Assembly: GCA_965203805.1 (NCBI GenBank)
Contig: OZ241917.1
Span: 4,320,001 to 4,384,000, forward strand
Direction: 5' to 3'
DNA length: 64,000 bases
From: Candidatus Latescibacterota bacterium
Lineage (GTDB): Bacteria; Latescibacterota; UBA2968; GCA-2709665
Below, one piece after another: positions 1-64,000 of the stretch; position 1 is the stretch's first letter; each line of letters starts with the position of its first letter. Made by a program: the position numbers and the translations under genes. Below the pieces are notes generated by a model that saw nothing but the letters and a program-made list of their open reading frames with translations, had not been told where the DNA came from and did no database searches.

Positions 1-430
1 CATGCTCAAGCTGTTCTTCGACATCGTCATCGGCGACTTCGAACACGGGTCGGGTGGTTTTCAGGCCTTTGTAATCCTGGACGACGATATCGGGCTTGAT
101 GTCCACCGACGCCGTGAACTTGAGCGGCTGCCCCTCTTCGTAATTCACGTCCTCGATGGTGGCTTGCGAGATCGGGGTCAAACCCTCGGATCTGCTGGCC
201 TCCCGGTAACATTCCTGCATCACCTCCTGCAGAACCTCGCCCTGAATCGCCTTGCCGAACCGTTTCTTGACCAGGCTTACGGGAATCCTGCCCTTGCGAA
301 ACCCGGGTAAATTCAACGATTTGCTGTAATTCTTGTATGCGGTCTCCATTCGCCGGCGCACATCCTCGCCCGGCACCTCGACTTCAAGCGTCCTGCGCCA
401 CGTGTCCGACTCTGAAACGGTCACCTTCAT
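1..430 (-). CDS. tig: Trigger factor, N-terminal part (runs off the window edge; absent from the ORF track)
   Basis: Manual minus-strand translation from ATG 430: MKVTVSESDTWRRTLEVEVPGEDVRRRMETAYKNYSKSLNLPGFRKGRIPVSLVKKRFGKAIQGEV...DYKGLKTTRPVFEVADDDVEEQLEH. Contains the ribosome-binding GFRKG signature. Alternative start at 442. Confidence 0.95.
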   Translation of the reverse strand, partial: MKVTVSESDTWRRTLEVEVPGEDVRRRMETAYKNYSKSLNLPGFRKGRIPVSLVKKRFGKAIQGEVLQEVMQECYREASRSEGLTPISQATIEDVNYEEGQPLKFTASVDIKPDIVVQDYKGLKTTRPVFEVADDDVEEQLEH

Positions 431-495
431 GACGTTCTGCATCCTTCTATCGCGTGGATATCTTCACCGTTATTCCCGGTACGATCCAAACGCAA

Positions 496-524
496 ATGAT
501 AAATAATCGCCCCGGATTTGTCAA
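496..524 (-). promoter_or_regulatory. Sigma70-type promoter of tig
   Basis: Minus strand TTGACA (524-519), 17-bp spacer, TATCAT (501-496), about 65 nt upstream of the tig start. Confidence 0.65.
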
Positions 525-625
525 TCCGTTTGCCGCGACGCCGGCAGGTCGGAATCCTGCATCCTCCATAAAAAATCCGGGCGCAGCTCCTGCCCGGATT
601 CAATCGGCGTCTGTTGGCGGTACTG

Positions 626-2572
626 TCAGGAAGCCACCGGCTCCCGCTCGTCGGGCGCGGCGATGATCTTTCGAATCGTGTCCTTTTCGGTGCCGCAGCA
701 CCCATTGCTCCCGTTGCTCCCGTTGCTGCCGTTGATGACCGGAAGCTCGAGTTCCCCGTCTTCGGTCTCGCGGACCCGCAGCGTGTGGTCCGCATCGGGC
801 AGCGGCATGTCGCGGTTGCCCGCATAGATTGGGTGGCGGCCCCTGGTTTTGAACCAATCGGCCGTTGTGGCGGTCATATGCATATTCTCAATGATCTGAC
901 GCCATCCGATTCCGGTGTTATACGCGCAGAAGGAGATCTCGCCTTCCTGGGTGCCGTAAGGGATCACGCACATTTCCGTACGGCGAAAATCGTAGGTCCA
1001 CAGATCCTGGAACCACATCCCGCCGACCCACATGATTCGCCACTCCCGGTCGGTCGGCCTGGGACCGCCGCTGATGGAGCCTCCGACCCTGCGGTCCAGA
1101 ATCCGGGCAAGATCAATCAGTCCGAATCCGGACGGCGCCTTTCTAGCGTCGAAATTCCGAAGCAGCGACATGCCGACCTGGAACTTGATCCATTTGGGGT
1201 CCCGCGCGGTGTCGGTCATCACTTCGATGTCCTTCATAAACTGTTCCTGGTTGAAGAACTCGGTGATGGACGCCCACTGCCGGGTCTTCTCGTTCACGAT
1301 AATATGGGCCGCGGAACCGCAGTTGGGGTGGCAGGAGCAGGTCTGCCCCCCGAATTCAACGTCCTGCCCGCGCAGATGGTCGGCCAGCGTGGTAAACAGC
1401 GTTCCCGCGCCCAGCGGGTACCAGTCGCGGTGCGCTTCGATCTTTCCGCCGGACCACGTCTGCAGGTCGTGAGCGAGGTGAGAAATGGTGTAACGCTGCC
1501 GGTGACGCATCTCGTCGGTGATATCCTCGTCTCGACCGGTAAATGAGACGGGCTGGAAGGAAATCGAACCGACCTTGTCGCTGTTGTCGATACAGAACTG
1601 GAGAATCGGCCCGACCTGTTCGTTGTTGATCGTATTCAGAACCGTTGTGACGGGCGTGATATCGATTCCGGCACGGGCGAGGTTCTCCATTGCCAGGAGC
1701 TTGGCGTCGAAGAGATTGGAAATGTGCCGGTGCTGATTGGCCGCGTTGGTGACGCCGTCGAACTGCAGATACGCCATATCGAAACCGGCTTCTTTCGCCT
1801 CGAAAGCGAAGTCAGGCTCTTTGGCAAAGCGGAGTCCGTTGGTCGCGGCCTGCACACACCAGTATCCCACCTTTTTGGCATACCGGCAGGCATCCAGAAA
1901 ATGCGGCGAGATCGTGGGTTCTCCACCCGAGAACTGAACCGACATCTGCCTGCGTGGTTTGAAGGAGATGGATGCGTCCAGGATCCGCTTGACGTCGTCC
2001 ATTGTCAGTTCGTGGACGTATCCCACCTGGTTCGCATCCATGAAACAGGGATTGCACATCATGTTGCAGCGGTTGGTGAGGTCGATCGTCAGTACGGCGC
2101 CGCGACCGTATTTGATGCTGGATGTGCCGTGCTGGTGCACGTGCTCGTCTCCCCAGGTGCGGAAGTCCCGGCCGGGAAAACGGCCCTCGATAAGGCGCGT
2201 AAACTCCGGATCGATCGACAGGACGTCTTCATAGGGGCCGTGGATCGGGCAGGACTTGCGCATCAGAATACACCCGTTTTCCTCCAGGATCTCAGCTTTG
2301 ATCTCGCCGGGATTGCCGTGTACCAGTTCACCGATGTCCCGTGTCCCGTCGATGATGGCGGTCCGGACTTCCTTTACGCAATCCGGGCACAGCGAATCGG
2401 TTTCGCGTGGAAATCCCAGGGTGGGCATCGATCGCTGATAGCTCTTCAGCAGCGGCGCGGAAGCCCAGTCAGGTTGAAATGGCTGACCTTCGGGGAGCCT
2501 TGTATTCACGCTCTGGAAGACGTTCCAGGCGGCGTTCGCAGCCCCTGAAACGAAGCGGTCACGATAACTCAT
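626..2572 (-). CDS. Radical SAM protein, tetraether synthase (Tes/GDGT-MAS, MJ0619)-like family
   Basis: N-terminal SLCPDC...KSCPIHG rubredoxin-like motif, IDLTNRCNMMCNPCF (CxxxCxxC), QFSGGEPT, ATNG, YLQFDG, FQPVSFTGR, CHPNCG, MWFQD..YDFRR..CVIPY, SFCAYN. Start moved to ATG 2572 (AAGGA RBS). Confidence 0.85.
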   Translation of the reverse strand: MSYRDRFVSGAANAAWNVFQSVNTRLPEGQPFQPDWASAPLLKSYQRSMPTLGFPRETDSLCPDCVKEVRTAIIDGTRDIGELVHGNPGEIKAEILEENGCILMRKSCPIHGPYEDVLSIDPEFTRLIEGRFPGRDFRTWGDEHVHQHGTSSIKYGRGAVLTIDLTNRCNMMCNPCFMDANQVGYVHELTMDDVKRILDASISFKPRRQMSVQFSGGEPTISPHFLDACRYAKKVGYWCVQAATNGLRFAKEPDFAFEAKEAGFDMAYLQFDGVTNAANQHRHISNLFDAKLLAMENLARAGIDITPVTTVLNTINNEQVGPILQFCIDNSDKVGSISFQPVSFTGRDEDITDEMRHRQRYTISHLAHDLQTWSGGKIEAHRDWYPLGAGTLFTTLADHLRGQDVEFGGQTCSCHPNCGSAAHIIVNEKTRQWASITEFFNQEQFMKDIEVMTDTARDPKWIKFQVGMSLLRNFDARKAPSGFGLIDLARILDRRVGGSISGGPRPTDREWRIMWVGGMWFQDLWTYDFRRTEMCVIPYGTQEGEISFCAYNTGIGWRQIIENMHMTATTADWFKTRGRHPIYAGNRDMPLPDADHTLRVRETEDGELELPVINGSNGSNGSNGCCGTEKDTIRKIIAAPDEREPVAS

Positions 2573-2718
2573 CGACAGATCCTTGTGAGTGTTGCCCAAA
2601 CCGACCGGGTTGCCGCAATGCGAAACGCCGGCTTACGGCCATATGAAGTTCCTGCAGGAGTAGAGCAAAGGGAATATAAGTAAAAAGCCGGTACCGTCAA
2701 GCGGTTCCTGTTGAAGAG

Positions 2719-3504
2719 TTATACTCGCCGTCGCAGGATTCGTTTCATATTTTCGCCGAAAATCCGCGCTCGCTGCCGGGGCGTGATCGATGCGCCAAGT
2801 ACCTTGCCCACCCCGGCCTCCATTGCCACGTCGGTCGCAAAGAGGACGCGTTCCGTCCCCAGATGGCGCACTGCCGTTTCGACAAACCCGTCGTCGTTCA
2901 GGCTGCCGCTGGTATCCACGTACACGTTCGAGACGTCCCGGAGGGTCTTGATCGCCCACTCCCAGTCTCCCACGATGGGGTGACCCTCAATGACGATGGC
3001 TTCAGGATACATTCGCGCCAGTCGCACGAAGTCCCGGCTGTCCGAGCGATTCGTCTGCCATGGTCTGCCGGAAACCGGCGTCTGTTTTCCGCCGTGGTGC
3101 AGAATCGGCACGCCCAGATCGATGCATCGCTCCACAATCGGCAGCACGAGGGGATCCCAGCATTTGCACTGATTGTAGAGCTTTACGCCCATCATCCCGT
3201 GCTTCAGAATGCACCGGTCGATTTCATCCCGCGCCTCGTTTTGAAACCGGGGATCGAGAAAGGCATATCCGAGAATGCGCGCTGGGAACCGCCGCATGGC
3301 GTACAGGAGGCTGTCATTCACCTCGCGCATTCCGTCCGGGCGGAGGTTATCCATTCCTTGAATGGGTATCGAACAGCAAAGCTGATCGATTTCCAGGCGG
3401 TCGGCCGCCTCGATCACCATCCGGTCGTCCTTCCATTTCCCACGCCATCCCACGGACGCCAGGTTACCGGCCACGTGCATGTGCGCGTCGATCCGCAAGT
3501 CCAA
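2719..3504 (-). CDS. Amidohydrolase family (TIM-barrel metal-dependent hydrolase)
   Basis: IDAHMH metal motif, GVKLY, PILHH, YVDTSG, RVLFATD, IFGEN; AAGGAG RBS before TTG. Confidence 0.9.
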   Translation of the reverse strand: MDLRIDAHMHVAGNLASVGWRGKWKDDRMVIEAADRLEIDQLCCSIPIQGMDNLRPDGMREVNDSLLYAMRRFPARILGYAFLDPRFQNEARDEIDRCILKHGMMGVKLYNQCKCWDPLVLPIVERCIDLGVPILHHGGKQTPVSGRPWQTNRSDSRDFVRLARMYPEAIVIEGHPIVGDWEWAIKTLRDVSNVYVDTSGSLNDDGFVETAVRHLGTERVLFATDVAMEAGVGKVLGASITPRQRARIFGENMKRILRRRV

Positions 3505-3724
3505 CGCTCCTTTTCGGAAGTCCCCCGCGCCAAAACCTTGACGCTCAGATTCTCAATGCCTATTATGCTTCTCCAGAACTGGATTATCAAGCGGATTCTA
3601 CGCGTTTGCCGCTTCAACCCGGACGATACGATGCTCCCGGACGGGCGACGAACGGACCACGCGGACGCTGGCGCCGCGCATGGTTTGAGAATGCGCTTCC
3701 GCGTTCCAGCAAAGGAGATTCCAT

Positions 3725-4627
3725 ATGCGCCGTTTTACACGAAAGCCGTATCTGACAGTTTCTGAAGCTTCCGAACGACGCCAGGTTCGCGGTACGATCG
3801 AGCTCGGCGAGACCCTCGTCATCGAGGCGCCCGGCGGCGCCGACGGCGACCTCAAGCCCGGCGTCATCCCGGAAACCACCACGCCGCGCGGTTCACGCCA
3901 GGGAGGCCCGTTTCTCATCGAGGGCATCGAACCCGGCGACTGGGTTTCCATCGAAGTCATCGATATCGAAGTGGGTCCCTACGGCTATTACAATAACGGC
4001 GGGCCGTTCCGAGGCAGCCTGCGCTCCGTCGCGCCCGTAAGAGACGGCCTCCTTCACTTCCCGCCGGACTTTGTCGTACCCGTCCGCCCGATGATCGGCG
4101 TGATGCAGTTGGCGCCCGTATCGGAACACCCGGGACCCTGGAACCACGGCGGCAACATGGACTACAACAGCATTTGTCCCGGCAGTACCGTGCATATTCG
4201 CGCGCAGAAATACGGCGGCCATTTCTACGTGGGCGACGTCCACGCCCGCATGGGCGACGGTGAGCTCACCGGCACGGGCGTGGAAATCGACGCGGCGCTC
4301 ACGCTGCGTTTCGACCGCTCGCCGGGCTTTCCCGCGGGCGGGCCGGTCGTGGAAACCGCGGACGAGATCCTCACCAGCGGCATGGGCGCGAATTGGGAGG
4401 AAGCGTTGAAAATCGCCTGGAGCGACATGGTCGGCCTCGTCGCCGACCGTTACGAGACCACCGTGGAACACGCCAATCTCATTGTCGGTACCATCGGCGA
4501 CGCGCGCCCGGGATACGCCGCCGGTCAGCTGAATACCCGGGGATTCAGAAGGGACAACGCATACGTCACCTGTCAGATCGGCATCACCAAAGACCTGAAA
4601 AGAACCGGCCGGCCCTTCCAGCCGTGA
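3725..4627 (+). CDS. Acetamidase/formamidase family protein
   Basis: GPFLIEGIEPGD, PMIGVM, HGGNMD, GDVHARMGDGELTGTGVE motifs. Confidence 0.9.
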   Translation: MRRFTRKPYLTVSEASERRQVRGTIELGETLVIEAPGGADGDLKPGVIPETTTPRGSRQGGPFLIEGIEPGDWVSIEVIDIEVGPYGYYNNGGPFRGSLRSVAPVRDGLLHFPPDFVVPVRPMIGVMQLAPVSEHPGPWNHGGNMDYNSICPGSTVHIRAQKYGGHFYVGDVHARMGDGELTGTGVEIDAALTLRFDRSPGFPAGGPVVETADEILTSGMGANWEEALKIAWSDMVGLVADRYETTVEHANLIVGTIGDARPGYAAGQLNTRGFRRDNAYVTCQIGITKDLKRTGRPFQP

Positions 4628-4661
4628 CCCGGCGCGACTTCGCCTTCCCGAGGGCACCCCA

Positions 4662-6818
4662 ATGTTCCATCACGATGAGTTCCCCGACAAGATCGTGCAT
4701 ATTTCAGATGCTTCTTTCTTCGATGGCCTGAATCCCGAATACCCAGGGCTTGATGAGGTCCGACTCGCCGCGGATTCAGGACGTTTCGACGATGCATTCG
4801 ACGCATGGCGGCGGCATTTCCTGTCCCGGAGCACGCCGGTCAACCCGTTCGCGGGTTCCCTGCATGAACTCCGGCCGAGGGTCGCGTCCAACCGGGGCCT
4901 GGCCGATACCATCCTCAACGGTGGACGGCGGCGATTCGGCCAGGTCGAAATCGACTTCTCCCGTCCCGTGGCGTTCAACGCGTGGTTCGGCGACCAATCC
5001 AAATACGGCTTCCATTATCTCGGGTGGATGGACTGCCTGACGAGGGCCGCTCTGGATACGGGCGATGAACGCTACGTTGAGGCTTACCTGGAGGTTTTCC
5101 GCCAGTGGTACGACATGCGGCACGAAATCGTCGGGGCACGCCGGATGCATCCGGTCTTTTACGAACTGGGACTGTCGGTGAGGAGTCACCGGTTCGTGAA
5201 TTTCCTTTACGCCGTCCAACTTCTGGATATGGCCAGCCTGCTCTCCCCGGACCACGTCCGCCGGTTCTTCAAGTCGTTCCTGGGCGCGGCCCGGTGGCTG
5301 ACGATGGAACAAAACGCCACAGGATACCGCGAGGGAAACTGGCAGGTGCACGGCATCTCGGCCATGATTCTAATCGGGTTCCTCATGCCCGAGTTCCGCG
5401 AGTCCGGCGACTTCCGTGCCGTCGGCGCGAACTACCTCGAGCAGCACATGGTGAAGGACTACTACGCGGACGGAGGGCACAGCGAGCGCTGCTATTCTTA
5501 CGGAAGCGGCTGTCTGCGCCACCTGGAAGAGGCCACCCTCCTGGCGGAGGCCAATCCGGACCTTCAACCGCCGGGGACGCTGGATTGGCGGGAGCGTACC
5601 TCGAATGCCTTCGCCTGGTTTCTAAAGATGGCCGGTCCCGGGGGAGAAATGCCCGGCATCAACGACGGCACTTTCCTGGACGGGACGGGAATCCTGAGAC
5701 AGGCGTGCAGATTCACCGGAGACGGGACGTATCTCTGGCCCATTCGCCACAAGCCGGGTGCGAACGGTGCCGAGCCGGCAAAACCCGATTTCGAGAGCCT
5801 TCGCCTGGATTCCAGCGAATTCTGCGTGATGCGCTCGGGCTGGGAGCCTGAAGACACGTTCATGCTCGTCAATCACGGCCGGTGGCCCGGCGGCCACAGC
5901 CACATGGGCATACTGGACATCAATCTCTACGCCTTCGGGGTGCCCATGGCCGCCGAAGTCTCCCGTTTCGGTCCCTACGACGCCCCGTGGGATATGTACT
6001 TCCGTTCCGAACAGGCGCACAACCACATTGTCGTCGAAGGCGCCCCGTCCGCCCGACCGGAAATCCGGGGGGAACACATCGAGTTCGGCAGCACCGAGTC
6101 TTGCGATTTCTTCTCGGGCCGGCACCGGGCGTACGAAGCCGGCGCGGGCGTCGTGATCGAGCGTCGAATCCTGTTTTTCAAACCGTGGGGCTTTCTCGTC
6201 TCCGACGCGGTGGCGTGTACCCATCGCCGGAGAAGCGCGCTCTGGTATCTCCACAGCGTCTTCCCCTTCGCCATGCGCGATACTGTCGCCGTTGCCGAGG
6301 GTAATCACGCGGGCCTCATCGTTGCGCCCGCGAACCCGAGACAACTCAAATACGCATACAGCGGTATAGATTACCTGGAGGAAATGGTCCGCGAAATTCC
6401 GGTATACTCCGGCGATCCGCCCGTCGCCCCGTGGCCGGACCGGTACTTCATCGCCCTTCGAGGCTGGTGTGTCGAGGAGCCTGTCGTCCCTTTCGACGTC
6501 CTGCTGATGCCGTATCAGGGCGCCCGTCCCGATGCGAGCGTCAAGACGCTCGAGTGTCGTGTCGACGGCCGCGCCGAATCTCCTGCGCTGCCTCGCGCGC
6601 TGCAGGTTGACGCGGGGGAACATTGTCATCTCGTGATTCACGGCGCTCCCGGCATCACCGTTACCGTTAACGACGTATCGTTCTCGGGCCACACGGCCGC
6701 CGTCGAATATCGTGACGGCCGCCCCGCAAAGGCCTTCGTCCATCGCGGCGACAGCCTGTCGGTAAACGGACGCACCATCCCGATCTCAGATCGGCCGACC
6801 CAGGAAATCGAGCTCTGA
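4662..6818 (+). CDS. Heparinase II/III-family (alginate/GAG lyase-like) protein
   Basis: N-terminal alpha-toroid (GNWQ, DGGHSERCYSY, PGINDG) plus C-terminal MRSGW, GGHSH..DINLYAFG, AHNHIVVEG. Confidence 0.85.
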   Translation: MFHHDEFPDKIVHISDASFFDGLNPEYPGLDEVRLAADSGRFDDAFDAWRRHFLSRSTPVNPFAGSLHELRPRVASNRGLADTILNGGRRRFGQVEIDFSRPVAFNAWFGDQSKYGFHYLGWMDCLTRAALDTGDERYVEAYLEVFRQWYDMRHEIVGARRMHPVFYELGLSVRSHRFVNFLYAVQLLDMASLLSPDHVRRFFKSFLGAARWLTMEQNATGYREGNWQVHGISAMILIGFLMPEFRESGDFRAVGANYLEQHMVKDYYADGGHSERCYSYGSGCLRHLEEATLLAEANPDLQPPGTLDWRERTSNAFAWFLKMAGPGGEMPGINDGTFLDGTGILRQACRFTGDGTYLWPIRHKPGANGAEPAKPDFESLRLDSSEFCVMRSGWEPEDTFMLVNHGRWPGGHSHMGILDINLYAFGVPMAAEVSRFGPYDAPWDMYFRSEQAHNHIVVEGAPSARPEIRGEHIEFGSTESCDFFSGRHRAYEAGAGVVIERRILFFKPWGFLVSDAVACTHRRRSALWYLHSVFPFAMRDTVAVAEGNHAGLIVAPANPRQLKYAYSGIDYLEEMVREIPVYSGDPPVAPWPDRYFIALRGWCVEEPVVPFDVLLMPYQGARPDASVKTLECRVDGRAESPALPRALQVDAGEHCHLVIHGAPGITVTVNDVSFSGHTAAVEYRDGRPAKAFVHRGDSLSVNGRTIPISDRPTQEIEL

Positions 6819-6883
6819 CGCAGGACGGAATCCGGGTACACGCAACCGATTCTCGCTTGGGATCTACTACTGAGGCACGCCCT

Positions 6884-8467
6884 ATGCCGCAGCCACGCAT
6901 AATGTTCTACCACGACGGCCGTCACCCCCTCATCTATATGTACGAGCCTCCCATTCAGAAGGAGGAATTCGAAGCCGGCGTGGACGAACTCGCGGGGACT
7001 CCCGTGGACGCCATCATGTTCTGCCTCGGTGACGGTCGCACGTTCCTCCACGACACGAAAGTCGGAGAGATCTGGGGCCACAACGTGGAGAAATGGACCC
7101 ACCTCGTCTTCGACAGGGCGGGCCGGAACGCCCGGCGTCTCATCCGGGAAGGGCACGATCCGCTCCGTCTCATCTGCGATCGGGCCCACGAAAAGGGCAT
7201 GCTGGTCTACCCCACGCTCCTCGTGCAGCAGGGGCGCGGGGATCGGGACGAGGACGTGCGGTGCTCCAATTTCCGGTTCGAAAATACCCATCTCGAAATC
7301 GGCGCGGGAGGCGACCTGGACCCCGACTTTCCGGGTCTCACCTGCCTCGACTTCGGGCGCCGGGAGGTCAGGGAAGAACGGTTCGCCGTTATCGAAGAGA
7401 CGCTGAACGCCTACCCCGTCGACGGCTTCGAACTCCAACTCAACTACACGCCGTATTATTTCCACCCGGACGCGGTCGAAGAAGGCCGGGAGATCATGAC
7501 CGGGTGGATTGGATGCGTGTACGATATGGTAAAGGAAAGCGGAAGCGGCCGCGAACTGGTTCTGCGTATTCCGGCCAGCATCGAGGGTTGTCTCGAAGCG
7601 GGGCTGGACGTGCGGGAGTGGCTCCGGAGGGGGATTGTGGACGTGCTCATCGGCCAGACCTTCTCCACCCCGGAACTGCTCGACTCAACCGTAGACTTCC
7701 GCCCTCTGGTCGAAGCCGCGGGAGAAACAGGGTGCCGGGTCCACGCCGCGGTGCACAGCCACGTGGACTCCGACCGGCTGGCCGAAGCCACCATCGAAAT
7801 GATCCGGGGAGCGGCCTGCAACGCCTGGGCCCAGGGGGTTGACGGCCTGTACCTTGCGCACTGGTTCGGCAACTGGCCCTATCAGGCGTCTTTCTACGAG
7901 AAGCTGCGGGAACTGCCCCATCCGGACGTTATGGCTCCTAAGGACAAGCACTACTATGTTCCCACGGAGACCGGGCGGTACCCCAGGCCCGTCACCGAAC
8001 CCGGCGTTTCCATGGGTCTGCCCGCCGCCTTGAACGTGGATAAACCGGCGCGCGTGATCATCCGGATGAGCGACGACCTCCCGCGCTGGGACGAAACCGG
8101 ACGGGTGCACGACGTGGTGCTCCGCGTACGGATCATGAACACCACCGAACGGGACCGGTTTCGCTTCCGTCTCAACGGCAAAGACCTTTCGGACGCGCAA
8201 ATGCGCAGGATCAATGAGATGTACCGGATGAGCGCGCCGCGATATCGGACGGGCTCCGGCTACTGGTACGTATTCCGGCCGGACCGGACAGACTGGCCGC
8301 GCCGGGGCGAGAACAAGCTGCAGGTTTATCTGCTCGAACGGGATCCGGACGTCACACCGGACGTATACATCCGCGACGTGGAACTGGAGATCAGGTACCT
8401 GATGGGGAGGAGCTTTCACCGAATGACCGATCCGGACCTGGGCCCCTTCGAACCTTCGGGGGAGTGA
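6884..8467 (+). CDS. GHL10/DUF187-like glycoside-hydrolase TIM-barrel protein
   Basis: FYHDGRH, DPL...AHEKGM, LDF..REVRE, Y.VDGFELQ, GVDGLYL; paralogous to 8522 and 10725; start moved to ATG 6884. Confidence 0.7.
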   Translation: MPQPRIMFYHDGRHPLIYMYEPPIQKEEFEAGVDELAGTPVDAIMFCLGDGRTFLHDTKVGEIWGHNVEKWTHLVFDRAGRNARRLIREGHDPLRLICDRAHEKGMLVYPTLLVQQGRGDRDEDVRCSNFRFENTHLEIGAGGDLDPDFPGLTCLDFGRREVREERFAVIEETLNAYPVDGFELQLNYTPYYFHPDAVEEGREIMTGWIGCVYDMVKESGSGRELVLRIPASIEGCLEAGLDVREWLRRGIVDVLIGQTFSTPELLDSTVDFRPLVEAAGETGCRVHAAVHSHVDSDRLAEATIEMIRGAACNAWAQGVDGLYLAHWFGNWPYQASFYEKLRELPHPDVMAPKDKHYYVPTETGRYPRPVTEPGVSMGLPAALNVDKPARVIIRMSDDLPRWDETGRVHDVVLRVRIMNTTERDRFRFRLNGKDLSDAQMRRINEMYRMSAPRYRTGSGYWYVFRPDRTDWPRRGENKLQVYLLERDPDVTPDVYIRDVELEIRYLMGRSFHRMTDPDLGPFEPSGE

Positions 8468-8521
8468 TCGCGCCGGATCAATACCGTTGGATCAGGAGAG
8501 ACATCGTCGGGCCGGAGGGAA

Positions 8522-10012
8522 ATGTCAGCGATGAGAAAACAACGCACGATCTATTTCAACGACGCCCGCCACTACTATCTGTTCGTCTTCGAACCGCCGA
8601 TGCGGCTGGAAGACGCCCGGGTGCCTGTAGATGAAGTCGCCGGCACGGCCGTGGACACCTTCGTCTATGGCGTGTCCCGCGCGGACGGTCTCTTCTATCC
8701 CTCCAGGATCGGCCGAATGTTCGGTGACGATCTGCGACCATTCCAGCATGTCCACGAGTGGCGCGCCTGGGAGAATATGCAAAGCCTCATCGCCCGCGGC
8801 CTCGACCCCCTGACCGTCCTGGTCGACCGCGCCCACGAGAAGGGCATGGACTTCATCGCCAGCCTGCGGATGGGCGCTTACGGCGGCATGGCCCCGGAAC
8901 ACGCGCTCAACACCGGGGGGCGGGGTTTCGTCCATCCCGAAGTGCGCAACCACCAGCGGGCGATTCTGAAAGAACTCGCCACGAGGTACGCCGTCGAAGG
9001 CGTGGAACTGGACTTCGCAGCCTCCCCCGGCGGTTGTCCTTTCTGGCTGAGGACGGAAGACGTGGCCGAATACACGCCGGTGATGACGGATTTCGTGAGA
9101 GAAACCGCCGAAATCGTCCGGGGCCGGCCGGGCGGTCCCGCCCTGATCGGCGCCCGCGTCTACCCCACCGAAGAGCTGAACCTGAAGACCGGGCTTGACG
9201 TGCGGACCTGGCTTCGAGAAGGGGTGGTCGACTTCGTGGTTCCCATGCTTTACGTCGATTTCGTACTGGACGCCAATATGCCGGTCGGCTGGCTCGTAGA
9301 GGCCGCCCACGACCGCGATGTCTCCGTCTACGGAATGCTTCAACCCTACTGCAGCGACGAGAGCCGGCGGTTCAATACGGCCGGGAACGCGACCCCCGCC
9401 ATGATGCGCGCGGCCGCCGCGAATTTCCTGGAGCTTGGCGTGGACGGCCTGTACACGTGGTTTCTTCCCTGGCCCCTGGACGAATCCGGCCGCAGTCTCC
9501 TCACGCAGCTCGGCGATCCCGATCTGATCCGGGAAGCCGACAAACACTACTTCCTGCGCCGCCGCTGTGAGGCCGCGGCCGAATTCGACTATGGCGCCTC
9601 TCTGCCCCTCGAAATGCCTTTACCGGAGCCGGGGAAATTTCGCCGGATGCCTTTCTCCATCGCCGACGACCCCGAAAATGACCGCATACGGAGGGTCCGC
9701 CTCCGGATGGGCATCAGCAATCTCGTCTCGGCCGACAGACTCGAGATCAGGCTGAACGGCGTCCGGCTGGACGTCGGGTCCTGCCGCCGTTCGCCGATCC
9801 GGTCCCGGGACCCGTACGCGGGACAACTGCTGGAATTCGACCTGGAAAACGTACGTCCCCGGAAGGGCCGGAATGTGCTCGAAATATCCCTGCAGGAAAG
9901 GCCTCCCGGCTTCGAAGGAGGAATTGTGGTGGAAGACGTGGAGGTCCTGTTCGAATACGGTACGTATCCGACACCCATCAGTGGACCGATAGGATTAGCA
10001 GCACAGAAGTAA
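8522..10012 (+). CDS. GHL10/DUF187-like glycoside-hydrolase TIM-barrel protein
   Basis: YFNDARH, DPL..VDRAHEKGMDFIASLRM, PEVR, VEGVELDF, GVDGLYTW, DKHY. Confidence 0.72.
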   Translation: MSAMRKQRTIYFNDARHYYLFVFEPPMRLEDARVPVDEVAGTAVDTFVYGVSRADGLFYPSRIGRMFGDDLRPFQHVHEWRAWENMQSLIARGLDPLTVLVDRAHEKGMDFIASLRMGAYGGMAPEHALNTGGRGFVHPEVRNHQRAILKELATRYAVEGVELDFAASPGGCPFWLRTEDVAEYTPVMTDFVRETAEIVRGRPGGPALIGARVYPTEELNLKTGLDVRTWLREGVVDFVVPMLYVDFVLDANMPVGWLVEAAHDRDVSVYGMLQPYCSDESRRFNTAGNATPAMMRAAAANFLELGVDGLYTWFLPWPLDESGRSLLTQLGDPDLIREADKHYFLRRRCEAAAEFDYGASLPLEMPLPEPGKFRRMPFSIADDPENDRIRRVRLRMGISNLVSADRLEIRLNGVRLDVGSCRRSPIRSRDPYAGQLLEFDLENVRPRKGRNVLEISLQERPPGFEGGIVVEDVEVLFEYGTYPTPISGPIGLAAQK

Positions 10013-10082
10013 AAAGGCGGTCGGACGGCTACCTGACCTGGCGCTTCAACCTGATCGTCCCGGCTCCGGATCGGACCGTTCC

Positions 10083-10667
10083 TCAGTCCTCCTCGAGCAG
10101 CCCCCCGGCCCGCAGCACCCGCCAGAACGCGTAGTCGGCCGCGTTCACGATGGTATTTTCGAGGCTCCGCACCACCAGTTCTCCTTCTCCCGAATGCCCG
10201 CCCGCGATATGCGCCACGGCTTCGGGCAGTCCCACGCTCAGACATACGTGGACGCCGTAGGCCGGATGCCGTATGGACGGCCACCCTGCCGCGCCCGGCG
10301 CGCGCTTCCAGCGGGCCTGGTTTTCCGGATCGAATTCCCAGGGCTTGCCGACGTCGTGGCAGATCGCGCCGGCAATGAGAACATCGCGGTTCACCGTCAG
10401 GTCAGGAAACATCGAGACGAGTTCATCCGCCATCCGCATCGCCAGGCGGGTCACCCCGCGGATATGATCGGTCTGCGTCCCCGTTTTCAGCGGCGGCGTA
10501 TCCGGGTTTCCCGATGGCCGGATCGCGGCAATCGAGTCGAAGCTGCTGCTCGCAAGCGCCGTCGCCCATGCCTCGATGACTTTCTCCCGCAATGCCGCGT
10601 CTGCGATTTCATCTGCCTCCGGCAGTTCTGCGCGGACGCTTTCGCGCAACGAATCGGTAACGGCCAT
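10083..10667 (-). CDS. HD-domain metal-dependent phosphohydrolase
   Basis: DHIRGV...ICHDVGK...RHPAYG...AAD; start moved to ATG 10667 (GGAGG RBS). Confidence 0.88.
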   Translation of the reverse strand: MAVTDSLRESVRAELPEADEIADAALREKVIEAWATALASSSFDSIAAIRPSGNPDTPPLKTGTQTDHIRGVTRLAMRMADELVSMFPDLTVNRDVLIAGAICHDVGKPWEFDPENQARWKRAPGAAGWPSIRHPAYGVHVCLSVGLPEAVAHIAGGHSGEGELVVRSLENTIVNAADYAFWRVLRAGGLLEED

Positions 10668-10724
10668 TGTATCTCCCTCCAATCTTGAACGCTCGTGAAC
10701 ATGATCAGAACGGTATGCGAGCCT

Positions 10725-12308
10725 TCAATACCGAATGACCAGTTCCACGTCGGTCAGGACGATATCGCAAGCCAGCTGCGGATGGCGTTCGACCAGTCCG
10801 ACATTGACCGTATGCCTCCTCTGCGCGACGTCAGCGGGGCGCAGCGGGAAGCACAGCCACGCCGCCCGGCTCACGTCGGAAATGCGGCGGATGCCCGGTG
10901 GAGGCTGGAAGGCGCCGCCGGGAGGATTCGTGTTGTCCATTGCGCAATAGCGGGTTTCAGGGTCTTTCAGTTCCCGCCCGTCCCAGACGACGCGGACCCT
11001 GTCGCCAACCACCCACTGATCCAGCCGGACGCGGAGTTCCAGGTGTGACGCGCCGTCTGCTTCGACGTCATCGGCGATGTCCAGGATGATGGCCGGCATT
11101 TCGCCCGTCACGGTTTCCTTAAGGGCCACCGGCACCTCCCCCAGGATCCGGTCGATGCGGTAAGCGCCGCGCCACGGTCCCTCTTTCTGGATGAACCGGT
11201 GTGTGGCCGCATAGATCTTGTCGGTGCGGTGAAGGGTTTCGGGCGAGGCGATCTGCGATAGCAACTCCCTCTTCATGTCCCGGTTGGCGTGCCAGTTGAA
11301 CACGTAAATGCCGTCGGCGCCGGCTCGATGGTACCGGGAGGCAATCGCCCGGGTGCGCATTCGATCTTTGATTTCAGGCGCTTCCGGGCCGACGAACGGA
11401 TCGGGCAGACCGCTGTCGAATCCCGCGTACACGGCGATCCCCCTGTCCCGGCACATCTCCACGAACGCCGCCACCTCCAGAGACGCGTCGGTGACAGCGC
11501 CGCCTCCCAGGATCAGGATGTCCACCAGCCCCTCTTCGATCCACACCGGAATGTCGTAGCCGATGCGGCGGCACATCTCCTCCGAGCCGGCCACGCGCGC
11601 CGCCAGATGGAATGGCCTGCCCCGCCGTTTCGCGACGTCGTCCGTCAGCTGCCGGACCCGGCGCTGGAGATCGGTGAGCACGTACCGCAGCCGGTAAGCC
11701 TCGTCTTCGGGAAGGTGAAACGCATGCCGCTGCCAGTCCAGTTCCACGCCGTCCCAGTCGTAGCGCGTGACGACCTCCTCGATATGGGTATACCGGTGCT
11801 CGCGGACTTCAGGGACCGCCATATTCCACGAGAGCGCGAACCACTCCGACGTCCGGTCGCCCAGCACCCACTCCGGGTGTTCCCGCCGCATCCGGGTCAA
11901 CTCCGAGTGGTGAAGCGCCGGCAGGTCTTCCACCTGCGCCCCGTCGAAGTGGTTGTCGTTCATGCGCACGGATGCGTAGACGTCCATGCCCAGGGCGCGG
12001 CCGTGTTCGATCAGCGAGGCATGCGGGTCCTCGCCCCGCTCCAGCATCAGACGGATGTTTTCGGTGTGGGTATAGGCCGAGACGTTCTCGTACATTCGCC
12101 CGTGGACGTCCCCCAGCATTTCCAGCGCGGAATCCGGCCAGCGGGCGGCGTGTTCGCCGATGCACCAGAACAACGCCCCCACCTGCGTATCTTCGAGAGG
12201 CCCGTAGGTCTTCTCGAGAAACGCGTCCATCGATTGCGGCGCCTCGGAATAGCCGTGCGGCGCCCCGTCCCAGTTGTAGATGATCCCGTAGTCGAAGGGT
12301 CCGGACAT
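10725..12308 (-). CDS. GHL10/DUF187-like glycoside-hydrolase TIM-barrel protein
   Basis: IIYNWDG, ASVRMNDNH, EHPEW, PEVRE, YDWDGVELDWQR, GADGIYVFN; start moved to ATG 12308 (AAGGAGG RBS). Confidence 0.75.
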   Translation of the reverse strand: MSGPFDYGIIYNWDGAPHGYSEAPQSMDAFLEKTYGPLEDTQVGALFWCIGEHAARWPDSALEMLGDVHGRMYENVSAYTHTENIRLMLERGEDPHASLIEHGRALGMDVYASVRMNDNHFDGAQVEDLPALHHSELTRMRREHPEWVLGDRTSEWFALSWNMAVPEVREHRYTHIEEVVTRYDWDGVELDWQRHAFHLPEDEAYRLRYVLTDLQRRVRQLTDDVAKRRGRPFHLAARVAGSEEMCRRIGYDIPVWIEEGLVDILILGGGAVTDASLEVAAFVEMCRDRGIAVYAGFDSGLPDPFVGPEAPEIKDRMRTRAIASRYHRAGADGIYVFNWHANRDMKRELLSQIASPETLHRTDKIYAATHRFIQKEGPWRGAYRIDRILGEVPVALKETVTGEMPAIILDIADDVEADGASHLELRVRLDQWVVGDRVRVVWDGRELKDPETRYCAMDNTNPPGGAFQPPPGIRRISDVSRAAWLCFPLRPADVAQRRHTVNVGLVERHPQLACDIVLTDVELVIRY

Positions 12309-12351
12309 AATTGCCTCCTTTAAATCGGATGATTCAGGCACTAAATTGCGA

Positions 12352-12379
12352 TTGACATTGCGTGTAGTCCCTCTATTTT
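12352..12379 (+). promoter_or_regulatory. Possible sigma70 promoter for the 12431 gene
   Basis: TTGACA (12352-12357), 16-bp spacer, TATTTT in the AT-rich divergent gap. Confidence 0.35.
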
Positions 12380-12430
12380 ACGAGCGAATTCACACCTTTC
12401 CAATATCAGATTCCTTCACTTTCGCAATCT

Positions 12431-13213
12431 ATGAAATCCGCCTTCTGCACCAACGCCTTCGGTAATACGCAAGCCGATCAGGAAAGCGCCATCCCCTATC
12501 TCGCCGAACTGGGATACGACGGCATCGAGCTCTGGCAGCAGTACCTTTGCGACGCGGACCTGGCATGGGTCCGTTCCATCGCGGCCGAACACGACCTCGA
12601 GATCGTGCAGATCTGCCCCTACTTCGACTTCACCACCAGCCGGGAAACCTGGGACCGGAGTATCCGGGACGCGGCAACCTTTATCGAATACGCGGTCGAA
12701 CTCGACTGTCGATTTATACGCACCTACACGGGCAATGTCGGGAGCGCGGACGCCTCCGTCGAGCAGTGGGACGCCTGCGTCCGGGGGTTGCGGACCGTCT
12801 GCGAAATGGGCGCCGCGCACAATATCGTGTTCCCGCTGGAAACGCACCAGGTGATTCACCATGGGCCCAACCTGACGGATACGAGTCCAAGCACGCTCAA
12901 ACTGCTCGACGACGTTGGCATGGACAACCTTACCGTGAACCTCCAGACGCCTCTCGTCGGCGAGTCCGTCTTCCATACCGCCGAGCAACTCGGGGAACAC
13001 GTGGTCCACCTGCACGCCCACAACTGGCTGGGAAGCTGGCCGAACCTCACGTTTCTGGACGCCGGCGACGTGGACTTCGCCGCATTCCTCCGCGTTCTCC
13101 AATCCAAAGGCTTCGACGGATACATTTCAATAGAACACGGGAGCCATCATCCGCCATACGAGACGGCTGCGCATGAAATCACATACCTGAAGAGACTCAG
13201 GCGTCAGGAATAG
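12431..13213 (+). CDS. Sugar phosphate isomerase/epimerase (xylose isomerase-like/AP endonuclease 2 TIM barrel)
   Basis: GYDGIELW, LETH, VVHLHAHN, GDVDF, GFDGYISIE. Confidence 0.9.
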   Translation: MKSAFCTNAFGNTQADQESAIPYLAELGYDGIELWQQYLCDADLAWVRSIAAEHDLEIVQICPYFDFTTSRETWDRSIRDAATFIEYAVELDCRFIRTYTGNVGSADASVEQWDACVRGLRTVCEMGAAHNIVFPLETHQVIHHGPNLTDTSPSTLKLLDDVGMDNLTVNLQTPLVGESVFHTAEQLGEHVVHLHAHNWLGSWPNLTFLDAGDVDFAAFLRVLQSKGFDGYISIEHGSHHPPYETAAHEITYLKRLRRQE

Positions 13214-13269
13214 CGTAGATCGCAACCCGCACCGTAAGACCCCAATCTCGTCGACAACCGGAGCCCGCG

Positions 13270-16200
13270 ATGCCGCAGCGGAGAATATCCCTCAAGAATC
13301 TCAGGACACCCAAACCGGTCTACCCGTACACCGTCCTCGTGGAGGCCGGGCTGCCGGCGGCCGCCATCGTGCGTCCGTCGGATGACCGGTACGGCGCCAT
13401 TGCCGAGACCATCCGGGGAAAAATATACGACCTCACGGGCGCGAAGCTGCCGGTGGTCGACCACGGCGCCGCTGCAAAGACGCCCCGAAGGCACCTCATC
13501 CTGCTGGGAAACGTGAACACCAACAGGGTGGTCTTCCGGCTGTACGGTTACAGCTATACCCCGACAGACGACCATTATCCCGGCCGTGGCGGCCACCTTC
13601 TCCATACCATCCACGATCCCTGGGGCAACGGCAGGAACGCCGTGGGCCTTTTCGGCAGCGACGTCGCCGGGGTGGAAGCGGCCGCAGGCCTCTTTCTGGA
13701 CCGCCTGGCGGCGGGGCCCACGCTGACCCTCGGATCCATGTTCGACGTAACGTGGGGTCCGGATGCCCGGCGCGACGCCGGAGTCCCGGATGAACCGGAC
13801 CTGGACGCCGAGATGGCGGAAGCCGAAGACGACCTCGCACGCGGCTCCCATACCGGTCTTTGGAGCAGGATCGGCCAGCGGGGCCTGCTCTACGGGCTTA
13901 CCGGAAACGAAATCTACGCTGAAATTTACAAACGACTGGTTTACCGGATGTACGACCATGTCCTGTCCGACCCTGATAATTACGGCAGCGTATGGGGTTT
14001 CGACGCGGACTTCGCGCTGCAGTACGTCATGCCCGGGTGGGACCTCGTGGAAGAGAGTCCCGCCGTCTCCTCGGAGGACCGCCTGCGGATTACGCGCATC
14101 CTCTACGAGTTCATTTCGGATTGCGTTTCGCACGTGGGCAATGTCGACAACGACCACGTCCGCCATAACCATGCAACGTACGCCGCGCTCGGCCTTCACT
14201 ACGCCGGCGCTTATTTCAGGAAATACTACAGGGCCACGCAGGCCTACCGTTGGCTGGCCCTGTCGGAGAAGTGCTTCGGTGTGCAGGTCAACGCGTTCAA
14301 GCCGTACGAGGACTGCGGCCACTACCATTGGCGCACCCATTTCCACGCGATGCGATATACGCTAAGTACCGGCGACATGACGTTTTTCGATACGGGTAAT
14401 GCGCAGCGCGCCGGCGACTACGCCATCCTGACAACGGACAACCTGGGCTGCGCGGTGCCCAATGGAGACACGGCCTCCCCGTTCGGCACGTGGACCGAAA
14501 TGCCCTACCTGCGCGCCATGGTCTGCGTAACCGGCGACGGCCGCTACCAGTGGATGCTCGACAAGAAGAAAGAAATGGCGCCGCGCCCCCACCCTTACGA
14601 ACACAGCCGCGACGTGGAACCCGTTGAACCCATGGACCTGGAGGGGGCGCAGGTCTATCCGTTAGACCCCAGGTATTACGATTCAACAAACGGCAGCGAG
14701 CACCTGCCTCTGGACAAGACGTTCGACAAGGTCGTCTTCCGGGACGGGTTCGATCCTGACAATCAATATCTGTTTCTGGACGGCCTGTCCAACGGCGGTC
14801 ACAAGCATTACGACGGCAACTCGATCTGCCGCCTGACCCAGAACAACCGTATCTGGCTGGCCGACTGCGACTATATCAAATCACTGCCCAAATTCCACAA
14901 CGGGGTCCTCATCTTCAAGGACGGCCAGTCAGCCGAAATTCCGCCGTTCGTGGAACTCGAACGGTTTTCCGCCAACCGGAACAGCGGGTTCTCCCAGACG
15001 ACCCTTCGTTCCTACAGCGGCGTGGACTGGCGTCGCAACACCCTGTGGAGCCGGGGCGTCTATTTCCTCGTCGTCGACGAGATGGAGGCCCTGGGAGAAG
15101 CGGAATACAGTTTCCGCGCCGTCTGGCAGACGCTGGGCGACGTAACCCTCCGCAAGGGCGGCCTGGCCGCGGAGCAGAACGGCGAGCAATTCTTCATCCA
15201 CGGCCTGCCGGGACCGCGGCTCAGGCTCGAGGACGATCCGGTTACAGGTAAGAACTGGGACCGATACGAACACGCCGAACCGATCGTACGCATCCTCCAG
15301 CAGATCGCCGACGTGCGACTCGTGAAAGGGGAGACGTATCGGTTTTTCAACCTGCTCTATTGCAGCCCCCTGAAGCTCGCTATGACACAGGTCGCCGCGA
15401 ATGCCGTACGCATCGACGGGGGTCCGGAAACCGTCTTTGCCGGCGTCGGCGAAACCCGCGTTGCGTCGGCCCTTCCGTCCGGCCCCTCCGTCGCGGCGGC
15501 TCAGTTTCAGATATCTCCCCGTTCACTCTCCATTGTCGACGGCACGGAAGTCTCGTGGGAAGATACCGCGTTCAAGAGCGATCGCCCGGTGAGTCTCGAA
15601 TACGATCTGTCGGCTGCACAGGGCAGGCTTGCCACCTCCGGGCCGACGACGATCTCGCTGACCGCCGGAAGCGGGACGCAGGTCGAACTGGACGGCAAGC
15701 CGATCGCCGACGACGACTCGAACGGCGCCGTCACGTTCCGCGCGCCTGAGGGCAAATGCCGGATCGCGTTGATTCCACCGGCGCTTGCGGGAATCCGCCG
15801 CGCCGCGGTGACGTCTGATGCGCCCGAATTTACGCCACGAGTTCGAACGACACGCCGGGAACGCCGGGTTCCCCACCTCCGAACGGTCTGGTCGCACCGG
15901 GCGGACGGCGCATTCCTTTCCCTGCAAGCCGCGGACCTGGACGGCGATGGCGAAGATGAAGTCATCGCGGGCGGACGTTCGCAGTCCATCCATGCGTATA
16001 AGGGCGGAGGCGAGCTCTGGCGATTTCCCACCGGAGGCGCCGTGCGTTCCGTCTGTGCGGCGGATCTGGAGAACGACGGCCGGTCCGAAATCATCGCCGG
16101 TTCGGAAGACACCCGGGTGTACGTCCTCGCCGCGACCGGAACCTTACAGTGGAGTTACGAGATTCCGTTCTACTTCCAGGACCCGGTCGTGCGCTCCGTT

Positions 16201-16956
16201 TTCACCGGCGACATCAACGGCGACGGCAACCTCGAAGTCATCGCCGCCGTGGAATCGTGGCGATATCACGCCCTCACCCACGAGGGCGAGGAACTCTGGC
16301 GCCAGATGACCGTTCGCCCCTCGTCCACCGGGTGTGCTGCGGATCTGGACGGCGACGGCCGCGACGAGGTGATCGCCGGGACCGACTACCACCGGTGGCA
16401 CTGCATCGACGGCGACGGTGAGATCCGGTGGTCCTACCATCCGGCCACGGGCCCGCGCGCCAACAGCGCGGCCGCCGGGGACGTCGACGGCGACGGGCTG
16501 AAGGAAGTCGCATTCGCGGGCGCGGACACGCACATCCACCTCCTCAAAGCCGATGGCACGCTCATCTCGCAATTCAACACCGGCGATGAAGTCACCCGCG
16601 TCCTGATGGCCGATATGGATGGCGACGGGCGGGACGAAATCGTCGCCTCGTCCATGAGTTTCAACGTCTACGTCGTCAAAGGCGACGGCAAGACCCTCCA
16701 CTGGCGCACCGATCTCGGTGAAGTCGTCAATTGCATCGCCGCGGCCGATTTCAACGGGGACGGAAAACCGGAAGTCGCGGCGGGTGTCGAGGACGGGACG
16801 GTATACCTCCTCGGCAATGCGGATGGACGTCCGGTCGGCCGATATAAGACTGGCGGACCGATTCTGGATATCGTCGCCGCGGACGTGGACGGGGACGGCA
16901 TCCCCGAAATCGCCGCCTGTTCGGAGGACGGATTCCTGCACGTCTTCAAGGCGTAA
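13270..16956 (+). CDS. Large heparinase II/III-like lyase fused to a C-terminal FG-GAP/VCBS repeat beta-propeller
   Basis: Central HNH, PNGD, GHKHYDGNSI, HNGVLI motifs; eight C-terminal Dx(D/N/E)xDGxxE repeats. Confidence 0.75.
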   Translation: MPQRRISLKNLRTPKPVYPYTVLVEAGLPAAAIVRPSDDRYGAIAETIRGKIYDLTGAKLPVVDHGAAAKTPRRHLILLGNVNTNRVVFRLYGYSYTPTDDHYPGRGGHLLHTIHDPWGNGRNAVGLFGSDVAGVEAAAGLFLDRLAAGPTLTLGSMFDVTWGPDARRDAGVPDEPDLDAEMAEAEDDLARGSHTGLWSRIGQRGLLYGLTGNEIYAEIYKRLVYRMYDHVLSDPDNYGSVWGFDADFALQYVMPGWDLVEESPAVSSEDRLRITRILYEFISDCVSHVGNVDNDHVRHNHATYAALGLHYAGAYFRKYYRATQAYRWLALSEKCFGVQVNAFKPYEDCGHYHWRTHFHAMRYTLSTGDMTFFDTGNAQRAGDYAILTTDNLGCAVPNGDTASPFGTWTEMPYLRAMVCVTGDGRYQWMLDKKKEMAPRPHPYEHSRDVEPVEPMDLEGAQVYPLDPRYYDSTNGSEHLPLDKTFDKVVFRDGFDPDNQYLFLDGLSNGGHKHYDGNSICRLTQNNRIWLADCDYIKSLPKFHNGVLIFKDGQSAEIPPFVELERFSANRNSGFSQTTLRSYSGVDWRRNTLWSRGVYFLVVDEMEALGEAEYSFRAVWQTLGDVTLRKGGLAAEQNGEQFFIHGLPGPRLRLEDDPVTGKNWDRYEHAEPIVRILQQIADVRLVKGETYRFFNLLYCSPLKLAMTQVAANAVRIDGGPETVFAGVGETRVASALPSGPSVAAAQFQISPRSLSIVDGTEVSWEDTAFKSDRPVSLEYDLSAAQGRLATSGPTTISLTAGSGTQVELDGKPIADDDSNGAVTFRAPEGKCRIALIPPALAGIRRAAVTSDAPEFTPRVRTTRRERRVPHLRTVWSHRADGAFLSLQAADLDGDGEDEVIAGGRSQSIHAYKGGGELWRFPTGGAVRSVCAADLENDGRSEIIAGSEDTRVYVLAATGTLQWSYEIPFYFQDPVVRSVFTGDINGDGNLEVIAAVESWRYHALTHEGEELWRQMTVRPSSTGCAADLDGDGRDEVIAGTDYHRWHCIDGDGEIRWSYHPATGPRANSAAAGDVDGDGLKEVAFAGADTHIHLLKADGTLISQFNTGDEVTRVLMADMDGDGRDEIVASSMSFNVYVVKGDGKTLHWRTDLGEVVNCIAAADFNGDGKPEVAAGVEDGTVYLLGNADGRPVGRYKTGGPILDIVAADVDGDGIPEIAACSEDGFLHVFKA

Positions 16957-17031
16957 GGGAACCTGTCAATCGACTTTCGCGGCAGCGGGCACGTCGATCG
17001 CCGTGCGGCTCCGAATTCACGTCACACGGAC

Positions 17032-17697
17032 TCAGTCCTCGCCCAGGATTTCCCGTACCATGTTCTCCAGATGGTCCGTCCTCCCGAAGGAGACGTCCCG
17101 GAGGACGCCCTTTCGGTCGACCACAATGGTGGACGGCGTTCCGCGCAGGGCGAACTTTTCGAACGTCTCGGCCGAATATTGCTTGGCCTTCAGATAGTCT
17201 CGCACCCTCTCAATGATCTGGACCCGATAGCCCTCGGGCTGCGAATCGAAGTCAGGTACCTGGGGGTATATCACGTTCATGATCGCGTCATCCCCGGGGT
17301 CGCCGGACGTCCTCGTCAGGTTGTCCATTCCCAGCGGAAACGGGATCCTGTAGGGCAGCCTGTCCCCCTCCTGCAACTGCCCGTTCACAGAAAGCACCTT
17401 CCTGGTCTCGCCGATGACCCGACCCGTTTCGGCCAGGAGCCTGAGGTTGTCGAGCGTGTTCCTGTCAAAGTCCTCGAAGGCTGTGGCCAGTCCGATCACG
17501 CGTACCCCTTCGTCCCTGTATTCATCGTAGATGCGTATCGCCTCTGGAATGGCATACATGAAGCATCCGGGACAATTGACCTGGAAGACTTCAAGCACGA
17601 CGATATTGTCCCGTTCAAGGTCGAAGTTGGTCGGGGCGCCCTGCACCCAGGTTGAGACGCCGAAGTTGGGCGCTGTCTGTCCTACCTTTATTGACAT
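17032..17697 (-). CDS. Thioredoxin-like/redoxin (TlpA-AhpC type) protein
   Basis: FQVNCPGC CxxC, GTPS cis-Pro loop, VDRKG; AAGGAG RBS. Confidence 0.85.
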   Translation of the reverse strand: MSIKVGQTAPNFGVSTWVQGAPTNFDLERDNIVVLEVFQVNCPGCFMYAIPEAIRIYDEYRDEGVRVIGLATAFEDFDRNTLDNLRLLAETGRVIGETRKVLSVNGQLQEGDRLPYRIPFPLGMDNLTRTSGDPGDDAIMNVIYPQVPDFDSQPEGYRVQIIERVRDYLKAKQYSAETFEKFALRGTPSTIVVDRKGVLRDVSFGRTDHLENMVREILGED

Positions 17698-17937
17698 GGA
17701 TTGTGGACTCCTTTCGCCATCGGGGTATGTCGGTCCCTTTGCCCGACCAACAAAAAACCGGATTCAACTTGAATAAACCGCCCACGGCAGACCGGTCAAG
17801 TTCCCGCTTGCGCCGGATGTCGCCTCGCGTGGATATTACAGGGCACATGAAGGTCTGAAAAGCGCAAACCATCGGCCCTTCACCCGGAGCCGAACCCGCG
17901 ATTCCGAGCCGCAAACTCACGACTAAAGGAAATCACC

Positions 17938-19152
17938 ATGAAAATCACCGACATCGAAATCATTCCCATCTACCCGAAGATCGCCGCGCGGAATGCCGAT
18001 CAGAAAACCCGCTTCATCAATCTGAACCATCGTACCATCTTCAAGATCACGACGGACAGCGGCATCGTCGGTTACGGCGACGCGCGTTGCGCGGCCCCCG
18101 ACAGGTCCACCGTCGAGCACGTTGTCGGACGAGATCCCTTCGACTTCATCAACGCCAATCTGAATTCAGGCCTGATGGGCGCGCTGTACGACGCCATGGG
18201 CAAGCACCTCGAGATTCCCGCGTACAAACTCATGGGCCAGAAGATCCGCGACCGTGTGCCCGTGGCGGCGTGGACCCGCCCCGCGTCCCCGGAAGACCTG
18301 GCAAAAGACGTCCAGCGGGCGGTTGGCGAAGGATATATGATCTTCAAGATCCATACCTGCGCCTACTACGACGTTTTAGAACAGACCCGGGCCGTGGAGG
18401 AGGTGGCGCCGCCGGGATTCAAGATGCACTACGACTTCAATCACAACCGGCCGCTTGCCGCCGTCCTGCGAATCCTGAAAGAACTGGAAGGTTCACCCGT
18501 GGTGGGAATGATCGAGGACCCCCTCGTTCTGTCCGACGTGGAAGGGTGGCGGCTGCTGCGGCAGAAGACCAGCTTTCCACTTCTCATGCACGTCCCGCAA
18601 CTCGGCGGCGGGCAGGAGATGATCCGGGGTTGCGCGGACGCCTACATGATCGGAGAAGGCGGGATCGGCCCCACCCTCGTGCGCGGTTTTGCGGCCGGCC
18701 TGGCCAACGTGTCCTCGGTGATCCAGCTCACGGGCGGTACGCTCACCAAGGCAATGGCCCTGCATATGGGCGCCGTGATTCCGAACGTGGCGCATTGCAC
18801 GAACCTGGACGACCAGTACGACGAAGACGTTGTCAAACAACGGATCGAGGTGGCGGCCGGTTCGTCTCCGGTCCCCGAGGGCCCCGGCCTCGGCGTCGAG
18901 GTCGACGAAGACGCCCTGGCAAGGTGCGCGGCAAACAAACCCACGGTGATCCCGACCACCATCGGGATCCTGCACCTGCCGGGCGGGAACAGACTCTACA
19001 CGAAAGGGTTCCCGAACGTGCCCCGGGTCACGGGCTTTCCAGAAGGCAATACCCGGGGCATCCGGCTGGAGGTGTGGGAGGAGGACGGCACGGACGCGTT
19101 TCGGGAGACGCTGCAACGCATTGAAAAGAGCGGTCCGTTTATGGAGAAATAG
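17938..19152 (+). CDS. Mandelate racemase/muconate lactonizing enzyme (enolase superfamily)
   Basis: MKITDIE, ITTDSGIVGYG, ALYDAMGK, FKIH, DFN, IEDP, PEGPGLGVEVD. Confidence 0.92.
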   Translation: MKITDIEIIPIYPKIAARNADQKTRFINLNHRTIFKITTDSGIVGYGDARCAAPDRSTVEHVVGRDPFDFINANLNSGLMGALYDAMGKHLEIPAYKLMGQKIRDRVPVAAWTRPASPEDLAKDVQRAVGEGYMIFKIHTCAYYDVLEQTRAVEEVAPPGFKMHYDFNHNRPLAAVLRILKELEGSPVVGMIEDPLVLSDVEGWRLLRQKTSFPLLMHVPQLGGGQEMIRGCADAYMIGEGGIGPTLVRGFAAGLANVSSVIQLTGGTLTKAMALHMGAVIPNVAHCTNLDDQYDEDVVKQRIEVAAGSSPVPEGPGLGVEVDEDALARCAANKPTVIPTTIGILHLPGGNRLYTKGFPNVPRVTGFPEGNTRGIRLEVWEEDGTDAFRETLQRIEKSGPFMEK

Positions 19153-19236
19153 ACGTTCAGTTCGCCCCGGCGCCCGGAGACATCGACCTTCCGTATGATT
19201 GAACGCCCGGGCAGAATCGTTCGAACAGGAGTCGCC

Positions 19237-21951
19237 ATGCCGCTTCTCAACGTAGAAAACGCACGCGAAAATCTGCGCCGCTATGCCTGGGCTCAGGCCA
19301 TCGTCGAAGGCTGGAAGAATGAGGTCGACTACCTCATCCGCCAGGACCGGGAATTCGTGGATGCGATGGTGTCCGAGCTCACCCCGTGGCCCGAGTACGG
19401 CCAGAACTGCCCGGTCTGCGTGAACCGCCTCTCTTCGATGGGTGAAACCGGAATTTACGACTGGGACCCGACCGATCCGGACCGGCTGATCTGCAGATAC
19501 TGCAAAACCGAGTACCCCAACGACGACTATCCCGAGACCGGCAGCGTGACCGCACCCGGAATGAACCAGACCTTCGCCTTCTACCTCACCGATGCGGAAC
19601 GCGCACACCCGGAAGACCGGTCTGGCGAACACGCGTTCAAATGGGTCCGGACGCCCGTGCACACAAGCTGGTCCGGCGTCATCCGTGCAAAGAAATGCCG
19701 CTGGTGCTGGGAACAGATGCTTCCTCTCGCCAAGTTGTACGCCCTCACCGGCGACGTGCGGTACGCCCGGTGGAGCGCATGGATCATGGATTGTATGGCT
19801 CGTCGGTATCCCAACTGGCTGTTCCACTCCTATGACGGCACCGTTGCCGACTGCCCGCCGGCGGAGGCCGCGGTGTCCATGGGCAGGTTTCCTCCCGCCG
19901 GCCGGTTTCCCCCTGAGACAATCATCTCCGCGTTCGAAGGCCGGCACCGGGTGGGCGATCACGCGGTACTCAACAACGGCTTCTGGGGCGCCGGACGCGT
20001 CGGGTGCAGCGGGTCCGACGGCTGGTACATTCTCCGTGTCGTAATGGCCTACGACCTGATCCGGAGCGCCCGCGATGCGGACGGTTCGCCCGTCATCACG
20101 CCGGAAATGGACCGGCGCATCGTGGACGACCTGATCCTGGCAGGTTGCGCCGACACGGAAAACTGGAACGACATCAACAACAAATGCGGCCCGGGGAGGG
20201 CGCTCAGCGCGGCGGTGGGCATTCTGTTCGGGAAACCGGAGAGCGTCCGACGCGCCATCCAGGGTTTCGAAGCCCTCATGGACGACGCGTTCCATTTCGA
20301 CGGCTTCTGCACGGAGTCGCCGAGTTATTCCAGCATGCATCTCAATCAGTTGCGGGAAATACCCGAACTGCTGAATGGATATTCCGACCCCGAAGGATAC
20401 GAGCCGAAGTCAGGCCCCGTTTTGAAGGACCTGGATCCGTTTCAACACTTCGACCGGTATCGCCTGGCGCTGGAGAGCATGGTCCGCATGCTGGACCCGA
20501 ACCTGGAGGAGCCGGTCATCGGAGACTCCAGGGAAGGCAGCAGCGTCGACCCGATCTACGCAGAGGTCCTGGCCGCCCGCTACGGAAGCCGCTACGCCGG
20601 CCTTCTGGAGAAGTCACAGGGGGCCCCGCTGTCCGAAAAAGGCACGGAATACGCCCTGTGGAACCGGGACCCGGACCTGAAAGCGGACGAGGACGCCCGT
20701 CTGCCGCACCGTACCGAATGGTTCCCGGGCTGGCACGTCGGCGTTTTGCGGGGGGGTAACCCCGGAGGCCATACGGCATTTTACCTCAACGGATATGCCT
20801 ATGGCGGCCACCGCCACGCGGACACCCTCGGGATCATTTACGTCTCGAACGGGAAGGAAATGGCGGCGGACAGAGGCTATATCTGGGATGACCCCAGAAA
20901 CGCGTGGACCGGCAGCACGCTCGCCCACAACATCGTCACCGTGGACGGTCAGAACCAGGCCAGAGTCAACAAGCCGTCAGCGCTGGAACTTTTCGGATAC
21001 GGCGCGGGAATCGAAATCGTGCAGGCATCCGCCTCGCCGTACGAGCAGTGCGATTCGTACCGGCGCACCTGCGTCCTGGTTCAGGTTCCCGGCGATCAGA
21101 CCTACGCTGTCGATATGTTCCGCGTCGGCGGCGGCAGCCTTCACCAGTACGGTTTCCACAGCAACGGCCGCCTCACCGGCATTTCCGGCACCGATCCGAT
21201 GCCCGTCGACGAACACATCGAGTGGCTGGACAACATCCGCGCCGACCGGCCCCGGGCGCCATTTACCGCAACCTGGGACAACCGGGGCGTGCGCATCGAC
21301 CTCACCCTGCTCAACCCCATCCATCGTCTGCTACTTGTGGACGCGCCTGGCTGGCGTTCGGACCTGGGCGAAGACCTCAACGCACCGCCCGTGCAGCAGG
21401 TTCTGGCGGAGCGTGGGGACGATTCGCACCTGACCAGCCGGTTTGCCGCGGTGATTTCACCGTACGTCGACCGTTCGCCCGTCCTGTCTTCCCGCCTGCT
21501 TCTGGACGATCCGGACACCGGCGCGATGGCCGTTGCCGTCTGCCGCGAGGGATGCACGGACTACATCCTCTCCGCGCCCGAGGGCGGCGCGCACAATGTC
21601 GGTCCCCTGTCGATTACCGGTCAATTCGCATTCGCGTCGGTGGATGACGGCGGCGCGCTGCTGCGCGCGTATCTGCTGCGCGGAACTGAACTCAAATGCA
21701 ACGGGCTGGCGCTGACGCCGGACAGGTCGGAGGTCTCCCTGGAGGTCGCCCGCGTTTCAGACCGCACGTATACCCTTCACAATGCCGTGCCCGATCCTGA
21801 AACGCTTCCCGGGGCCTACCTTCTGTGCGGCGACACCGGGTACGAAATCGAGGACGCTACCGAAGTATCCATCACCGTTCGCGACTACCCCGCCACCGAA
21901 TGCGGCACCGTCACGTTGCTCAAGGCCGCCGAGTACGTGAAAGACGACTGA
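19237..21951 (+). CDS. Heparinase II/III-family protein
   Basis: DGFCTESPSY, PVIGD, GGHRHADTLGI, DRGY, AHNIVTVDG; N-terminal CPVC..CRYC; start moved to ATG 19237 (AGGAG RBS). Confidence 0.85.
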   Translation: MPLLNVENARENLRRYAWAQAIVEGWKNEVDYLIRQDREFVDAMVSELTPWPEYGQNCPVCVNRLSSMGETGIYDWDPTDPDRLICRYCKTEYPNDDYPETGSVTAPGMNQTFAFYLTDAERAHPEDRSGEHAFKWVRTPVHTSWSGVIRAKKCRWCWEQMLPLAKLYALTGDVRYARWSAWIMDCMARRYPNWLFHSYDGTVADCPPAEAAVSMGRFPPAGRFPPETIISAFEGRHRVGDHAVLNNGFWGAGRVGCSGSDGWYILRVVMAYDLIRSARDADGSPVITPEMDRRIVDDLILAGCADTENWNDINNKCGPGRALSAAVGILFGKPESVRRAIQGFEALMDDAFHFDGFCTESPSYSSMHLNQLREIPELLNGYSDPEGYEPKSGPVLKDLDPFQHFDRYRLALESMVRMLDPNLEEPVIGDSREGSSVDPIYAEVLAARYGSRYAGLLEKSQGAPLSEKGTEYALWNRDPDLKADEDARLPHRTEWFPGWHVGVLRGGNPGGHTAFYLNGYAYGGHRHADTLGIIYVSNGKEMAADRGYIWDDPRNAWTGSTLAHNIVTVDGQNQARVNKPSALELFGYGAGIEIVQASASPYEQCDSYRRTCVLVQVPGDQTYAVDMFRVGGGSLHQYGFHSNGRLTGISGTDPMPVDEHIEWLDNIRADRPRAPFTATWDNRGVRIDLTLLNPIHRLLLVDAPGWRSDLGEDLNAPPVQQVLAERGDDSHLTSRFAAVISPYVDRSPVLSSRLLLDDPDTGAMAVAVCREGCTDYILSAPEGGAHNVGPLSITGQFAFASVDDGGALLRAYLLRGTELKCNGLALTPDRSEVSLEVARVSDRTYTLHNAVPDPETLPGAYLLCGDTGYEIEDATEVSITVRDYPATECGTVTLLKAAEYVKDD

Positions 21952-22063
21952 CGGCGGAGAAAACAGCTGTCAGCGAACAGCCTTCAGCAGTCAGCTTGAA
22001 TCAAGAAACAATAATCAGCTTCAAATTCAAAACCCCTATTCCCCAAATTCCCTGCCTCCGGCG

Positions 22064-22175
22064 GGTTCCTTTTGAAGCGACCAAAAGGAACCAAAAGTCG
22101 CCGCTGGGCGCCTGCCTGCGCCTGCCTGTCCCGTTGGAACGGCAGACAGGCCAAGCCCCGCGCGACAGGCAGGCG
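22064..22175. repeat. Structured intergenic REP/MITE-like element (two stem-loops)
   Basis: Perfect 11-bp inverted repeat GGTTCCTTTTG (22064-74)/CAAAAGGAACC (22082-92) and 12-bp inverted repeat CGCCTGCCTGTC (22119-30)/GACAGGCAGGCG (22164-75) between convergent genes. Confidence 0.6.
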
Positions 22176-22501
22176 GGGCCTGCTATATGCACAGCGCGAA
22201 TCCCCTCGCAGGATGCACAGAATCCTCTGCCCTGAGACCTGCGGAGGCACATCGAACTGTGTCGCTGGACGGATCAGCGCGCTCTGCTCCGGTAGTCCTC
22301 CTGCCAGGAAATGCCTGCGTAGATCCATTCGCGTCTGAATGATGAGGACGGTCGTACGCTATTGGCCGACAGCTATCAGTTTGAATCAACGACAAAAGGC
22401 AAACGGCGGACCCACGCGAATCCACCAGGATGAACTCCCCAGACGACCTCCTGTCCGCACGGAGGCAAAGATCCCGACTCAATGGTGGCGAGGTTGCTTC
22501 G

Positions 22502-23350
22502 CTACAGACTAACAAAACCCGACAGTGCCCGCTTTTGTCCGGCGACGTCCAGGATCCTGCGAATGATCAGGCTCTCTTTCCGGTCGATGGCGGGCTTTCC
22601 GGTTTCGAACAGGTCCAGCACGGCATCCGCGGTATTCAGGAAGATGCGGCTGGAGTCGACCTGGAAGTGACGTGTCGCGGCGGCGGTGGTCACGGAAGCC
22701 GCATACGGCGTGCTCGCACCCGTATACACATTCACAACGGCCGTGCGGCCGCCTGAGAAATCCAGAAGCAACTGCGACTGCTTCCCGCCGCCCCTCCGCA
22801 TCATTCGCCGGACGTTCGGACCCATACAGCTGATGGCCAACTCCAGGGGATGGATCGCGTATTCGCCGAAGGATCTCCCGCCGCCCCAGGTGACCATGTG
22901 CCGGACCTGCCGGCGCCCGACCTCCTCCACGTAGTCCTGGACTTCGGTATAACGCAGCGCGGACGTGGTCTGCATGGGCACCCGATGGCTGTCCGCCAGC
23001 GCGAAGATGCGCCTGGCGGTTCTCAGGTCCGGCGCGAAGGTTTTGTCCACGTACGTCGGTTTTCCGAACGGAAAAACCTGCCGGCACAGCTCAAGGTGCG
23101 TCTCCGGCGTCGACGGCGCCAGCACCACATAGGCGTCCACCGCCTCGTTCAATGCCGCCGCATCCTGGAACCAGGGCACGCCGTTCGCCTCGGCCCACGT
23201 TCTTCCGGCTCGCGGACGCATTCCCGTACATCCCGCCACGACAAATCCGCGAAGCTTCAGTTCGTTCCGGAAAAGCTTCAGGTACACGTTGGAATGAAAG
23301 TTCTCAAGATTGTCATCCACGAACCCGATCCGCTTTTGTCCATCCGTCAT
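22502..23350 (-). CDS. Gfo/Idh/MocA-like oxidoreductase (divergent)
   Basis: RIGFVD, H..LC, GKPTYVDKTFA, TTSALRY, YAIH. Confidence 0.8.
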   Translation of the reverse strand: MTDGQKRIGFVDDNLENFHSNVYLKLFRNELKLRGFVVAGCTGMRPRAGRTWAEANGVPWFQDAAALNEAVDAYVVLAPSTPETHLELCRQVFPFGKPTYVDKTFAPDLRTARRIFALADSHRVPMQTTSALRYTEVQDYVEEVGRRQVRHMVTWGGGRSFGEYAIHPLELAISCMGPNVRRMMRRGGGKQSQLLLDFSGGRTAVVNVYTGASTPYAASVTTAAATRHFQVDSSRIFLNTADAVLDLFETGKPAIDRKESLIIRRILDVAGQKRALSGFVSL

Positions 23351-23378
23351 TCGTCTGTTCTCCGTTCCAAAATGCCTT

Positions 23379-24413
23379 CTAAGGCCACGCGGGCGCGGCC
23401 GCCACCTGAACGATCCCGCCTCGTTCCGCGGACTGGTGCAGCGCGTCCAACACCGCCGTTGCGCGCCACCCGTCCAGCGCCGTCACGAAAGGCGCCCGAT
23501 CCTCGATAACCGCGTCGACAAAGCTGTTTACGCACGACGGAAACGCCCCCACCCATTTGTCGAAGACTTTGTAGTTGAGAAGCGACCGCGGCCATTTGAA
23601 CTTCTCCTCGGTACTCATTTCGATCGCCTCGGCTTTCCGGTCCAGGCTCACGTGCCCCTTCTCGCCGATGACCTGCATAAAGGAGTCGGGCATGGACGGA
23701 TGGGTATCGGGATAGATCCACGCCGACTCAAACGTGGCGATGGACCCCCCGTCGAACTTCACAAGCCCCTGCAGCATATCGTACGTATCGATGCCCCTGG
23801 CGGCCAGCACCTGTTTGATGCCATAGCCGTGGACCTCGACCGGACTCTGATCGAACCACCAGCAGATCAGGTCGATATCGTGCGCCGAGAGGAACCAGGC
23901 GGGGGAGGACTGAGCCGACCACGGCAGCATCTCCGTCGGGACGGAGATGGGGTTGTTCTTGCGCGCGTACGCCATCAGCGGTCTGCCGATGTCCCCGTCG
24001 CGAATCATATTCCAGGTGGCATTGTACGGCGCCAGCCACCGGTGGTTATACGAGACCTGAAGCTTCAGCCCGCTGCTTTTCACCCTCTCCACGATTTCCG
24101 TGGCCTCCTCCAGATCGGTTGTCATCGGTTTTTCCACGTGCACGTGACAGCCCGCATCCAGGCATGCGATGACGGGATCGCGGTGCGCCCAGTCCGGCGT
24201 GGCGATGTAGACGATATCCAGGGATTCCTTCTCCAGCATCTCCCGGTAGTCCGCATAACCGGCGGAAACCGAATACTCCGCCTGCGCCTTGCGGAGCTTG
24301 GCTTCGTCCAGTGTGCAGAACGCCGTCAGTTCCACGAGCGGATTGCGGTCCAGGACCTGCGTCACGCTGCTGCCCATAATGCCAAGGCCGATCACTCCCA
24401 CGCGCTGCGCCAT
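23379..24413 (-). CDS. Gfo/Idh/MocA oxidoreductase
   Basis: VGVIGLGIMG, IATPDWAH, VEKPM, YNHRW, HDID. Confidence 0.93.
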   Translation of the reverse strand: MAQRVGVIGLGIMGSSVTQVLDRNPLVELTAFCTLDEAKLRKAQAEYSVSAGYADYREMLEKESLDIVYIATPDWAHRDPVIACLDAGCHVHVEKPMTTDLEEATEIVERVKSSGLKLQVSYNHRWLAPYNATWNMIRDGDIGRPLMAYARKNNPISVPTEMLPWSAQSSPAWFLSAHDIDLICWWFDQSPVEVHGYGIKQVLAARGIDTYDMLQGLVKFDGGSIATFESAWIYPDTHPSMPDSFMQVIGEKGHVSLDRKAEAIEMSTEEKFKWPRSLLNYKVFDKWVGAFPSCVNSFVDAVIEDRAPFVTALDGWRATAVLDALHQSAERGGIVQVAAAPAWP

Positions 24414-24473
24414 CTGCTTCCCTCCTCAACTCAGTGTTTTATCGTGAATCACTCACGAAAATTCTCCGTTTTC

Positions 24474-24724
24474 TCGCGTTTTTTGGTCTTTTATCCTGTT
24501 CATCCTGTCTATCCATGTGAGTTCTGTTTTTGTGGATGATTCAGGTTGTAGCCTTTTTCGTGTGTTTCGTAGTTTCTGATGTTTGCTTTCTCGTGCTTTT
24601 GTCACGTTTTTTGGTTTCATCCTGTTCATCCTGTTTATCCATGTGAGTTCTGTTCTTGTGGATGACTCAGGTTGTAGCCTTTTTCGTGTGTTTCGCGTGT
24701 TTCGTAGTTTTTGATGTTTGTTTC
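24474..24724. repeat. Imperfect tandem duplication (2 units, period about 128 bp), T-rich
   Basis: Units 24474-~24590 and 24602-~24724 share CGTTTTTTGGT..ATCCTGTTCATCCTGT(C/T)TATCCATGTGAGTTCTGTT..GTGGATGA(T/C)TCAGGTTGTAGCCTTTTTCGTGTGTTTCG.. Confidence 0.9.
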
Positions 24725-24743
24725 GATTTCCAAATGATCCGGG

Positions 24744-27700
24744 CTAATCAAACCTCACGAACGCCATCGGCCGCGCCACGCACGAATCCCCGGGCCCCAG
24801 GTCGTAGATCACCGGCATGTCATCCGGCGCGTTGGGCCAGGGAATCGCATCCCGCAGCACGAAACGGTGTCCGCCCTCGTCTCGCGGTATGACTCGCTCG
24901 ATGGTGTGGAGCCGTTCCTTGTAAGCCAGGCGTGCGCCCTTCAGATAGTGGCATCCGGAATCTTCCGTATCCTCCCACTCCCGGTGGATCCACGTCCGGG
25001 TCAGCAATCCGTCGTCCGTCTCCGCTTCGACGACGAACCTTCCGATGTGCAGCCGTTCCGCGTCCAGCGAACACAGCCACCCGTCGCCCGCCGCCTTGAC
25101 CGACCGGATGGGGAAGTTGCACGCGTGGGGAGGGTTCGCCACCATCAGGGTCTCGCCCGAGGGGGGCGCCCCGCCGGTGTCCGACGTTACGGTCACCCGG
25201 CGGTTTTCCGTGTCCACTTCCGTAATACGTCCCCGCCATGTTCCTGCGCCTTCGGCCTGGATGTCTCCGAATCCCAGTCTGTTTCCCGACAAGCACGCCC
25301 AGGCCGGTCGGCCGGCGTCGTCGAGGGTTAATACGCCGAAGCCGCCGTGAAGTTCGAGGCCGCCATCGAAGACGGACCGGCCCTCGTCAGCCGACGCGCT
25401 CAGGACGAGACATTTCCCATCCTGCCACGATATTTCCAGTCCGATCGCGTCTTCACCTTCGATCAGATCCAGCCGCCTGACGCGCGTCAACTGCGGGTTT
25501 TTCCGATAGGTTTCGCAGACAACGGCGAACAGGCTGTTCAGGTCGCCTTGCCGGCGGCCCGAACGATTCCGCAGGAGGACGTAGTCCAGGTGTTCGGGCG
25601 CCCCCGGTCTCTTCGGTGTTTTGCCATGGGCTGTGATGACCTCCTGCGCGACATCCGCGGGGACGATCATCCGCAGACCCATCTCCTCGTCCCGCCACAC
25701 GGCCCGGAATTCACCCGCGGGCTGCCCGCGCTTCACGTCGTACAGGTAGGAAAAGCCGCTGCCCCGGTACGAGTGGTAGCTACGCTTGCCGTTTGTCCCC
25801 GGCAGGCCAGGCAGGTTGGCGTGCCGTTCAAGTTCGGGATCGTCGTACAGCTTCTTGAAGGAAACTTTCGGCCCGGCCAGCGTACCGCCCTCCTGTCGCT
25901 GGAGCGAAACGCCTTGGGTTGAAAAATCCCCGGCGAATCCGTGGAAGGAATAATCGTGCGCCCAGCCGCCCTTCACGCGGAAAAGGTCCACCAGGACCTG
26001 CAGGTCCGGCGCCAACTCCAGCAGCGTCACACCGCGCCGATACACGTTTGCGTCCAGGTAAGCCCGCGGCGCCGAGAGTTCCACGTGCTGCACGTGCGGG
26101 GTGGTACCGAACCGTTCCAGGCGGCCCTCGTCGGCCGTGTCCTGCCGGCTTTCGTTCACCACGACGGTGACGTGACTGACGGTGTTCTTCTCCCAGGCCG
26201 GCGGGTCCGGGTGTTCGGCGGCGTGGGTGGGATAGCCCGTATCGGGCGCCACGCGTTTGCCGCCGGCGATGACCTCCAGATTCAACCGGTCCCGGTGCGC
26301 GTGGCCGGCGTTGGCATGGCCGTACTGAAGTACCGCCGCCGTCTGGTTCCGCGCCCGCCCGCTTCGCAGAATCACGAATCCCACCCCGCCGAGGTTATCG
26401 CTCGTCTCCGGCCATTCCGGCAGATTACCCGCGGCGTGTTCCAGTTCGGCTCTCGTCAACGGCTCCTCGAACAGGTCGTCGTAACTGCGGAGCCCGTTTT
26501 CTTCCGTTGCGCCCTCGTTCAGGAGCGCGCGGGCGTATTCCGGCCACCCGTAACCCCTGAAGAACCGCCGAAGCGAGGAAGTATCCAGCATGGGATAGGT
26601 TGCCTCCGCGCCCGTATCCGCTATGGCGGGCATCTTGCCGCCCCAGCACGCCAGTCGCCGCGACCAGCTGCCCAGAGAACGCACGTGTTCCCCCGGAAGC
26701 CGGCGCTTGGCCAGGCGTTTCAGGACCAGGTCCGTATCCAGCATATACCGCGTCCAGCAGCCCGCCGAATAGCCGATCGCCACCTCGAACGAGACCCCGT
26801 CACGGAACAGGAAGTTATCCAGCGCGTGATTCCAGCCCTCGACGCCGTACGCCCACACTTGTGTGTCGGGCCCGCATCCGGTGTACGTCTCCAGGTTCCG
26901 GATGGCCCAATCCGTAAACGCGTCGTCGTCAAGGACAACCAGTGCTTTCACCGCCGAGGCCTGGTGAAGCCCGTAGTTCCCACGAATCTTTCCTTCCCAG
27001 ATGTCCCGTACCGACTGCCGCACCAGGTTGTCTTCCACGTGCCGGACCAGCGCTTCCGGTTTTTTGCCCAGAAACTCGTGTACGCCGCTTTCAGCCTGCA
27101 ACGCCGGAAACAGGTTGTCGTACGCCTCGGCATAGAGCCCGATATTGAACGATTCCTGTACGGCATAAAGAAAACGTCCCGTATAGCCGACCTGGTAGTT
27201 CAAGCCGTACCAGGATTGGGCGGCGTGGTCCATGGTGGGAAACAGCGCGGCCATCCTGTCCAGCAGGATCGCGCCCTTGCGGCCGTACCGCGCGTCTCCG
27301 GTCATCAGATACGCGCGACCGAGATCCTGAAGCGCCGGAATCAACTGGTGCCAGAGCCGGTAACAATAGTGCGCGACGAACCAGAACCGGGGCCGCCCGT
27401 CGCCGGGGTCCCAGCCAGAACCGTCGTCGGCGTAATCGCCGGTAAGCAGGGCGCGGTCTCCGGTCCTGTAATACGCCATAAAGTCGTTCGAAGGGTACTC
27501 CTCGCCGCCCACGGCGCATTTGATCTTCCACGGACGGTTGAAGATGTTCACCTGCCAGGGTCCGCCCGGCGCCTGAAAGACCGCCTCGCCATGGACCGGA
27601 CACCCGTCGAACGACGGCAGAAACCCACGGAAGACGTCCGCCGGAGGCGGCAGGTCGCGCACGTACGCGTCATCCAGTTTCGCCCAGACTTCGGCACGTT

Positions 27701-27803
27701 CGACGATCTCATCCGCGATCTTCGTCGCCGCGGGAAACCGTACCACGTGGTCCTTCATCCTGCGAACCTCGTCCTCCGTATGCCATGTGCGACCGGTCTT
27801 CAT
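24744..27803 (-). CDS. Heparinase II/III-family protein
   Basis: GNYGLHQ, DGVSFEVAIGY, GHAHRDRLNLE, PDTGYP, NTVSHVTVVVN; true start probably ATG 27803 (AAGGA RBS), not 28076. Confidence 0.83.
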   Translation of the reverse strand: MKTGRTWHTEDEVRRMKDHVVRFPAATKIADEIVERAEVWAKLDDAYVRDLPPPADVFRGFLPSFDGCPVHGEAVFQAPGGPWQVNIFNRPWKIKCAVGGEEYPSNDFMAYYRTGDRALLTGDYADDGSGWDPGDGRPRFWFVAHYCYRLWHQLIPALQDLGRAYLMTGDARYGRKGAILLDRMAALFPTMDHAAQSWYGLNYQVGYTGRFLYAVQESFNIGLYAEAYDNLFPALQAESGVHEFLGKKPEALVRHVEDNLVRQSVRDIWEGKIRGNYGLHQASAVKALVVLDDDAFTDWAIRNLETYTGCGPDTQVWAYGVEGWNHALDNFLFRDGVSFEVAIGYSAGCWTRYMLDTDLVLKRLAKRRLPGEHVRSLGSWSRRLACWGGKMPAIADTGAEATYPMLDTSSLRRFFRGYGWPEYARALLNEGATEENGLRSYDDLFEEPLTRAELEHAAGNLPEWPETSDNLGGVGFVILRSGRARNQTAAVLQYGHANAGHAHRDRLNLEVIAGGKRVAPDTGYPTHAAEHPDPPAWEKNTVSHVTVVVNESRQDTADEGRLERFGTTPHVQHVELSAPRAYLDANVYRRGVTLLELAPDLQVLVDLFRVKGGWAHDYSFHGFAGDFSTQGVSLQRQEGGTLAGPKVSFKKLYDDPELERHANLPGLPGTNGKRSYHSYRGSGFSYLYDVKRGQPAGEFRAVWRDEEMGLRMIVPADVAQEVITAHGKTPKRPGAPEHLDYVLLRNRSGRRQGDLNSLFAVVCETYRKNPQLTRVRRLDLIEGEDAIGLEISWQDGKCLVLSASADEGRSVFDGGLELHGGFGVLTLDDAGRPAWACLSGNRLGFGDIQAEGAGTWRGRITEVDTENRRVTVTSDTGGAPPSGETLMVANPPHACNFPIRSVKAAGDGWLCSLDAERLHIGRFVVEAETDDGLLTRTWIHREWEDTEDSGCHYLKGARLAYKERLHTIERVIPRDEGGHRFVLRDAIPWPNAPDDMPVIYDLGPGDSCVARPMAFVRFD

Positions 27804-28036
27804 TTTACGAATTCCTTTCGGTCCCTTCGACTTGAGAATCGCGTCCGGCAGCAAAGTAATCAGGAAAATGCGAAAATGGAAAAAGAAAAACAGCACGTTT
27901 CGTGTGCCGGATTCGGACTGTAAAACTTCGCGCCGGCCGCCCGAGCCTCCGTGAGCGATTAAGTGAAATCTCGATTTCCAGCTGCCAACAGGCACTCGTA
28001 TTGGCAATGATTTACGCGACAATTTCCTGATAGGAC

Positions 28037-28065
28037 TTGACAAATTGTACGAAATTGTGTAAGAT
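28037..28065 (+). promoter_or_regulatory. Sigma70 promoter of the ACP-XRE-ImmA-TS operon, with a possible XRE operator
   Basis: TTGACA (28037-42), 17-bp spacer, TAAGAT (28060-65); spacer contains the AAATTGT direct repeat and the ACAAATTGT near-palindrome; AAGGAG RBS before ATG 28097. Confidence 0.7.
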
Positions 28066-28096
28066 TTTCTTACCACACGTAAGAAAGGAGAGTGCT

Positions 28097-28387
28097 ATGG
28101 AAAAGACAGAGGTCGTTCGCAAGGTCGTGGAGGTAATTGGAAATGTCCAGCAAGAGAGTGGTAGGACACCTCACGATATTACCGCAGGCACGTACATCTA
28201 CACGGATATCGACGGCTTCGACAGTTTGAACGGCGTTGAAGCTACGGTGATCCTGTCCGAAGGGTTGGGTGATGCCGAATTGCCGGACGATCTATTCCTC
28301 CCCGAAAAGGGCCATCGAGATATTTCGGTCGGTGAGATAGCAGACCGGGTTTGTGATCAACTAAACGTGGAGGCAAACGTCAGATGA
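28097..28387 (+). CDS. Acyl carrier protein (phosphopantetheine-binding domain)
   Basis: 96 aa, acidic, DIDGFDSLNGVEATVILSEGLG matches the GxDSL Ppant site; C-terminal SVGEIAD. Confidence 0.8.
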   Translation: MEKTEVVRKVVEVIGNVQQESGRTPHDITAGTYIYTDIDGFDSLNGVEATVILSEGLGDAELPDDLFLPEKGHRDISVGEIADRVCDQLNVEANVR

Positions 28388-28734
28388 GCGATCAAGACCT
28401 GCTCCGTCGAAACATTGCTTCAAGGTTGCGGATGGCACGGGAGCTGGCAGGGCTCACACAAGGACAGGTGGCAAAACGCCTAAGGTATCACCGGCCGACT
28501 GTGTCCGAGATTGAGGCGGGCAGGCGCAGGGTAACAGCGGAGGAACTAACTATGTTCTGTGAACTATACGGAGTAAATGTGCACTGGATCACAGGAGAGG
28601 ATACGCAAGATACGGCAAGCTTTAAAGCTAAGCTCGCAGCCCGAGAGTTGGACAAGCTAAAGGATGAAGATCTTGATCGGCTGTTGCAACTCATTCAGTC
28701 ACTGAAGACTTCAGAGGATCCGTCGGATAAATGA
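28384..28734 (+). CDS. XRE-family HTH transcriptional regulator
   Basis: RLRMARELAGLTQGQVAKRL...TVSEIEAGRR; ATGA overlap with the ACP gene. Confidence 0.95.
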   Translation: MSDQDLLRRNIASRLRMARELAGLTQGQVAKRLRYHRPTVSEIEAGRRRVTAEELTMFCELYGVNVHWITGEDTQDTASFKAKLAARELDKLKDEDLDRLLQLIQSLKTSEDPSDK

Positions 28735-29588
28735 ACCGGAAAACTGTAGCTCGAAGGGCCATTTTTAAAGCACTGCAAATGCGTAAGCAAGCGGGTTACG
28801 GATTGGATTGCGCAATCTGTGTCTACGACTTAGCACAAAGACTCGGCGTTGAAGTGCGTTTTCTGGACCTCCCGAGTATGGAGGGCATGTATTACAATGT
28901 CCCACGGCCGCACATAGTCATTTCTTCATTGCGCCCCGTTGGCCGCCGCGCGTTTACGTGTGCTCACGAACTCGGCCATCATTGTTTTAACGACGGTACC
29001 CACATTGACGAACTTACTGAACAATTCAAGAGTCCCCGTCAAGATCCGCGTGAGTTTGCCGCCGATTGTTTCGCCGGTGCTCTTCTGATGCCCAAAATGG
29101 CAGTTGAGAAAGCGTTTGCTGTTCGCGGTTGGACTATCAGAGAGTGTACGCCGGAACAAACCTTCGCGGTTTCAAATTACTTTGGAGTTGGATACACGAC
29201 ATTGATCCATCACCTGCGGAGTGCTCTACATCTACTTTCCCACTATCGTGCCGAGGAACTCTTGAAAATACCGACACGCAGCGCACAAAACTTGGCGCTT
29301 GGCTGGGAGACGACAAAAACTGCTTGGATTGTCGACCGGAACTGGATAGGACGGCCAATCGACGTTGAAGAAGGTGATCTGATTCTCGTGCGGGGAAAGG
29401 TTTGTATTGAGGGGCGGAACTTAGAACACCTGGCAGATAAGCACGGGGGCAGAGTCCTCCGCGCCATACGCCCGGGCATCGCAAGGATTGAAGATAGTTC
29501 AGGTTGGTCGTCCTTTATACGAGTATCCAAGCGAGGATTCATCGGGCGCGCCATGTTTCGTCACGATGAGGAGTTCGGCGATGAATAG
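28731..29588 (+). CDS. ImmA/IrrE-family metallopeptidase
   Basis: RRAFTCAHELGHH (HExxH), EFAADCFAGALLMP; ATGA overlap with XRE. Confidence 0.93.
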   Translation: MNRKTVARRAIFKALQMRKQAGYGLDCAICVYDLAQRLGVEVRFLDLPSMEGMYYNVPRPHIVISSLRPVGRRAFTCAHELGHHCFNDGTHIDELTEQFKSPRQDPREFAADCFAGALLMPKMAVEKAFAVRGWTIRECTPEQTFAVSNYFGVGYTTLIHHLRSALHLLSHYRAEELLKIPTRSAQNLALGWETTKTAWIVDRNWIGRPIDVEEGDLILVRGKVCIEGRNLEHLADKHGGRVLRAIRPGIARIEDSSGWSSFIRVSKRGFIGRAMFRHDEEFGDE

Positions 29589-30363
29589 TTACAATCCTAT
29601 AGAGGATCAGAACCTCTCGGTTGCGTGGGGGAAGGCGTTTTTGAAAGTGTTTCATGAAGGCGAAGTCGCGCCAATGACAGTCAAGATCAATGTGTTGGAT
29701 TGCCGAGAACCTGAAGAGATTCCGTCCATTCGAAGAAACCTTGATGCCAGCTTGAACAATCGTCGTGCAAAGCTCTCTTGCGACCAAGTCGCGAATACGA
29801 TTTTCCCTATCTCACTTTGGAACCCAAATGCAGACAGAAGACTACTGTACAAGAGGTACCGAAGAATCTGCCCTCGCATACTTCGCCACCGCAGCAATCG
29901 AAATGGAGTGTATTTCCAGCGTTTCATTGCCTATGGCGGCGGATCCTGCACCCAAGGCGGAGTAAACCAATTGGAGCATATCATCCAAACGTGGCACCGT
30001 GGGAACCACCGCAGGTCAGCCCTCCAGGCTGCAGTATTCGATCCATTGACCGACCACACGCACCAACGCCAGCGGGGTTTTCCTTGTCTTCAACAGGTAG
30101 CATTTGCAGGAAAAAACGGTGGCTTATCTGTTACCGGCTTCTACGCGACGCAATACATCTTTGAACGTGCCTATGGCAACTATCTTGGCCTATTTCGGCT
30201 GGGTCGATTTATGGCGCACGAGATGAAACTAAGGTTGGAGCAAGTCATATGCGTCGCATCTCCCGCCAAACTGTCCGGCGTACGGAAGCGGGATCTGTCG
30301 GCGCTTGCTGAGCAAGTTAAGGAAGCCCTCGAGCACTACGCGTACTCAGACGACTTCAGGTAG
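29581..30363 (+). CDS. Divergent thymidylate-synthase-fold protein
   Basis: NLSVAW, YFQR, NQLEHII, RRSALQAAVFDP, GFPCLQQ (catalytic-Cys position), AYGNYLGL; lacks the canonical RSxD and HxY motifs; start ATG 29581. Confidence 0.7.
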   Translation: MNSYNPIEDQNLSVAWGKAFLKVFHEGEVAPMTVKINVLDCREPEEIPSIRRNLDASLNNRRAKLSCDQVANTIFPISLWNPNADRRLLYKRYRRICPRILRHRSNRNGVYFQRFIAYGGGSCTQGGVNQLEHIIQTWHRGNHRRSALQAAVFDPLTDHTHQRQRGFPCLQQVAFAGKNGGLSVTGFYATQYIFERAYGNYLGLFRLGRFMAHEMKLRLEQVICVASPAKLSGVRKRDLSALAEQVKEALEHYAYSDDFR

Positions 30364-30381
30364 AATAGGGGCGTCATTCTT

Positions 30382-32073
30382 ATGCAAACCGGACCTGCGC
30401 AACTGATAGTATTGGAAGGACCTGATGGTGTAGGTAAGTCGACGATTTCTTTCGCGCTCTACGAGAAGCTCTCCAACTCCTCTATTGAGTGTGAGTATTT
30501 TTCGTTTCCGGGCAAGGAAACCGGGACAATCGGACGTTTAGTGTACGACCTTCACCATGAACCGAGGATGTTCGGACTAGAACCACTAAGTCCCGCCAGT
30601 CTACAAACCCTACACATTGCGGCGCATTTGGATGTAATTGAGCAACGGATTCGGCCAGCCATTAACGACGGAAAGTGGGTCATACTGGATCGATTCTGGT
30701 GGTCAACTTGGGTCTACGGGCGTGCATCCGGGATGGACGGAAGTATGTTGGATGCGTTGATTGAGGCGGAGCGTATTCAATGGCAGGGTACCACGCCCCT
30801 AGCCCTCTTTCTCATTGATCGATCTCCGGATCTGTCTGGTCGCAATGATCAAGCCACAATCCGTATGGGGTATGACGAACTCTTCAAAAGAGAACAAAGC
30901 CAGTACCCCGTTTATAAGATTAAGAATGACGGCTCAGTGCAAGAAACGCTGAACGAAACATTGGGGATTTTGCGAGACGTCACAAGTCGGAAATCGGATT
31001 CTGATACGAAGCAGATAAACCCGGATTCAGAGAAAAAAGTGACTCAACTATCTATTCCACTTATTGGAGAGGCACCTTTTTCAGTCTTCACGAAACTATC
31101 CCCCGCCGTGCCGACTGTCGTTTATGACAGTCTCTGGCGGTTCGCTGTAGAACGGCAGGAAGTTTTTTTTCGTAAGATTGATGGACGTCCCTGTCCCTGG
31201 ACCGACGATGAGATCCTCCGTCGGCATAAGTTCACGAATGCCTATCGCGCTTCAGACCGCGTTAGCCAGTATCTAATTCAACACGTAATCTATGAGGGGG
31301 AAAAGACCCCAGAGGAGGTATTTTTTCGAACGATTCTCTTTAAGCTGTTTAACAAGATCGAGACTTGGAAACTGTTATCTACGAAATTAGGAACGGTCAG
31401 TTATGCCGATTTCTCGTTCTCCAGATACGATGAGATACTAGCAAGAGCACTCTCATCCGGCATTCGTATTTATTCGGCAGCGTATATTATGCCGTCAGGT
31501 AAGACATCGTTTGGCTATAAACTGAAACACCGCAATCATCTAACGCTTCTTAAACAAATGATGGAGGATGAGGTACCGCGCAAAATTGAAGACGCGCTAA
31601 ACATGCGACAGGCTTTTGAACTATTGCGCTCCTATTCTACAGTAGGCAGCTTTCTCGCTTATCAGTATGTAACAGACCTCAATTACAGTGCAATTACTGA
31701 CTTCTCAGAGATGGAGTTTGTTATACCTGGTCCAGGCGCGCTGGATGGCATTCACAAGTGTTTCGCCGACCGTGGCGGCCTTAATGAGAGGGACATTATT
31801 CGAGTAGTCACGGATCGACAAGAGCAGGAGTTTGAACGGTTGGGGCTACGATTTCGCTCTCTCTGGGGTAGGCGCCTGCAGCTGATAGATTGTCAGAATC
31901 TCTTCTGTGAAGTCTCCAAGTACTCTCGCCTGAAGCATCCCGAGATTCCAGGGATCAGTAAACGAACCCGAATAAAGCAAATATACCGTCCTTCCGATGA
32001 TCCAATACGATATTGGTATCCACCGAAGTGGCGTATCAACCACCTCATCCGCCAAATCTCGAGATTAACGTGA
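30382..32073 (+). CDS. Fusion: dTMP-kinase-like P-loop domain plus aGPT-PPlase clade 1 (5-hmdU DNA kinase helical domain)
   Basis: N-terminal LEGPDGVGKST and ILDRFWWST. C-terminal WRFAVERQ..F..K....PWTDDEIL..HKFTNAYRASDRVSQYLI, LFKLFN..ETW, YSAAYIM, G.FLAYQ..TDLNYS, GPGALDG, DCQNLFCE..KY. Confidence 0.85.
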   Translation: MQTGPAQLIVLEGPDGVGKSTISFALYEKLSNSSIECEYFSFPGKETGTIGRLVYDLHHEPRMFGLEPLSPASLQTLHIAAHLDVIEQRIRPAINDGKWVILDRFWWSTWVYGRASGMDGSMLDALIEAERIQWQGTTPLALFLIDRSPDLSGRNDQATIRMGYDELFKREQSQYPVYKIKNDGSVQETLNETLGILRDVTSRKSDSDTKQINPDSEKKVTQLSIPLIGEAPFSVFTKLSPAVPTVVYDSLWRFAVERQEVFFRKIDGRPCPWTDDEILRRHKFTNAYRASDRVSQYLIQHVIYEGEKTPEEVFFRTILFKLFNKIETWKLLSTKLGTVSYADFSFSRYDEILARALSSGIRIYSAAYIMPSGKTSFGYKLKHRNHLTLLKQMMEDEVPRKIEDALNMRQAFELLRSYSTVGSFLAYQYVTDLNYSAITDFSEMEFVIPGPGALDGIHKCFADRGGLNERDIIRVVTDRQEQEFERLGLRFRSLWGRRLQLIDCQNLFCEVSKYSRLKHPEIPGISKRTRIKQIYRPSDDPIRYWYPPKWRINHLIRQISRLT

Positions 32074-33068
32074 TCCGGCTTTTTTCTGGTCCAACGGCAG
32101 ACCACGTATGGTGCCAAATTGCAGATACATTCGGTGAATCAGAAGTTGTTCGCCCGCAGGATAGTCGAGGCGGTCCAACTAGAGAGATACTGCATGCCGC
32201 GTTATCAATCGAAAACCCAAGACAGCGGTGGGTGATTTCGAGGAAACCGCCAATGAATGTCGCGTATGCATTGGCAGAAATCGTATGGATTATAAGAGGG
32301 AGGCGCGACCTTAAGTTTCTCGAATTCTGGAATCGGAATCTTGGTCACTATGTCGGAAAGGGTCCAGAGCTTCACGGATCCTATGGCCATCGGCTACGTG
32401 GGCATCTTGGAACTGACCAGTTGAAACGGGCTTACGACTCATTGCGTCACGAGCCCGATACCAGGCAAGTTGTTTTGCAAATTTGGGACTCGGCCGTTGA
32501 CTTGCCAGCGGCCGATGGATCGCCTGCGGATCAGGATATTCCCTGCAATGTAGCGTCATTGCTGAAGGTACGAGATGGAAAACTTGAGTGGACACAGATA
32601 ATCAGGAGTAACGATGTCTTTCTCGGCGTACCATACAACTTTGTCCAATTCACATTCCTGCAGGAAATCGTGGCCGGGTGGCTGGGGATTGAGTGCGGTT
32701 CCTACAACCAAATTAGCGATAGCTTACACATGTACGAAAAGGACATGGCAAATTTGGTCGGTTTCGCGGATACGTCAGTTAAATGTAGCTATCAGGATTC
32801 CCTTGCTCTGCCGTGGGACGATTCGAATCTCGTATTTTGCGAAATGGAACACCGAATAGAGCGGATGATCGAGCCAACGACCCGCAATCATGACCTGGAA
32901 AATCTGGCAATTTGGGACTCGGCTCCGCCCGCGTACCGAAATTTAGCTTCTGTTCTCGTCGCGACCGCACTGCACCGGCGTCGCCAAAGAGACGCTGCAG
33001 AGCGAGTCATCTCGAGGTGCAAGAATTCGGTTTATGTAGAACTTTGGTATAGGCGCTTTTCTCCATGA
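32070..33068 (+). CDS. Thymidylate synthase/dUMP hydroxymethylase-like enzyme
   Basis: SRGGPTREI, LAEIVWI, YGHRLR, TRQVVLQIWD, DIPCN, RSNDVFLGVPYN, SLHMYE; GTG 32070 overlaps the upstream TGA. Confidence 0.88.
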   Translation: MIRLFSGPTADHVWCQIADTFGESEVVRPQDSRGGPTREILHAALSIENPRQRWVISRKPPMNVAYALAEIVWIIRGRRDLKFLEFWNRNLGHYVGKGPELHGSYGHRLRGHLGTDQLKRAYDSLRHEPDTRQVVLQIWDSAVDLPAADGSPADQDIPCNVASLLKVRDGKLEWTQIIRSNDVFLGVPYNFVQFTFLQEIVAGWLGIECGSYNQISDSLHMYEKDMANLVGFADTSVKCSYQDSLALPWDDSNLVFCEMEHRIERMIEPTTRNHDLENLAIWDSAPPAYRNLASVLVATALHRRRQRDAAERVISRCKNSVYVELWYRRFSP

Positions 33069-33211
33069 TTCCGTAAATTAACCCGATCATCTTGATAAAT
33101 TCACTTCCCGAGATATACTGTCAATGCACGATTTGGATCGACCTTGAATGGCAGCAAACAGCCTTTTCTGTCAATGTAAACTGCCAAGTTAATCCTGCCC
33201 TGGACCTAGAT

Positions 33212-33727
33212 TCATATTAAGTGAGCTATGTGTAACAGTTCTTCAGTAGTTATACGCAGATCATCCTTAATTTGATCAATATCCCATTTTCTCGCAATAA
33301 AGCGTCTATTGTGTGCGGCGCGATCACCAAGTCGTTTAATTCTAGGTAATGCATCTCGTGTATTACGTCCAAGATTCCAACTGGTTTCCTTAATAGTAGC
33401 ATCTACTAAACCACCCAAATAGAAGAAATCACCACTAGGGAATTTGATTTTTGCTTCAATACCATGTTTTTCATAGCATTCAATAATCAATATTTCAGTT
33501 AAACGACGAATCATGACGGCACATGCGTCAAACCAACCATTACTATAACAACCGTTAATCTGTTCTACGATTCTCAATAAATATCCACGAGTATTATTAA
33601 ATAGTGATCTTGGTATAACTTGCTGTTCGGCAGTTAATAATCGTTCAGTATAGGTCGCGTCAAAAGGAAGTAATGCCTTCTGTATTGCCTTACCTGTACC
33701 TAAAAAGAATTTCGCCCATTGATTCAA
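33212..33727 (-). CDS. DUF4145/HEPN-like protein
   Basis: CAVMIRRLTEILI helix and KRLGDRAAHNRR (R..x..H HEPN-type); start codon uncertain (TTG). Confidence 0.7.
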   Translation of the reverse strand: MNQWAKFFLGTGKAIQKALLPFDATYTERLLTAEQQVIPRSLFNNTRGYLLRIVEQINGCYSNGWFDACAVMIRRLTEILIIECYEKHGIEAKIKFPSGDFFYLGGLVDATIKETSWNLGRNTRDALPRIKRLGDRAAHNRRFIARKWDIDQIKDDLRITTEELLHIAHLI

Positions 33728-33732
33728 GGAAT

Positions 33733-34368
33733 TTATTCACTCTCTTTTTTGTAAAGATGACGAGCCATACTATCGAATATATTATCTATTTGTGTTGCGC
33801 TCGCTTCCGATGAAATGTGTATTTGGATGTCGATATGCAGGGAGGGATTAGTGGTTGGTTCTTTAATTGAGGGAGTCGTTGGTAATTGTGATTCAATTGC
33901 AGGTGTGGTTTTTTCTTGTATATCGCGATTCACCTGTTTCGGTTCATTTTCTGTGTTAGAAAAGTCTGCTTCTTTGCATAATGTTTGAAAGGTACGAACT
34001 GCTTTATCTATAACTGATTGTCCACCTGGGCTATTTGCGCTCATAAAATTCCGAATGTTCATTGCATTTTCAGTATTTGCACACGGATACATTTCGAATA
34101 ACTGCTGGTATCCCTTACGAATTGCATTCGCTAATACTATCTTTGAGTTTCCACCCTTAAATGCCTGCCACGAATCTGTTGGTTTTCGAGCGTTGTCAAT
34201 AAAACCAATAAAACGCAATACTGACAATAAAGATTGATCTGCATTTGAGGAAAAGCCTTGTGCCTTTAACCAATTCACATCTGCCTTTTGAGGCTTGCCC
34301 ATTATTTTCATCTTATTAAGAAGGTCAGTTAATTTACTTCCAGAGTGAGCAACCACGTACACACCCAT
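33733..34368 (-). CDS. DUF5343-like protein
   Basis: GKPQKADVNWLKAQGFSS..DQSLLSVLRFIGFID...PTDSW, LANAIRKGY, TFQTLC..ADF, C-terminal LHIDIQIHI...QIDNIF; GGAGG RBS. Confidence 0.7.
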   Translation of the reverse strand: MGVYVVAHSGSKLTDLLNKMKIMGKPQKADVNWLKAQGFSSNADQSLLSVLRFIGFIDNARKPTDSWQAFKGGNSKIVLANAIRKGYQQLFEMYPCANTENAMNIRNFMSANSPGGQSVIDKAVRTFQTLCKEADFSNTENEPKQVNRDIQEKTTPAIESQLPTTPSIKEPTTNPSLHIDIQIHISSEASATQIDNIFDSMARHLYKKESE

Positions 34369-34542
34369 GCTTATTCCTCCTGTTGCCTAAACATGTCTAA
34401 TTGCTTGTCGTCCTTGCCTTGTAGACGTTGAATCAAGCCTTAGAATTCCAGCGATCCCGTCCTGAATATCTTAAGGCAAGAGCGGGCGATTAAATGACAC
34501 ATTCAATATAGATAATTCATCCTTTTATCTCAATCTAATAAT

Positions 34543-36365
34543 GAGTCCACTCCGAAAAGTCGCATTTACTTATGCTGGTGAAAGTACTAAATTCGAAGTG
34601 TGAAAAGTCAGCAAGGATGAAGTATTGAGAATTACAATTGTAGAGAGCGTGGGAGAGGACAGATGTATAAGCCGAGTGCGTCGTGCAGTCAACCGGATCT
34701 GTTTTCGAATTTCGAGTCGCATTTCACACAGCGGAAGCAGGCGCAGTTGAATGATCCGAAGTCGTGGCATAATCTGTTTTACCAGCACATCACGTCAGAG
34801 ATCGACGAGGATGTGTTTTCCGTGTTGTTTGATCCCGACATAGGCCGTCCCAATGCCCCGATTCGTCAGTTGGCGGCGATGATGGTCTTGAAGGAGGGCT
34901 TCGGGTGGAGCGATGCACAACTGTTCGAGCAATGTCGGTTCAATATCCTGGCGATGCGGGCATTGGGGTTGATGAATCTGTCTGATGAGGCGCCTGTGGA
35001 GTCGACGTATTATCTGTTCAAACAGTCCTTGTATGCGTATCAACTGAAAACCGGTCGGGATCTGGTTGGCGAGACCTTTAGCAGCTTAACGAAGACGCAG
35101 GCCGACGCCTTTGGTGTGCTGGGTCAGCAAATCCGAATGGACAGTAAGTTAATCGGCTCGAACATTGCGCTATGTTGTCGGTTGCAGTTGGTGGTGGGTT
35201 GTTTACAACGGTTCTGGGGATCGTTGGACGAGGCCCGGAAGCGGCGATTATCAGGAAAACACCGGCAGGTTCTGGACGGAATGCTCAAGGTGAAGCCCCA
35301 TCAGGTTGTCTACCGTCTCACCCGTGCTGAAAAAGGTGAGAAGCTACAGGAATACGGTGTGTTATTGAGCAGGCTTCAAGCGATCTATACCGAGAAAGAC
35401 AGCGATCACTATGGTGTGATGGCGCGTGTTTTTGGAGACCAGTATTCGGTTTTATCCTCCTCCAAACAGGTGCTTCCCAAGCCGCCTGATGAGATCTCCG
35501 CATCCTCCTTGCAGTCCCCCGATGACGAAGATGCGGCCTTTCGTAAGAAAGGGGAAGCGAAGGTGAAAGGATACAGTGTGAACCTCACCGAGACCTGCGG
35601 TGAGGAGGGCCTCAATTTGATCACGGACATTGACGTCAAATCCGCGACAGCGCCCGACAACGCGTTTGTGCAAGCGGCCGTAGGGCGCACACAGCACGTG
35701 GTAGGGCAGGTTCGAGACGTGTCGATGGATGGGGCCTATAATGATCAATCCAACGCCGAGTACGCAAACGAACACGACAAGCAATTCTATTACAGTGGCC
35801 TGCAAGGAACCCCAGGGCGTTTCATTTATCGACGAACAAGAGAAGGCGTCGAAGTCATGGATCGAAATACCCAAGCCGTGCAGCTTGCCCAAGAATACAA
35901 ACCGGGGAAATACAAACTCATCATGGATGGCAAACCCCGATACTTTAAAGAACAGGCCATCGACAACTACATCAAACGCAAACAGAGTGAAGCCCTGCCT
36001 GAACACATCAGAAACCGACGCAATAACGTCGAAGCCAGCCTCTTCCAGTTGAGCTATTACACCCGAAACGGCAAAACTCGCTATCGTGGATTGATGCCAC
36101 ATCAGCTGTGGGCGCACTGTCGTGGCTTATGGGTCAATCTCGTTCGGATCCAGAATTACCTCACCTCACCCACGATGCTCCCCGCATAAGATGCGACTTT
36201 TTTATGCATATCCTTGCCCCAAAACCACGCGAGCAACCTCGTAAACCGCCTCTGTGTTGATGGGCCGCAACCCGATGCACTTTCACCACGCAACGCGACC
36301 TCTCAATACACAACACTGACACCTACACACGAAATCTTCCTGAACCCCCTTCTCGGAGGGGACTC
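34543..36365 (+). mobile_element. Complete insertion sequence, 1,823 bp (IS1182/IS5-like DDE; family tentative)
   Basis: TIRs GAGTCCACTCCGAAAAG (34543-59) and CTTCTCGGAGGGGACTC (36349-65), 15/17 match; flanking direct repeat AATAAT at 34537-42 and 36366-71. Confidence 0.92.
34663..36189 (+). CDS. DDE transposase with N-terminal DUF772-like domain
   Basis: GRPNAPIR...WSDAQL, RMDSK, LQSPDDEDA..RKK, SMDGAY, RNNVEAS, TRYRG. Confidence 0.92.
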   Translation: MYKPSASCSQPDLFSNFESHFTQRKQAQLNDPKSWHNLFYQHITSEIDEDVFSVLFDPDIGRPNAPIRQLAAMMVLKEGFGWSDAQLFEQCRFNILAMRALGLMNLSDEAPVESTYYLFKQSLYAYQLKTGRDLVGETFSSLTKTQADAFGVLGQQIRMDSKLIGSNIALCCRLQLVVGCLQRFWGSLDEARKRRLSGKHRQVLDGMLKVKPHQVVYRLTRAEKGEKLQEYGVLLSRLQAIYTEKDSDHYGVMARVFGDQYSVLSSSKQVLPKPPDEISASSLQSPDDEDAAFRKKGEAKVKGYSVNLTETCGEEGLNLITDIDVKSATAPDNAFVQAAVGRTQHVVGQVRDVSMDGAYNDQSNAEYANEHDKQFYYSGLQGTPGRFIYRRTREGVEVMDRNTQAVQLAQEYKPGKYKLIMDGKPRYFKEQAIDNYIKRKQSEALPEHIRNRRNNVEASLFQLSYYTRNGKTRYRGLMPHQLWAHCRGLWVNLVRIQNYLTSPTMLPA

Positions 36366-36546
36366 AATAATGCCACTGTCAAAAAAACCCTACACGGATA
36401 GCTGAATTGGACGATTTTATCGTTAATCGAGTCATCACATATGACGTGACGGATAAAATGCGCCGCGAAAACTCGCGGAAGTTCATTGGTTGAGAGTTCC
36501 ACCCGAAAGATGTTGCTTCAGCATTCACTGCGATACATTTCCGACT

Positions 36547-37125
36547 CTACCTAGCCGCCAAATCTGTCAGGTAACTGCGCCCAGCCAATGTCAATCTATA
36601 GTAAGTGCGCTCCAGTCTAATGACGAGGTTTCTCTTGACCAAATCCTCTAACAAAGAGTTGACCTCCTTCAATGTTGTAGATTCGGACCACGCCATTGCA
36701 AGCCTTTCTGGATCCGACGTTGGATTCCCTTCTCGGTTAATTTGCGGTACTGCCTGAAACAACTCTTCCTGATTTGCTAAAAACCGCAACAACCTGTCGG
36801 CACGCTCACAAAACGTGTGGTCCGGCCTAGTCATCGCTTCCTTGACTACCACATAAGTAACCAGAGGGAAATCCTCACCAGCTTGTCTCATGTCAACGAG
36901 TATTGTCGTCAATCGGGCTCTTATCTGGTCTCGTTCCGAATCGCTCATTGGGCACACGAGGCGATGATTGAGCAGACTCGTTGCGTCCAAAGTTATCGTG
37001 TAGCCGCCACCAGCACGGGAGCAACTGCAAATTTTCCAGCGAAGAACACCAGCCTCGGACAGCCCTGACGCGGGAAATGCCGGCCAGATTCTATAGAGCG
37101 GATCAACCGGGTTAGTTTTCTCCAT
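36547..37125 (-). CDS. Hypothetical protein with a C-terminal winged-helix-like segment
   Basis: 192-aa ORF with AAGGA RBS; RADRLLRFL, AWSEST..EV..LL..L...LV, RLTLAG pattern. Confidence 0.55.
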   Translation of the reverse strand: MEKTNPVDPLYRIWPAFPASGLSEAGVLRWKICSCSRAGGGYTITLDATSLLNHRLVCPMSDSERDQIRARLTTILVDMRQAGEDFPLVTYVVVKEAMTRPDHTFCERADRLLRFLANQEELFQAVPQINREGNPTSDPERLAMAWSESTTLKEVNSLLEDLVKRNLVIRLERTYYRLTLAGRSYLTDLAAR

Positions 37126-37410
37126 TGGGTATCCTTTCGTGCGTAAGCATCTGGTGTGACTCCATACAAGTCAGACGACTGCCCCCGAATCCGCGAATTC
37201 TTCGATCGGCTCTGTAGGAGGGACGATATCTTTCGGTCAATTATATGATCAACTCGACTGTGTCATTTTCGCCAATTAACGACGAAACACTTGGGGGGAG
37301 TCGCGTACGGGTAGGCGCTTAAATGCTCCAATCAAAGGTTTTTGGGTTTGCTCAAATACTATCGGTTCAGCTTTGATCCCAGAAATCGCACCACGCCAGA
37401 TCGGTAGATA

Positions 37411-40400
37411 TCACTGACCGTCCAAAATCTCCTTCAACTTCTTCTCTATCGGTGGTTTGTCCTGCCCGGTTGTAAACTCAGGCGGCCTAAAGAGAGGGTT
37501 GCCGGGTGACCAGAGCTCAACGCTATCAGAGTTTTCCTCGAAATATTCCGGATCAGTAGTCACTCGAAGGCGATCTCTCATTCCTGGGGCCAAGAGTCCG
37601 TATTCTCGACTACCCAAGAACTGGATTTCGGTACCCTGGGGCATAACGTCCGGCGACGTGATGACTCTGTCCAAATCCGCCATCGATACAGGGGATGGCG
37701 CCCGTTCTGGCATCGTGAGTTCTTCGTCTGTCACGTCGTCAATATTGAATCCACCTCTCTCGGTCTCCTGAGCCTGCTGTTCGATCTCGTCCAAAACGTT
37801 AGCGCGTCGTATTGCATCCCTTTCCTCGCCCGAGAGCACCGTACGTGAGATTGTGCGGGGCAATTGCGCGAGAATCGGTTGCAGACGGCCGACGACGGAC
37901 TCGAATAGTCCAATTCGGTTTCGGAGCGCCCTGTAAACGTCCGTTTCGACTGTACCATTATAGTGGAGGTTTATGATCCGAATAGTCTCGTGTTCTTGTC
38001 CGAGCCGGTCAATACGACCAATGCGCTGTTCGACCCGCATCGGATTCCAGGGCATATCGTAGTTGATCACGGCGCCGCAGAACTGGAAATTCAAGCCTTC
38101 TGCTGCCGCGTCAGTGCAAAGGAGAATCTCGGCCTCACCGTCGCGGAACCTTTGTTTGGCCTCGTCGCGTGTGAGGCCTTTCCAAGAGCTGTCGGCGGAA
38201 AGCATTTCGGCGCCCCGTCCGGAATAGCACATCAACGTGAATTCGCCATCCTTGCGGAGCGCTTCACGAAGGAAGTCCATGGTGTCTGTGTATTGGGTGA
38301 AGACCATCACACTGGTATACCTGTCATTGCGAAGCTCGGTAAGGGCGCTCTTGAGGCTGTCGAGTTTACTGTCCGGCGGAAGTTGGGAGATATTTTCGAG
38401 AAGTCCTTCGATGTCGGACTCTTCGGCGGCAGCAAGGGCCACTTTCTCAAGTTGCTCTACCTGCTCGACGTCCAAAATTTCGTCGACCGCTTCGTCGTCA
38501 GGAACGTCCTCCTCGACCCCGAGTTGAAGGTCAGGGTTGTCTGCATCTATGTTGGCGAGATGACGTTGAAGCGTCGCGCGGAGGGCGTTAATGCTGCTCG
38601 CAAGCCGTCGACGGTAGATTGTCATCACGAAACCTACGGATGTTCGTTCCTTCGGGCTGGCCTGGTTGTAAGTCGTCGCTATGTAGTCCTCAACAGATTC
38701 ATAGATGGCTCGTTCTTCCGTCCTCATTTCCAGGAAACGATCTTCCACCCTGCGCACGGCAACGGGCGCGGTAGACTGCTGCACCGTGAAATAACGTCGA
38801 AGTAGCTCTCGCGTGTGTCGAGAAATCAGCCGCCTCAGTGGAGTATTCGCACGTACGACTCTAACCGCGGCCCTGCGCTCGGCCGTCTCCAGTTTACGAC
38901 GCGGGATACTGGCGTCATTTCGGAGTGCCCGAAGAACTTTTTTGAATCTGAGATCCGATAGGTCGACAATACGCTGCATTTCCTCTGTCTTCGCTTCGCC
39001 GTATGCTTTTTCCACCGCTTGAAATAAACTCGCCATTCGTTCCAGCGCGTCAGGTGACGGATTCGCCTCGTCGGCATCGTCAAAAAAGCTCAGGAAAGCC
39101 GTTGCCGACCACTTCGCTGGCAAGCCAAGTAGATTCAACAAGTCCCAGACCTCTATAGGATGCACCTGCATGGGGGTCGCGGTCAGCAGAATCAGCCCCT
39201 GAGTGCGATCCTTCAAACCCAGCATCAGACGCAGGAGTGCGTTCGGTCCACCCTGCTGTGGCGTTCCTGCCGCTCGCCGACGGGCGTGATGTGCTTCGTC
39301 AAGCACAACCAGATCCCACGGCTCCGCCTCGAGCAGTGTTTCCGCACGGTCGCCACGTCGCATCAGTTGACTTGAGGCAATCACGACGGGTTCTCGATGC
39401 CATTGCTCAGGTTCCACATCGCGTTCGATACTGCCACGCAGGGCAGGCGAAGGATACCAGACCATCCTGCTTCCGTCGTAAATCGGCCAATTAAGGTTGA
39501 ACTTTTCACGCAGTTCTACTTGCCACTGGTTGAGGATGGCCTTCGGTGCCAGGATCAGGATCCGTTTCGCCCGGCCGGAGATGTACGCCTGCCTGAGTAA
39601 CATACCGGCCTGTATGGTCTTACCGAGGCCGACCTCGTCAGCAATCAGAAGCTTCGGAGGCCAATTGTTATACATGCGTTCATACGCCCTTACCTGGTGC
39701 GGCCATGGTACAACTGCCGATGTCGCTTCGCCAACCCGTTCGCCTCCGTTTTGGAACGTAGGAGCTTGTTGGATGAATGACCACACACGGCTTCTGATAT
39801 CACCAGGGTCGGGTACCGCTGGCGTTGGAATTTCCTTTGTCTTGGGTTTTGGCCGAGGTTTGGCACGCTCCTTGTCGAGCTTCTTAAGCCGCGCCGGTTG
39901 GTCGTCTTTGGGCATAAAGCGCATCAAGTCCTCACGTACCGCGCCGGGCACGTCAAGTACAATTGCGCGGCGCGCCTGGCCGGACCAAATCCCTGCAAAG
40001 TTGTCTTGTTCTTGATCAACGCGCTGGTGATCCGGCCCCCAACTCGTGAAAACGTTGATGCTTTCCCAATTATGTTTCCAGCCTGCGGCCGTTTCATTCA
40101 GGCTGCCGTTCCAGGCGATCTTGTTGCCGCCACGGTCCTCGATAATTCCGGACTTCTCATGGAAGATCCCGTCCATTGGGATCGGCTTGCCATTGATGTC
40201 GCAAGGTACGGCAACCTTGACATCCAGATGTCCGCGCGCGACCATCCATGCGAGCAACTCGAGTGCATCGGAGGATGCCGTGTCAGGTGGAGCTAAAGGG
40301 ACATCTGCTAATCGTAGCTCGATCAGGTCCCTGAGCCGCTCGCCTTTTTCGATTGCCTCTATCTCCTTCGGATCCAGAGTGCAGCCGACGACGAGGCGCA

Positions 40401-40584
40401 TGCGTCCGCCATTCCGCACGAGCCCTTCGATGCCGCGAGCCGCCAGCGACAATGCACTGGCGCTGAAGTACCCGGTCAGCCGATCGTAACGTTCGGAATC
40501 CTCAAGCGCGGGTAAATAAAACAGCCTGACGAGGTCTCCGTCATCAGGCGTATATTTAAGTCTCCATTTGTAATCACTAAGCAC
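37411..40584 (-). CDS. PLD-nuclease plus SNF2 helicase (restriction-like/DUF499 system)
   Basis: YDRLTGYFS, FHEKSGIIED..GSLNET (PLD), ADEVGLGKT, DEAHH, LTATP, EGLNFQ, YDMPWNPMRVEQRIGRIDR. Confidence 0.93.
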   Translation of the reverse strand: MLSDYKWRLKYTPDDGDLVRLFYLPALEDSERYDRLTGYFSASALSLAARGIEGLVRNGGRMRLVVGCTLDPKEIEAIEKGERLRDLIELRLADVPLAPPDTASSDALELLAWMVARGHLDVKVAVPCDINGKPIPMDGIFHEKSGIIEDRGGNKIAWNGSLNETAAGWKHNWESINVFTSWGPDHQRVDQEQDNFAGIWSGQARRAIVLDVPGAVREDLMRFMPKDDQPARLKKLDKERAKPRPKPKTKEIPTPAVPDPGDIRSRVWSFIQQAPTFQNGGERVGEATSAVVPWPHQVRAYERMYNNWPPKLLIADEVGLGKTIQAGMLLRQAYISGRAKRILILAPKAILNQWQVELREKFNLNWPIYDGSRMVWYPSPALRGSIERDVEPEQWHREPVVIASSQLMRRGDRAETLLEAEPWDLVVLDEAHHARRRAAGTPQQGGPNALLRLMLGLKDRTQGLILLTATPMQVHPIEVWDLLNLLGLPAKWSATAFLSFFDDADEANPSPDALERMASLFQAVEKAYGEAKTEEMQRIVDLSDLRFKKVLRALRNDASIPRRKLETAERRAAVRVVRANTPLRRLISRHTRELLRRYFTVQQSTAPVAVRRVEDRFLEMRTEERAIYESVEDYIATTYNQASPKERTSVGFVMTIYRRRLASSINALRATLQRHLANIDADNPDLQLGVEEDVPDDEAVDEILDVEQVEQLEKVALAAAEESDIEGLLENISQLPPDSKLDSLKSALTELRNDRYTSVMVFTQYTDTMDFLREALRKDGEFTLMCYSGRGAEMLSADSSWKGLTRDEAKQRFRDGEAEILLCTDAAAEGLNFQFCGAVINYDMPWNPMRVEQRIGRIDRLGQEHETIRIINLHYNGTVETDVYRALRNRIGLFESVVGRLQPILAQLPRTISRTVLSGEERDAIRRANVLDEIEQQAQETERGGFNIDDVTDEELTMPERAPSPVSMADLDRVITSPDVMPQGTEIQFLGSREYGLLAPGMRDRLRVTTDPEYFEENSDSVELWSPGNPLFRPPEFTTGQDKPPIEKKLKEILDGQ

Positions 40585-40586
40585 GG

Positions 40587-43565
40587 TTAGATGCTTTCTT
40601 CCTGCCAGAGTTTGAGTTGCTCGGGCTCGTCGATATGGTCGCCATAAGCGAGGCGTGCCAAATTATAGAGGACCTCGAAATCGTCGGCAGCGGCGGCGAC
40701 CTCTCCTTTCAGATTGATCCCGGAAAAGGAGCGAGAAACAGGTAGTACCTCGAGGACGGCTTCGAGGGAAGCGAAGAAGCGGGGGTCCTGGTCCACCAGC
40801 GATTCTGCGAGCAACTCCTTCGCCGCAGCGAGGGATCTGATGCGAGCCATATTGGCGGCGTGATGGATGGCATCGATCATGCTCCGTGAACCATCAGCTG
40901 GACCGAGTGTCCCTTTGGCGGCTCGCCGCGAACTATCCCACAAGATGATATCGCTGCCTTTTTTCTCTCCCAGGCGGTTGATGATGTCGTTGTCGATATT
41001 GACACCGACGGCACGTGCGAGCCTCAGCGCTTCATCGTAGGAAAACTTCGGCGCCTTAAACGCGTCCCACGCAAGGACTATAAACGCGGTGATCCCGTCC
41101 AGATCCTCATCCCCCTTGAGATGCGTGAGCTGTTCCAAACGCCAGCGCTTGACCTCACGTCGCGCCGCGTCCAGTGCGTCTTCCGGTGTCGCCCCGTACG
41201 GATCCCAATCCTCCTCAAAGAGTACCTGCTGGCGCCGCCGCCGTCGCTCCTTTGGGATCGGGCGCGGTGTGCCCCGTTTCAACGGCCAGTGTCGGGAGAA
41301 TTCCTCGAGCGCGGGTCCGAATGACGCTAGGTAGAGATCGACTCCCGTAATACCCGCATCTTGAAAATGCTGAATCCGCGTTCGAACCGCGCGGGCCACG
41401 CGAGGTTCGACATCTTCCCAATACACGGAATCTGTTTTTGCAACATAGTGCGCTGGGTTTTCACGCACCACATCTGTGTCTACACCATTGATACGTGGTT
41501 TGCGCGGTCGACAGACCAGAAAAATAGTACTGTTGGCCGCAGCCTTTTCCTTAATGTGCAGGCTGCCTTGCGCTTCAGTGTTGATGGGCCAAGACGCGGT
41601 GACGGTAAAGCCTGCGTCCATCAATCCCTTGGTGAGAGCGTCCCAGGCGTCGGTCTCCTTATGGGTGAACATAACGGTCATTATACCGTTCGGTTTTAAC
41701 GTTCTACGACATTCTGCAAAGATTGAAGCCATGCGCTCCTGGTATTCTCTGTCCGCGAGCGCCATGGCGCCCTTTTGGCCTTTGAATTTAGCAATATTGG
41801 CGACAGCTTCGTTTTCCTTGTCGGTTAGGTGACGTCTGAACAGTTCCGGAATGACGTAGCCAGCGGTACGTTTAAGCCACACATAAAAGTAATCGGATAA
41901 CTCCGCGTACATCACGTTAGCGCCGTAAGGCGGGTCCATAACCACAGAATCGATGGTACCATCGTCGATGTGGTCTAGGTTGTCACCGGGCTTACAGCTT
42001 ATGGTAATGGGCGGAGCTGCGGCGTGGTCTTTGTCGAACAAATCAACAGAATCACTTGTTTCGGGGCTAACCAGTTCGATGAGTTCTGTGACGCATTTCG
42101 CGGTCTTGTCGATTGCCCAGTCGAAGCCTACGCCAGATTCCAGCAGTGCCATTTCACCATATGACCAGACAAACGCAAAGTTGTGTTGGTCAAAGATGGA
42201 CCGTATTCGGCTTGTTGTATTATCCCAACGACCAGCACGATTATTGTAGTTAAGTAGGGTATCAATCGTCAATGCAAGATATGTATACGCCGCTTCACAT
42301 ACCTCGTTCAACTCGCCGGTACTATGGTCGGCATCTAGTAACTCCCGGAAGACTTCTACTCCTGTGCAATGGCTCAGAAGCTGACGGGGTGAAAAGAAAT
42401 CGCGCCAGAACGCCATTCCATAACGTGTTGGTTCGTTAGTCTTGTTACCATCAGGGATCCGCTCGCCCGGAATGATGTCTAACGCCTCCCACTCGGGAAG
42501 TTTCTCCGAGAGACCTCTGCGAATCTTGGCCGAATTGTCATCCTCAAGTCGAGGTGCCCTGAATCCACGGACCCACTTCTCTCTGGCTTTACCAGTCTTG
42601 GTCTCGACGACGATCCTTTTTTTATATACGACTGCGTAGAGTTGCTCGCCCATCTTGCCAGCTTGGGCCTGCGCTTTAATTTCATCACCATCTATAACGC
42701 GGCGGCAATCGGGATATGGACAGGTGCCCGCGCCATTCGCTTCTGTTCCAGCCGATTGCTCGCTGGCGGAATGGACAATTTTGAATGAACAGATACGGCC
42801 GCCAGTACCACTGCCGCACGCTAGATGCGTCCTGAGCTTGACCCCGGTTCCGTCTGGCGCCAGGCGCCAGTTGGGTGAAAGCGGAACTACTCCCTCGCAA
42901 TAAGGACAGGTAATCGTACGTGCCCACAGATAGGTCAGGTCAACCTGCCCTGGCATGTCATGTTGGGGATAGTAGGAGCGGAGTCGACGCTCTAACTCCC
43001 TGCGCCATTTTCTAGCCAAAATATCGAACTGATCCTTCACAATGTGCGAAAAGGCCGAGGGCCACTCTACCGTGGCGCGCATTACTAGTGCGGCCACAGG
43101 ATTCAGATCGTTGGCGAGTGACTTAAGACCCACGCGGATTGTTTCAAACGGAATACTCCCGCCGCCAGCTGTTGGGTCTAGCACGACGGGATTACACGTT
43201 CCTTTTCCAAGGGTCGACTTAAGCCATACGGTGTCAGTTTCATCCATCAAGTAGCCAAATGCACGATTGTAACCGTACGGATCCTTAACGCGGACACCAG
43301 TCCTTCGCGCCTTCTCAATTGCGTCGCGAGCGGAGACAGGATCTCCATGAATTCCAAGTATATGCAAAAATCTCTCCCGGTCTGCATCCGCTGGCAGAAG
43401 GGAGGCGAGAATCGCGGCACGTGAAGCCACTAACGGCCGGCGCGCCCACCATACGTGTAAGTAGTAGGTAGGAGGTAATGCAGTCATGGAGCGGCGCTCT
43501 CGCGTACTCTCTTCGCTGAGCTCGGCAATCGGCAACCATCGTTCTATGAGGCGGGTGTCGTGCAT
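40587..43565 (-). CDS. DUF1156 adenine-specific DNA methyltransferase
   Basis: LHVWWARRPL (DUF1156), LDPTAGGGSIP (SAM-binding), MDPPY catalytic motif, CPYC/CPYPDC inserts. Confidence 0.93.
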   Translation of the reverse strand: MHDTRLIERWLPIAELSEESTRERRSMTALPPTYYLHVWWARRPLVASRAAILASLLPADADRERFLHILGIHGDPVSARDAIEKARRTGVRVKDPYGYNRAFGYLMDETDTVWLKSTLGKGTCNPVVLDPTAGGGSIPFETIRVGLKSLANDLNPVAALVMRATVEWPSAFSHIVKDQFDILARKWRRELERRLRSYYPQHDMPGQVDLTYLWARTITCPYCEGVVPLSPNWRLAPDGTGVKLRTHLACGSGTGGRICSFKIVHSASEQSAGTEANGAGTCPYPDCRRVIDGDEIKAQAQAGKMGEQLYAVVYKKRIVVETKTGKAREKWVRGFRAPRLEDDNSAKIRRGLSEKLPEWEALDIIPGERIPDGNKTNEPTRYGMAFWRDFFSPRQLLSHCTGVEVFRELLDADHSTGELNEVCEAAYTYLALTIDTLLNYNNRAGRWDNTTSRIRSIFDQHNFAFVWSYGEMALLESGVGFDWAIDKTAKCVTELIELVSPETSDSVDLFDKDHAAAPPITISCKPGDNLDHIDDGTIDSVVMDPPYGANVMYAELSDYFYVWLKRTAGYVIPELFRRHLTDKENEAVANIAKFKGQKGAMALADREYQERMASIFAECRRTLKPNGIMTVMFTHKETDAWDALTKGLMDAGFTVTASWPINTEAQGSLHIKEKAAANSTIFLVCRPRKPRINGVDTDVVRENPAHYVAKTDSVYWEDVEPRVARAVRTRIQHFQDAGITGVDLYLASFGPALEEFSRHWPLKRGTPRPIPKERRRRRQQVLFEEDWDPYGATPEDALDAARREVKRWRLEQLTHLKGDEDLDGITAFIVLAWDAFKAPKFSYDEALRLARAVGVNIDNDIINRLGEKKGSDIILWDSSRRAAKGTLGPADGSRSMIDAIHHAANMARIRSLAAAKELLAESLVDQDPRFFASLEAVLEVLPVSRSFSGINLKGEVAAAADDFEVLYNLARLAYGDHIDEPEQLKLWQEESI

Positions 43566-43659
43566 CGGTTTAATACCGCATTTGCTCCATTGTCAATTCT
43601 GGGTATAAGATTTCGCGAAATCTCTAATGTTGAAGTCGGTTTGACCACACTAACCGACA

Positions 43660-45411
43660 TCAAAACCTGAAACCAAACAGCCCACCGGTTTCCGTTGCAT
43701 CTGTCAACCGTGGTTGAACGATGTGGTTTTCAAGATTGAATCCCTTTGTAAACCCTTCCGTCGGCACGGAATCGGAATTCATAGTGACAATGTATTGAAT
43801 GCCCTTCGCTTCGGCCCGCCGTGCGCCAAGTTGGAGCGCCTTGGCAACCTGTCGCTCGTCGACACCGTCAAAGAGATGGCTGTCGTGGATCAGGAACCCC
43901 GGCCAGCGGTTTTGTTTCGCGCAGATCTCGGTCAGCATGAAGTCGAAGCAGAAAATCTGCATGTTCGTGATTCCCTTGCTGCGTTCCCCGGCGATGTGAA
44001 CTTCGAATTTCGGACCATTTGGCGTATCGGCGATTGTCAAACTTCCCGCGTTTTCATAAAGCGAGCTTGATAGTTCCTCAAAGCTCAGAATGGCCTCACG
44101 GACGATGTCAGCCCGTTCATGGATGTCGTTCCTCAGCGCCGTCACCAGCCGCGTGCGTTCCATGTCGAGTTCCGTTTTGGTACTTTCAAAGCGCTCGGCG
44201 GTTTCGAGTCTTGCCTTAAGCATTTCGCTTTCGGCTTCGGCCCTGCCAAGCTCTTCGCGCAATCCGGTATAGTGCTCCAGCGCTCCGCCTGTTTCCAGCA
44301 AGACCATGACTTGCCGACGTCGATGATCCAATCCGTTCTTGCGCCTATCCCGCTCGCCAATTCGATCTTCCGCACTCTGAACTTCTGCGCCAAGATGCGC
44401 TCGGCGATTTTGGACGATCGTCTGGTGAAACCGCTCTACCTCCCTGATCCGTCGGCGGGGCAAGTCTGGCAGCACAATGCCGGCCTCGGAATACAGCTTG
44501 TCCAAATCCTTAAAGTCCGGCGCGCCTTCCGCCGAAAGCGACGCTTGCAGTTCTCGAATCAACTCCTGATCAACGATATTCTCAATATTAAGTTTGTTTA
44601 TCGTGTCGGTAATTTCGCTTGCCTCACGCTCCAGTTCCTTGTACTCCGGCACCACCTGGAACGTGTCGAGTTGTGCACGCAATCGATCCGTATGAGCTTC
44701 TGCAAGGGTGAGTTGTGTTCGCAACTCCGCCGCCTTGCCAAAGTAGCGACCGAGGTCGCCGGAACCAGCTGCTTTACGTAGTTCCTTTGCGACCTTCTCT
44801 TGTCCGCGAAGTTCCTGAAAACGACCCGGAATGGTCCAATCCAGACCAATCAGATAGCAGACGGCTGCCTGATGGTCCCACGATTGCTGCATCGTCGAGT
44901 GTTGCGTCGGTTTCAGAAACCCGCCACCTTCCTGCCGTCGCGCCACAAACGAGAAAAGCGACCGGAAACTTGGCTGGAAACGTTTGACGCCGTCGGCGGG
45001 CAGTTGAAACCACAGGGCGCCGAGGACGTTTTTCCACTGTTCATTGGGCAATTCGTGCTGAACCGGAAAAAGTTGTTGATTACGATCAATAGGCCAATTT
45101 TCTATGTCACCGTCAATGTAGACTCGGCTTGGCTTTTCGCCGCTGCGAGAAATCGAGTAGTTTTCGGTACCGATGTCGACGGACACACTAAACGTCCAGT
45201 TATTTAGTGCTTCCGATCGAAAGATACTTTGTGGTTTTGCATCCGCTCCGAAGAGAAAATGGACGAGCTCCACGAAGCTGGTCTTTCCGGCGCCGTTGCG
45301 AGATTGAAGATCGGTCGCACCTTCGCTCTTGTCTGCGAGGATGATGTTGAGTCCGGGACCAAACGTCAATTGCTTAAAGGACTCAAGATCACTGCTCAGA
45401 TGTCGAATCAT
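43660..45411 (-). CDS. lmuB: ABC-3C/Lamassu SMC-like ABC ATPase (DUF2326-like)
   Basis: Walker A NGAGKTS, long coiled coil, SKG signature, FLIHDSHLFDGVD Walker B/D-loop, QYIVTMN. Confidence 0.87.
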   Translation of the reverse strand: MIRHLSSDLESFKQLTFGPGLNIILADKSEGATDLQSRNGAGKTSFVELVHFLFGADAKPQSIFRSEALNNWTFSVSVDIGTENYSISRSGEKPSRVYIDGDIENWPIDRNQQLFPVQHELPNEQWKNVLGALWFQLPADGVKRFQPSFRSLFSFVARRQEGGGFLKPTQHSTMQQSWDHQAAVCYLIGLDWTIPGRFQELRGQEKVAKELRKAAGSGDLGRYFGKAAELRTQLTLAEAHTDRLRAQLDTFQVVPEYKELEREASEITDTINKLNIENIVDQELIRELQASLSAEGAPDFKDLDKLYSEAGIVLPDLPRRRIREVERFHQTIVQNRRAHLGAEVQSAEDRIGERDRRKNGLDHRRRQVMVLLETGGALEHYTGLREELGRAEAESEMLKARLETAERFESTKTELDMERTRLVTALRNDIHERADIVREAILSFEELSSSLYENAGSLTIADTPNGPKFEVHIAGERSKGITNMQIFCFDFMLTEICAKQNRWPGFLIHDSHLFDGVDERQVAKALQLGARRAEAKGIQYIVTMNSDSVPTEGFTKGFNLENHIVQPRLTDATETGGLFGFRF

Positions 45412-45653
45412 GCCCTGGTCCTCTTGATCAGACCACGATCCAACTCCACGGCGCTGATCATGTAAAGCAAGTCAAGGGCGAGAACGAACCACCGATAGTC
45501 GATGACCGGGCTGGAGGCGTCAGCTGACCGGCGAGACCGGATCTCGTCCCAGAGCCTTGACATAGTCATCGGCTCGCTAAGTGCGTCGAGCACTTCCGCT
45601 CCCACGCCGATCAGCGCTCGGTCAGGCGAGATGTGTTTGGTCGGGAGAATCAC
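45408..45653 (-). CDS. lmuC: ABC-3C middle component (LmuC-like)
   Basis: 81 aa from GTG 45653 (AGGAG RBS): MILPTKHI..DRAL..VG...WFVLALDLLY; ATGA overlap with the ATPase. Confidence 0.82.
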   Translation of the reverse strand: MILPTKHISPDRALIGVGAEVLDALSEPMTMSRLWDEIRSRRSADASSPVIDYRWFVLALDLLYMISAVELDRGLIKRTRA

Positions 45654-45657
45654 TCTC

Positions 45658-46551
45658 CTACTCCGGGTCTTCAAAGATGTCACACCGCTCGAAGAAATAG
45701 GACAATACAGCCAGCGCCGCGTTTTGTTGGGCCGGTTCCCCTCCCGTGCCGGCGTACTGTTGTAGGTGCGTGAATATTCCATCCGGCGACCTTCCGGCCC
45801 CCTTTAGCTCGGCATATCGACCGCGGAACGCCTCCGCAATCTGTTCGCCGAGGTCTGCATTAGGAGTTCTCCTGAACCAGGTCTCGACCAATGCCTCCTT
45901 ACGCCGTCCCACTCGGAGCAGTTCGGCGGCGTCTTGGGAGAGCGAATTTCTCGCAAGCTTGTCCACCGACGGCGGGGTGAGCGGTTCCTCGCCGGGTATG
46001 GGATCTGCCCTCTGAAGTGCGTCGATGACAGGTTTCAGGTCCTCCAACATCAGCGTTTCGACACCTGTCTTCGTCGGTGCATAGCCAAAGAGGGCCTGAA
46101 TAGCGTACAAAGGGAGACCGTCAACAAGCTGCTGTAGTTTAGCCTCTGTCCAAATTTCTATCTTGATATTGGGATGACTTTCCCGAAGCCCATTAATCAA
46201 CTGGATCGATGACGGCGGCAGTCCTCGGCCGTCGTTGTGAACCAGCACCCACTCTGCCATGTCATTGCCCCAATGTGCATAGGCCCCGCGAAAGTCTTGG
46301 CTGACTTTGTCGTTAAGTTTCGCTGCCGTCATCTGGTCCGGAGCGTAACACTGGAAAATGGTACGGGTGCTGACTCGACGCCCGTCGCACTTAAGATCGC
46401 CTTGACTCCCGTACGGGCGAACAGCCTCAAAGTCCGGTCCGAAGGCGTACCCTGCAAGTTTGACGAACCAGTCCTGGAATTCGCTCCCTTTCTTTTCCAA
46501 GAACGCCTCACGAAAACGCAGTCGGTAGAACGCTGTTTGTACTTCATCCAT
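45658..46551 (-). CDS. lmuA: ABC-3C/Lamassu effector: N-terminal restriction-endonuclease-fold domain plus CTD
   Basis: GSEFQDWF, GDLKCDG, QCYAP (PD-(D/E)xK-like variant), C-terminal KL..NSL and YFFERCDIFE; start ATG 46551. Confidence 0.83.
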   Translation of the reverse strand: MDEVQTAFYRLRFREAFLEKKGSEFQDWFVKLAGYAFGPDFEAVRPYGSQGDLKCDGRRVSTRTIFQCYAPDQMTAAKLNDKVSQDFRGAYAHWGNDMAEWVLVHNDGRGLPPSSIQLINGLRESHPNIKIEIWTEAKLQQLVDGLPLYAIQALFGYAPTKTGVETLMLEDLKPVIDALQRADPIPGEEPLTPPSVDKLARNSLSQDAAELLRVGRRKEALVETWFRRTPNADLGEQIAEAFRGRYAELKGAGRSPDGIFTHLQQYAGTGGEPAQQNAALAVLSYFFERCDIFEDPE

Positions 46552-46818
46552 GCTACTACGCTCCGAAGGCTTCGTAATTGCGGACAATCGGACTACGGAA
46601 ATCATCTACAATGCGCGGCGTACGCGTTTCGGTCAAAGGTATGTGAACGTCCAAACTAGCCGCTGTCGCTCCCACACCACGTAAGTATGTTCGGGTGATG
46701 TAAACGGTCACTGCCCTCGGCCTGCACGTGCTATCGATGCCAAAGCCGGCGATCGTCAGGCATCGGCATATATGCCCAAGTTGGTTGTAGGAACGGATCC
46801 GTGATGTGCCGGTTTCCA

Positions 46819-47139
46819 TCATCTCTCGAAAGCTCTTAAGATGCTATTCGCCCATTTTTCCGCATCCCGGCGGTTGTTCATTGTAAACACAGGAAGATCG
46901 TGAAAGACGATTTGAGACATCCACTTTTTCGAGCCCGCCGTGCACTCATAGCCAATTGTCCACCGAAAAATGCTGCCAACCTGCATTTTTGCTACATCGT
47001 CTTCTGATATTTCATCAAACGGAATATGTGCTTCTTCGTTCGCACAATTCATCCCTGACGTAAGGTCAGTCAATCGTGCAGAAAACTCTGTATCATCAAC
47101 GTCTGTGACATAACCCTCCCACTCCTGCTGTATCTTCAT
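46819..47139 (-). CDS. Small conserved-looking hypothetical protein (beta-rich, OB-like)
   Basis: QEWEGYV..V....F.ARL.DL...EEA.IP..EI...GSIFRW.IGYE; GGAGG RBS before ATG 47139. Confidence 0.65.
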   Translation of the reverse strand: MKIQQEWEGYVTDVDDTEFSARLTDLTSGMNCANEEAHIPFDEISEDDVAKMQVGSIFRWTIGYECTAGSKKWMSQIVFHDLPVFTMNNRRDAEKWANSILRAFER

Positions 47140-47217
47140 TCCGTCTGTCCCTCCAAAGTAACTAACGGAATATCCCGTGGAGAATCGCAATTTAACAAGA
47201 GTCCATACCAAACCTGT

Positions 47218-47697
47218 TCATCGTCTCGGCTCTGTCAAAAGTAGCCGTAGAGCCGCGAGCACGCGGCGTGGATACTTGCGGTGGACCGCCATGCCCAGCC
47301 AATATGCCGCCTCTTCGCGACCCATTGCCTCGATGCCTTCAGCTACCGCCCGCATGTTCTGACGACTTCGCATCGGTGCAAGTGTGCGAAATAGGAGCCC
47401 AAGCATCAACGCTACATCTTCAGTTACGGTGTAGCCTCGTTTTCTGGTGTCCGTGCTGCGGGTTGGATTGACACCAGAGCGCGTCAACCACTTAAGTATC
47501 CTATGCTCGACCAATTCCAGATTGCGGCCCCGAAGGCCGGCGATCCGCAGCGGTGACGTAATTTGGGGTGTGGATATGGCAGGAACCTGCCATACTTCAT
47601 ATTCTGCGCCGATAGAACCGTGACCGCGCACCCGTAACTCGTATCGAGGCACGGAATCTGGAGTTCTAATCTGGGTAATTCTCTCCGCGTGCGCCAT
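47218..47697 (-). CDS. DUF3780-like small helical protein of the DUF499 system
   Basis: LGLLFRTLAP...EEAAYWL....RRVLAALRLLL; overlaps the 3' end of the DUF499 ATPase; start ATG 47697. Confidence 0.72.
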   Translation of the reverse strand: MAHAERITQIRTPDSVPRYELRVRGHGSIGAEYEVWQVPAISTPQITSPLRIAGLRGRNLELVEHRILKWLTRSGVNPTRSTDTRKRGYTVTEDVALMLGLLFRTLAPMRSRQNMRAVAEGIEAMGREEAAYWLGMAVHRKYPRRVLAALRLLLTEPRR

Positions 47698-50600
47698 CTT
47701 GATCCTCGACCTTCGCGGTGGCCGATACGTATGCGGCTCCGCTGGAAAACCGGGCCAGCCGCTCGGTGATTTTCTCCGCCGCATCTCCGTGCATCGAAAG
47801 TCCCTGTGCGAATGTCAACTGGAATGCCGTTTCAATAGTCTGCGTGCGTGCCGCCCTTAATTGGGGATCCAGAAACTCCTTAACCGGCTGAGCATCCGAT
47901 ACAGAACCACGAAATACCAGTTCGAACGAACCACCTTCGGTGGTTTCATAGCCGCCTGTTAGTTTTACGTTCTTCTCTGCTCCTGATATCCCGCCCACAG
48001 CGCTAATGACGCGGAAGGCGTCGTTTGCCTCAAATAGCTCGATGGACAGATATTCGATGGCCTCGACGTCTTTCGCACGTGCCTTCTCCCACAATTGCAC
48101 AAGTGCTTCCTTGAGAATTCCCTCTGCGTTGAAAGTTTCGGGTTCGCTCCCGGTGAAATAGACCCCTGGCCGACCCGGAATCGGCGAAGGGCGGGGATCG
48201 GTTAAGGCTCCACCGGGCGTGGCCGGTTGTTCGCCTTTAATTTCGTTCGTTGGGCTGCCAGCGGGAGTCCGAGGCCAGATTCCGGCATTTACCGCGTATC
48301 CCATGGTAAAGACTACGGCTTGCTCATCGATCATGATAGTTGCTGCCGGATCGTCGGGGCCGAACAGCAGGTCACCCCGCTGGTACACGTACTCCCCCTG
48401 CGCAATGCCGTGCCGTACCCCACGAATAAAGATGTCGTTGCCAATGAGCATTGGAAGTGCGGGATCGCGACTGAACTCCTCCCGCAATGCGAGCGTGGTG
48501 ATTTGGCCTTTCTTTAGTGGTGTTCGATCCCTCACATAGACGGGCGAATCCGGCTGGTCTTCGGATAAGCGAAGTTTATTGAGATCACGTAGAACTCGTA
48601 CAATCTGCTGTTGGCCCGTTCCGGGCCGTTCCGAAGCGGAATGGATGTCGATCGCGGTGTGGCCCAGATCGGCGCCGCTCGCGCCAATCCTGTTTCGTGA
48701 AGGGTAGAACACGTGGCGATAACATTGTTGGATGGCAATAGCTAGTTCCTGTTCGGATTTGCCTTCCATCTCGCGCACCTGGGCTTGTTGGTGCTCCGCG
48801 AGATCGATCAGCCGCTCCGGCTTTTTCAGTTCCTGCAATGCCAGACGCCGAACGGCCATCCGTCGCATGTCTTCCTTGAGAGTTTCGTCCGCGACCACAA
48901 AGACCAGGTTGTTTCGAAGCGCGCGCAAGGCCGAACCCTCGGATCCCTTGCGGGAGAATATTCGGTCGATCAGTTCGGGCACCTCATCAACAGAGCCACC
49001 TACAGTGAGCCCATCATAGGCCATAACCGCCAATTTCGGCCGGCCGTCGCCAACTTCGTCAGGTACGTCAAACGGTCCCCCGGGAAAGTGCAATGTTTCA
49101 AAGGTCTTGTTGTCGAAAACGTTGCGGATCGTGTCGTCGAGTTCCGCGCGGGCTTCCCCCGCATCCACGTGCTGTTCCTCACGGCGGATGATCTGGCGGA
49201 GATTGGCCTCAGCCAGAAAACGCATTGGCGCGCCCGGGCGGTCGTCCAGATAAGCAGACTCTGCAAGGAACTTCTTGCGTGCCTCTTCGACAAAACTGAT
49301 GTCTAACGTGGGTCCAACGATCGAATAGCGAAGTTGCTCTTGCGAGATGCCCTTTAGTGGGTCGTTAAAGGCAAGTGTATGCATGAATACGGAGCGTGCA
49401 ACATAGACAGTATAGGGCGGCAATCCCGCGTGATCCCTCGCATCAATTTCTTCGGCTAAGGCCTTTTTCTCGACCGGTCCCGCGGCAATATCGTTCGTGA
49501 TGGCCGGATTGTAAGCAGACTGTCCGAGCCGTGTCACGATTTCCTGACGAATCGGCTGGTATCCAGGATTGACATGATGAAGATGGATTGCTGTCGCGTC
49601 CTTGGGCTTTTCCGTCCAAAGATGGGAAATTGTCCGTGCCAACAACCGAAGCATCCCACGAACCCGTTGAAAATTACCCAGTGTCGCCGTTTTGCCAGTC
49701 AGGGTTGACAAGACTTCTGGATGCAGCGGATACGTCGATCTAAATGTCTCGGCCGTTTCGGCACGGTTCGCATCATCATGCAGGTTGTCTCTGTTGACCA
49801 TCCAACAGGCTCTGTAGGCATCGACGATTTCTGGAATTCCCGTTTCATCAATGGACTCAAACAGCCGGCGGCGGAGGACTTGAACTGTTTCGTCTTCCTC
49901 GGTTGGGTTCAATAACGTCGCCTTACGCGCGGAGACGCTCTCCGCTTCCGCCATATTGTCAGCGATAAATTGGTTCTCTTCGTTGTATGCGTCGGTTGCC
50001 CGACCGTCTTTTCCAATCGCAAGCGTATAGACCAGGACTGCATTGGGAACGCTTTCGACCGCCTTGAACAACGAAGTCAGGAACGCGGTCAACTGAAAAC
50101 GAGCATCTTCAATGTTGCGTACCTTGCGTAAGTAAACGGACAACTCATCGAGAAGTATCAGCACGGGTTCGTGACCGAACAATTCACGGAGTGTCCCGGC
50201 GCCAGGCGCAACCCGACTCTCGTCGCTCTTGCGTACACGTTCGTATCCATCCTCGCCGGCAAGCGCATAGGCGATCTCTCCCCATGGAGTGTAGGCGAAT
50301 AGCCCTTCACTCACTCTGCGCCCATTAGCAGGATCGGCGTTCTCACCGTCGAAGGCCGCGATGCGCACTCGGGTCTGCGGCAAGATAGATGGATCGACAA
50401 ACTCGGCAATATTTGAAACTCCCTCCATTCCCCGCGCGGCGTGACATAACGCGATCAGTCCATGTGTCTTGCCGCCCCCGTAGGAGGTGTCCAGCCGAAA
50501 AATCGAAGCGACTTCACCACCTGTGCCGGACAAACGCTGGCAGACGTTTTCCAACAGGTTCTTCAGGCCCCGTGTGGGATAGGTGTTTGCAAAGAATCGC

Positions 50601-50734
50601 GCCGGGTCGAGGTATTCGGCATTCCCCTCTCCCGTGATGACCTGTGCCAGATCGGCCGCAAAGTCGGCTTCAGTGATCGTTCCTTCGAGCACATCGATAC
50701 GTGGCTGGCATGTATCGAATATCGTTGGTACCAT
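47666..50734 (-). CDS. DUF499 AAA+ ATPase (BrxC-related)
   Basis: FFANTYPT, TSYGGGKTH Walker A, LILLDEL Walker B, VLRRRLFE, YPLHPE, FQRVRG.LRLL; start ATG 50734 (GGAGG RBS). Confidence 0.92.
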   Translation of the reverse strand: MVPTIFDTCQPRIDVLEGTITEADFAADLAQVITGEGNAEYLDPARFFANTYPTRGLKNLLENVCQRLSGTGGEVASIFRLDTSYGGGKTHGLIALCHAARGMEGVSNIAEFVDPSILPQTRVRIAAFDGENADPANGRRVSEGLFAYTPWGEIAYALAGEDGYERVRKSDESRVAPGAGTLRELFGHEPVLILLDELSVYLRKVRNIEDARFQLTAFLTSLFKAVESVPNAVLVYTLAIGKDGRATDAYNEENQFIADNMAEAESVSARKATLLNPTEEDETVQVLRRRLFESIDETGIPEIVDAYRACWMVNRDNLHDDANRAETAETFRSTYPLHPEVLSTLTGKTATLGNFQRVRGMLRLLARTISHLWTEKPKDATAIHLHHVNPGYQPIRQEIVTRLGQSAYNPAITNDIAAGPVEKKALAEEIDARDHAGLPPYTVYVARSVFMHTLAFNDPLKGISQEQLRYSIVGPTLDISFVEEARKKFLAESAYLDDRPGAPMRFLAEANLRQIIRREEQHVDAGEARAELDDTIRNVFDNKTFETLHFPGGPFDVPDEVGDGRPKLAVMAYDGLTVGGSVDEVPELIDRIFSRKGSEGSALRALRNNLVFVVADETLKEDMRRMAVRRLALQELKKPERLIDLAEHQQAQVREMEGKSEQELAIAIQQCYRHVFYPSRNRIGASGADLGHTAIDIHSASERPGTGQQQIVRVLRDLNKLRLSEDQPDSPVYVRDRTPLKKGQITTLALREEFSRDPALPMLIGNDIFIRGVRHGIAQGEYVYQRGDLLFGPDDPAATIMIDEQAVVFTMGYAVNAGIWPRTPAGSPTNEIKGEQPATPGGALTDPRPSPIPGRPGVYFTGSEPETFNAEGILKEALVQLWEKARAKDVEAIEYLSIELFEANDAFRVISAVGGISGAEKNVKLTGGYETTEGGSFELVFRGSVSDAQPVKEFLDPQLRAARTQTIETAFQLTFAQGLSMHGDAAEKITERLARFSSGAAYVSATAKVEDQDGARGENYPD

Positions 50735-51165
50735 TATTTCGTATCCCTCCCACCACGGAGTGGGGTGCTTCCTTTTACCGGTTCTGATTTCCAATCAAAT
50801 CCGCTGTACGCCGGTGCGAGCATCATTCGCAGAAATCGGTCTCGCGTAAGCATAACAGCTGTTCAGTGTTTTGGAAACTGATTCACTTGAGCAGGAATCG
50901 TGAATTCCTCTCTCTCCTGTGCCATCATCTGGGAATTTGAACAAGCCGAATAAAAACCGTCCCAAGGGCTATCAGAAAGTTACGGTAATTTGTAGCACCA
51001 TGCGCAGGAAATCCTTATTTTATAGATGATCTCGATATAGGTACCAAATTGAATGCGTTATTATAAGTGATCCGTTTTCAACTTGCAAGTTAACTGCATG
51101 TCCGCCGCACGTCGCGACAAACGACGCCACTTCGCGAGTCCACATCCTGAAGTAAAGAAAAAACA

Positions 51166-52092
51166 ATGAACGAACTCCAGGTGGATCTGTTTGATCCAAA
51201 AGAAACGGATGCGATTGGAGTTTCTCCGATTCCCGCAGTGAACGTCGCCTCGGTACCGCAACGAAGCCCTCTTCGATATCCCGGCGGAAAAACCTGGCTG
51301 ATTCCGCATATTCGGGTATGGCTTCGGGGGATCAAGCCGACGCCGCGGGTACTCATCGAACCGTTCGCTGGTGGCGGGACTGTTTCGCTAACCGCTGTAA
51401 TGGAAGGGCTTGTGGACCGGTGCCTCATGGCGGAACTCGACCCGGATGTGGCTGCTTTCTGGCACGCAGCGTTGAAATACGGTCCCGAGCTTTGCGCGAA
51501 CGTAATGCGTTTCAACCCGACACGGGAAGCTGTAAACGCGGTTGCGAGTAGACGCCCTCAAAACCTGCTGGAACATGGTTTTCGTACTCTCGTGTTGAAC
51601 CGAACGCGCCGGGGCGGCATACTCGCACCCGGTGCGTCACTCAGCCGCGCGGGAGAAAACGGCAAGGGAGTTGCGTCCCGCTGGTATCCGGAGACAATCG
51701 TTAATCGCTTGTGGGCAATTGCGGACCACACCGACTTAATCGAATTTCGGGAAACGGACGGTATGCGCTTACTCGAAGCGTTCGTTGCGAATCGCGGGTG
51801 TGGTTCGGTGGCGAATGCCGACTCTGTGGTTTTTGTAGACCCGCCGTACACTGCCGGAGGCAAGCGCGCGGGAAAACGGCTCTACGCCCACAACGAGGTT
51901 GATCATCCGAGACTGTTCGAATTGCTTGCTGATTGTGGTGCGGAATTCCTGATGACCTACGACAGAGCGCCGGAAATCCTATCCTTGACCGAAAAACACG
52001 GATTCCACGCCGTTCAGGTAACGATGAAAAACACGCATCACGCCAGAATTCCGGAACTGGTCATTACACCCAAACCGGTGTTTGTCCATTGA
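51166..52092 (+). CDS. Dam/D12-class DNA adenine methyltransferase
   Basis: SPLRYPGGKTW, IEPFAGGG, FVDPPY, MTYD, ELVI. Confidence 0.93.
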   Translation: MNELQVDLFDPKETDAIGVSPIPAVNVASVPQRSPLRYPGGKTWLIPHIRVWLRGIKPTPRVLIEPFAGGGTVSLTAVMEGLVDRCLMAELDPDVAAFWHAALKYGPELCANVMRFNPTREAVNAVASRRPQNLLEHGFRTLVLNRTRRGGILAPGASLSRAGENGKGVASRWYPETIVNRLWAIADHTDLIEFRETDGMRLLEAFVANRGCGSVANADSVVFVDPPYTAGGKRAGKRLYAHNEVDHPRLFELLADCGAEFLMTYDRAPEILSLTEKHGFHAVQVTMKNTHHARIPELVITPKPVFVH

Positions 52093-52193
52093 CACCGCGG
52101 TATAGCATCGAGGAGTGGTATGGGCAACAGTTCCTTGATATCCATGAAATAGCCCGGTTCTTCAGGCTGCCGAACTTGCCAACCCGCCTGTGA
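52089..52193 (+). pseudogene. Probable truncated 5' stub of the methylase's partner gene (possibly a NotI-like endonuclease)
   Basis: TTG start overlaps the methylase TGA; reads MTPRYSIEEWYGQQFLDI... and ends within 34 codons at the island/backbone junction; family assignment from memory only. Confidence 0.4.
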
Positions 52194-52247
52194 ATCTCCC
52201 GCCACGGACGTTTGTCCATTGCCGTCTAAATACCTGTTTCTCCCCCC

Positions 52248-53024
52248 ATGAAAATCCTCATCACCGGCGCTACGGGCGTCATTGGCAGCAGGCTGGTACC
52301 CGCGCTCGAGGGCGAACACGAACTGCGGCTGTTGAGCCGGCGTGCGTTTCCGGGCGATTCCCGCTGGCGTCAGGCGGACGTGACGGATGTCGACCAGGTC
52401 TGCGACGCCGCGGAAGGGATGGACATGGCCATCCACCTGGCCATCGCCACCGGACGGGAGGGCGACTACGAAGACGATGCCTTCAACAGCCAGCGGATGG
52501 ACATCAACGTCAAGGGCACGTATAACCTGTTCGAAGCCGCGAGGCGTCACCGGCTCAAGCGAGTGGTCTATACCAGCAGCCTGACGGTTGTCTGGGGCTA
52601 TCCCCCGCCGGAATGGGTGGCGGGCGACGCGCCGGCGAAACCCGTAGGAACCTACGCCCTGACCAAGTATATGGGTGAAAGAATCGCCGAATACTACGCC
52701 GACCTGCACGGACTCTCAGCACTGTGCATGCGCATCCCAAAGCCCTTCGATATCGACGACCCGAATTCGAGGAACGCATCCGTTCTGCCCCAGTGGCTCG
52801 CCTTTCCCGACCTGATTCAGGCCTACAAACTCGCCATCGATGCGCCCGACGTCGGCTATGAGATCATCACCCTTGTGGGCGAAAGTAGCCGGCGCCGCTG
52901 GGACCTGTCCAGGGCGGAGAAGATCATCGGATACCGACCTCGATACCGGCTGGAAGACATGGGCTACACCCTCCGGGAAGAACCCGACACCTACAACCGC
53001 CCCAATATCGTCACCCCTCCCTGA
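52248..53024 (+). CDS. NAD-dependent epimerase/dehydratase (uronate-dehydrogenase-like SDR)
   Basis: ILITGATGVIG, INVKGT, YTSS, YALTK. Confidence 0.92.
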   Translation: MKILITGATGVIGSRLVPALEGEHELRLLSRRAFPGDSRWRQADVTDVDQVCDAAEGMDMAIHLAIATGREGDYEDDAFNSQRMDINVKGTYNLFEAARRHRLKRVVYTSSLTVVWGYPPPEWVAGDAPAKPVGTYALTKYMGERIAEYYADLHGLSALCMRIPKPFDIDDPNSRNASVLPQWLAFPDLIQAYKLAIDAPDVGYEIITLVGESSRRRWDLSRAEKIIGYRPRYRLEDMGYTLREEPDTYNRPNIVTPP

Positions 53025-53179
53025 ACGCCTTCCCGCAGCCCCCGGCTCCGTTACAACTTGCCGTCCGTGCGTTTTTCTTCGTAATTTACGGGCCGCCGCC
53101 GCCTATTCGCGCCAGGCAGTCGCGCAATTCAGCGCGCGATCACGTTACGCTGATGCGCCTCGATATCTGGGAGTCTAAC

Positions 53180-53956
53180 ATGGAATCATTACCCCTGCTT
53201 TCCGGCGACACGATGCCCGTGGTGGGCCTCGGGACCTATCCACTGAAGGGCGAACAGTGCAAGCGGGTGGTCAAACAGGCCCTTGACCTCGGCTACACCC
53301 ACTTCGATACGGCCTGGATCTACCGGAACCAGCGGGAGATCGGCGAAGCGCTCCGGGAGGCCGGCGTCGACAGGTCCAGGCTGTTCATCACGACAAAAGT
53401 CGGTCAAGATTTCCTGCAATACGACGTGGCCGTCAGACAGGCGGATGAGAATCTGCAGCTTCTCCAGATGGACTACGTGGATCTGCTGCTGGTGCACTGG
53501 CCGCCGGATGACGTGCCGATGGAGGAAACGATCGGCGCCTTCAACACGGTCTTCGACGCGGGCAAGGCCAGAAGCATCGGCGTCAGCAACTTCTCGGTCG
53601 AGCAGATGGAAGAGGCCTGTTCCGTTTCGAACGCGCCGATCAGCGTCAACCAGATCAAATACCATCCGGGCTATGAACTGCGCGACGTGCTGCACTGGTG
53701 CCTCGAACACGACGTTGTCGTGACCGCCTACTCTCCGCTGGGCAAAAAGAACATCCTTCAGGACCCCGTACTGACGAATATCGCCCGCAGCCACAACCGG
53801 ACGTCCGCGCACGTCGCGCTCAGGTGGCTGCTCCAGAAGGGCATGAACGTCATCCCGAAAGCCAGTTCGGAACTGCATCTGCGGGCCAATCTCGACGTCT
53901 TCGACTGGTCCCTGTCGGAAGACGAGATGGCTGCAATCGACGGAATGGCCGATTAG
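53180..53956 (+). CDS. Aldo/keto reductase
   Basis: VGLGT, FDTAWIY, ITTK, DLLLVHWP, IGVSNF, AYSPLG, IPKAS; start ATG 53180. Confidence 0.95.
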   Translation: MESLPLLSGDTMPVVGLGTYPLKGEQCKRVVKQALDLGYTHFDTAWIYRNQREIGEALREAGVDRSRLFITTKVGQDFLQYDVAVRQADENLQLLQMDYVDLLLVHWPPDDVPMEETIGAFNTVFDAGKARSIGVSNFSVEQMEEACSVSNAPISVNQIKYHPGYELRDVLHWCLEHDVVVTAYSPLGKKNILQDPVLTNIARSHNRTSAHVALRWLLQKGMNVIPKASSELHLRANLDVFDWSLSEDEMAAIDGMAD

Positions 53957-53983
53957 CTCTCTTATTGTTATTCCAGCGAAAAA

Positions 53984-54011
53984 TCACATGGAAGGACAGG
54001 AAAGACAGGAT
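53984..54011 (+). repeat. Solo inverted copy of the 28-bp motif found in the 24.5-kb tandem repeat
   Basis: TCACATGGAAGGACAGGAAAGACAGGAT; its reverse complement matches 24493-24520 at 23/28 positions. Confidence 0.65.
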
Positions 54012-54016
54012 CCGCG

Positions 54017-55156
54017 ATGAGCTATGACGCCATTGTCATCGGCGGGGGCATTGTCGGGATGTCCGCCGCGTACCATCTCGTCCACGCCGGGGCGAAGACC
54101 CTGCTCGTCGACCGGAAGGATCAGGGTCGCGCCACGGACGCGGGCGCCGGCATTCTGTCTCCCGCCACCAATACGCGGGACCCGGACCCGTGGCAGCGCC
54201 TGGCCGCTCATGCGGTGGGATATTATCCCGGACTGATCGAGAATCTGGAGGCCGAACAGGAGGGAGAGACCGGGTTTGCGATCTGCGGCATGATGATCGT
54301 CGCCGTATCGGACGACGAACTGGAGCCTTTCGACGTCGCCCGCCGCCACATCTTCAGCCGCCGGAGCCGGCAGGGCAGGCCATCCGAGGAGGACCTTTAC
54401 GAAATATCGTCCGACGAAGCCCGCAGCCGGTTTCCCGCCCTGGCCGACGTGCGGGGTGCCATCTACTACCGCGAGGCAGCGCGCGTCGACGGCCGCCTCC
54501 TGACGGCCGCCCTGCGCCGCGCAGCGGAAGCCGGCGGCCTCACCGTCCGGGAGACGGGCGTCGACGCGTTGCGGATGGACAACGATACGGTCACGGGCGT
54601 CGTCACGGATGCGGGGGCCGTATCGGCGGCCGGTGTGGTCATCGCGGGCGGCGCTTGGTCGCATGCGTTCGGGCTTCAACTGGGGGTGCAGATCCCGGTG
54701 GAACCGCAGCGCGGCCAGATCATTCATCTGGGGCTCCCGGACACCGCCGATACGTCCACATGGCCCATCATCAGCGCCATTCGCGGCCACTATATGGTGC
54801 CCTGGCCGGACAACCGGGTGGTGGTGGGCGCCACGCGGGAGACCGGCTCCGGATTCGATGCCCTTACGACGGCCGCGGGTGTGCGGGAGGTACTCGGCGA
54901 GGCGCTTCGGGTGGCGCCCGGCCTGGCCGGGGCGGAGATTCGGGAGATCCGGGTCGGTCTTCGCCCGTATACGCAGGATCTGCTGCCCGTGCTCGGCACC
55001 GTTCCCGGCAGGAAAAACGTCTACCTGGCAACCGGCCACGGGCCCACCGGCCTGCAACTGGGGCCGTACAGCGGCAAACTCGTTGCCGACCTGATTCTGA
55101 ACAGAGACCTTTCCGTTGAACTGGATGCCTATCGAATCAATCGATTTCTGTCCTGA
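54017..55156 (+). CDS. FAD-dependent oxidoreductase (DAO/glycine oxidase family)
   Basis: IVIGGGIVG, ATDAGAG, AGGAW, PQRGQ, GLRP, ATGHG. Confidence 0.93.
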   Translation: MSYDAIVIGGGIVGMSAAYHLVHAGAKTLLVDRKDQGRATDAGAGILSPATNTRDPDPWQRLAAHAVGYYPGLIENLEAEQEGETGFAICGMMIVAVSDDELEPFDVARRHIFSRRSRQGRPSEEDLYEISSDEARSRFPALADVRGAIYYREAARVDGRLLTAALRRAAEAGGLTVRETGVDALRMDNDTVTGVVTDAGAVSAAGVVIAGGAWSHAFGLQLGVQIPVEPQRGQIIHLGLPDTADTSTWPIISAIRGHYMVPWPDNRVVVGATRETGSGFDALTTAAGVREVLGEALRVAPGLAGAEIREIRVGLRPYTQDLLPVLGTVPGRKNVYLATGHGPTGLQLGPYSGKLVADLILNRDLSVELDAYRINRFLS

Positions 55157-55206
55157 GCGACCCGACGTCCGGCAAGGTCGCGGGAGAGAATCCATACCTG
55201 AGTCAG

Positions 55207-56226
55207 ATGAACCCGGAAAAAGCGATGACCTCCCGAAACTTCAAATGTCTGGTCGTCCACGATGTGGACGGCAGGTACGTCCGACGCGTCGAGCTCCGTG
55301 CCGTCGATTCGCTGCCCGACGGAGACGTGCTGATCAGGGTCCACTATTCTTCGTTGAATTACAAGGACGCGCTTTCAGCCACCGGCCACCGAGGCGTCAC
55401 CCGGCGCTATCCGCATACGCCAGGCATCGACGCCGCGGGGGTTGTGGAAGCAAGCACGGACGCGCGCTTCAATCCGGGCGATGAAGTCATTGTCACCAGC
55501 TACGACCTGGGAATGAACACGCCCGGCGGATTCGGCCAGTACATCCGCGTACCGGCCGATTGGATTGTGCCCCTTCCAGCAGGTCTCGCCTTGCGCGAAT
55601 CGATGGTCTACGGAACCGCCGGATTCACCGCCGCCATGTCGGTACACAGGCTCGAAGGCCACGGCCTCACCCCGGACACCGGCGAGATTCTGGTTACCGG
55701 CGCGACGGGCGGCGTGGGCAGCGTGGCCGTCGCCATTCTCGCGGGGCTGGGGTACACGGTGGTCGCGGCCACCGGCAAACCCGACAGGAAGCAGTTCCTG
55801 CTCGACATCGGCGCGGCCGAGGTCGTGTCCCGCGGCGAGGTCGACGATGCCGGCGGGCGTCCTCTGCTGGCGGAACGCTGGGCGGGCGTCGTGGATACGG
55901 TGGGCGGCGATATCCTGGCAACCGCCATCAAGGCGACGCGCAGCCGGGGAATTGTGACTTGCTGCGGTCTCGTCGCTTCCGCGGAGCTGAGCGTCAGCGT
56001 CTTCCCATTCATCCTGCGTGGCGTCAGCCTGCGGGGGATCGACTCGGCCGAATGCCCGATGCCGGAAAGAACACGGCTCTGGAAGAAAATCGCGGGTCTT
56101 TGGAAGATCGATGCGACGGACGGCCTGGCCACGGAACGCACGCTTGAAACCCTCGATCCGGAAATTCAACGCATCCTCAAGGGCGAACAGACGGGCAGGG
56201 TCGTCGTCAACCTGACAGAAGAATGA
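55207..56226 (+). CDS. yhdH: YhdH/YhfP (AcuI-like) NADPH oxidoreductase, MDR family
   Basis: YSSLNYKD, PGIDAAG, GTAGFTA, TGATGGVGS, DTVGG, PFILRGVSL.GIDS. Confidence 0.92.
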   Translation: MNPEKAMTSRNFKCLVVHDVDGRYVRRVELRAVDSLPDGDVLIRVHYSSLNYKDALSATGHRGVTRRYPHTPGIDAAGVVEASTDARFNPGDEVIVTSYDLGMNTPGGFGQYIRVPADWIVPLPAGLALRESMVYGTAGFTAAMSVHRLEGHGLTPDTGEILVTGATGGVGSVAVAILAGLGYTVVAATGKPDRKQFLLDIGAAEVVSRGEVDDAGGRPLLAERWAGVVDTVGGDILATAIKATRSRGIVTCCGLVASAELSVSVFPFILRGVSLRGIDSAECPMPERTRLWKKIAGLWKIDATDGLATERTLETLDPEIQRILKGEQTGRVVVNLTEE

Positions 56227-57224
56227 ATCGCGCGAAGATCGGTGTCATCGGCCTGGGTCGGTTCGGCGTCCAGCACGCCCGCGTCCTGGCGCAACTGCCG
56301 CACGTGGAACTCACAGCGGTCTGCTCCCGATCCGCCGACCGCGCGGCGAAGGTCGCAAACGAAACCAACGCGGCCAGAACCTATACGGACTACAATGAAC
56401 TGATACGGGACCCGGACGTCGAAGCGATCGACATCGTTACCGAGGTGGACCGGCACACCGAAATCGCACTCGCCGCGCTCCGACTGCGCAAGCATGTCTT
56501 CAGCGAAATCCTGCTGACCGACAGTCCGGATGAGAATGACCGGCTCATCGATGAGGCGGAAAAAAGCGGCGCCGTGTTCATGGTCGGCTTCCTCGAGCGG
56601 TTCGACGTGCGGCGCGCCAACATCAAACAGAAAATCGACGCGGGCGAACTCGGCGAACTCGTCTCCATCTACGGCCGTCGCAATATCTGGCGCGGCATCC
56701 TGGACGCGCCGCGATTCAAGATCTGGCCTCTCGTGCTGCAGCCAGGGATTCACACCGTCGACCAGTTGCTCTGGATGGCCGGAGAGGACGTCCGCGAAGT
56801 CTATGCCCGATCGCGCAGTATGGCTGAACCGGGCCGTCCGGATACGTGGTGGGCCATGCTTACGTTCGACAGCGGACTCGTCGGCGTCATCGAGCAGAGC
56901 TTCTTCATGCCCGACGGGCGGCTCTACTGGTCCAACGCGGGCCTGGAAGTGGTGGGCACGGACGGGACGGCTCACATTACCGAACCGAACGACGCCTCCT
57001 GGGTCTGGACCCGCGAAGCGACGTCCAGCCCGGACCTGTATCTCTCGCCGGAACTCCATGGGAGAATCGTCGGGGCGCTGGAGCAGGAACTCACCCATTT
57101 CGCGGACTGCGTCATCGGAGGTCGGGATCCGGAACAGGGGACATTGCAGGACGCGCGCAATGCCCTGAGAGTAGGTCTGGCCATTGTGGAATCGGCGCAC
57201 AAAGAACAGGCGGTCCACTTGTAA
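56223..57224 (+). CDS. Gfo/Idh/MocA oxidoreductase
   Basis: IGVIGLGRFG, KHVFSE, GFLERF, GIHTVD. Confidence 0.9.
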   Translation: MNRAKIGVIGLGRFGVQHARVLAQLPHVELTAVCSRSADRAAKVANETNAARTYTDYNELIRDPDVEAIDIVTEVDRHTEIALAALRLRKHVFSEILLTDSPDENDRLIDEAEKSGAVFMVGFLERFDVRRANIKQKIDAGELGELVSIYGRRNIWRGILDAPRFKIWPLVLQPGIHTVDQLLWMAGEDVREVYARSRSMAEPGRPDTWWAMLTFDSGLVGVIEQSFFMPDGRLYWSNAGLEVVGTDGTAHITEPNDASWVWTREATSSPDLYLSPELHGRIVGALEQELTHFADCVIGGRDPEQGTLQDARNALRVGLAIVESAHKEQAVHL

Positions 57225-57240
57225 ATTGTGAGGAGATTAT

Positions 57241-58548
57241 ATGACGACGTCCAGCAACACCTACCGGGTCGGCGCGGCCGGTGAGGACATCACACCGCCG
57301 GTCGGCATCTACCTCGCCGGGTTCGCCGCCCGCACGGACCCCTCCACGGCCGTTTATCATCCTCTGAAAGCCAACGCCATCGCCATTGACGACGGTAGCG
57401 ATCCGCTGCTCATCGTCAGCGCCGAAATCCTGGGTTTCTACGAACACACGCCGCATGTCCGGTCCCGCATCTCGGCGGCGACGGGCATCGCTTCTTCGAA
57501 CGTCATTCTGAGCGGGTCGCACACCCACTGCGGTCCCTGCATCCGCGACATGGACCGGCATCGCCACGGCGACCTGGACGAGAACTACATCGAGGAACTC
57601 TTCGACAAGGTCGCCCGTTGTGCGACAACCGCGTGGGAAACCCGGTCCCCTGCGCGCCTTCGTTTCGGGACCGGGAACTGCGATATCGCCGTATCCCGCC
57701 GGAAACCCGACGGGAAGGGCGGCGTTGAGTGGAAACCCGGCGCCGAAGCGCCGCACGACCACGACGTGGCGGTTATGGTCGTCGAATCTCCCGGCGGCGA
57801 ACTCCGAAGCGTCATCTTCAACTACGCGTGCCATCCCACCAGCCGGGCCGGCACGCTCATCGGCGGCGACTACGTCTGTTTCGCCTGCGACCAGATGGAG
57901 TCGACGTACCCGGGCGTCACCGCGTTCTTCCTCCAGGGCTGCGCGGGAGACCAGAAGACAAAACCGGTCGACCCCGCGTCGGATGCCTTCGGACACCGGA
58001 CGATCGATGAAATCCGCGACATCGGCGTCCAGCTGGGCGAAACCGTGGCCGGCGTTGTCGCGTCGGACGCACTTGAGCCGGTCGACGGACCGATCTCCGT
58101 GAGTCAGACCGTCCTCGGCCTGGATACCGAACCCGTCGACATGGAACTCGTGAGTGCCGGCCTGAACGACAACCGGGCGTTTGTGCAGGCCTGGGCCCGC
58201 CATCTGTTTGAATGCGTCGAAAACGGCACCCCGGTGCCCACCAGCATCCCGTTTGAAATCCAGACCGTGCGTTTCGGCAACAGCCTCGCGGTGGTTACGC
58301 TCGCGGGGGAAATGACGGTTGAACACGGGCTGCGCCTGAAACGGGAACTGGGCCCGCACTTCGACAATGTACTGGCGCTGGCGTATACCAACGACATCGT
58401 CGGTTACGTACCCGTCACACGGCAGATCCCCGAAGGCGGCTACGAAGTCTGGTTCAGCCAGCAGTACTGGAAACGTACGGGACCCTACGTGGCCGCCACC
58501 GAAGACCGGATTCACGCCGCCGTGAGCCGGGCTCTGGACATCACATAG
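57241..58548 (+). CDS. Neutral/alkaline ceramidase N-terminal-domain-like hydrolase
   Basis: DITPP..LAGF, SHTHCGP, NYACHP, QGCAGD, GYVP...GGYE. Confidence 0.85.
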   Translation: MTTSSNTYRVGAAGEDITPPVGIYLAGFAARTDPSTAVYHPLKANAIAIDDGSDPLLIVSAEILGFYEHTPHVRSRISAATGIASSNVILSGSHTHCGPCIRDMDRHRHGDLDENYIEELFDKVARCATTAWETRSPARLRFGTGNCDIAVSRRKPDGKGGVEWKPGAEAPHDHDVAVMVVESPGGELRSVIFNYACHPTSRAGTLIGGDYVCFACDQMESTYPGVTAFFLQGCAGDQKTKPVDPASDAFGHRTIDEIRDIGVQLGETVAGVVASDALEPVDGPISVSQTVLGLDTEPVDMELVSAGLNDNRAFVQAWARHLFECVENGTPVPTSIPFEIQTVRFGNSLAVVTLAGEMTVEHGLRLKRELGPHFDNVLALAYTNDIVGYVPVTRQIPEGGYEVWFSQQYWKRTGPYVAATEDRIHAAVSRALDIT

Positions 58549-58592
58549 GATTGGAAGGGCCGAAACAATCCTGCATCTCCGGTTCGGCCGAT

Positions 58593-60500
58593 ATGACTGA
58601 CGCGTTGCCCGAAATCGCCCTGGTCCAGATGGACGTGAAGCCGGCGCGGCCGGACCTGAACGTGGACCGCATGCTGCGTTACATCGACAGGGCGCGGGAG
58701 GCGGGCGCGGACCTGGTCGTTTTTTCGGAACTCTGCATTTCCGGCTACATCCTGGGCGACCTGTGGGAGGTGGACGCGCTCGTCAAGGATTTCGCGGCAT
58801 ACAGCGACACGATTCGCAAGGCAAGTCAGGACATTGTCGTACTCTTCGGGAACGTGGCGTTGGACCGGGCGAACATCGGCGAGGACGGCCGCATACGCAA
58901 GTACAATGCCGTCCACGTCTGCGCAGACGGCCGCTACGTGGCGCGCGAGGGCGTTCCGGCCGGACTGCCGGCGGGCGTTCAGCCCAAGACGCTCCATCCG
59001 AACTACCGGTTCTTCGACGACGACCGCCATTTCTACTCGCTCCGGAAACTCGCCGATGACCGCGGGAGGTCGGTCTACGACTGGATTGCGCCGTTCGAGG
59101 TCCGCCTGAGGGACGGCCGGACGTTCCGGTTCGGCGTGCAACTCTGCGAGGATATCTGGTGCAGGGACTATGGATACGCGGACGACATCCTGGATACGCT
59201 GCGCGTCTTCCACGAACGCGGGGCACAGGCGCTGTTCAATCTGTCCTCGTCTCCCTGGACCTGGCAGAAGAACGTGAAGCGAAACCGGGTCGTCAGGGAG
59301 ATTCTGCGGCGTTCGCCCGTTCCCGTCTTCTATTGCAACCACGTTGGAGCGCAGAACAACGGCAAGAACATCATCGTCTTCGACGGCGATACGACGGTCT
59401 ATTCCCCCGAGGGCGACATTCTGCGTCGCGCGCGTCCCTGGCGTGAGCAGATGGTCCTGAGCCGGGGCGGGGACCCGCCCACTGCTTCCCAGGACGAGAT
59501 CGCCGCGATCTTCGATGCCATCCTGACCGGACTGCGGCATCTGGACGATATCCGCGAGAGGGAGAACCGGTTTCTGGTTGGCGCCAGCGGGGGCATCGAC
59601 TCGAGCGTGGTGGTATCCATTCTGACGCAGGCCTTCGGGCCCGAGCGGGTGTTCGCGGTGAATATGCCCACGCGGTTCAACGCGTCCATCACCCGGAACA
59701 ACGCGGAGCGCGTCTGCCGTACCCTCGAGGTGGATTACCTGAGTTGCCCGATCCAGGACCTGTACGCGGCCCTGTCGGAGAAGATAAAGGACATGCGCTT
59801 TTCCAGGGCGCCGGGCGACTATACCCGCCTGGTCGACGAGAACCTGCAGGCGCGCATCCGGGGCGCGGATATATTGCCCGCGCTGGCCGCGAAGTCCGGG
59901 CTGGTCTTCACCAACAACGGCAACAAGACCGAAACAGCGCTGGGTTACGCCACGCTGTACGGCGACGTGAACGGCGCCGTGGCCCCGATTGCGGACCTAT
60001 ATAAGGTGCAGGTGTTGCAATTGGCCCGGTTCCTGAATGGAGAGGTGTTCGGCAGAGAGGTCATTCCGGATAACCTGATCAGCGGGGAGACGGTACCCAG
60101 CGCGGAGTTGTCGGACGCCCAGGACGTGACCCGGGGCCTGGGGGACCCGATCAAGTACGGTTACCACGATGCCGTCCTGCGCCAGATCATCGAATACCGG
60201 AAAGACCCGGTCGATTTTCTGCAATGGTTCGTGGACGGCGTCCTGCTGGACGTGATCGGGTGGAACGACAGTGAACAATTCCGGGCCTGGTTCCCCGACG
60301 TGAACGGCTGGATAGAAGACCTGGAGTGGGTCGCGCAACAGGTGCGGATCAACACCTTCAAGCGCGTCCAGGCGCCGCCGATCATCGTGCTCAGCAAGCG
60401 CGCGTTCGGATTCGACCTGCGCGAGAGCCAGTTGCCGTCCTATCAAACCCGGCGCTACGGGGAATTGAAAGAGCTGGCGCTCCAGATGGAAATACCTTAA
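58593..60500 (+). CDS. nadE: Glutamine-dependent NAD+ synthetase
   Basis: Nitrilase triad (SEL, PKT..PNY, LCEDIW) plus GASGGIDSS, ENLQARIRG, NKTE..LGY.TLYGD, PSAEL; start ATG 58593. Confidence 0.96.
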   Translation: MTDALPEIALVQMDVKPARPDLNVDRMLRYIDRAREAGADLVVFSELCISGYILGDLWEVDALVKDFAAYSDTIRKASQDIVVLFGNVALDRANIGEDGRIRKYNAVHVCADGRYVAREGVPAGLPAGVQPKTLHPNYRFFDDDRHFYSLRKLADDRGRSVYDWIAPFEVRLRDGRTFRFGVQLCEDIWCRDYGYADDILDTLRVFHERGAQALFNLSSSPWTWQKNVKRNRVVREILRRSPVPVFYCNHVGAQNNGKNIIVFDGDTTVYSPEGDILRRARPWREQMVLSRGGDPPTASQDEIAAIFDAILTGLRHLDDIRERENRFLVGASGGIDSSVVVSILTQAFGPERVFAVNMPTRFNASITRNNAERVCRTLEVDYLSCPIQDLYAALSEKIKDMRFSRAPGDYTRLVDENLQARIRGADILPALAAKSGLVFTNNGNKTETALGYATLYGDVNGAVAPIADLYKVQVLQLARFLNGEVFGREVIPDNLISGETVPSAELSDAQDVTRGLGDPIKYGYHDAVLRQIIEYRKDPVDFLQWFVDGVLLDVIGWNDSEQFRAWFPDVNGWIEDLEWVAQQVRINTFKRVQAPPIIVLSKRAFGFDLRESQLPSYQTRRYGELKELALQMEIP

Positions 60501-60502
60501 AT

Positions 60503-60732
60503 CGGGGAGACGTTAGACGGGAGACGGTAGATGACATCCTTGCACGATTGGTTCTTCCTATATGCCTCCGGCAGGATATGAAACCGCACGGGGCAATAAG
60601 AGCGGGTAGACGGTAGACGTCAGACGGTAGAAGACGTCCTTGCCCGATTGGTTCATCCACTATGCCTGCGGCAAGAGATGATACCGAACTGGCACTCACA
60701 TCATCTCCCGTCTCCCGTCTTGCGTCTCCCCG
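60503..60732. repeat. MITE-like element: terminal inverted repeats enclosing two 100-bp-period direct repeats
   Basis: TIR CGGGGAGACGTTAGACGGGAGACGG (60503-27) vs CCGTCTCCCGTCTTGCGTCTCCCCG (60708-32), 23/25; internal units from 60522 and 60622; AAT on both flanks. Confidence 0.75.
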
Positions 60733-60764
60733 AATCTGGAAATCTGTCAATGAGGTGATCAGGA

Positions 60765-61643
60765 GTGACCTCAATTCAAGACGCAATTTCCCATATACAG
60801 GGAACCGTAGGGCTGTCGGCCAGGCACCTGGAAACCGGGCACGAGATCCGTCACAATGCCGACGACGTGTTCTTCACCGCCAGCACGCTGAAAGTGCCGG
60901 TGCTCGTCGAGCTCTACCGCCAGGTGGATCTCGGCGTTATCGATCTGTACCGGCGGGTGGAACTCACCGACGATCTTCGCGTGCCCGGCTCGGGCATCCT
61001 CAAGGAAATGGCTCCGGGCCTCAAGCCCACCGTGCACGATCTGGCGATGTTGATGATCATCATCAGCGACAACACCGCAACGGATATTCTCTATAACCTC
61101 GTCGGCGAAGACAATCTCAACAACACGATGCGGGAACTCGGACTCCTGAAGACCCGCATCCCAATGACGGTCAGACAACTGCTCTTCAGCGTCGTGGGTC
61201 TGGACCCCGGAAATCCCGATCATACTTATGATACCTGCGCCAGCCGGCTCTTCAACCAGGAATACGTGCCCGACGGCGCGGGTTACGACGTCGACCGGTC
61301 CGACGTTTCCTCACCCGGCGATATGTGCAAGTTGCTGGAATTGTTGTATTCGGGCGAACTGCTGTCGAACGCGTCCCGGAACGGCGCCCTGGACATCCTG
61401 AAGCGACAGCAACTCAGGACCGTGATTCCCCATGCCTTGCCCGTGGGGACTGACGTCGCGCACAAGACGGGCTTTTACCACGGTGTGCGCGCCGACGTGG
61501 GCATTGTCTACTCGCCGGCCGGTCCATACGCCGTTGCCATCATGGCCAAAGACGTCACGTGCCCCGACCGGCTGGTCTTTGACCTGAGCCTCGCCGCGCT
61601 GTCGAGGGCGGTGTACGACACGCTGGTCGAGTCGTCCCGATGA
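60765..61643 (+). CDS. Serine hydrolase, class A beta-lactamase-like fold
   Basis: ASTLK (SxxK), SDN, HKTG; no signal peptide; AGGAG upstream of GTG. Confidence 0.9.
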   Translation: MTSIQDAISHIQGTVGLSARHLETGHEIRHNADDVFFTASTLKVPVLVELYRQVDLGVIDLYRRVELTDDLRVPGSGILKEMAPGLKPTVHDLAMLMIIISDNTATDILYNLVGEDNLNNTMRELGLLKTRIPMTVRQLLFSVVGLDPGNPDHTYDTCASRLFNQEYVPDGAGYDVDRSDVSSPGDMCKLLELLYSGELLSNASRNGALDILKRQQLRTVIPHALPVGTDVAHKTGFYHGVRADVGIVYSPAGPYAVAIMAKDVTCPDRLVFDLSLAALSRAVYDTLVESSR

Positions 61644-61665
61644 AGAATCGAAGGAGACCTGCCCG

Positions 61666-62388
61666 GTGGTGAAACCCGTTGAGACCAGCATGGACGCGCT
61701 CAGGAACTCCCGGTATCCGGGACGCGGCATCGTCATCGGGCAGACGCCCGACGCGCGGTACTTCGTCCAGGTCTACTGGATCATGGGGCGCAGCGCGGGG
61801 AGCCGGAACCGCGTCTTCGTTGCCGACGGCGATACGGTCAGGACCCGGGCCCTTGACGAATCCGCGCTCGAGAATCCCGACTTGGTCGTGTACCGTCCCG
61901 TCAGAGTGCTGAATGGATGCCACATCATCTCGAACGGCGACCATACGGACACCATCTTTGACGCGATTCAAGGCAGCGGCAACTTCGAATCCGCGCTGAA
62001 TACCCGGACCTTCGAGCCGGATCCGCCCATCCTCACACCCCGGATCGCCGGTCTGGTGGACCTGGAGGACCGGTGCGTTGCCTATAAGCTCGCGATGCTC
62101 AAATCCGTCGGCGGAAACGGCGATACCACCGCCAGACACTACTTCAATTACGAGACGGGGATCCCGGGTATCGGCCACTGCGTAACGACTTACAGGGACG
62201 ACGGAGACCCGCCGCCCGCGTTTGCAGGCGAACCGTATGCCGTTGACCTGCACGACAGGATCGAAACGACCCGCGACCATTACTGGGATGCCCTGAACCG
62301 GGAAAACAGGGTCTCCCTGCTCGTCAAGTTCATCCATGCCGCGTCGGGAAAAACCGACCTCAGCATCGTCAATAAGCACCAGGAATAG
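61666..62388 (+). CDS. IMP cyclohydrolase-like (PurO-type Ntn fold) protein
   Basis: YPGRGIVIG, YWIMGRS..SRNR, SNGDHTD, EPD...TPRI. Confidence 0.85.
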   Translation: MVKPVETSMDALRNSRYPGRGIVIGQTPDARYFVQVYWIMGRSAGSRNRVFVADGDTVRTRALDESALENPDLVVYRPVRVLNGCHIISNGDHTDTIFDAIQGSGNFESALNTRTFEPDPPILTPRIAGLVDLEDRCVAYKLAMLKSVGGNGDTTARHYFNYETGIPGIGHCVTTYRDDGDPPPAFAGEPYAVDLHDRIETTRDHYWDALNRENRVSLLVKFIHAASGKTDLSIVNKHQE

Positions 62389-62390
62389 AG

Positions 62391-63107
62391 ATGGTGGCGA
62401 CCCTAAAACATTTCTGGCCCGCGATCGTCTGCGCCGTCGTCGCGCTGGCGTTCTGGGACACGCCCTACGTCAAACCCTTCAGGGTCTTTATGGTCCAGAT
62501 ACACGAAATGTGCCACGCGGCCGCCACGCTCGGTACCGGGGGCGAGGTTCTTGAAGTCCGCGTCAACTGGGACGAATCCGGCCACGCGAAGAGCCGGGGC
62601 GGCATCTTTCCGATCATCGCGTCGGCCGGTTACGTCGGATCCGCATTTCTGGGCGCCATTTTCATCTACGTCAGTCTGTGGCCCCTGTTGCAACGGATTC
62701 TGCTTGCCGGGATCGGCTGCCTCTCCATCGGTGTGGCGGTGCTCTACACGCCATTGGGCAGTGCCGATTTTTCGTTCGGAATCATAAGTGGTTTCATTCT
62801 TCTGGTCCCGGCCGTCCTGCTGCCCCGAGTCGCGCGCTGGGTGGCCACGTGGATGGGCGTGATGCTCTGTCTCTACAGCCTCTACGACTTCCGCACCGAT
62901 CTCTGGCTGTATACCGAACGCACCGATGCCGGCATCCTCGCCCGGCATTGGGGCGCGCCGCTTCTGGCCTATCCGATCGCCCTTGTCTGGGCGCTGATCT
63001 CCGTATATGCGATGTATCGGTCCATGAAGTCGGTCGCACGCAGGGGCCGGAACCTGGACACGCGTGACGCCTCTAATGATGACGCAGTTTTCCCTGGCGG
63101 GGCGTGA
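62391..63107 (+). CDS. M50B-family membrane metallopeptidase
   Basis: HEMCH (HExxH), SAGY, TDA.ILA, multiple hydrophobic helices. Confidence 0.88.
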   Translation: MVATLKHFWPAIVCAVVALAFWDTPYVKPFRVFMVQIHEMCHAAATLGTGGEVLEVRVNWDESGHAKSRGGIFPIIASAGYVGSAFLGAIFIYVSLWPLLQRILLAGIGCLSIGVAVLYTPLGSADFSFGIISGFILLVPAVLLPRVARWVATWMGVMLCLYSLYDFRTDLWLYTERTDAGILARHWGAPLLAYPIALVWALISVYAMYRSMKSVARRGRNLDTRDASNDDAVFPGGA

Positions 63108-63161
63108 GCCGAGGTTTTCCGGGTCCGTGCCGCTTCAAAGCAATTTCTGGGGTTGTCCTCT

Positions 63162-63923
63162 ATGCATACGAGCCAGGTCCTGTCCGCTTCGGATTTCGAA
63201 TATTGGCAACGCGGCGCGAACGGTTCCGCTCGCGTACCCTTTTCGGCCTTCTGTCCCGACTACGAGGCGTCCGACCGCGCGGGCTTCGTCTCTCCCCGCC
63301 TGGAAGACGGCATCCTGCACGCCTCGCATGCGATTCTGGCCCTCACCACGGCGTTTTACGATGCCTGGCGCGCCAGGGCCAATGATTTCTTCATCTATCC
63401 CCAGCACTTCGCCATTCTCGACATTTCGTCGGAAGGGGTCAATTCCGGAAGCGGACGCCTGCGCCTGGACAGGGACCGCCTGGGGTGGCCGTGGGGCAAC
63501 CTGGACGTGTGGCCCGACTCGCAATGGATTCCGTCCGACGGCAGCGTTTCCGGCGCGCTGAAGAACGCGTTCGATCTCCATATCAACCGGCTCTTCTGGC
63601 CCGAGTCATTCGTCCCCGGCGCCCGCGAGAACCGGCTGCCCGGGTATGCGCTCAAGATCATGAGGACCCGCCTGAAGGCGGTGTACTTCTACAGGTCCGA
63701 AGCGCCCGATATCGAGATTCGCGCCGGATCGAACGCGTATGAGGTCGCGGCGCAAAGCGTATGGAGGTTGTCCCAACTCGAAGGGCTGTCGACGGAGCAT
63801 CTGGCGGTCACGGGCGAAGGGGAAGATTCGGGCACAGGCCACTGTTACGTCGAACGATTTCGCACGGTCGACCCCGGACAATTCTTGGAAGCCATGGGCG
63901 CTTGCTTCGAGAACGGCGGGTAA
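63162..63923 (+). CDS. Hypothetical protein
   Basis: About 253-aa ORF with backbone codon style, co-oriented with its neighbours; no family recognised. Confidence 0.7.
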   Translation: MHTSQVLSASDFEYWQRGANGSARVPFSAFCPDYEASDRAGFVSPRLEDGILHASHAILALTTAFYDAWRARANDFFIYPQHFAILDISSEGVNSGSGRLRLDRDRLGWPWGNLDVWPDSQWIPSDGSVSGALKNAFDLHINRLFWPESFVPGARENRLPGYALKIMRTRLKAVYFYRSEAPDIEIRAGSNAYEVAAQSVWRLSQLEGLSTEHLAVTGEGEDSGTGHCYVERFRTVDPGQFLEAMGACFENGG

Positions 63924-64000
63924 CGGCCGGTCCGATCGAGGAGCAGCCTCAACTACTCCTCCGCTTTCTCAGCATCTCGACGAAAACGACGATTCGACGC

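Follow-up and report, generated by a model that had tools for sequence, protein, structure and literature searches.

An operon that probably joins a damage-sensing switch to phage-type thymine-modification enzymes as an inducible anti-phage weapon in a bacterial defence island

The window, i.e., the whole stretch of 64,000 nucleotides analysed here, contains an operon of six genes (g1-g6, 28097-33068; Table 1) that lie on one strand, are translationally coupled and follow a single promoter; the operon, its composition and its defence-island setting are confirmed. The junctions, read directly, are ATGA overlaps at g1/g2 and g2/g3, an 8-bp overlap (ATGAATAG) at g3/g4, a gap of 18 nt at g4/g5 and a GTGA overlap at g5/g6, all five as listed in an earlier note on this DNA, and the six co-oriented genes behind one TTGACA-17-TAAGAT promoter that it described are borne out in boxes and coordinates.

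Table 1. Coordinates of the regulatory elements and genes of the operon (positions of the window)
Feature	Position	Strand	Evidence or detail
Short repeats near the -35 box	28019..28058	+	ACAATTTC (28019-28026); AAATTGT x2 (28042-28048, 28052-28058)
Sigma-70-type promoter	28037..28065	+	TTGACA (28037-28042), 17-nt spacer, TAAGAT (28060-28065)
Operator palindrome GTAAGA-TTT-TCTTAC	28059..28073	+	contains the -10 box
Third operator half-site GTAAGAA	28079..28085	+	overlaps the RBS
g1, acyl-carrier-protein (ACP) family member, 96 aa	28097..28387	+	family profile vs solved ACPs
g2, XRE-family HTH repressor, CapH-like	28384..28734	+	HTH_31 6.1e-16, HTH_3 6.6e-13, PADLOC capH 2.7e-11
g3, ImmA/IrrE (M78) zinc metallopeptidase, CapP-like	28731..29588	+	Peptidase_M78 3.4e-22, PADLOC capP 4.4e-18
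g4, divergent thymidylate-synthase (TS)-fold paralog, 260 aa	29581..30363	+	TIGR03283, family profiles
g5, two-domain fusion, 563 aa	30382..32073	+	Pfam PF02223, PF18723; invariant residues
g6, TS-family enzyme, 332 aa	32070..33068	+	Thymidylat_synt 1.5e-22, phrog_5131 2.2e-59

The promoter boxes agree with the consensus at 10 of 12 positions and are followed by the RBS AAGGAG and the ATG at 28097. The TTG at 28037, given as a start in the ORF list, was rejected, being part of the -35 box. A promoter scan detected no promoter-like intergenic sites among the operon genes; it returned two sites in 5.8 kb, where shuffled sequence gave 5.8 on average, and yields no enrichment statistic, so that the promoter call rests on conservation, with a TTGAC box located 5' of the operator in 39/46 aligned homologous upstream regions. 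The short repeats around the -35 box are specific to this window and may be due to chance because they were not found conserved in other loci. The reading of TAAGAT as a -10 box is kept with a correction, since the box belongs to a conserved operator palindrome. The general form of the operator, GTAAGA-N3-TCTTAC, occurs with at most two mismatches in 49 of 50 upstream regions (none in 32, one in 13, two in 4, and three in the remaining 1), the background being 57/3920 random 220-nt windows at the same threshold, and the third half-site is kept in 40/46 aligned regions. The 5.87 Mb genome holds a single operator site with at most one mismatch, the one at this operon, and the palindrome is presumed to be the binding site of the g2 repressor.

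The protease g3 carries a HELGH motif (codons 79-83, 28965-28979) in which H79, E80 and H83 are invariant among 49 sequences, followed by a C-terminal domain (about 120 aa) that is conserved and belongs to no known family. CapP is reported to be activated by ssDNA and to cleave CapH, with the consequent induction of immune operons (bioRxiv 10.64898/2026.05.16.725639; 10.1101/2022.04.27.489752). The PADLOC check, proposed earlier in the expectation of an unclassified system, returned no match for g1, g4 and g6 and classified the regulators as capH and capP; a partial PDC-M51B match falls on the kinase domain of g5.

The N-terminal domain of g5 (Thymidylate_kin, PF02223, 1.6e-16, aa 11-125) has a P-loop with the Walker A motif GPDGVGKST (aa 13-21) and a DRF motif, and the C-terminal domain (aa 246-522) matches HMUDK_hel (PF18723, 4.1e-110), the helical domain of 5-hmdU-DNA kinase, presumably identical to aGPT-Pplase1 in the older nomenclature. 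The latter is 27% identical (E 1e-23) to residues 307-637 of SP10 gp186, described as a characterised 5-HMUDK (Lee 2018, 2021). The description of g5 as a dTMP kinase::aGPT-PPlase1 fusion is right as regards the TMK-like and helical domains; the Pfam name is HMUDK_hel and the kinase half does not belong to PF18748, the kinase family of SP10 gp186. This half could be a nucleotide kinase only, leaving HMUDK_hel without a DNA kinase. The kinase domain is present in 42/43 related loci with g6 versus 18/40 without it, while HMUDK_hel is found in all 83, a ubiquity due to how the loci were selected.

The last gene, g6, probably encodes a dUMP hydroxymethylase, an enzyme that sequence alone cannot separate from a true thymidylate synthase. 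Its nucleophile is Cys159 (codon 32544-32546). Among phage proteins it is closest to the dUMP hydroxymethylases of the SPO1, SP10, PaMx11 and ViI groups (E 1e-24 to 1e-35, versus about 1e-8 for T4-type td), with about 35% identity to SPO1 gp29. In a quick tree search with SH-aLRT support only, 33/34 g6-family rows lie beside the phage hydroxymethylases, with which they form an unresolved polytomy, and away from the canonical-TS clade (100% support, 4.8-unit branch). The best solved relative is MilA (3.8e-25), and uracil rather than cytosine is predicted as the base because g6 has Asn190 where MilA has Asp. In a ViI-like phage the gene neighbours correspond: phrog_800, TS and dNMP kinase genes occur together. 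The proposal of the earlier note that g5 and g6 are related to the 5-hmdU pathway of phages is upheld by the SP10 gp186 homology and by best phage matches in hmdU phages.

In g1 the predicted phosphopantetheine-attachment residue is Ser43 in GFDSL (codon 28223-28225), invariant in 46/46 sequences. The family profile matches solved ACPs (best 6.3e-8) with the DSL in register; Pfam PP-binding matches 18/46 family members, and a Pfam search including PP-binding gave no match for g1 of the window itself. An ACPS-type transferase gene occurs in 11/83 related loci. Alone, g4 has no Pfam match; it matches TIGR03283 at 8.7e-12 (45 bits, under the model cutoff of 174.55), as do 42/42 members of its family. 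Its alignment with the g6 family by hhalign (E 0.0016, probability 16%) places Cys and Asn in register, the only PDB match of its family profile is MilA (E 0.2), and tblastn against 50,697 phage records gave no match. The earlier label of TS* is appropriate for a TS-fold paralog and wrong in the sense of a dead TS, since Cys169 (FPCLQQ; codon 30085-30087) and Asn200 are invariant in 42/42 sequences, though the RSxD motif of TS is replaced. The genes g1 and g4 are the most tightly linked of the cassette. The cassette could alternatively make a small molecule, i.e., a modified-nucleoside natural product, by means of a carrier protein, a kinase and a pyrimidine hydroxymethylase resembling MilA, in agreement with MilA, a CMP hydroxymethylase, as the closest solved structure to g6 and with an ACP and phosphopantetheinyl transferase typical of secondary metabolism; such a product is highly improbable, considering that the Asn of g6 predicts uracil over cytosine, that the cassette is devoid of adenylation, condensation, ketosynthase, tailoring and export genes, and that control is of the CapH/CapP type in the setting of a defence island.

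The order g1-g5 is kept in 47/83 related loci from about ten phyla and is followed either by g6, in the exact order of the window (18 loci), or by MazG/MazG_C, which takes the place of g6 in 26 cassettes; sister cassettes also contain a dCTP-deaminase-like gene. The order recurs in 4/5 new loci chosen through g4 alone, and the doubt raised earlier, that the gene set might not be conserved together, is answered by its retention across these phyla. A g5-g6-(u)-TIR-Nmad2 module without g1-g4 genes is found in 18 loci, and the related loci contain ThsB-type TIR (31/83), Nmad2 (28/83) and type I R-M genes. The system is carried by 2/168 genomes of the host phylum, 0/14 congeners of the host and 5/401 genomes in a sample of another phylum; such patchiness in the host phylum would be expected of accessory genes gained by horizontal transfer. 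The location in a defence island was also seen correctly in the first reading: GC is 0.45-0.51 over 28-36 kb versus 0.60-0.64 upstream, the neighbours are PDC-M34A, a Hma system with PDC-M68 embedded and a PD-Lambda-5_B-like methylase, and no phage structural families were detected in the subset of island ORFs scanned.

No description of the cassette was found in the literature searched. The DefensePredictor study (DeWeirdt, Mahoney, Laub, Science 2026) reports that a unit of E. coli, in which TS, dNMP-kinase, 5-hmdU-kinase and NMAD domains are combined, was validated as phage defence, no mechanism being given, and it also highlights predicted aGPT-Pplase/MazG/MazG-C/HTH/NMAD systems. The claim that the system has no precedent is only partly right in view of the E. 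coli unit. An induced cassette might instead serve its carrier (plasmid, ICE, island or chromosome) by hypermodifying the carrier DNA, which would escape restriction, with an SOS-like signal or transfer as inducer. XRE and ImmA pairs (ImmR/ImmA) are well known as the switches through which mobile elements are induced, and the conjugative typing of the plasmids that hold 2/3 plasmid loci examined fits this selfish role equally; the phage homologues of g5 and g6 are also reported to serve anti-restriction (Lee 2018, 2021). This role is nevertheless unlikely: no transfer or replication genes accompany the cassette across the 83 loci, TIR, Nmad2 and R-M genes recur in its vicinity, the transferase that finishes hypermodification is absent, and phage plating is reportedly lowered by the related E. 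coli unit (DefensePredictor).

The operon is probably a damage-sensing switch combined with phage-type thymine-modification enzymes in an inducible anti-phage weapon. In particular, a probability slightly above even is assigned to a derepressible pathway in which hmdU nucleotides are made, hmdU in DNA is phosphorylated and replicating phage DNA is poisoned. The operon would thus be a horizontally mobile, self-repressed and inducible conflict operon, most likely anti-phage, in which the phage 5-hydroxymethyl-dU pathway is redirected at replicating foreign DNA. In the resting state, g2 would occupy the operator over the -10 box, transcription start and RBS, keeping the whole operon low; infection-derived ssDNA or DNA damage would lead g3, by homology, to cleave the repressor. 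Successively, g6 would turn dUMP into 5-hmdUMP, the thymidylate-kinase-like half of g5 would form the diphosphate, host enzymes would generate hmdUTP and polymerases would incorporate it into new DNA, as suggested by the families and by the co-occurrence of g6 and the kinase domain. The HMUDK_hel half of g5 and a P-loop kinase would then phosphorylate hmdU within DNA, which would remain loaded with bulky, charged 5-phosphomethyl-dU because the locus is without an aGPT-Pplase2-type transferase. Phosphorylated 5hmU in the template is reported to shut off transcription by bacterial RNA polymerase (PMC6457204). The 5-phosphomethyl-dU load would block transcription and probably replication or packaging too, and the conserved pair of g1 and g4 may provide either further processing of the modified base or an input to the switch.

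The poisoning of phage DNA, as proposed, does not require g1 or g4, and hmdU is harmless to the phages using it; both points count against it. Moreover, the MazG cassettes show that the production of hmdUMP by g6 is not a core step common to all cassettes; in them, either g4 makes the modified base or the chemistry differs. The exchange of g6 for the pool enzymes MazG, MazG_C and dCTP-deaminase-like enzyme, as well as the thymidylate-kinase-like nature of the g5 kinase, would suit enzymes acting only on free nucleotides, the phage being starved of dTTP or given an unusable analogue; g6 and g4 would divert dUMP, HMUDK_hel would bind nucleotides rather than DNA, and the dUTP, dCTP and dTTP pools would be reshaped by the kinase or, in sister cassettes, by MazG together with the dCTP-deaminase-like enzyme. 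The depletion of dNTPs is an established means of defence in dCTP deaminase and dGTPase systems. Action on the pools alone is improbable here, as HMUDK_hel is common to enzymes reported as proven to phosphorylate hmdU in DNA and is present in every locus, though locus selection accounts for the latter, and depletion by itself has no need of an ACP or of a second protein with the TS fold. Constitutive marking of self DNA is argued against by the repressor/protease gate and by the absence of a partner nuclease. For the preferred poisoning of phage DNA, a role in defence is suggested by association and by the related E. coli system.

As in the CapH/CapP regulators of CBASS and other immune operons, both g2 and g3 have PADLOC matches, the HExxH protease is intact and a palindromic operator is located at the promoter; in contrast, the g2-g3 pair is here co-transcribed with the cargo and embedded between cargo genes, and the ACP gene precedes it in 47/49 cases. 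The cassette resembles the phage thymidine-hypermodification pathways of SP10, ViI, M6, PaMx11 and PhiW-14, as far as described (Lee 2018, 2021), since g6 groups with hydroxymethylases, HMUDK_hel is shared with SP10 gp186 and hydroxymethylase and kinase are adjacent. It differs in being host-encoded and repressor/protease-controlled, in a kinase of PF02223 and not PF18748, in the lack of aGPT-Pplase2, PLP or radical-SAM finishing enzymes, and in the extra conserved ACP and g4, which are without phage counterpart (searched for g4). The sister cassettes, with dCTP-deaminase-like, MazG and TS-fold enzymes, mirror the pool rewiring of SPO1, in which T is fully replaced by hmdU through the gp29 dUMP hydroxymethylase, dUTPase/dTTPase and dCMP deaminase; unlike the cassette, the SPO1 pathway serves the phage genome and is not known to include a DNA kinase. 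MilA, the CMP 5-hydroxymethylase of the mildiomycin pathway and closest to g6 among solved structures, differs from g6 and g4, which both have Asn, by an Asp at the residue specifying the base; it also differs in that its substrate is a ribonucleotide and its pathway that of an antibiotic. Finally, by the domain descriptions available for the E. coli system of DefensePredictor, the window differs in its g1-g2-g3-g4 module and in having no Nmad2 or TIR partner next to the operon, and has TS, dNMP kinase and 5-hmdU kinase domains in common with it; compared by domain description only, the E. coli system is probably the g5-g6-(u)-TIR-Nmad2 module.

The best-supported reading of the operon is that of an inducible hmdU system, as predicted from the sequences of its six genes, namely an ACP-family gene (g1), an XRE repressor (g2), an ImmA/IrrE (M78) peptidase (g3), a divergent TS-fold paralog (g4), a thymidylate-kinase-like domain fused to HMUDK_hel (g5, 563 aa) and a TS-family gene (g6). 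The co-oriented and tightly packed arrangement described in the earlier note was confirmed in the window together with its junctions: ATGA overlaps between g1 and g2 and between g2 and g3, an 8-bp overlap between g3 and g4, an 18-nt gap between g4 and g5 and a GTGA overlap between g5 and g6. The actual start codon of g1, an ATG at 28097, is preceded by the RBS AAGGAG, and the TTG at 28037, taken as the start in the mechanical ORF list, is the -35 box of the operon promoter. The proposed TTGACA-17-TAAGAT promoter was located by a consensus scan that found no promoter-like site between the operon genes (2 sites, compared with a mean of 5.8 after shuffling, so that the scan alone is uninformative). 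In the same ORF list, the 5' end of a heparinase II/III-like ORF on the opposite strand is over-extended and crosses the operon promoter; a terminator-like hairpin lies inside the over-extended part.

The alignment of 50 regions upstream of g1 homologues gives the consensus tgGTAAGAT-tt-TCTTACca followed, 4-7 nt further on, by GTAAGRA. A perfect copy of the palindrome GTAAGA-N3-TCTTAC occurs in 32 of these regions, a copy with one mismatch in 13, with two in 4 and with three in 1, the background at up to 2 mismatches being 57 of 3920 random windows. In the window the third half-site overlaps the RBS, and the operator is the sole site at up to 1 mismatch in the 5.87 Mb genome; the predicted target sequence of g2, beside the third half-site, is GTAAGATTTTCTTAC. 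Since the operator is conserved upstream of g1 homologues, promoter, operator and genes move as one unit, and g2 is most simply interpreted as a dedicated autorepressor. AAATTGT repeats specific to the window were also considered as operator and dropped in favour of the palindrome, being absent from the other loci.

The two regulators resemble those of known immune operons. In particular, g2 matches HTH_31 (6.1e-16) and the PADLOC profile capH (2.7e-11), and g3 matches Peptidase_M78 (3.4e-22) and capP (4.4e-18) with the HExxH residues H79, E80 and H83 invariant in 49 sequences; an XRE HTH protein and an M78 HExxH peptidase are thus encoded together at a predicted immune operon, as in CapH/CapP. 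Basal repression would be exerted through the operator and, by homology only, a CapP-like sensing of ssDNA or DNA damage would lead to cleavage of the repressor. The gating by a repressor and the lack of a partner nuclease led to the rejection of constitutive self-marking of host DNA. A second XRE-ImmA pair is found in the same genome outside the window (C1:4912020-4913329). In a cyanobacterial cassette (L076, 3319-5754) an 811-aa ORF of no known family replaces g1 and most of g2 and ends in the last ~35 residues of the repressor, an apparent insertion in, or disruption of, the switch.

Species-representative genomes were scanned and gave 322 relatives, the best 80 of which were kept and joined by 3 plasmid loci; annotation of these 83 loci relied on HMMs derived from the proteins of the window and from recurrent neighbours. 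The gene set, whose conservation elsewhere the earlier note had made a test of its proposal, recurs as a contiguous and co-oriented g1-g2-g3-g4-g5 block in 47 of the 83 loci (2 further loci lack g1 only). Of these 47, 22 carry g6 on the same strand and 26 carry MazG+MazG_C in its place (PF18722, 2.7e-76); the exact gene order of the window occurs in 18/83 loci, with a g5/g6 gap of at most 8 nt in 16. MazG-type cassettes often add a dCTP-deaminase-like gene and do without g6, so that the modified base would be a product of g4 in them, unless another chemistry operates. According to record titles among the best 80 loci, the cassette is distributed in Chloroflexota, Acidobacteriota, Cyanobacteria, Planctomycetota, Verrucomicrobiota and Bacteroidota, and record titles also place it in alpha-, beta- and gamma-proteobacteria, Desulfobacterota-type lineages and Binatia. 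In a control in which loci were picked through g4 and not through g5, four of five new loci had g3 upstream and g5 downstream, the fifth having a partial g4 and no kinase within 1.5 kb. The distribution is patchy: 2/168 genomes of the host phylum, 0/14 congeners and 5/401 genomes in a sample of another phylum.

A further 18 of the 83 loci have g5-g6 without g1-g4, mostly followed by a gene for a 172-aa protein, ThsB-type TIR genes and Nmad2. This switch-less module, consisting of kinase::HMUDK_hel, TS, the 172-aa protein, one or two ThsB-type TIR proteins and Nmad2 (PF18753, 1.5e-70), lies at about 9-14 kb in each of the loci L007-L015, L021, L032, L054, L064 and L073, and probably corresponds to the architecture that DefensePredictor (DeWeirdt, Mahoney and Laub, Science 2026) validated in E. 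coli. No counterpart of the HMUDK_hel region was found in 20,395 E. coli records by blastn in distant mode. In the genome of the window, far from the operon, the 172-aa protein (2.7e-63) and a ThsB-type TIR protein (9.7e-53) are paired without Nmad2 and without HMUDK_hel (C1:2951182-2952347). In plasmid pP742404 of Gloeothece citriformis PCC 7424 (L002, 114-4660) a HMUDK_hel-only gene overlaps the end of an annotated CBASS cGAMP-activated phospholipase; MazG/MazG_C, a TIR protein and a Nmad2-type protein come next.

The g6 protein belongs to the Thymidylat_synt family (E 1.5e-22, 80.5 bits against a cutoff of 24.3) and has the TS fold with its catalytic Cys and RSxD motif and with the Asn that specifies uracil: C159, R179, S180 and D182 never vary, and N190 is kept in at least 90% of the sequences. 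Its closest solved relative is the CMP hydroxymethylase MilA (3.8e-25), in which the base-specifying position is occupied by Asp, in contrast to the Asn of g6. A match was found in 2166 phage records, whose top tier (E 1e-24 to 1e-35) is composed of SPO1-like/CP-51 phages of Bacillus, PaMx11/M6-like phages of Pseudomonas, SP10-like phages and ViI-like Ackermannviridae, which are the groups reported or expected to have hmdU-derived bases; the T4-type td matches g6 at about 1e-8. In a tree of 56 rows, obtained by a quick search with SH-aLRT support only, host ThyA, T4-like td and actinophage TS form a 100%-supported clade on a branch of 4.8 units, and 33 of the 34 g6-family rows fall opposite canonical TS in a polytomy with SPO1 gp29, SP10 gp188 and PaMx11 gp51. 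The g6 family is probably the dUMP hydroxymethylase branch, an assignment for which sequence does not separate a hydroxymethylase from a true TS. A thymidylate-kinase-like domain is present in 42/43 loci with g6 versus 18/40 of those without it (Fisher p 3e-8, overstated since the loci are related), and the near-constant company of this domain fits a kinase acting on the g6 product. In a ViI-like phage a phrog_800 gene, a TS gene and a dNMP kinase gene are adjacent.

The helical domain attributed to g5 was borne out, residues 246-522 corresponding to PF18723 HMUDK_hel (E 4.1e-110; 368 bits, the cutoff being 25). By BLASTP this C-terminal domain shares 27% identity (E 1e-23) with residues 307-637 of SP10 gp186, a protein that Lee et al. 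2021 include among the 5-hmdU DNA kinases of their Table 1. Ahead of HMUDK_hel, gp186 has the phage-type kinase PF18748 (HMUDK_HMUD1, 2.8e-23), which has no match in g5, where Thymidylate_kin PF02223 stands instead; the N-terminal halves have only the Walker A stretch in common (E 0.17). On sequence grounds, g5 and gp186 are a parallel architecture with a kinase from another lineage. The dTMP kinase label holds at the level of the family, with PF02223 at 1.6e-16 (aa 11-125, 61 bits against a cutoff of 27) spanning profile positions 1-109 of 185 only, and not at that of the TIGR00041 equivalog, which reaches 53.9 bits against the 83.25 required. The Walker A and DRF motifs of g5 are invariant. 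Fusions of this type are abundant, since 7509 of 8000 scored candidates match at E <=1e-10, and nearly all of the best 120 matches listed are of ~565 aa with both domains. HMUDK_hel is paired with the PF18748 kinase in SP10 and with a TMK-like kinase in the window, and it stands without a kinase in 22 loci, of which 20 belong to the MazG type; this variety, together with a singleton fusion to a g4-type domain (P0224), suggests that HMUDK_hel is a substrate-presenting module. MazG_C was rejected as a P-loop kinase equivalent to the g5 N-terminus, its alignment being without a Walker A.

In the inducible pathway, hmdU nucleotides would be made by g6 and the kinase domain of g5, and hmdU in DNA would be phosphorylated through HMUDK_hel. 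An aGPT-Pplase2-type transferase is absent from the cassette, and therefore the phosphorylated base would persist; phosphorylation of 5hmU in the template is reported to switch bacterial transcription off (PMC6457204). The g5 kinase may act as a nucleotide kinase only, and an operon whose sole effect is sabotage of the nucleotide pool appears unlikely beside the inducible hmdU pathway with its HMUDK_hel step.

The ACP call for g1 was upheld at the level of the family, in which a profile of 46 homologues matches at least 60 solved ACPs (best 6.3e-8) and aligns GFDSL on the ACP GLDSL at the phosphopantetheine serine; Ser43 is invariant in 46/46. PF00550 PP-binding is matched by 18/46 members at E <=0.1 (best 2.2e-6), and the window protein alone has no library match, PF00550 included. 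An ACPS-family gene (PF01648, 4.7e-15) occurs in 11/83 loci, 10 of which have the cassette, all of the MazG type, and none was found beside the operon of the window. Longer proteins fused to g1 were not found among 8000 scored candidates, which is weak evidence. Natural-product synthesis, a possible role for an operon with a carrier protein, is considered very improbable.

The g4 protein has no match in Pfam; it reaches 45 bits against the archaeal-type TS model TIGR03283 (cutoff 174.55), which is matched by 42/42 aligned g4 homologues far under its cutoff, and its profile finds in the PDB only MilA (E 0.2). In a weak hhalign alignment of the g4 and g6 families (E 0.0016, probability 16%), Cys169 of g4 lines up with the TS nucleophile, and Asn200 with the Asn that specifies the base; both residues are invariant, and RSxD is replaced by A-T-Q-Y. 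The family numbers 1757, 1214 and 644 representatives of 50%-identity clusters at E 1e-3, 1e-10 and 1e-30 respectively, and has no tblastn match in 50,697 phage records. g1 and g4 travel together beside a HMUDK_hel gene and are found apart from the g2-g3 switch only in a few degraded loci. P0224 (624 aa) joins a g4-type TS-fold domain (aa 2-252) to HMUDK_hel (aa 302-581, 1.8e-110); encoded on one 13,179-base contig and sole member of its 90% cluster, it is either a true fusion or due to a lost stop codon or assembly artefact.

A speculative role, to which a low probability is given, is that g4 acts on (phospho)hydroxymethyl-uracil in DNA presented by HMUDK_hel and generates via its Cys an exocyclic methylene, which the phosphopantetheine thiol of holo-g1 would capture, tethering a carrier or cofactor arm by a covalent bond to phage DNA. 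The idea derives from the Cys and Asn retained by g4, from its loss of the RSxD Arg and Asp that bind free dUMP and folate, from the co-occurrence of g1 and g4 beside HMUDK_hel, from the ACPS genes in 11 loci and from the singleton P0224. If true, a DNA modification would for the first time depend on an ACP, and a replicating genome would be killed by a new route.

The defence-island setting was corroborated by a Hma system with an embedded PDC-M68, by PDC-M34A and by a methylase like PD-Lambda-5_B. GC content, 0.60-0.64 upstream, drops to 0.45-0.51 over the operon and remains low until about 52 kb. No tRNA gene was found in the window. A convergent gene pair lies straight downstream of the operon, a DUF772 transposase is located within the island and a D12-class adenine methylase lies near its right edge.

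Coordinates of the operon, its control elements and its neighbours in the window
Feature	Position	Strand	Remark
Heparinase II/III-like ORF	24744-28076	-	
Terminator-like hairpin	27909-27891	-	
Operon promoter	28037-28065	+	
Operator palindrome	28059-28073		includes -10 box; conserved upstream alignment
Operon g1-g6	28097-33068	+	
DUF5343 protein and weak DUF4145 protein	33212-34368	-	DUF5343 protein: PDC-M34A, 4.8e-36
DUF772 transposase	34663-36189	+	
HmaA helicase	37411-40584	-	
HmaB DUF1156 methylase	40587-43565	-	
PDC-M68B	43660-45411	-	E 1e-160; between HmaB and HmaC
PDC-M68A	45658-46605	-	between HmaB and HmaC
130-aa ORF, no family assigned	46819-47211	-	between HmaB and HmaC
DUF7680	47218-47784	-	between HmaB and HmaC
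HmaC DUF499 ATPase	47666-50794	-	
D12-class adenine methylase	51166-52092	+	like PD-Lambda-5_B, 1.5e-43

The genes inserted between HmaB and HmaC fit the pattern of "embedded defence" in Payne et al. 2024. The operon was not read as a phage remnant, since the island ORFs scanned include no phage structural gene, the phage records searched have no match to g4, and conservation extends to the cassette as a whole. The content of the island, the TIR, Nmad2 and R-M genes next to related loci and the DefensePredictor precedent all support a defence role for the inducible hmdU system.

Phages hypermodify thymine to evade host nucleases, and an operon serving a selfish element as anti-restriction is regarded as improbable. 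The cassette, read as inducible defence, suggests that hosts in ~10 phyla captured the first steps of phage chemistry, put them under a damage-sensing switch and used them in reverse. Computational notes of the Aravind group on such neighbourhoods probably exist, the likeliest being Iyer et al. 2013 and Burroughs et al. 2015. The unique and strongly conserved operator and the single catalytic residues in each of the four enzymes are experimental handles, and solving the cassette could yield a new enzymatic reaction on DNA and tools for site-selective hmU chemistry.

With respect to known systems, the expectation that the operon is unclassified was tested with the HMMs of PADLOC-DB v2.0.0 and stood for g1, g4 and g6 (0 matches) but not entirely for g5, which partially matches PDC-M51B (8.8e-13, aa 7-155). 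Likewise, the absence of a characterized precedent holds for the cassette itself, undescribed in the full-text literature searched (journals and supplements beyond it may contain a description), but not for host hmdU-pathway defence. DefensePredictor describes phage protection in E. coli MG1655 by a TS/dNMP-kinase/5-hmdU-kinase/NMAD unit, whose mechanism it does not study, and gives systems with aGPT-Pplase, MazG, MazG-C and NMAD as predictions awaiting tests. The carrier protein and the Cys-bearing, putatively TS-fold protein lie outside every current model of DNA modification or phage defence; what is new here is the ACP, the TS paralog and the operator, host-encoded defence by the hmdU pathway already having one precedent.
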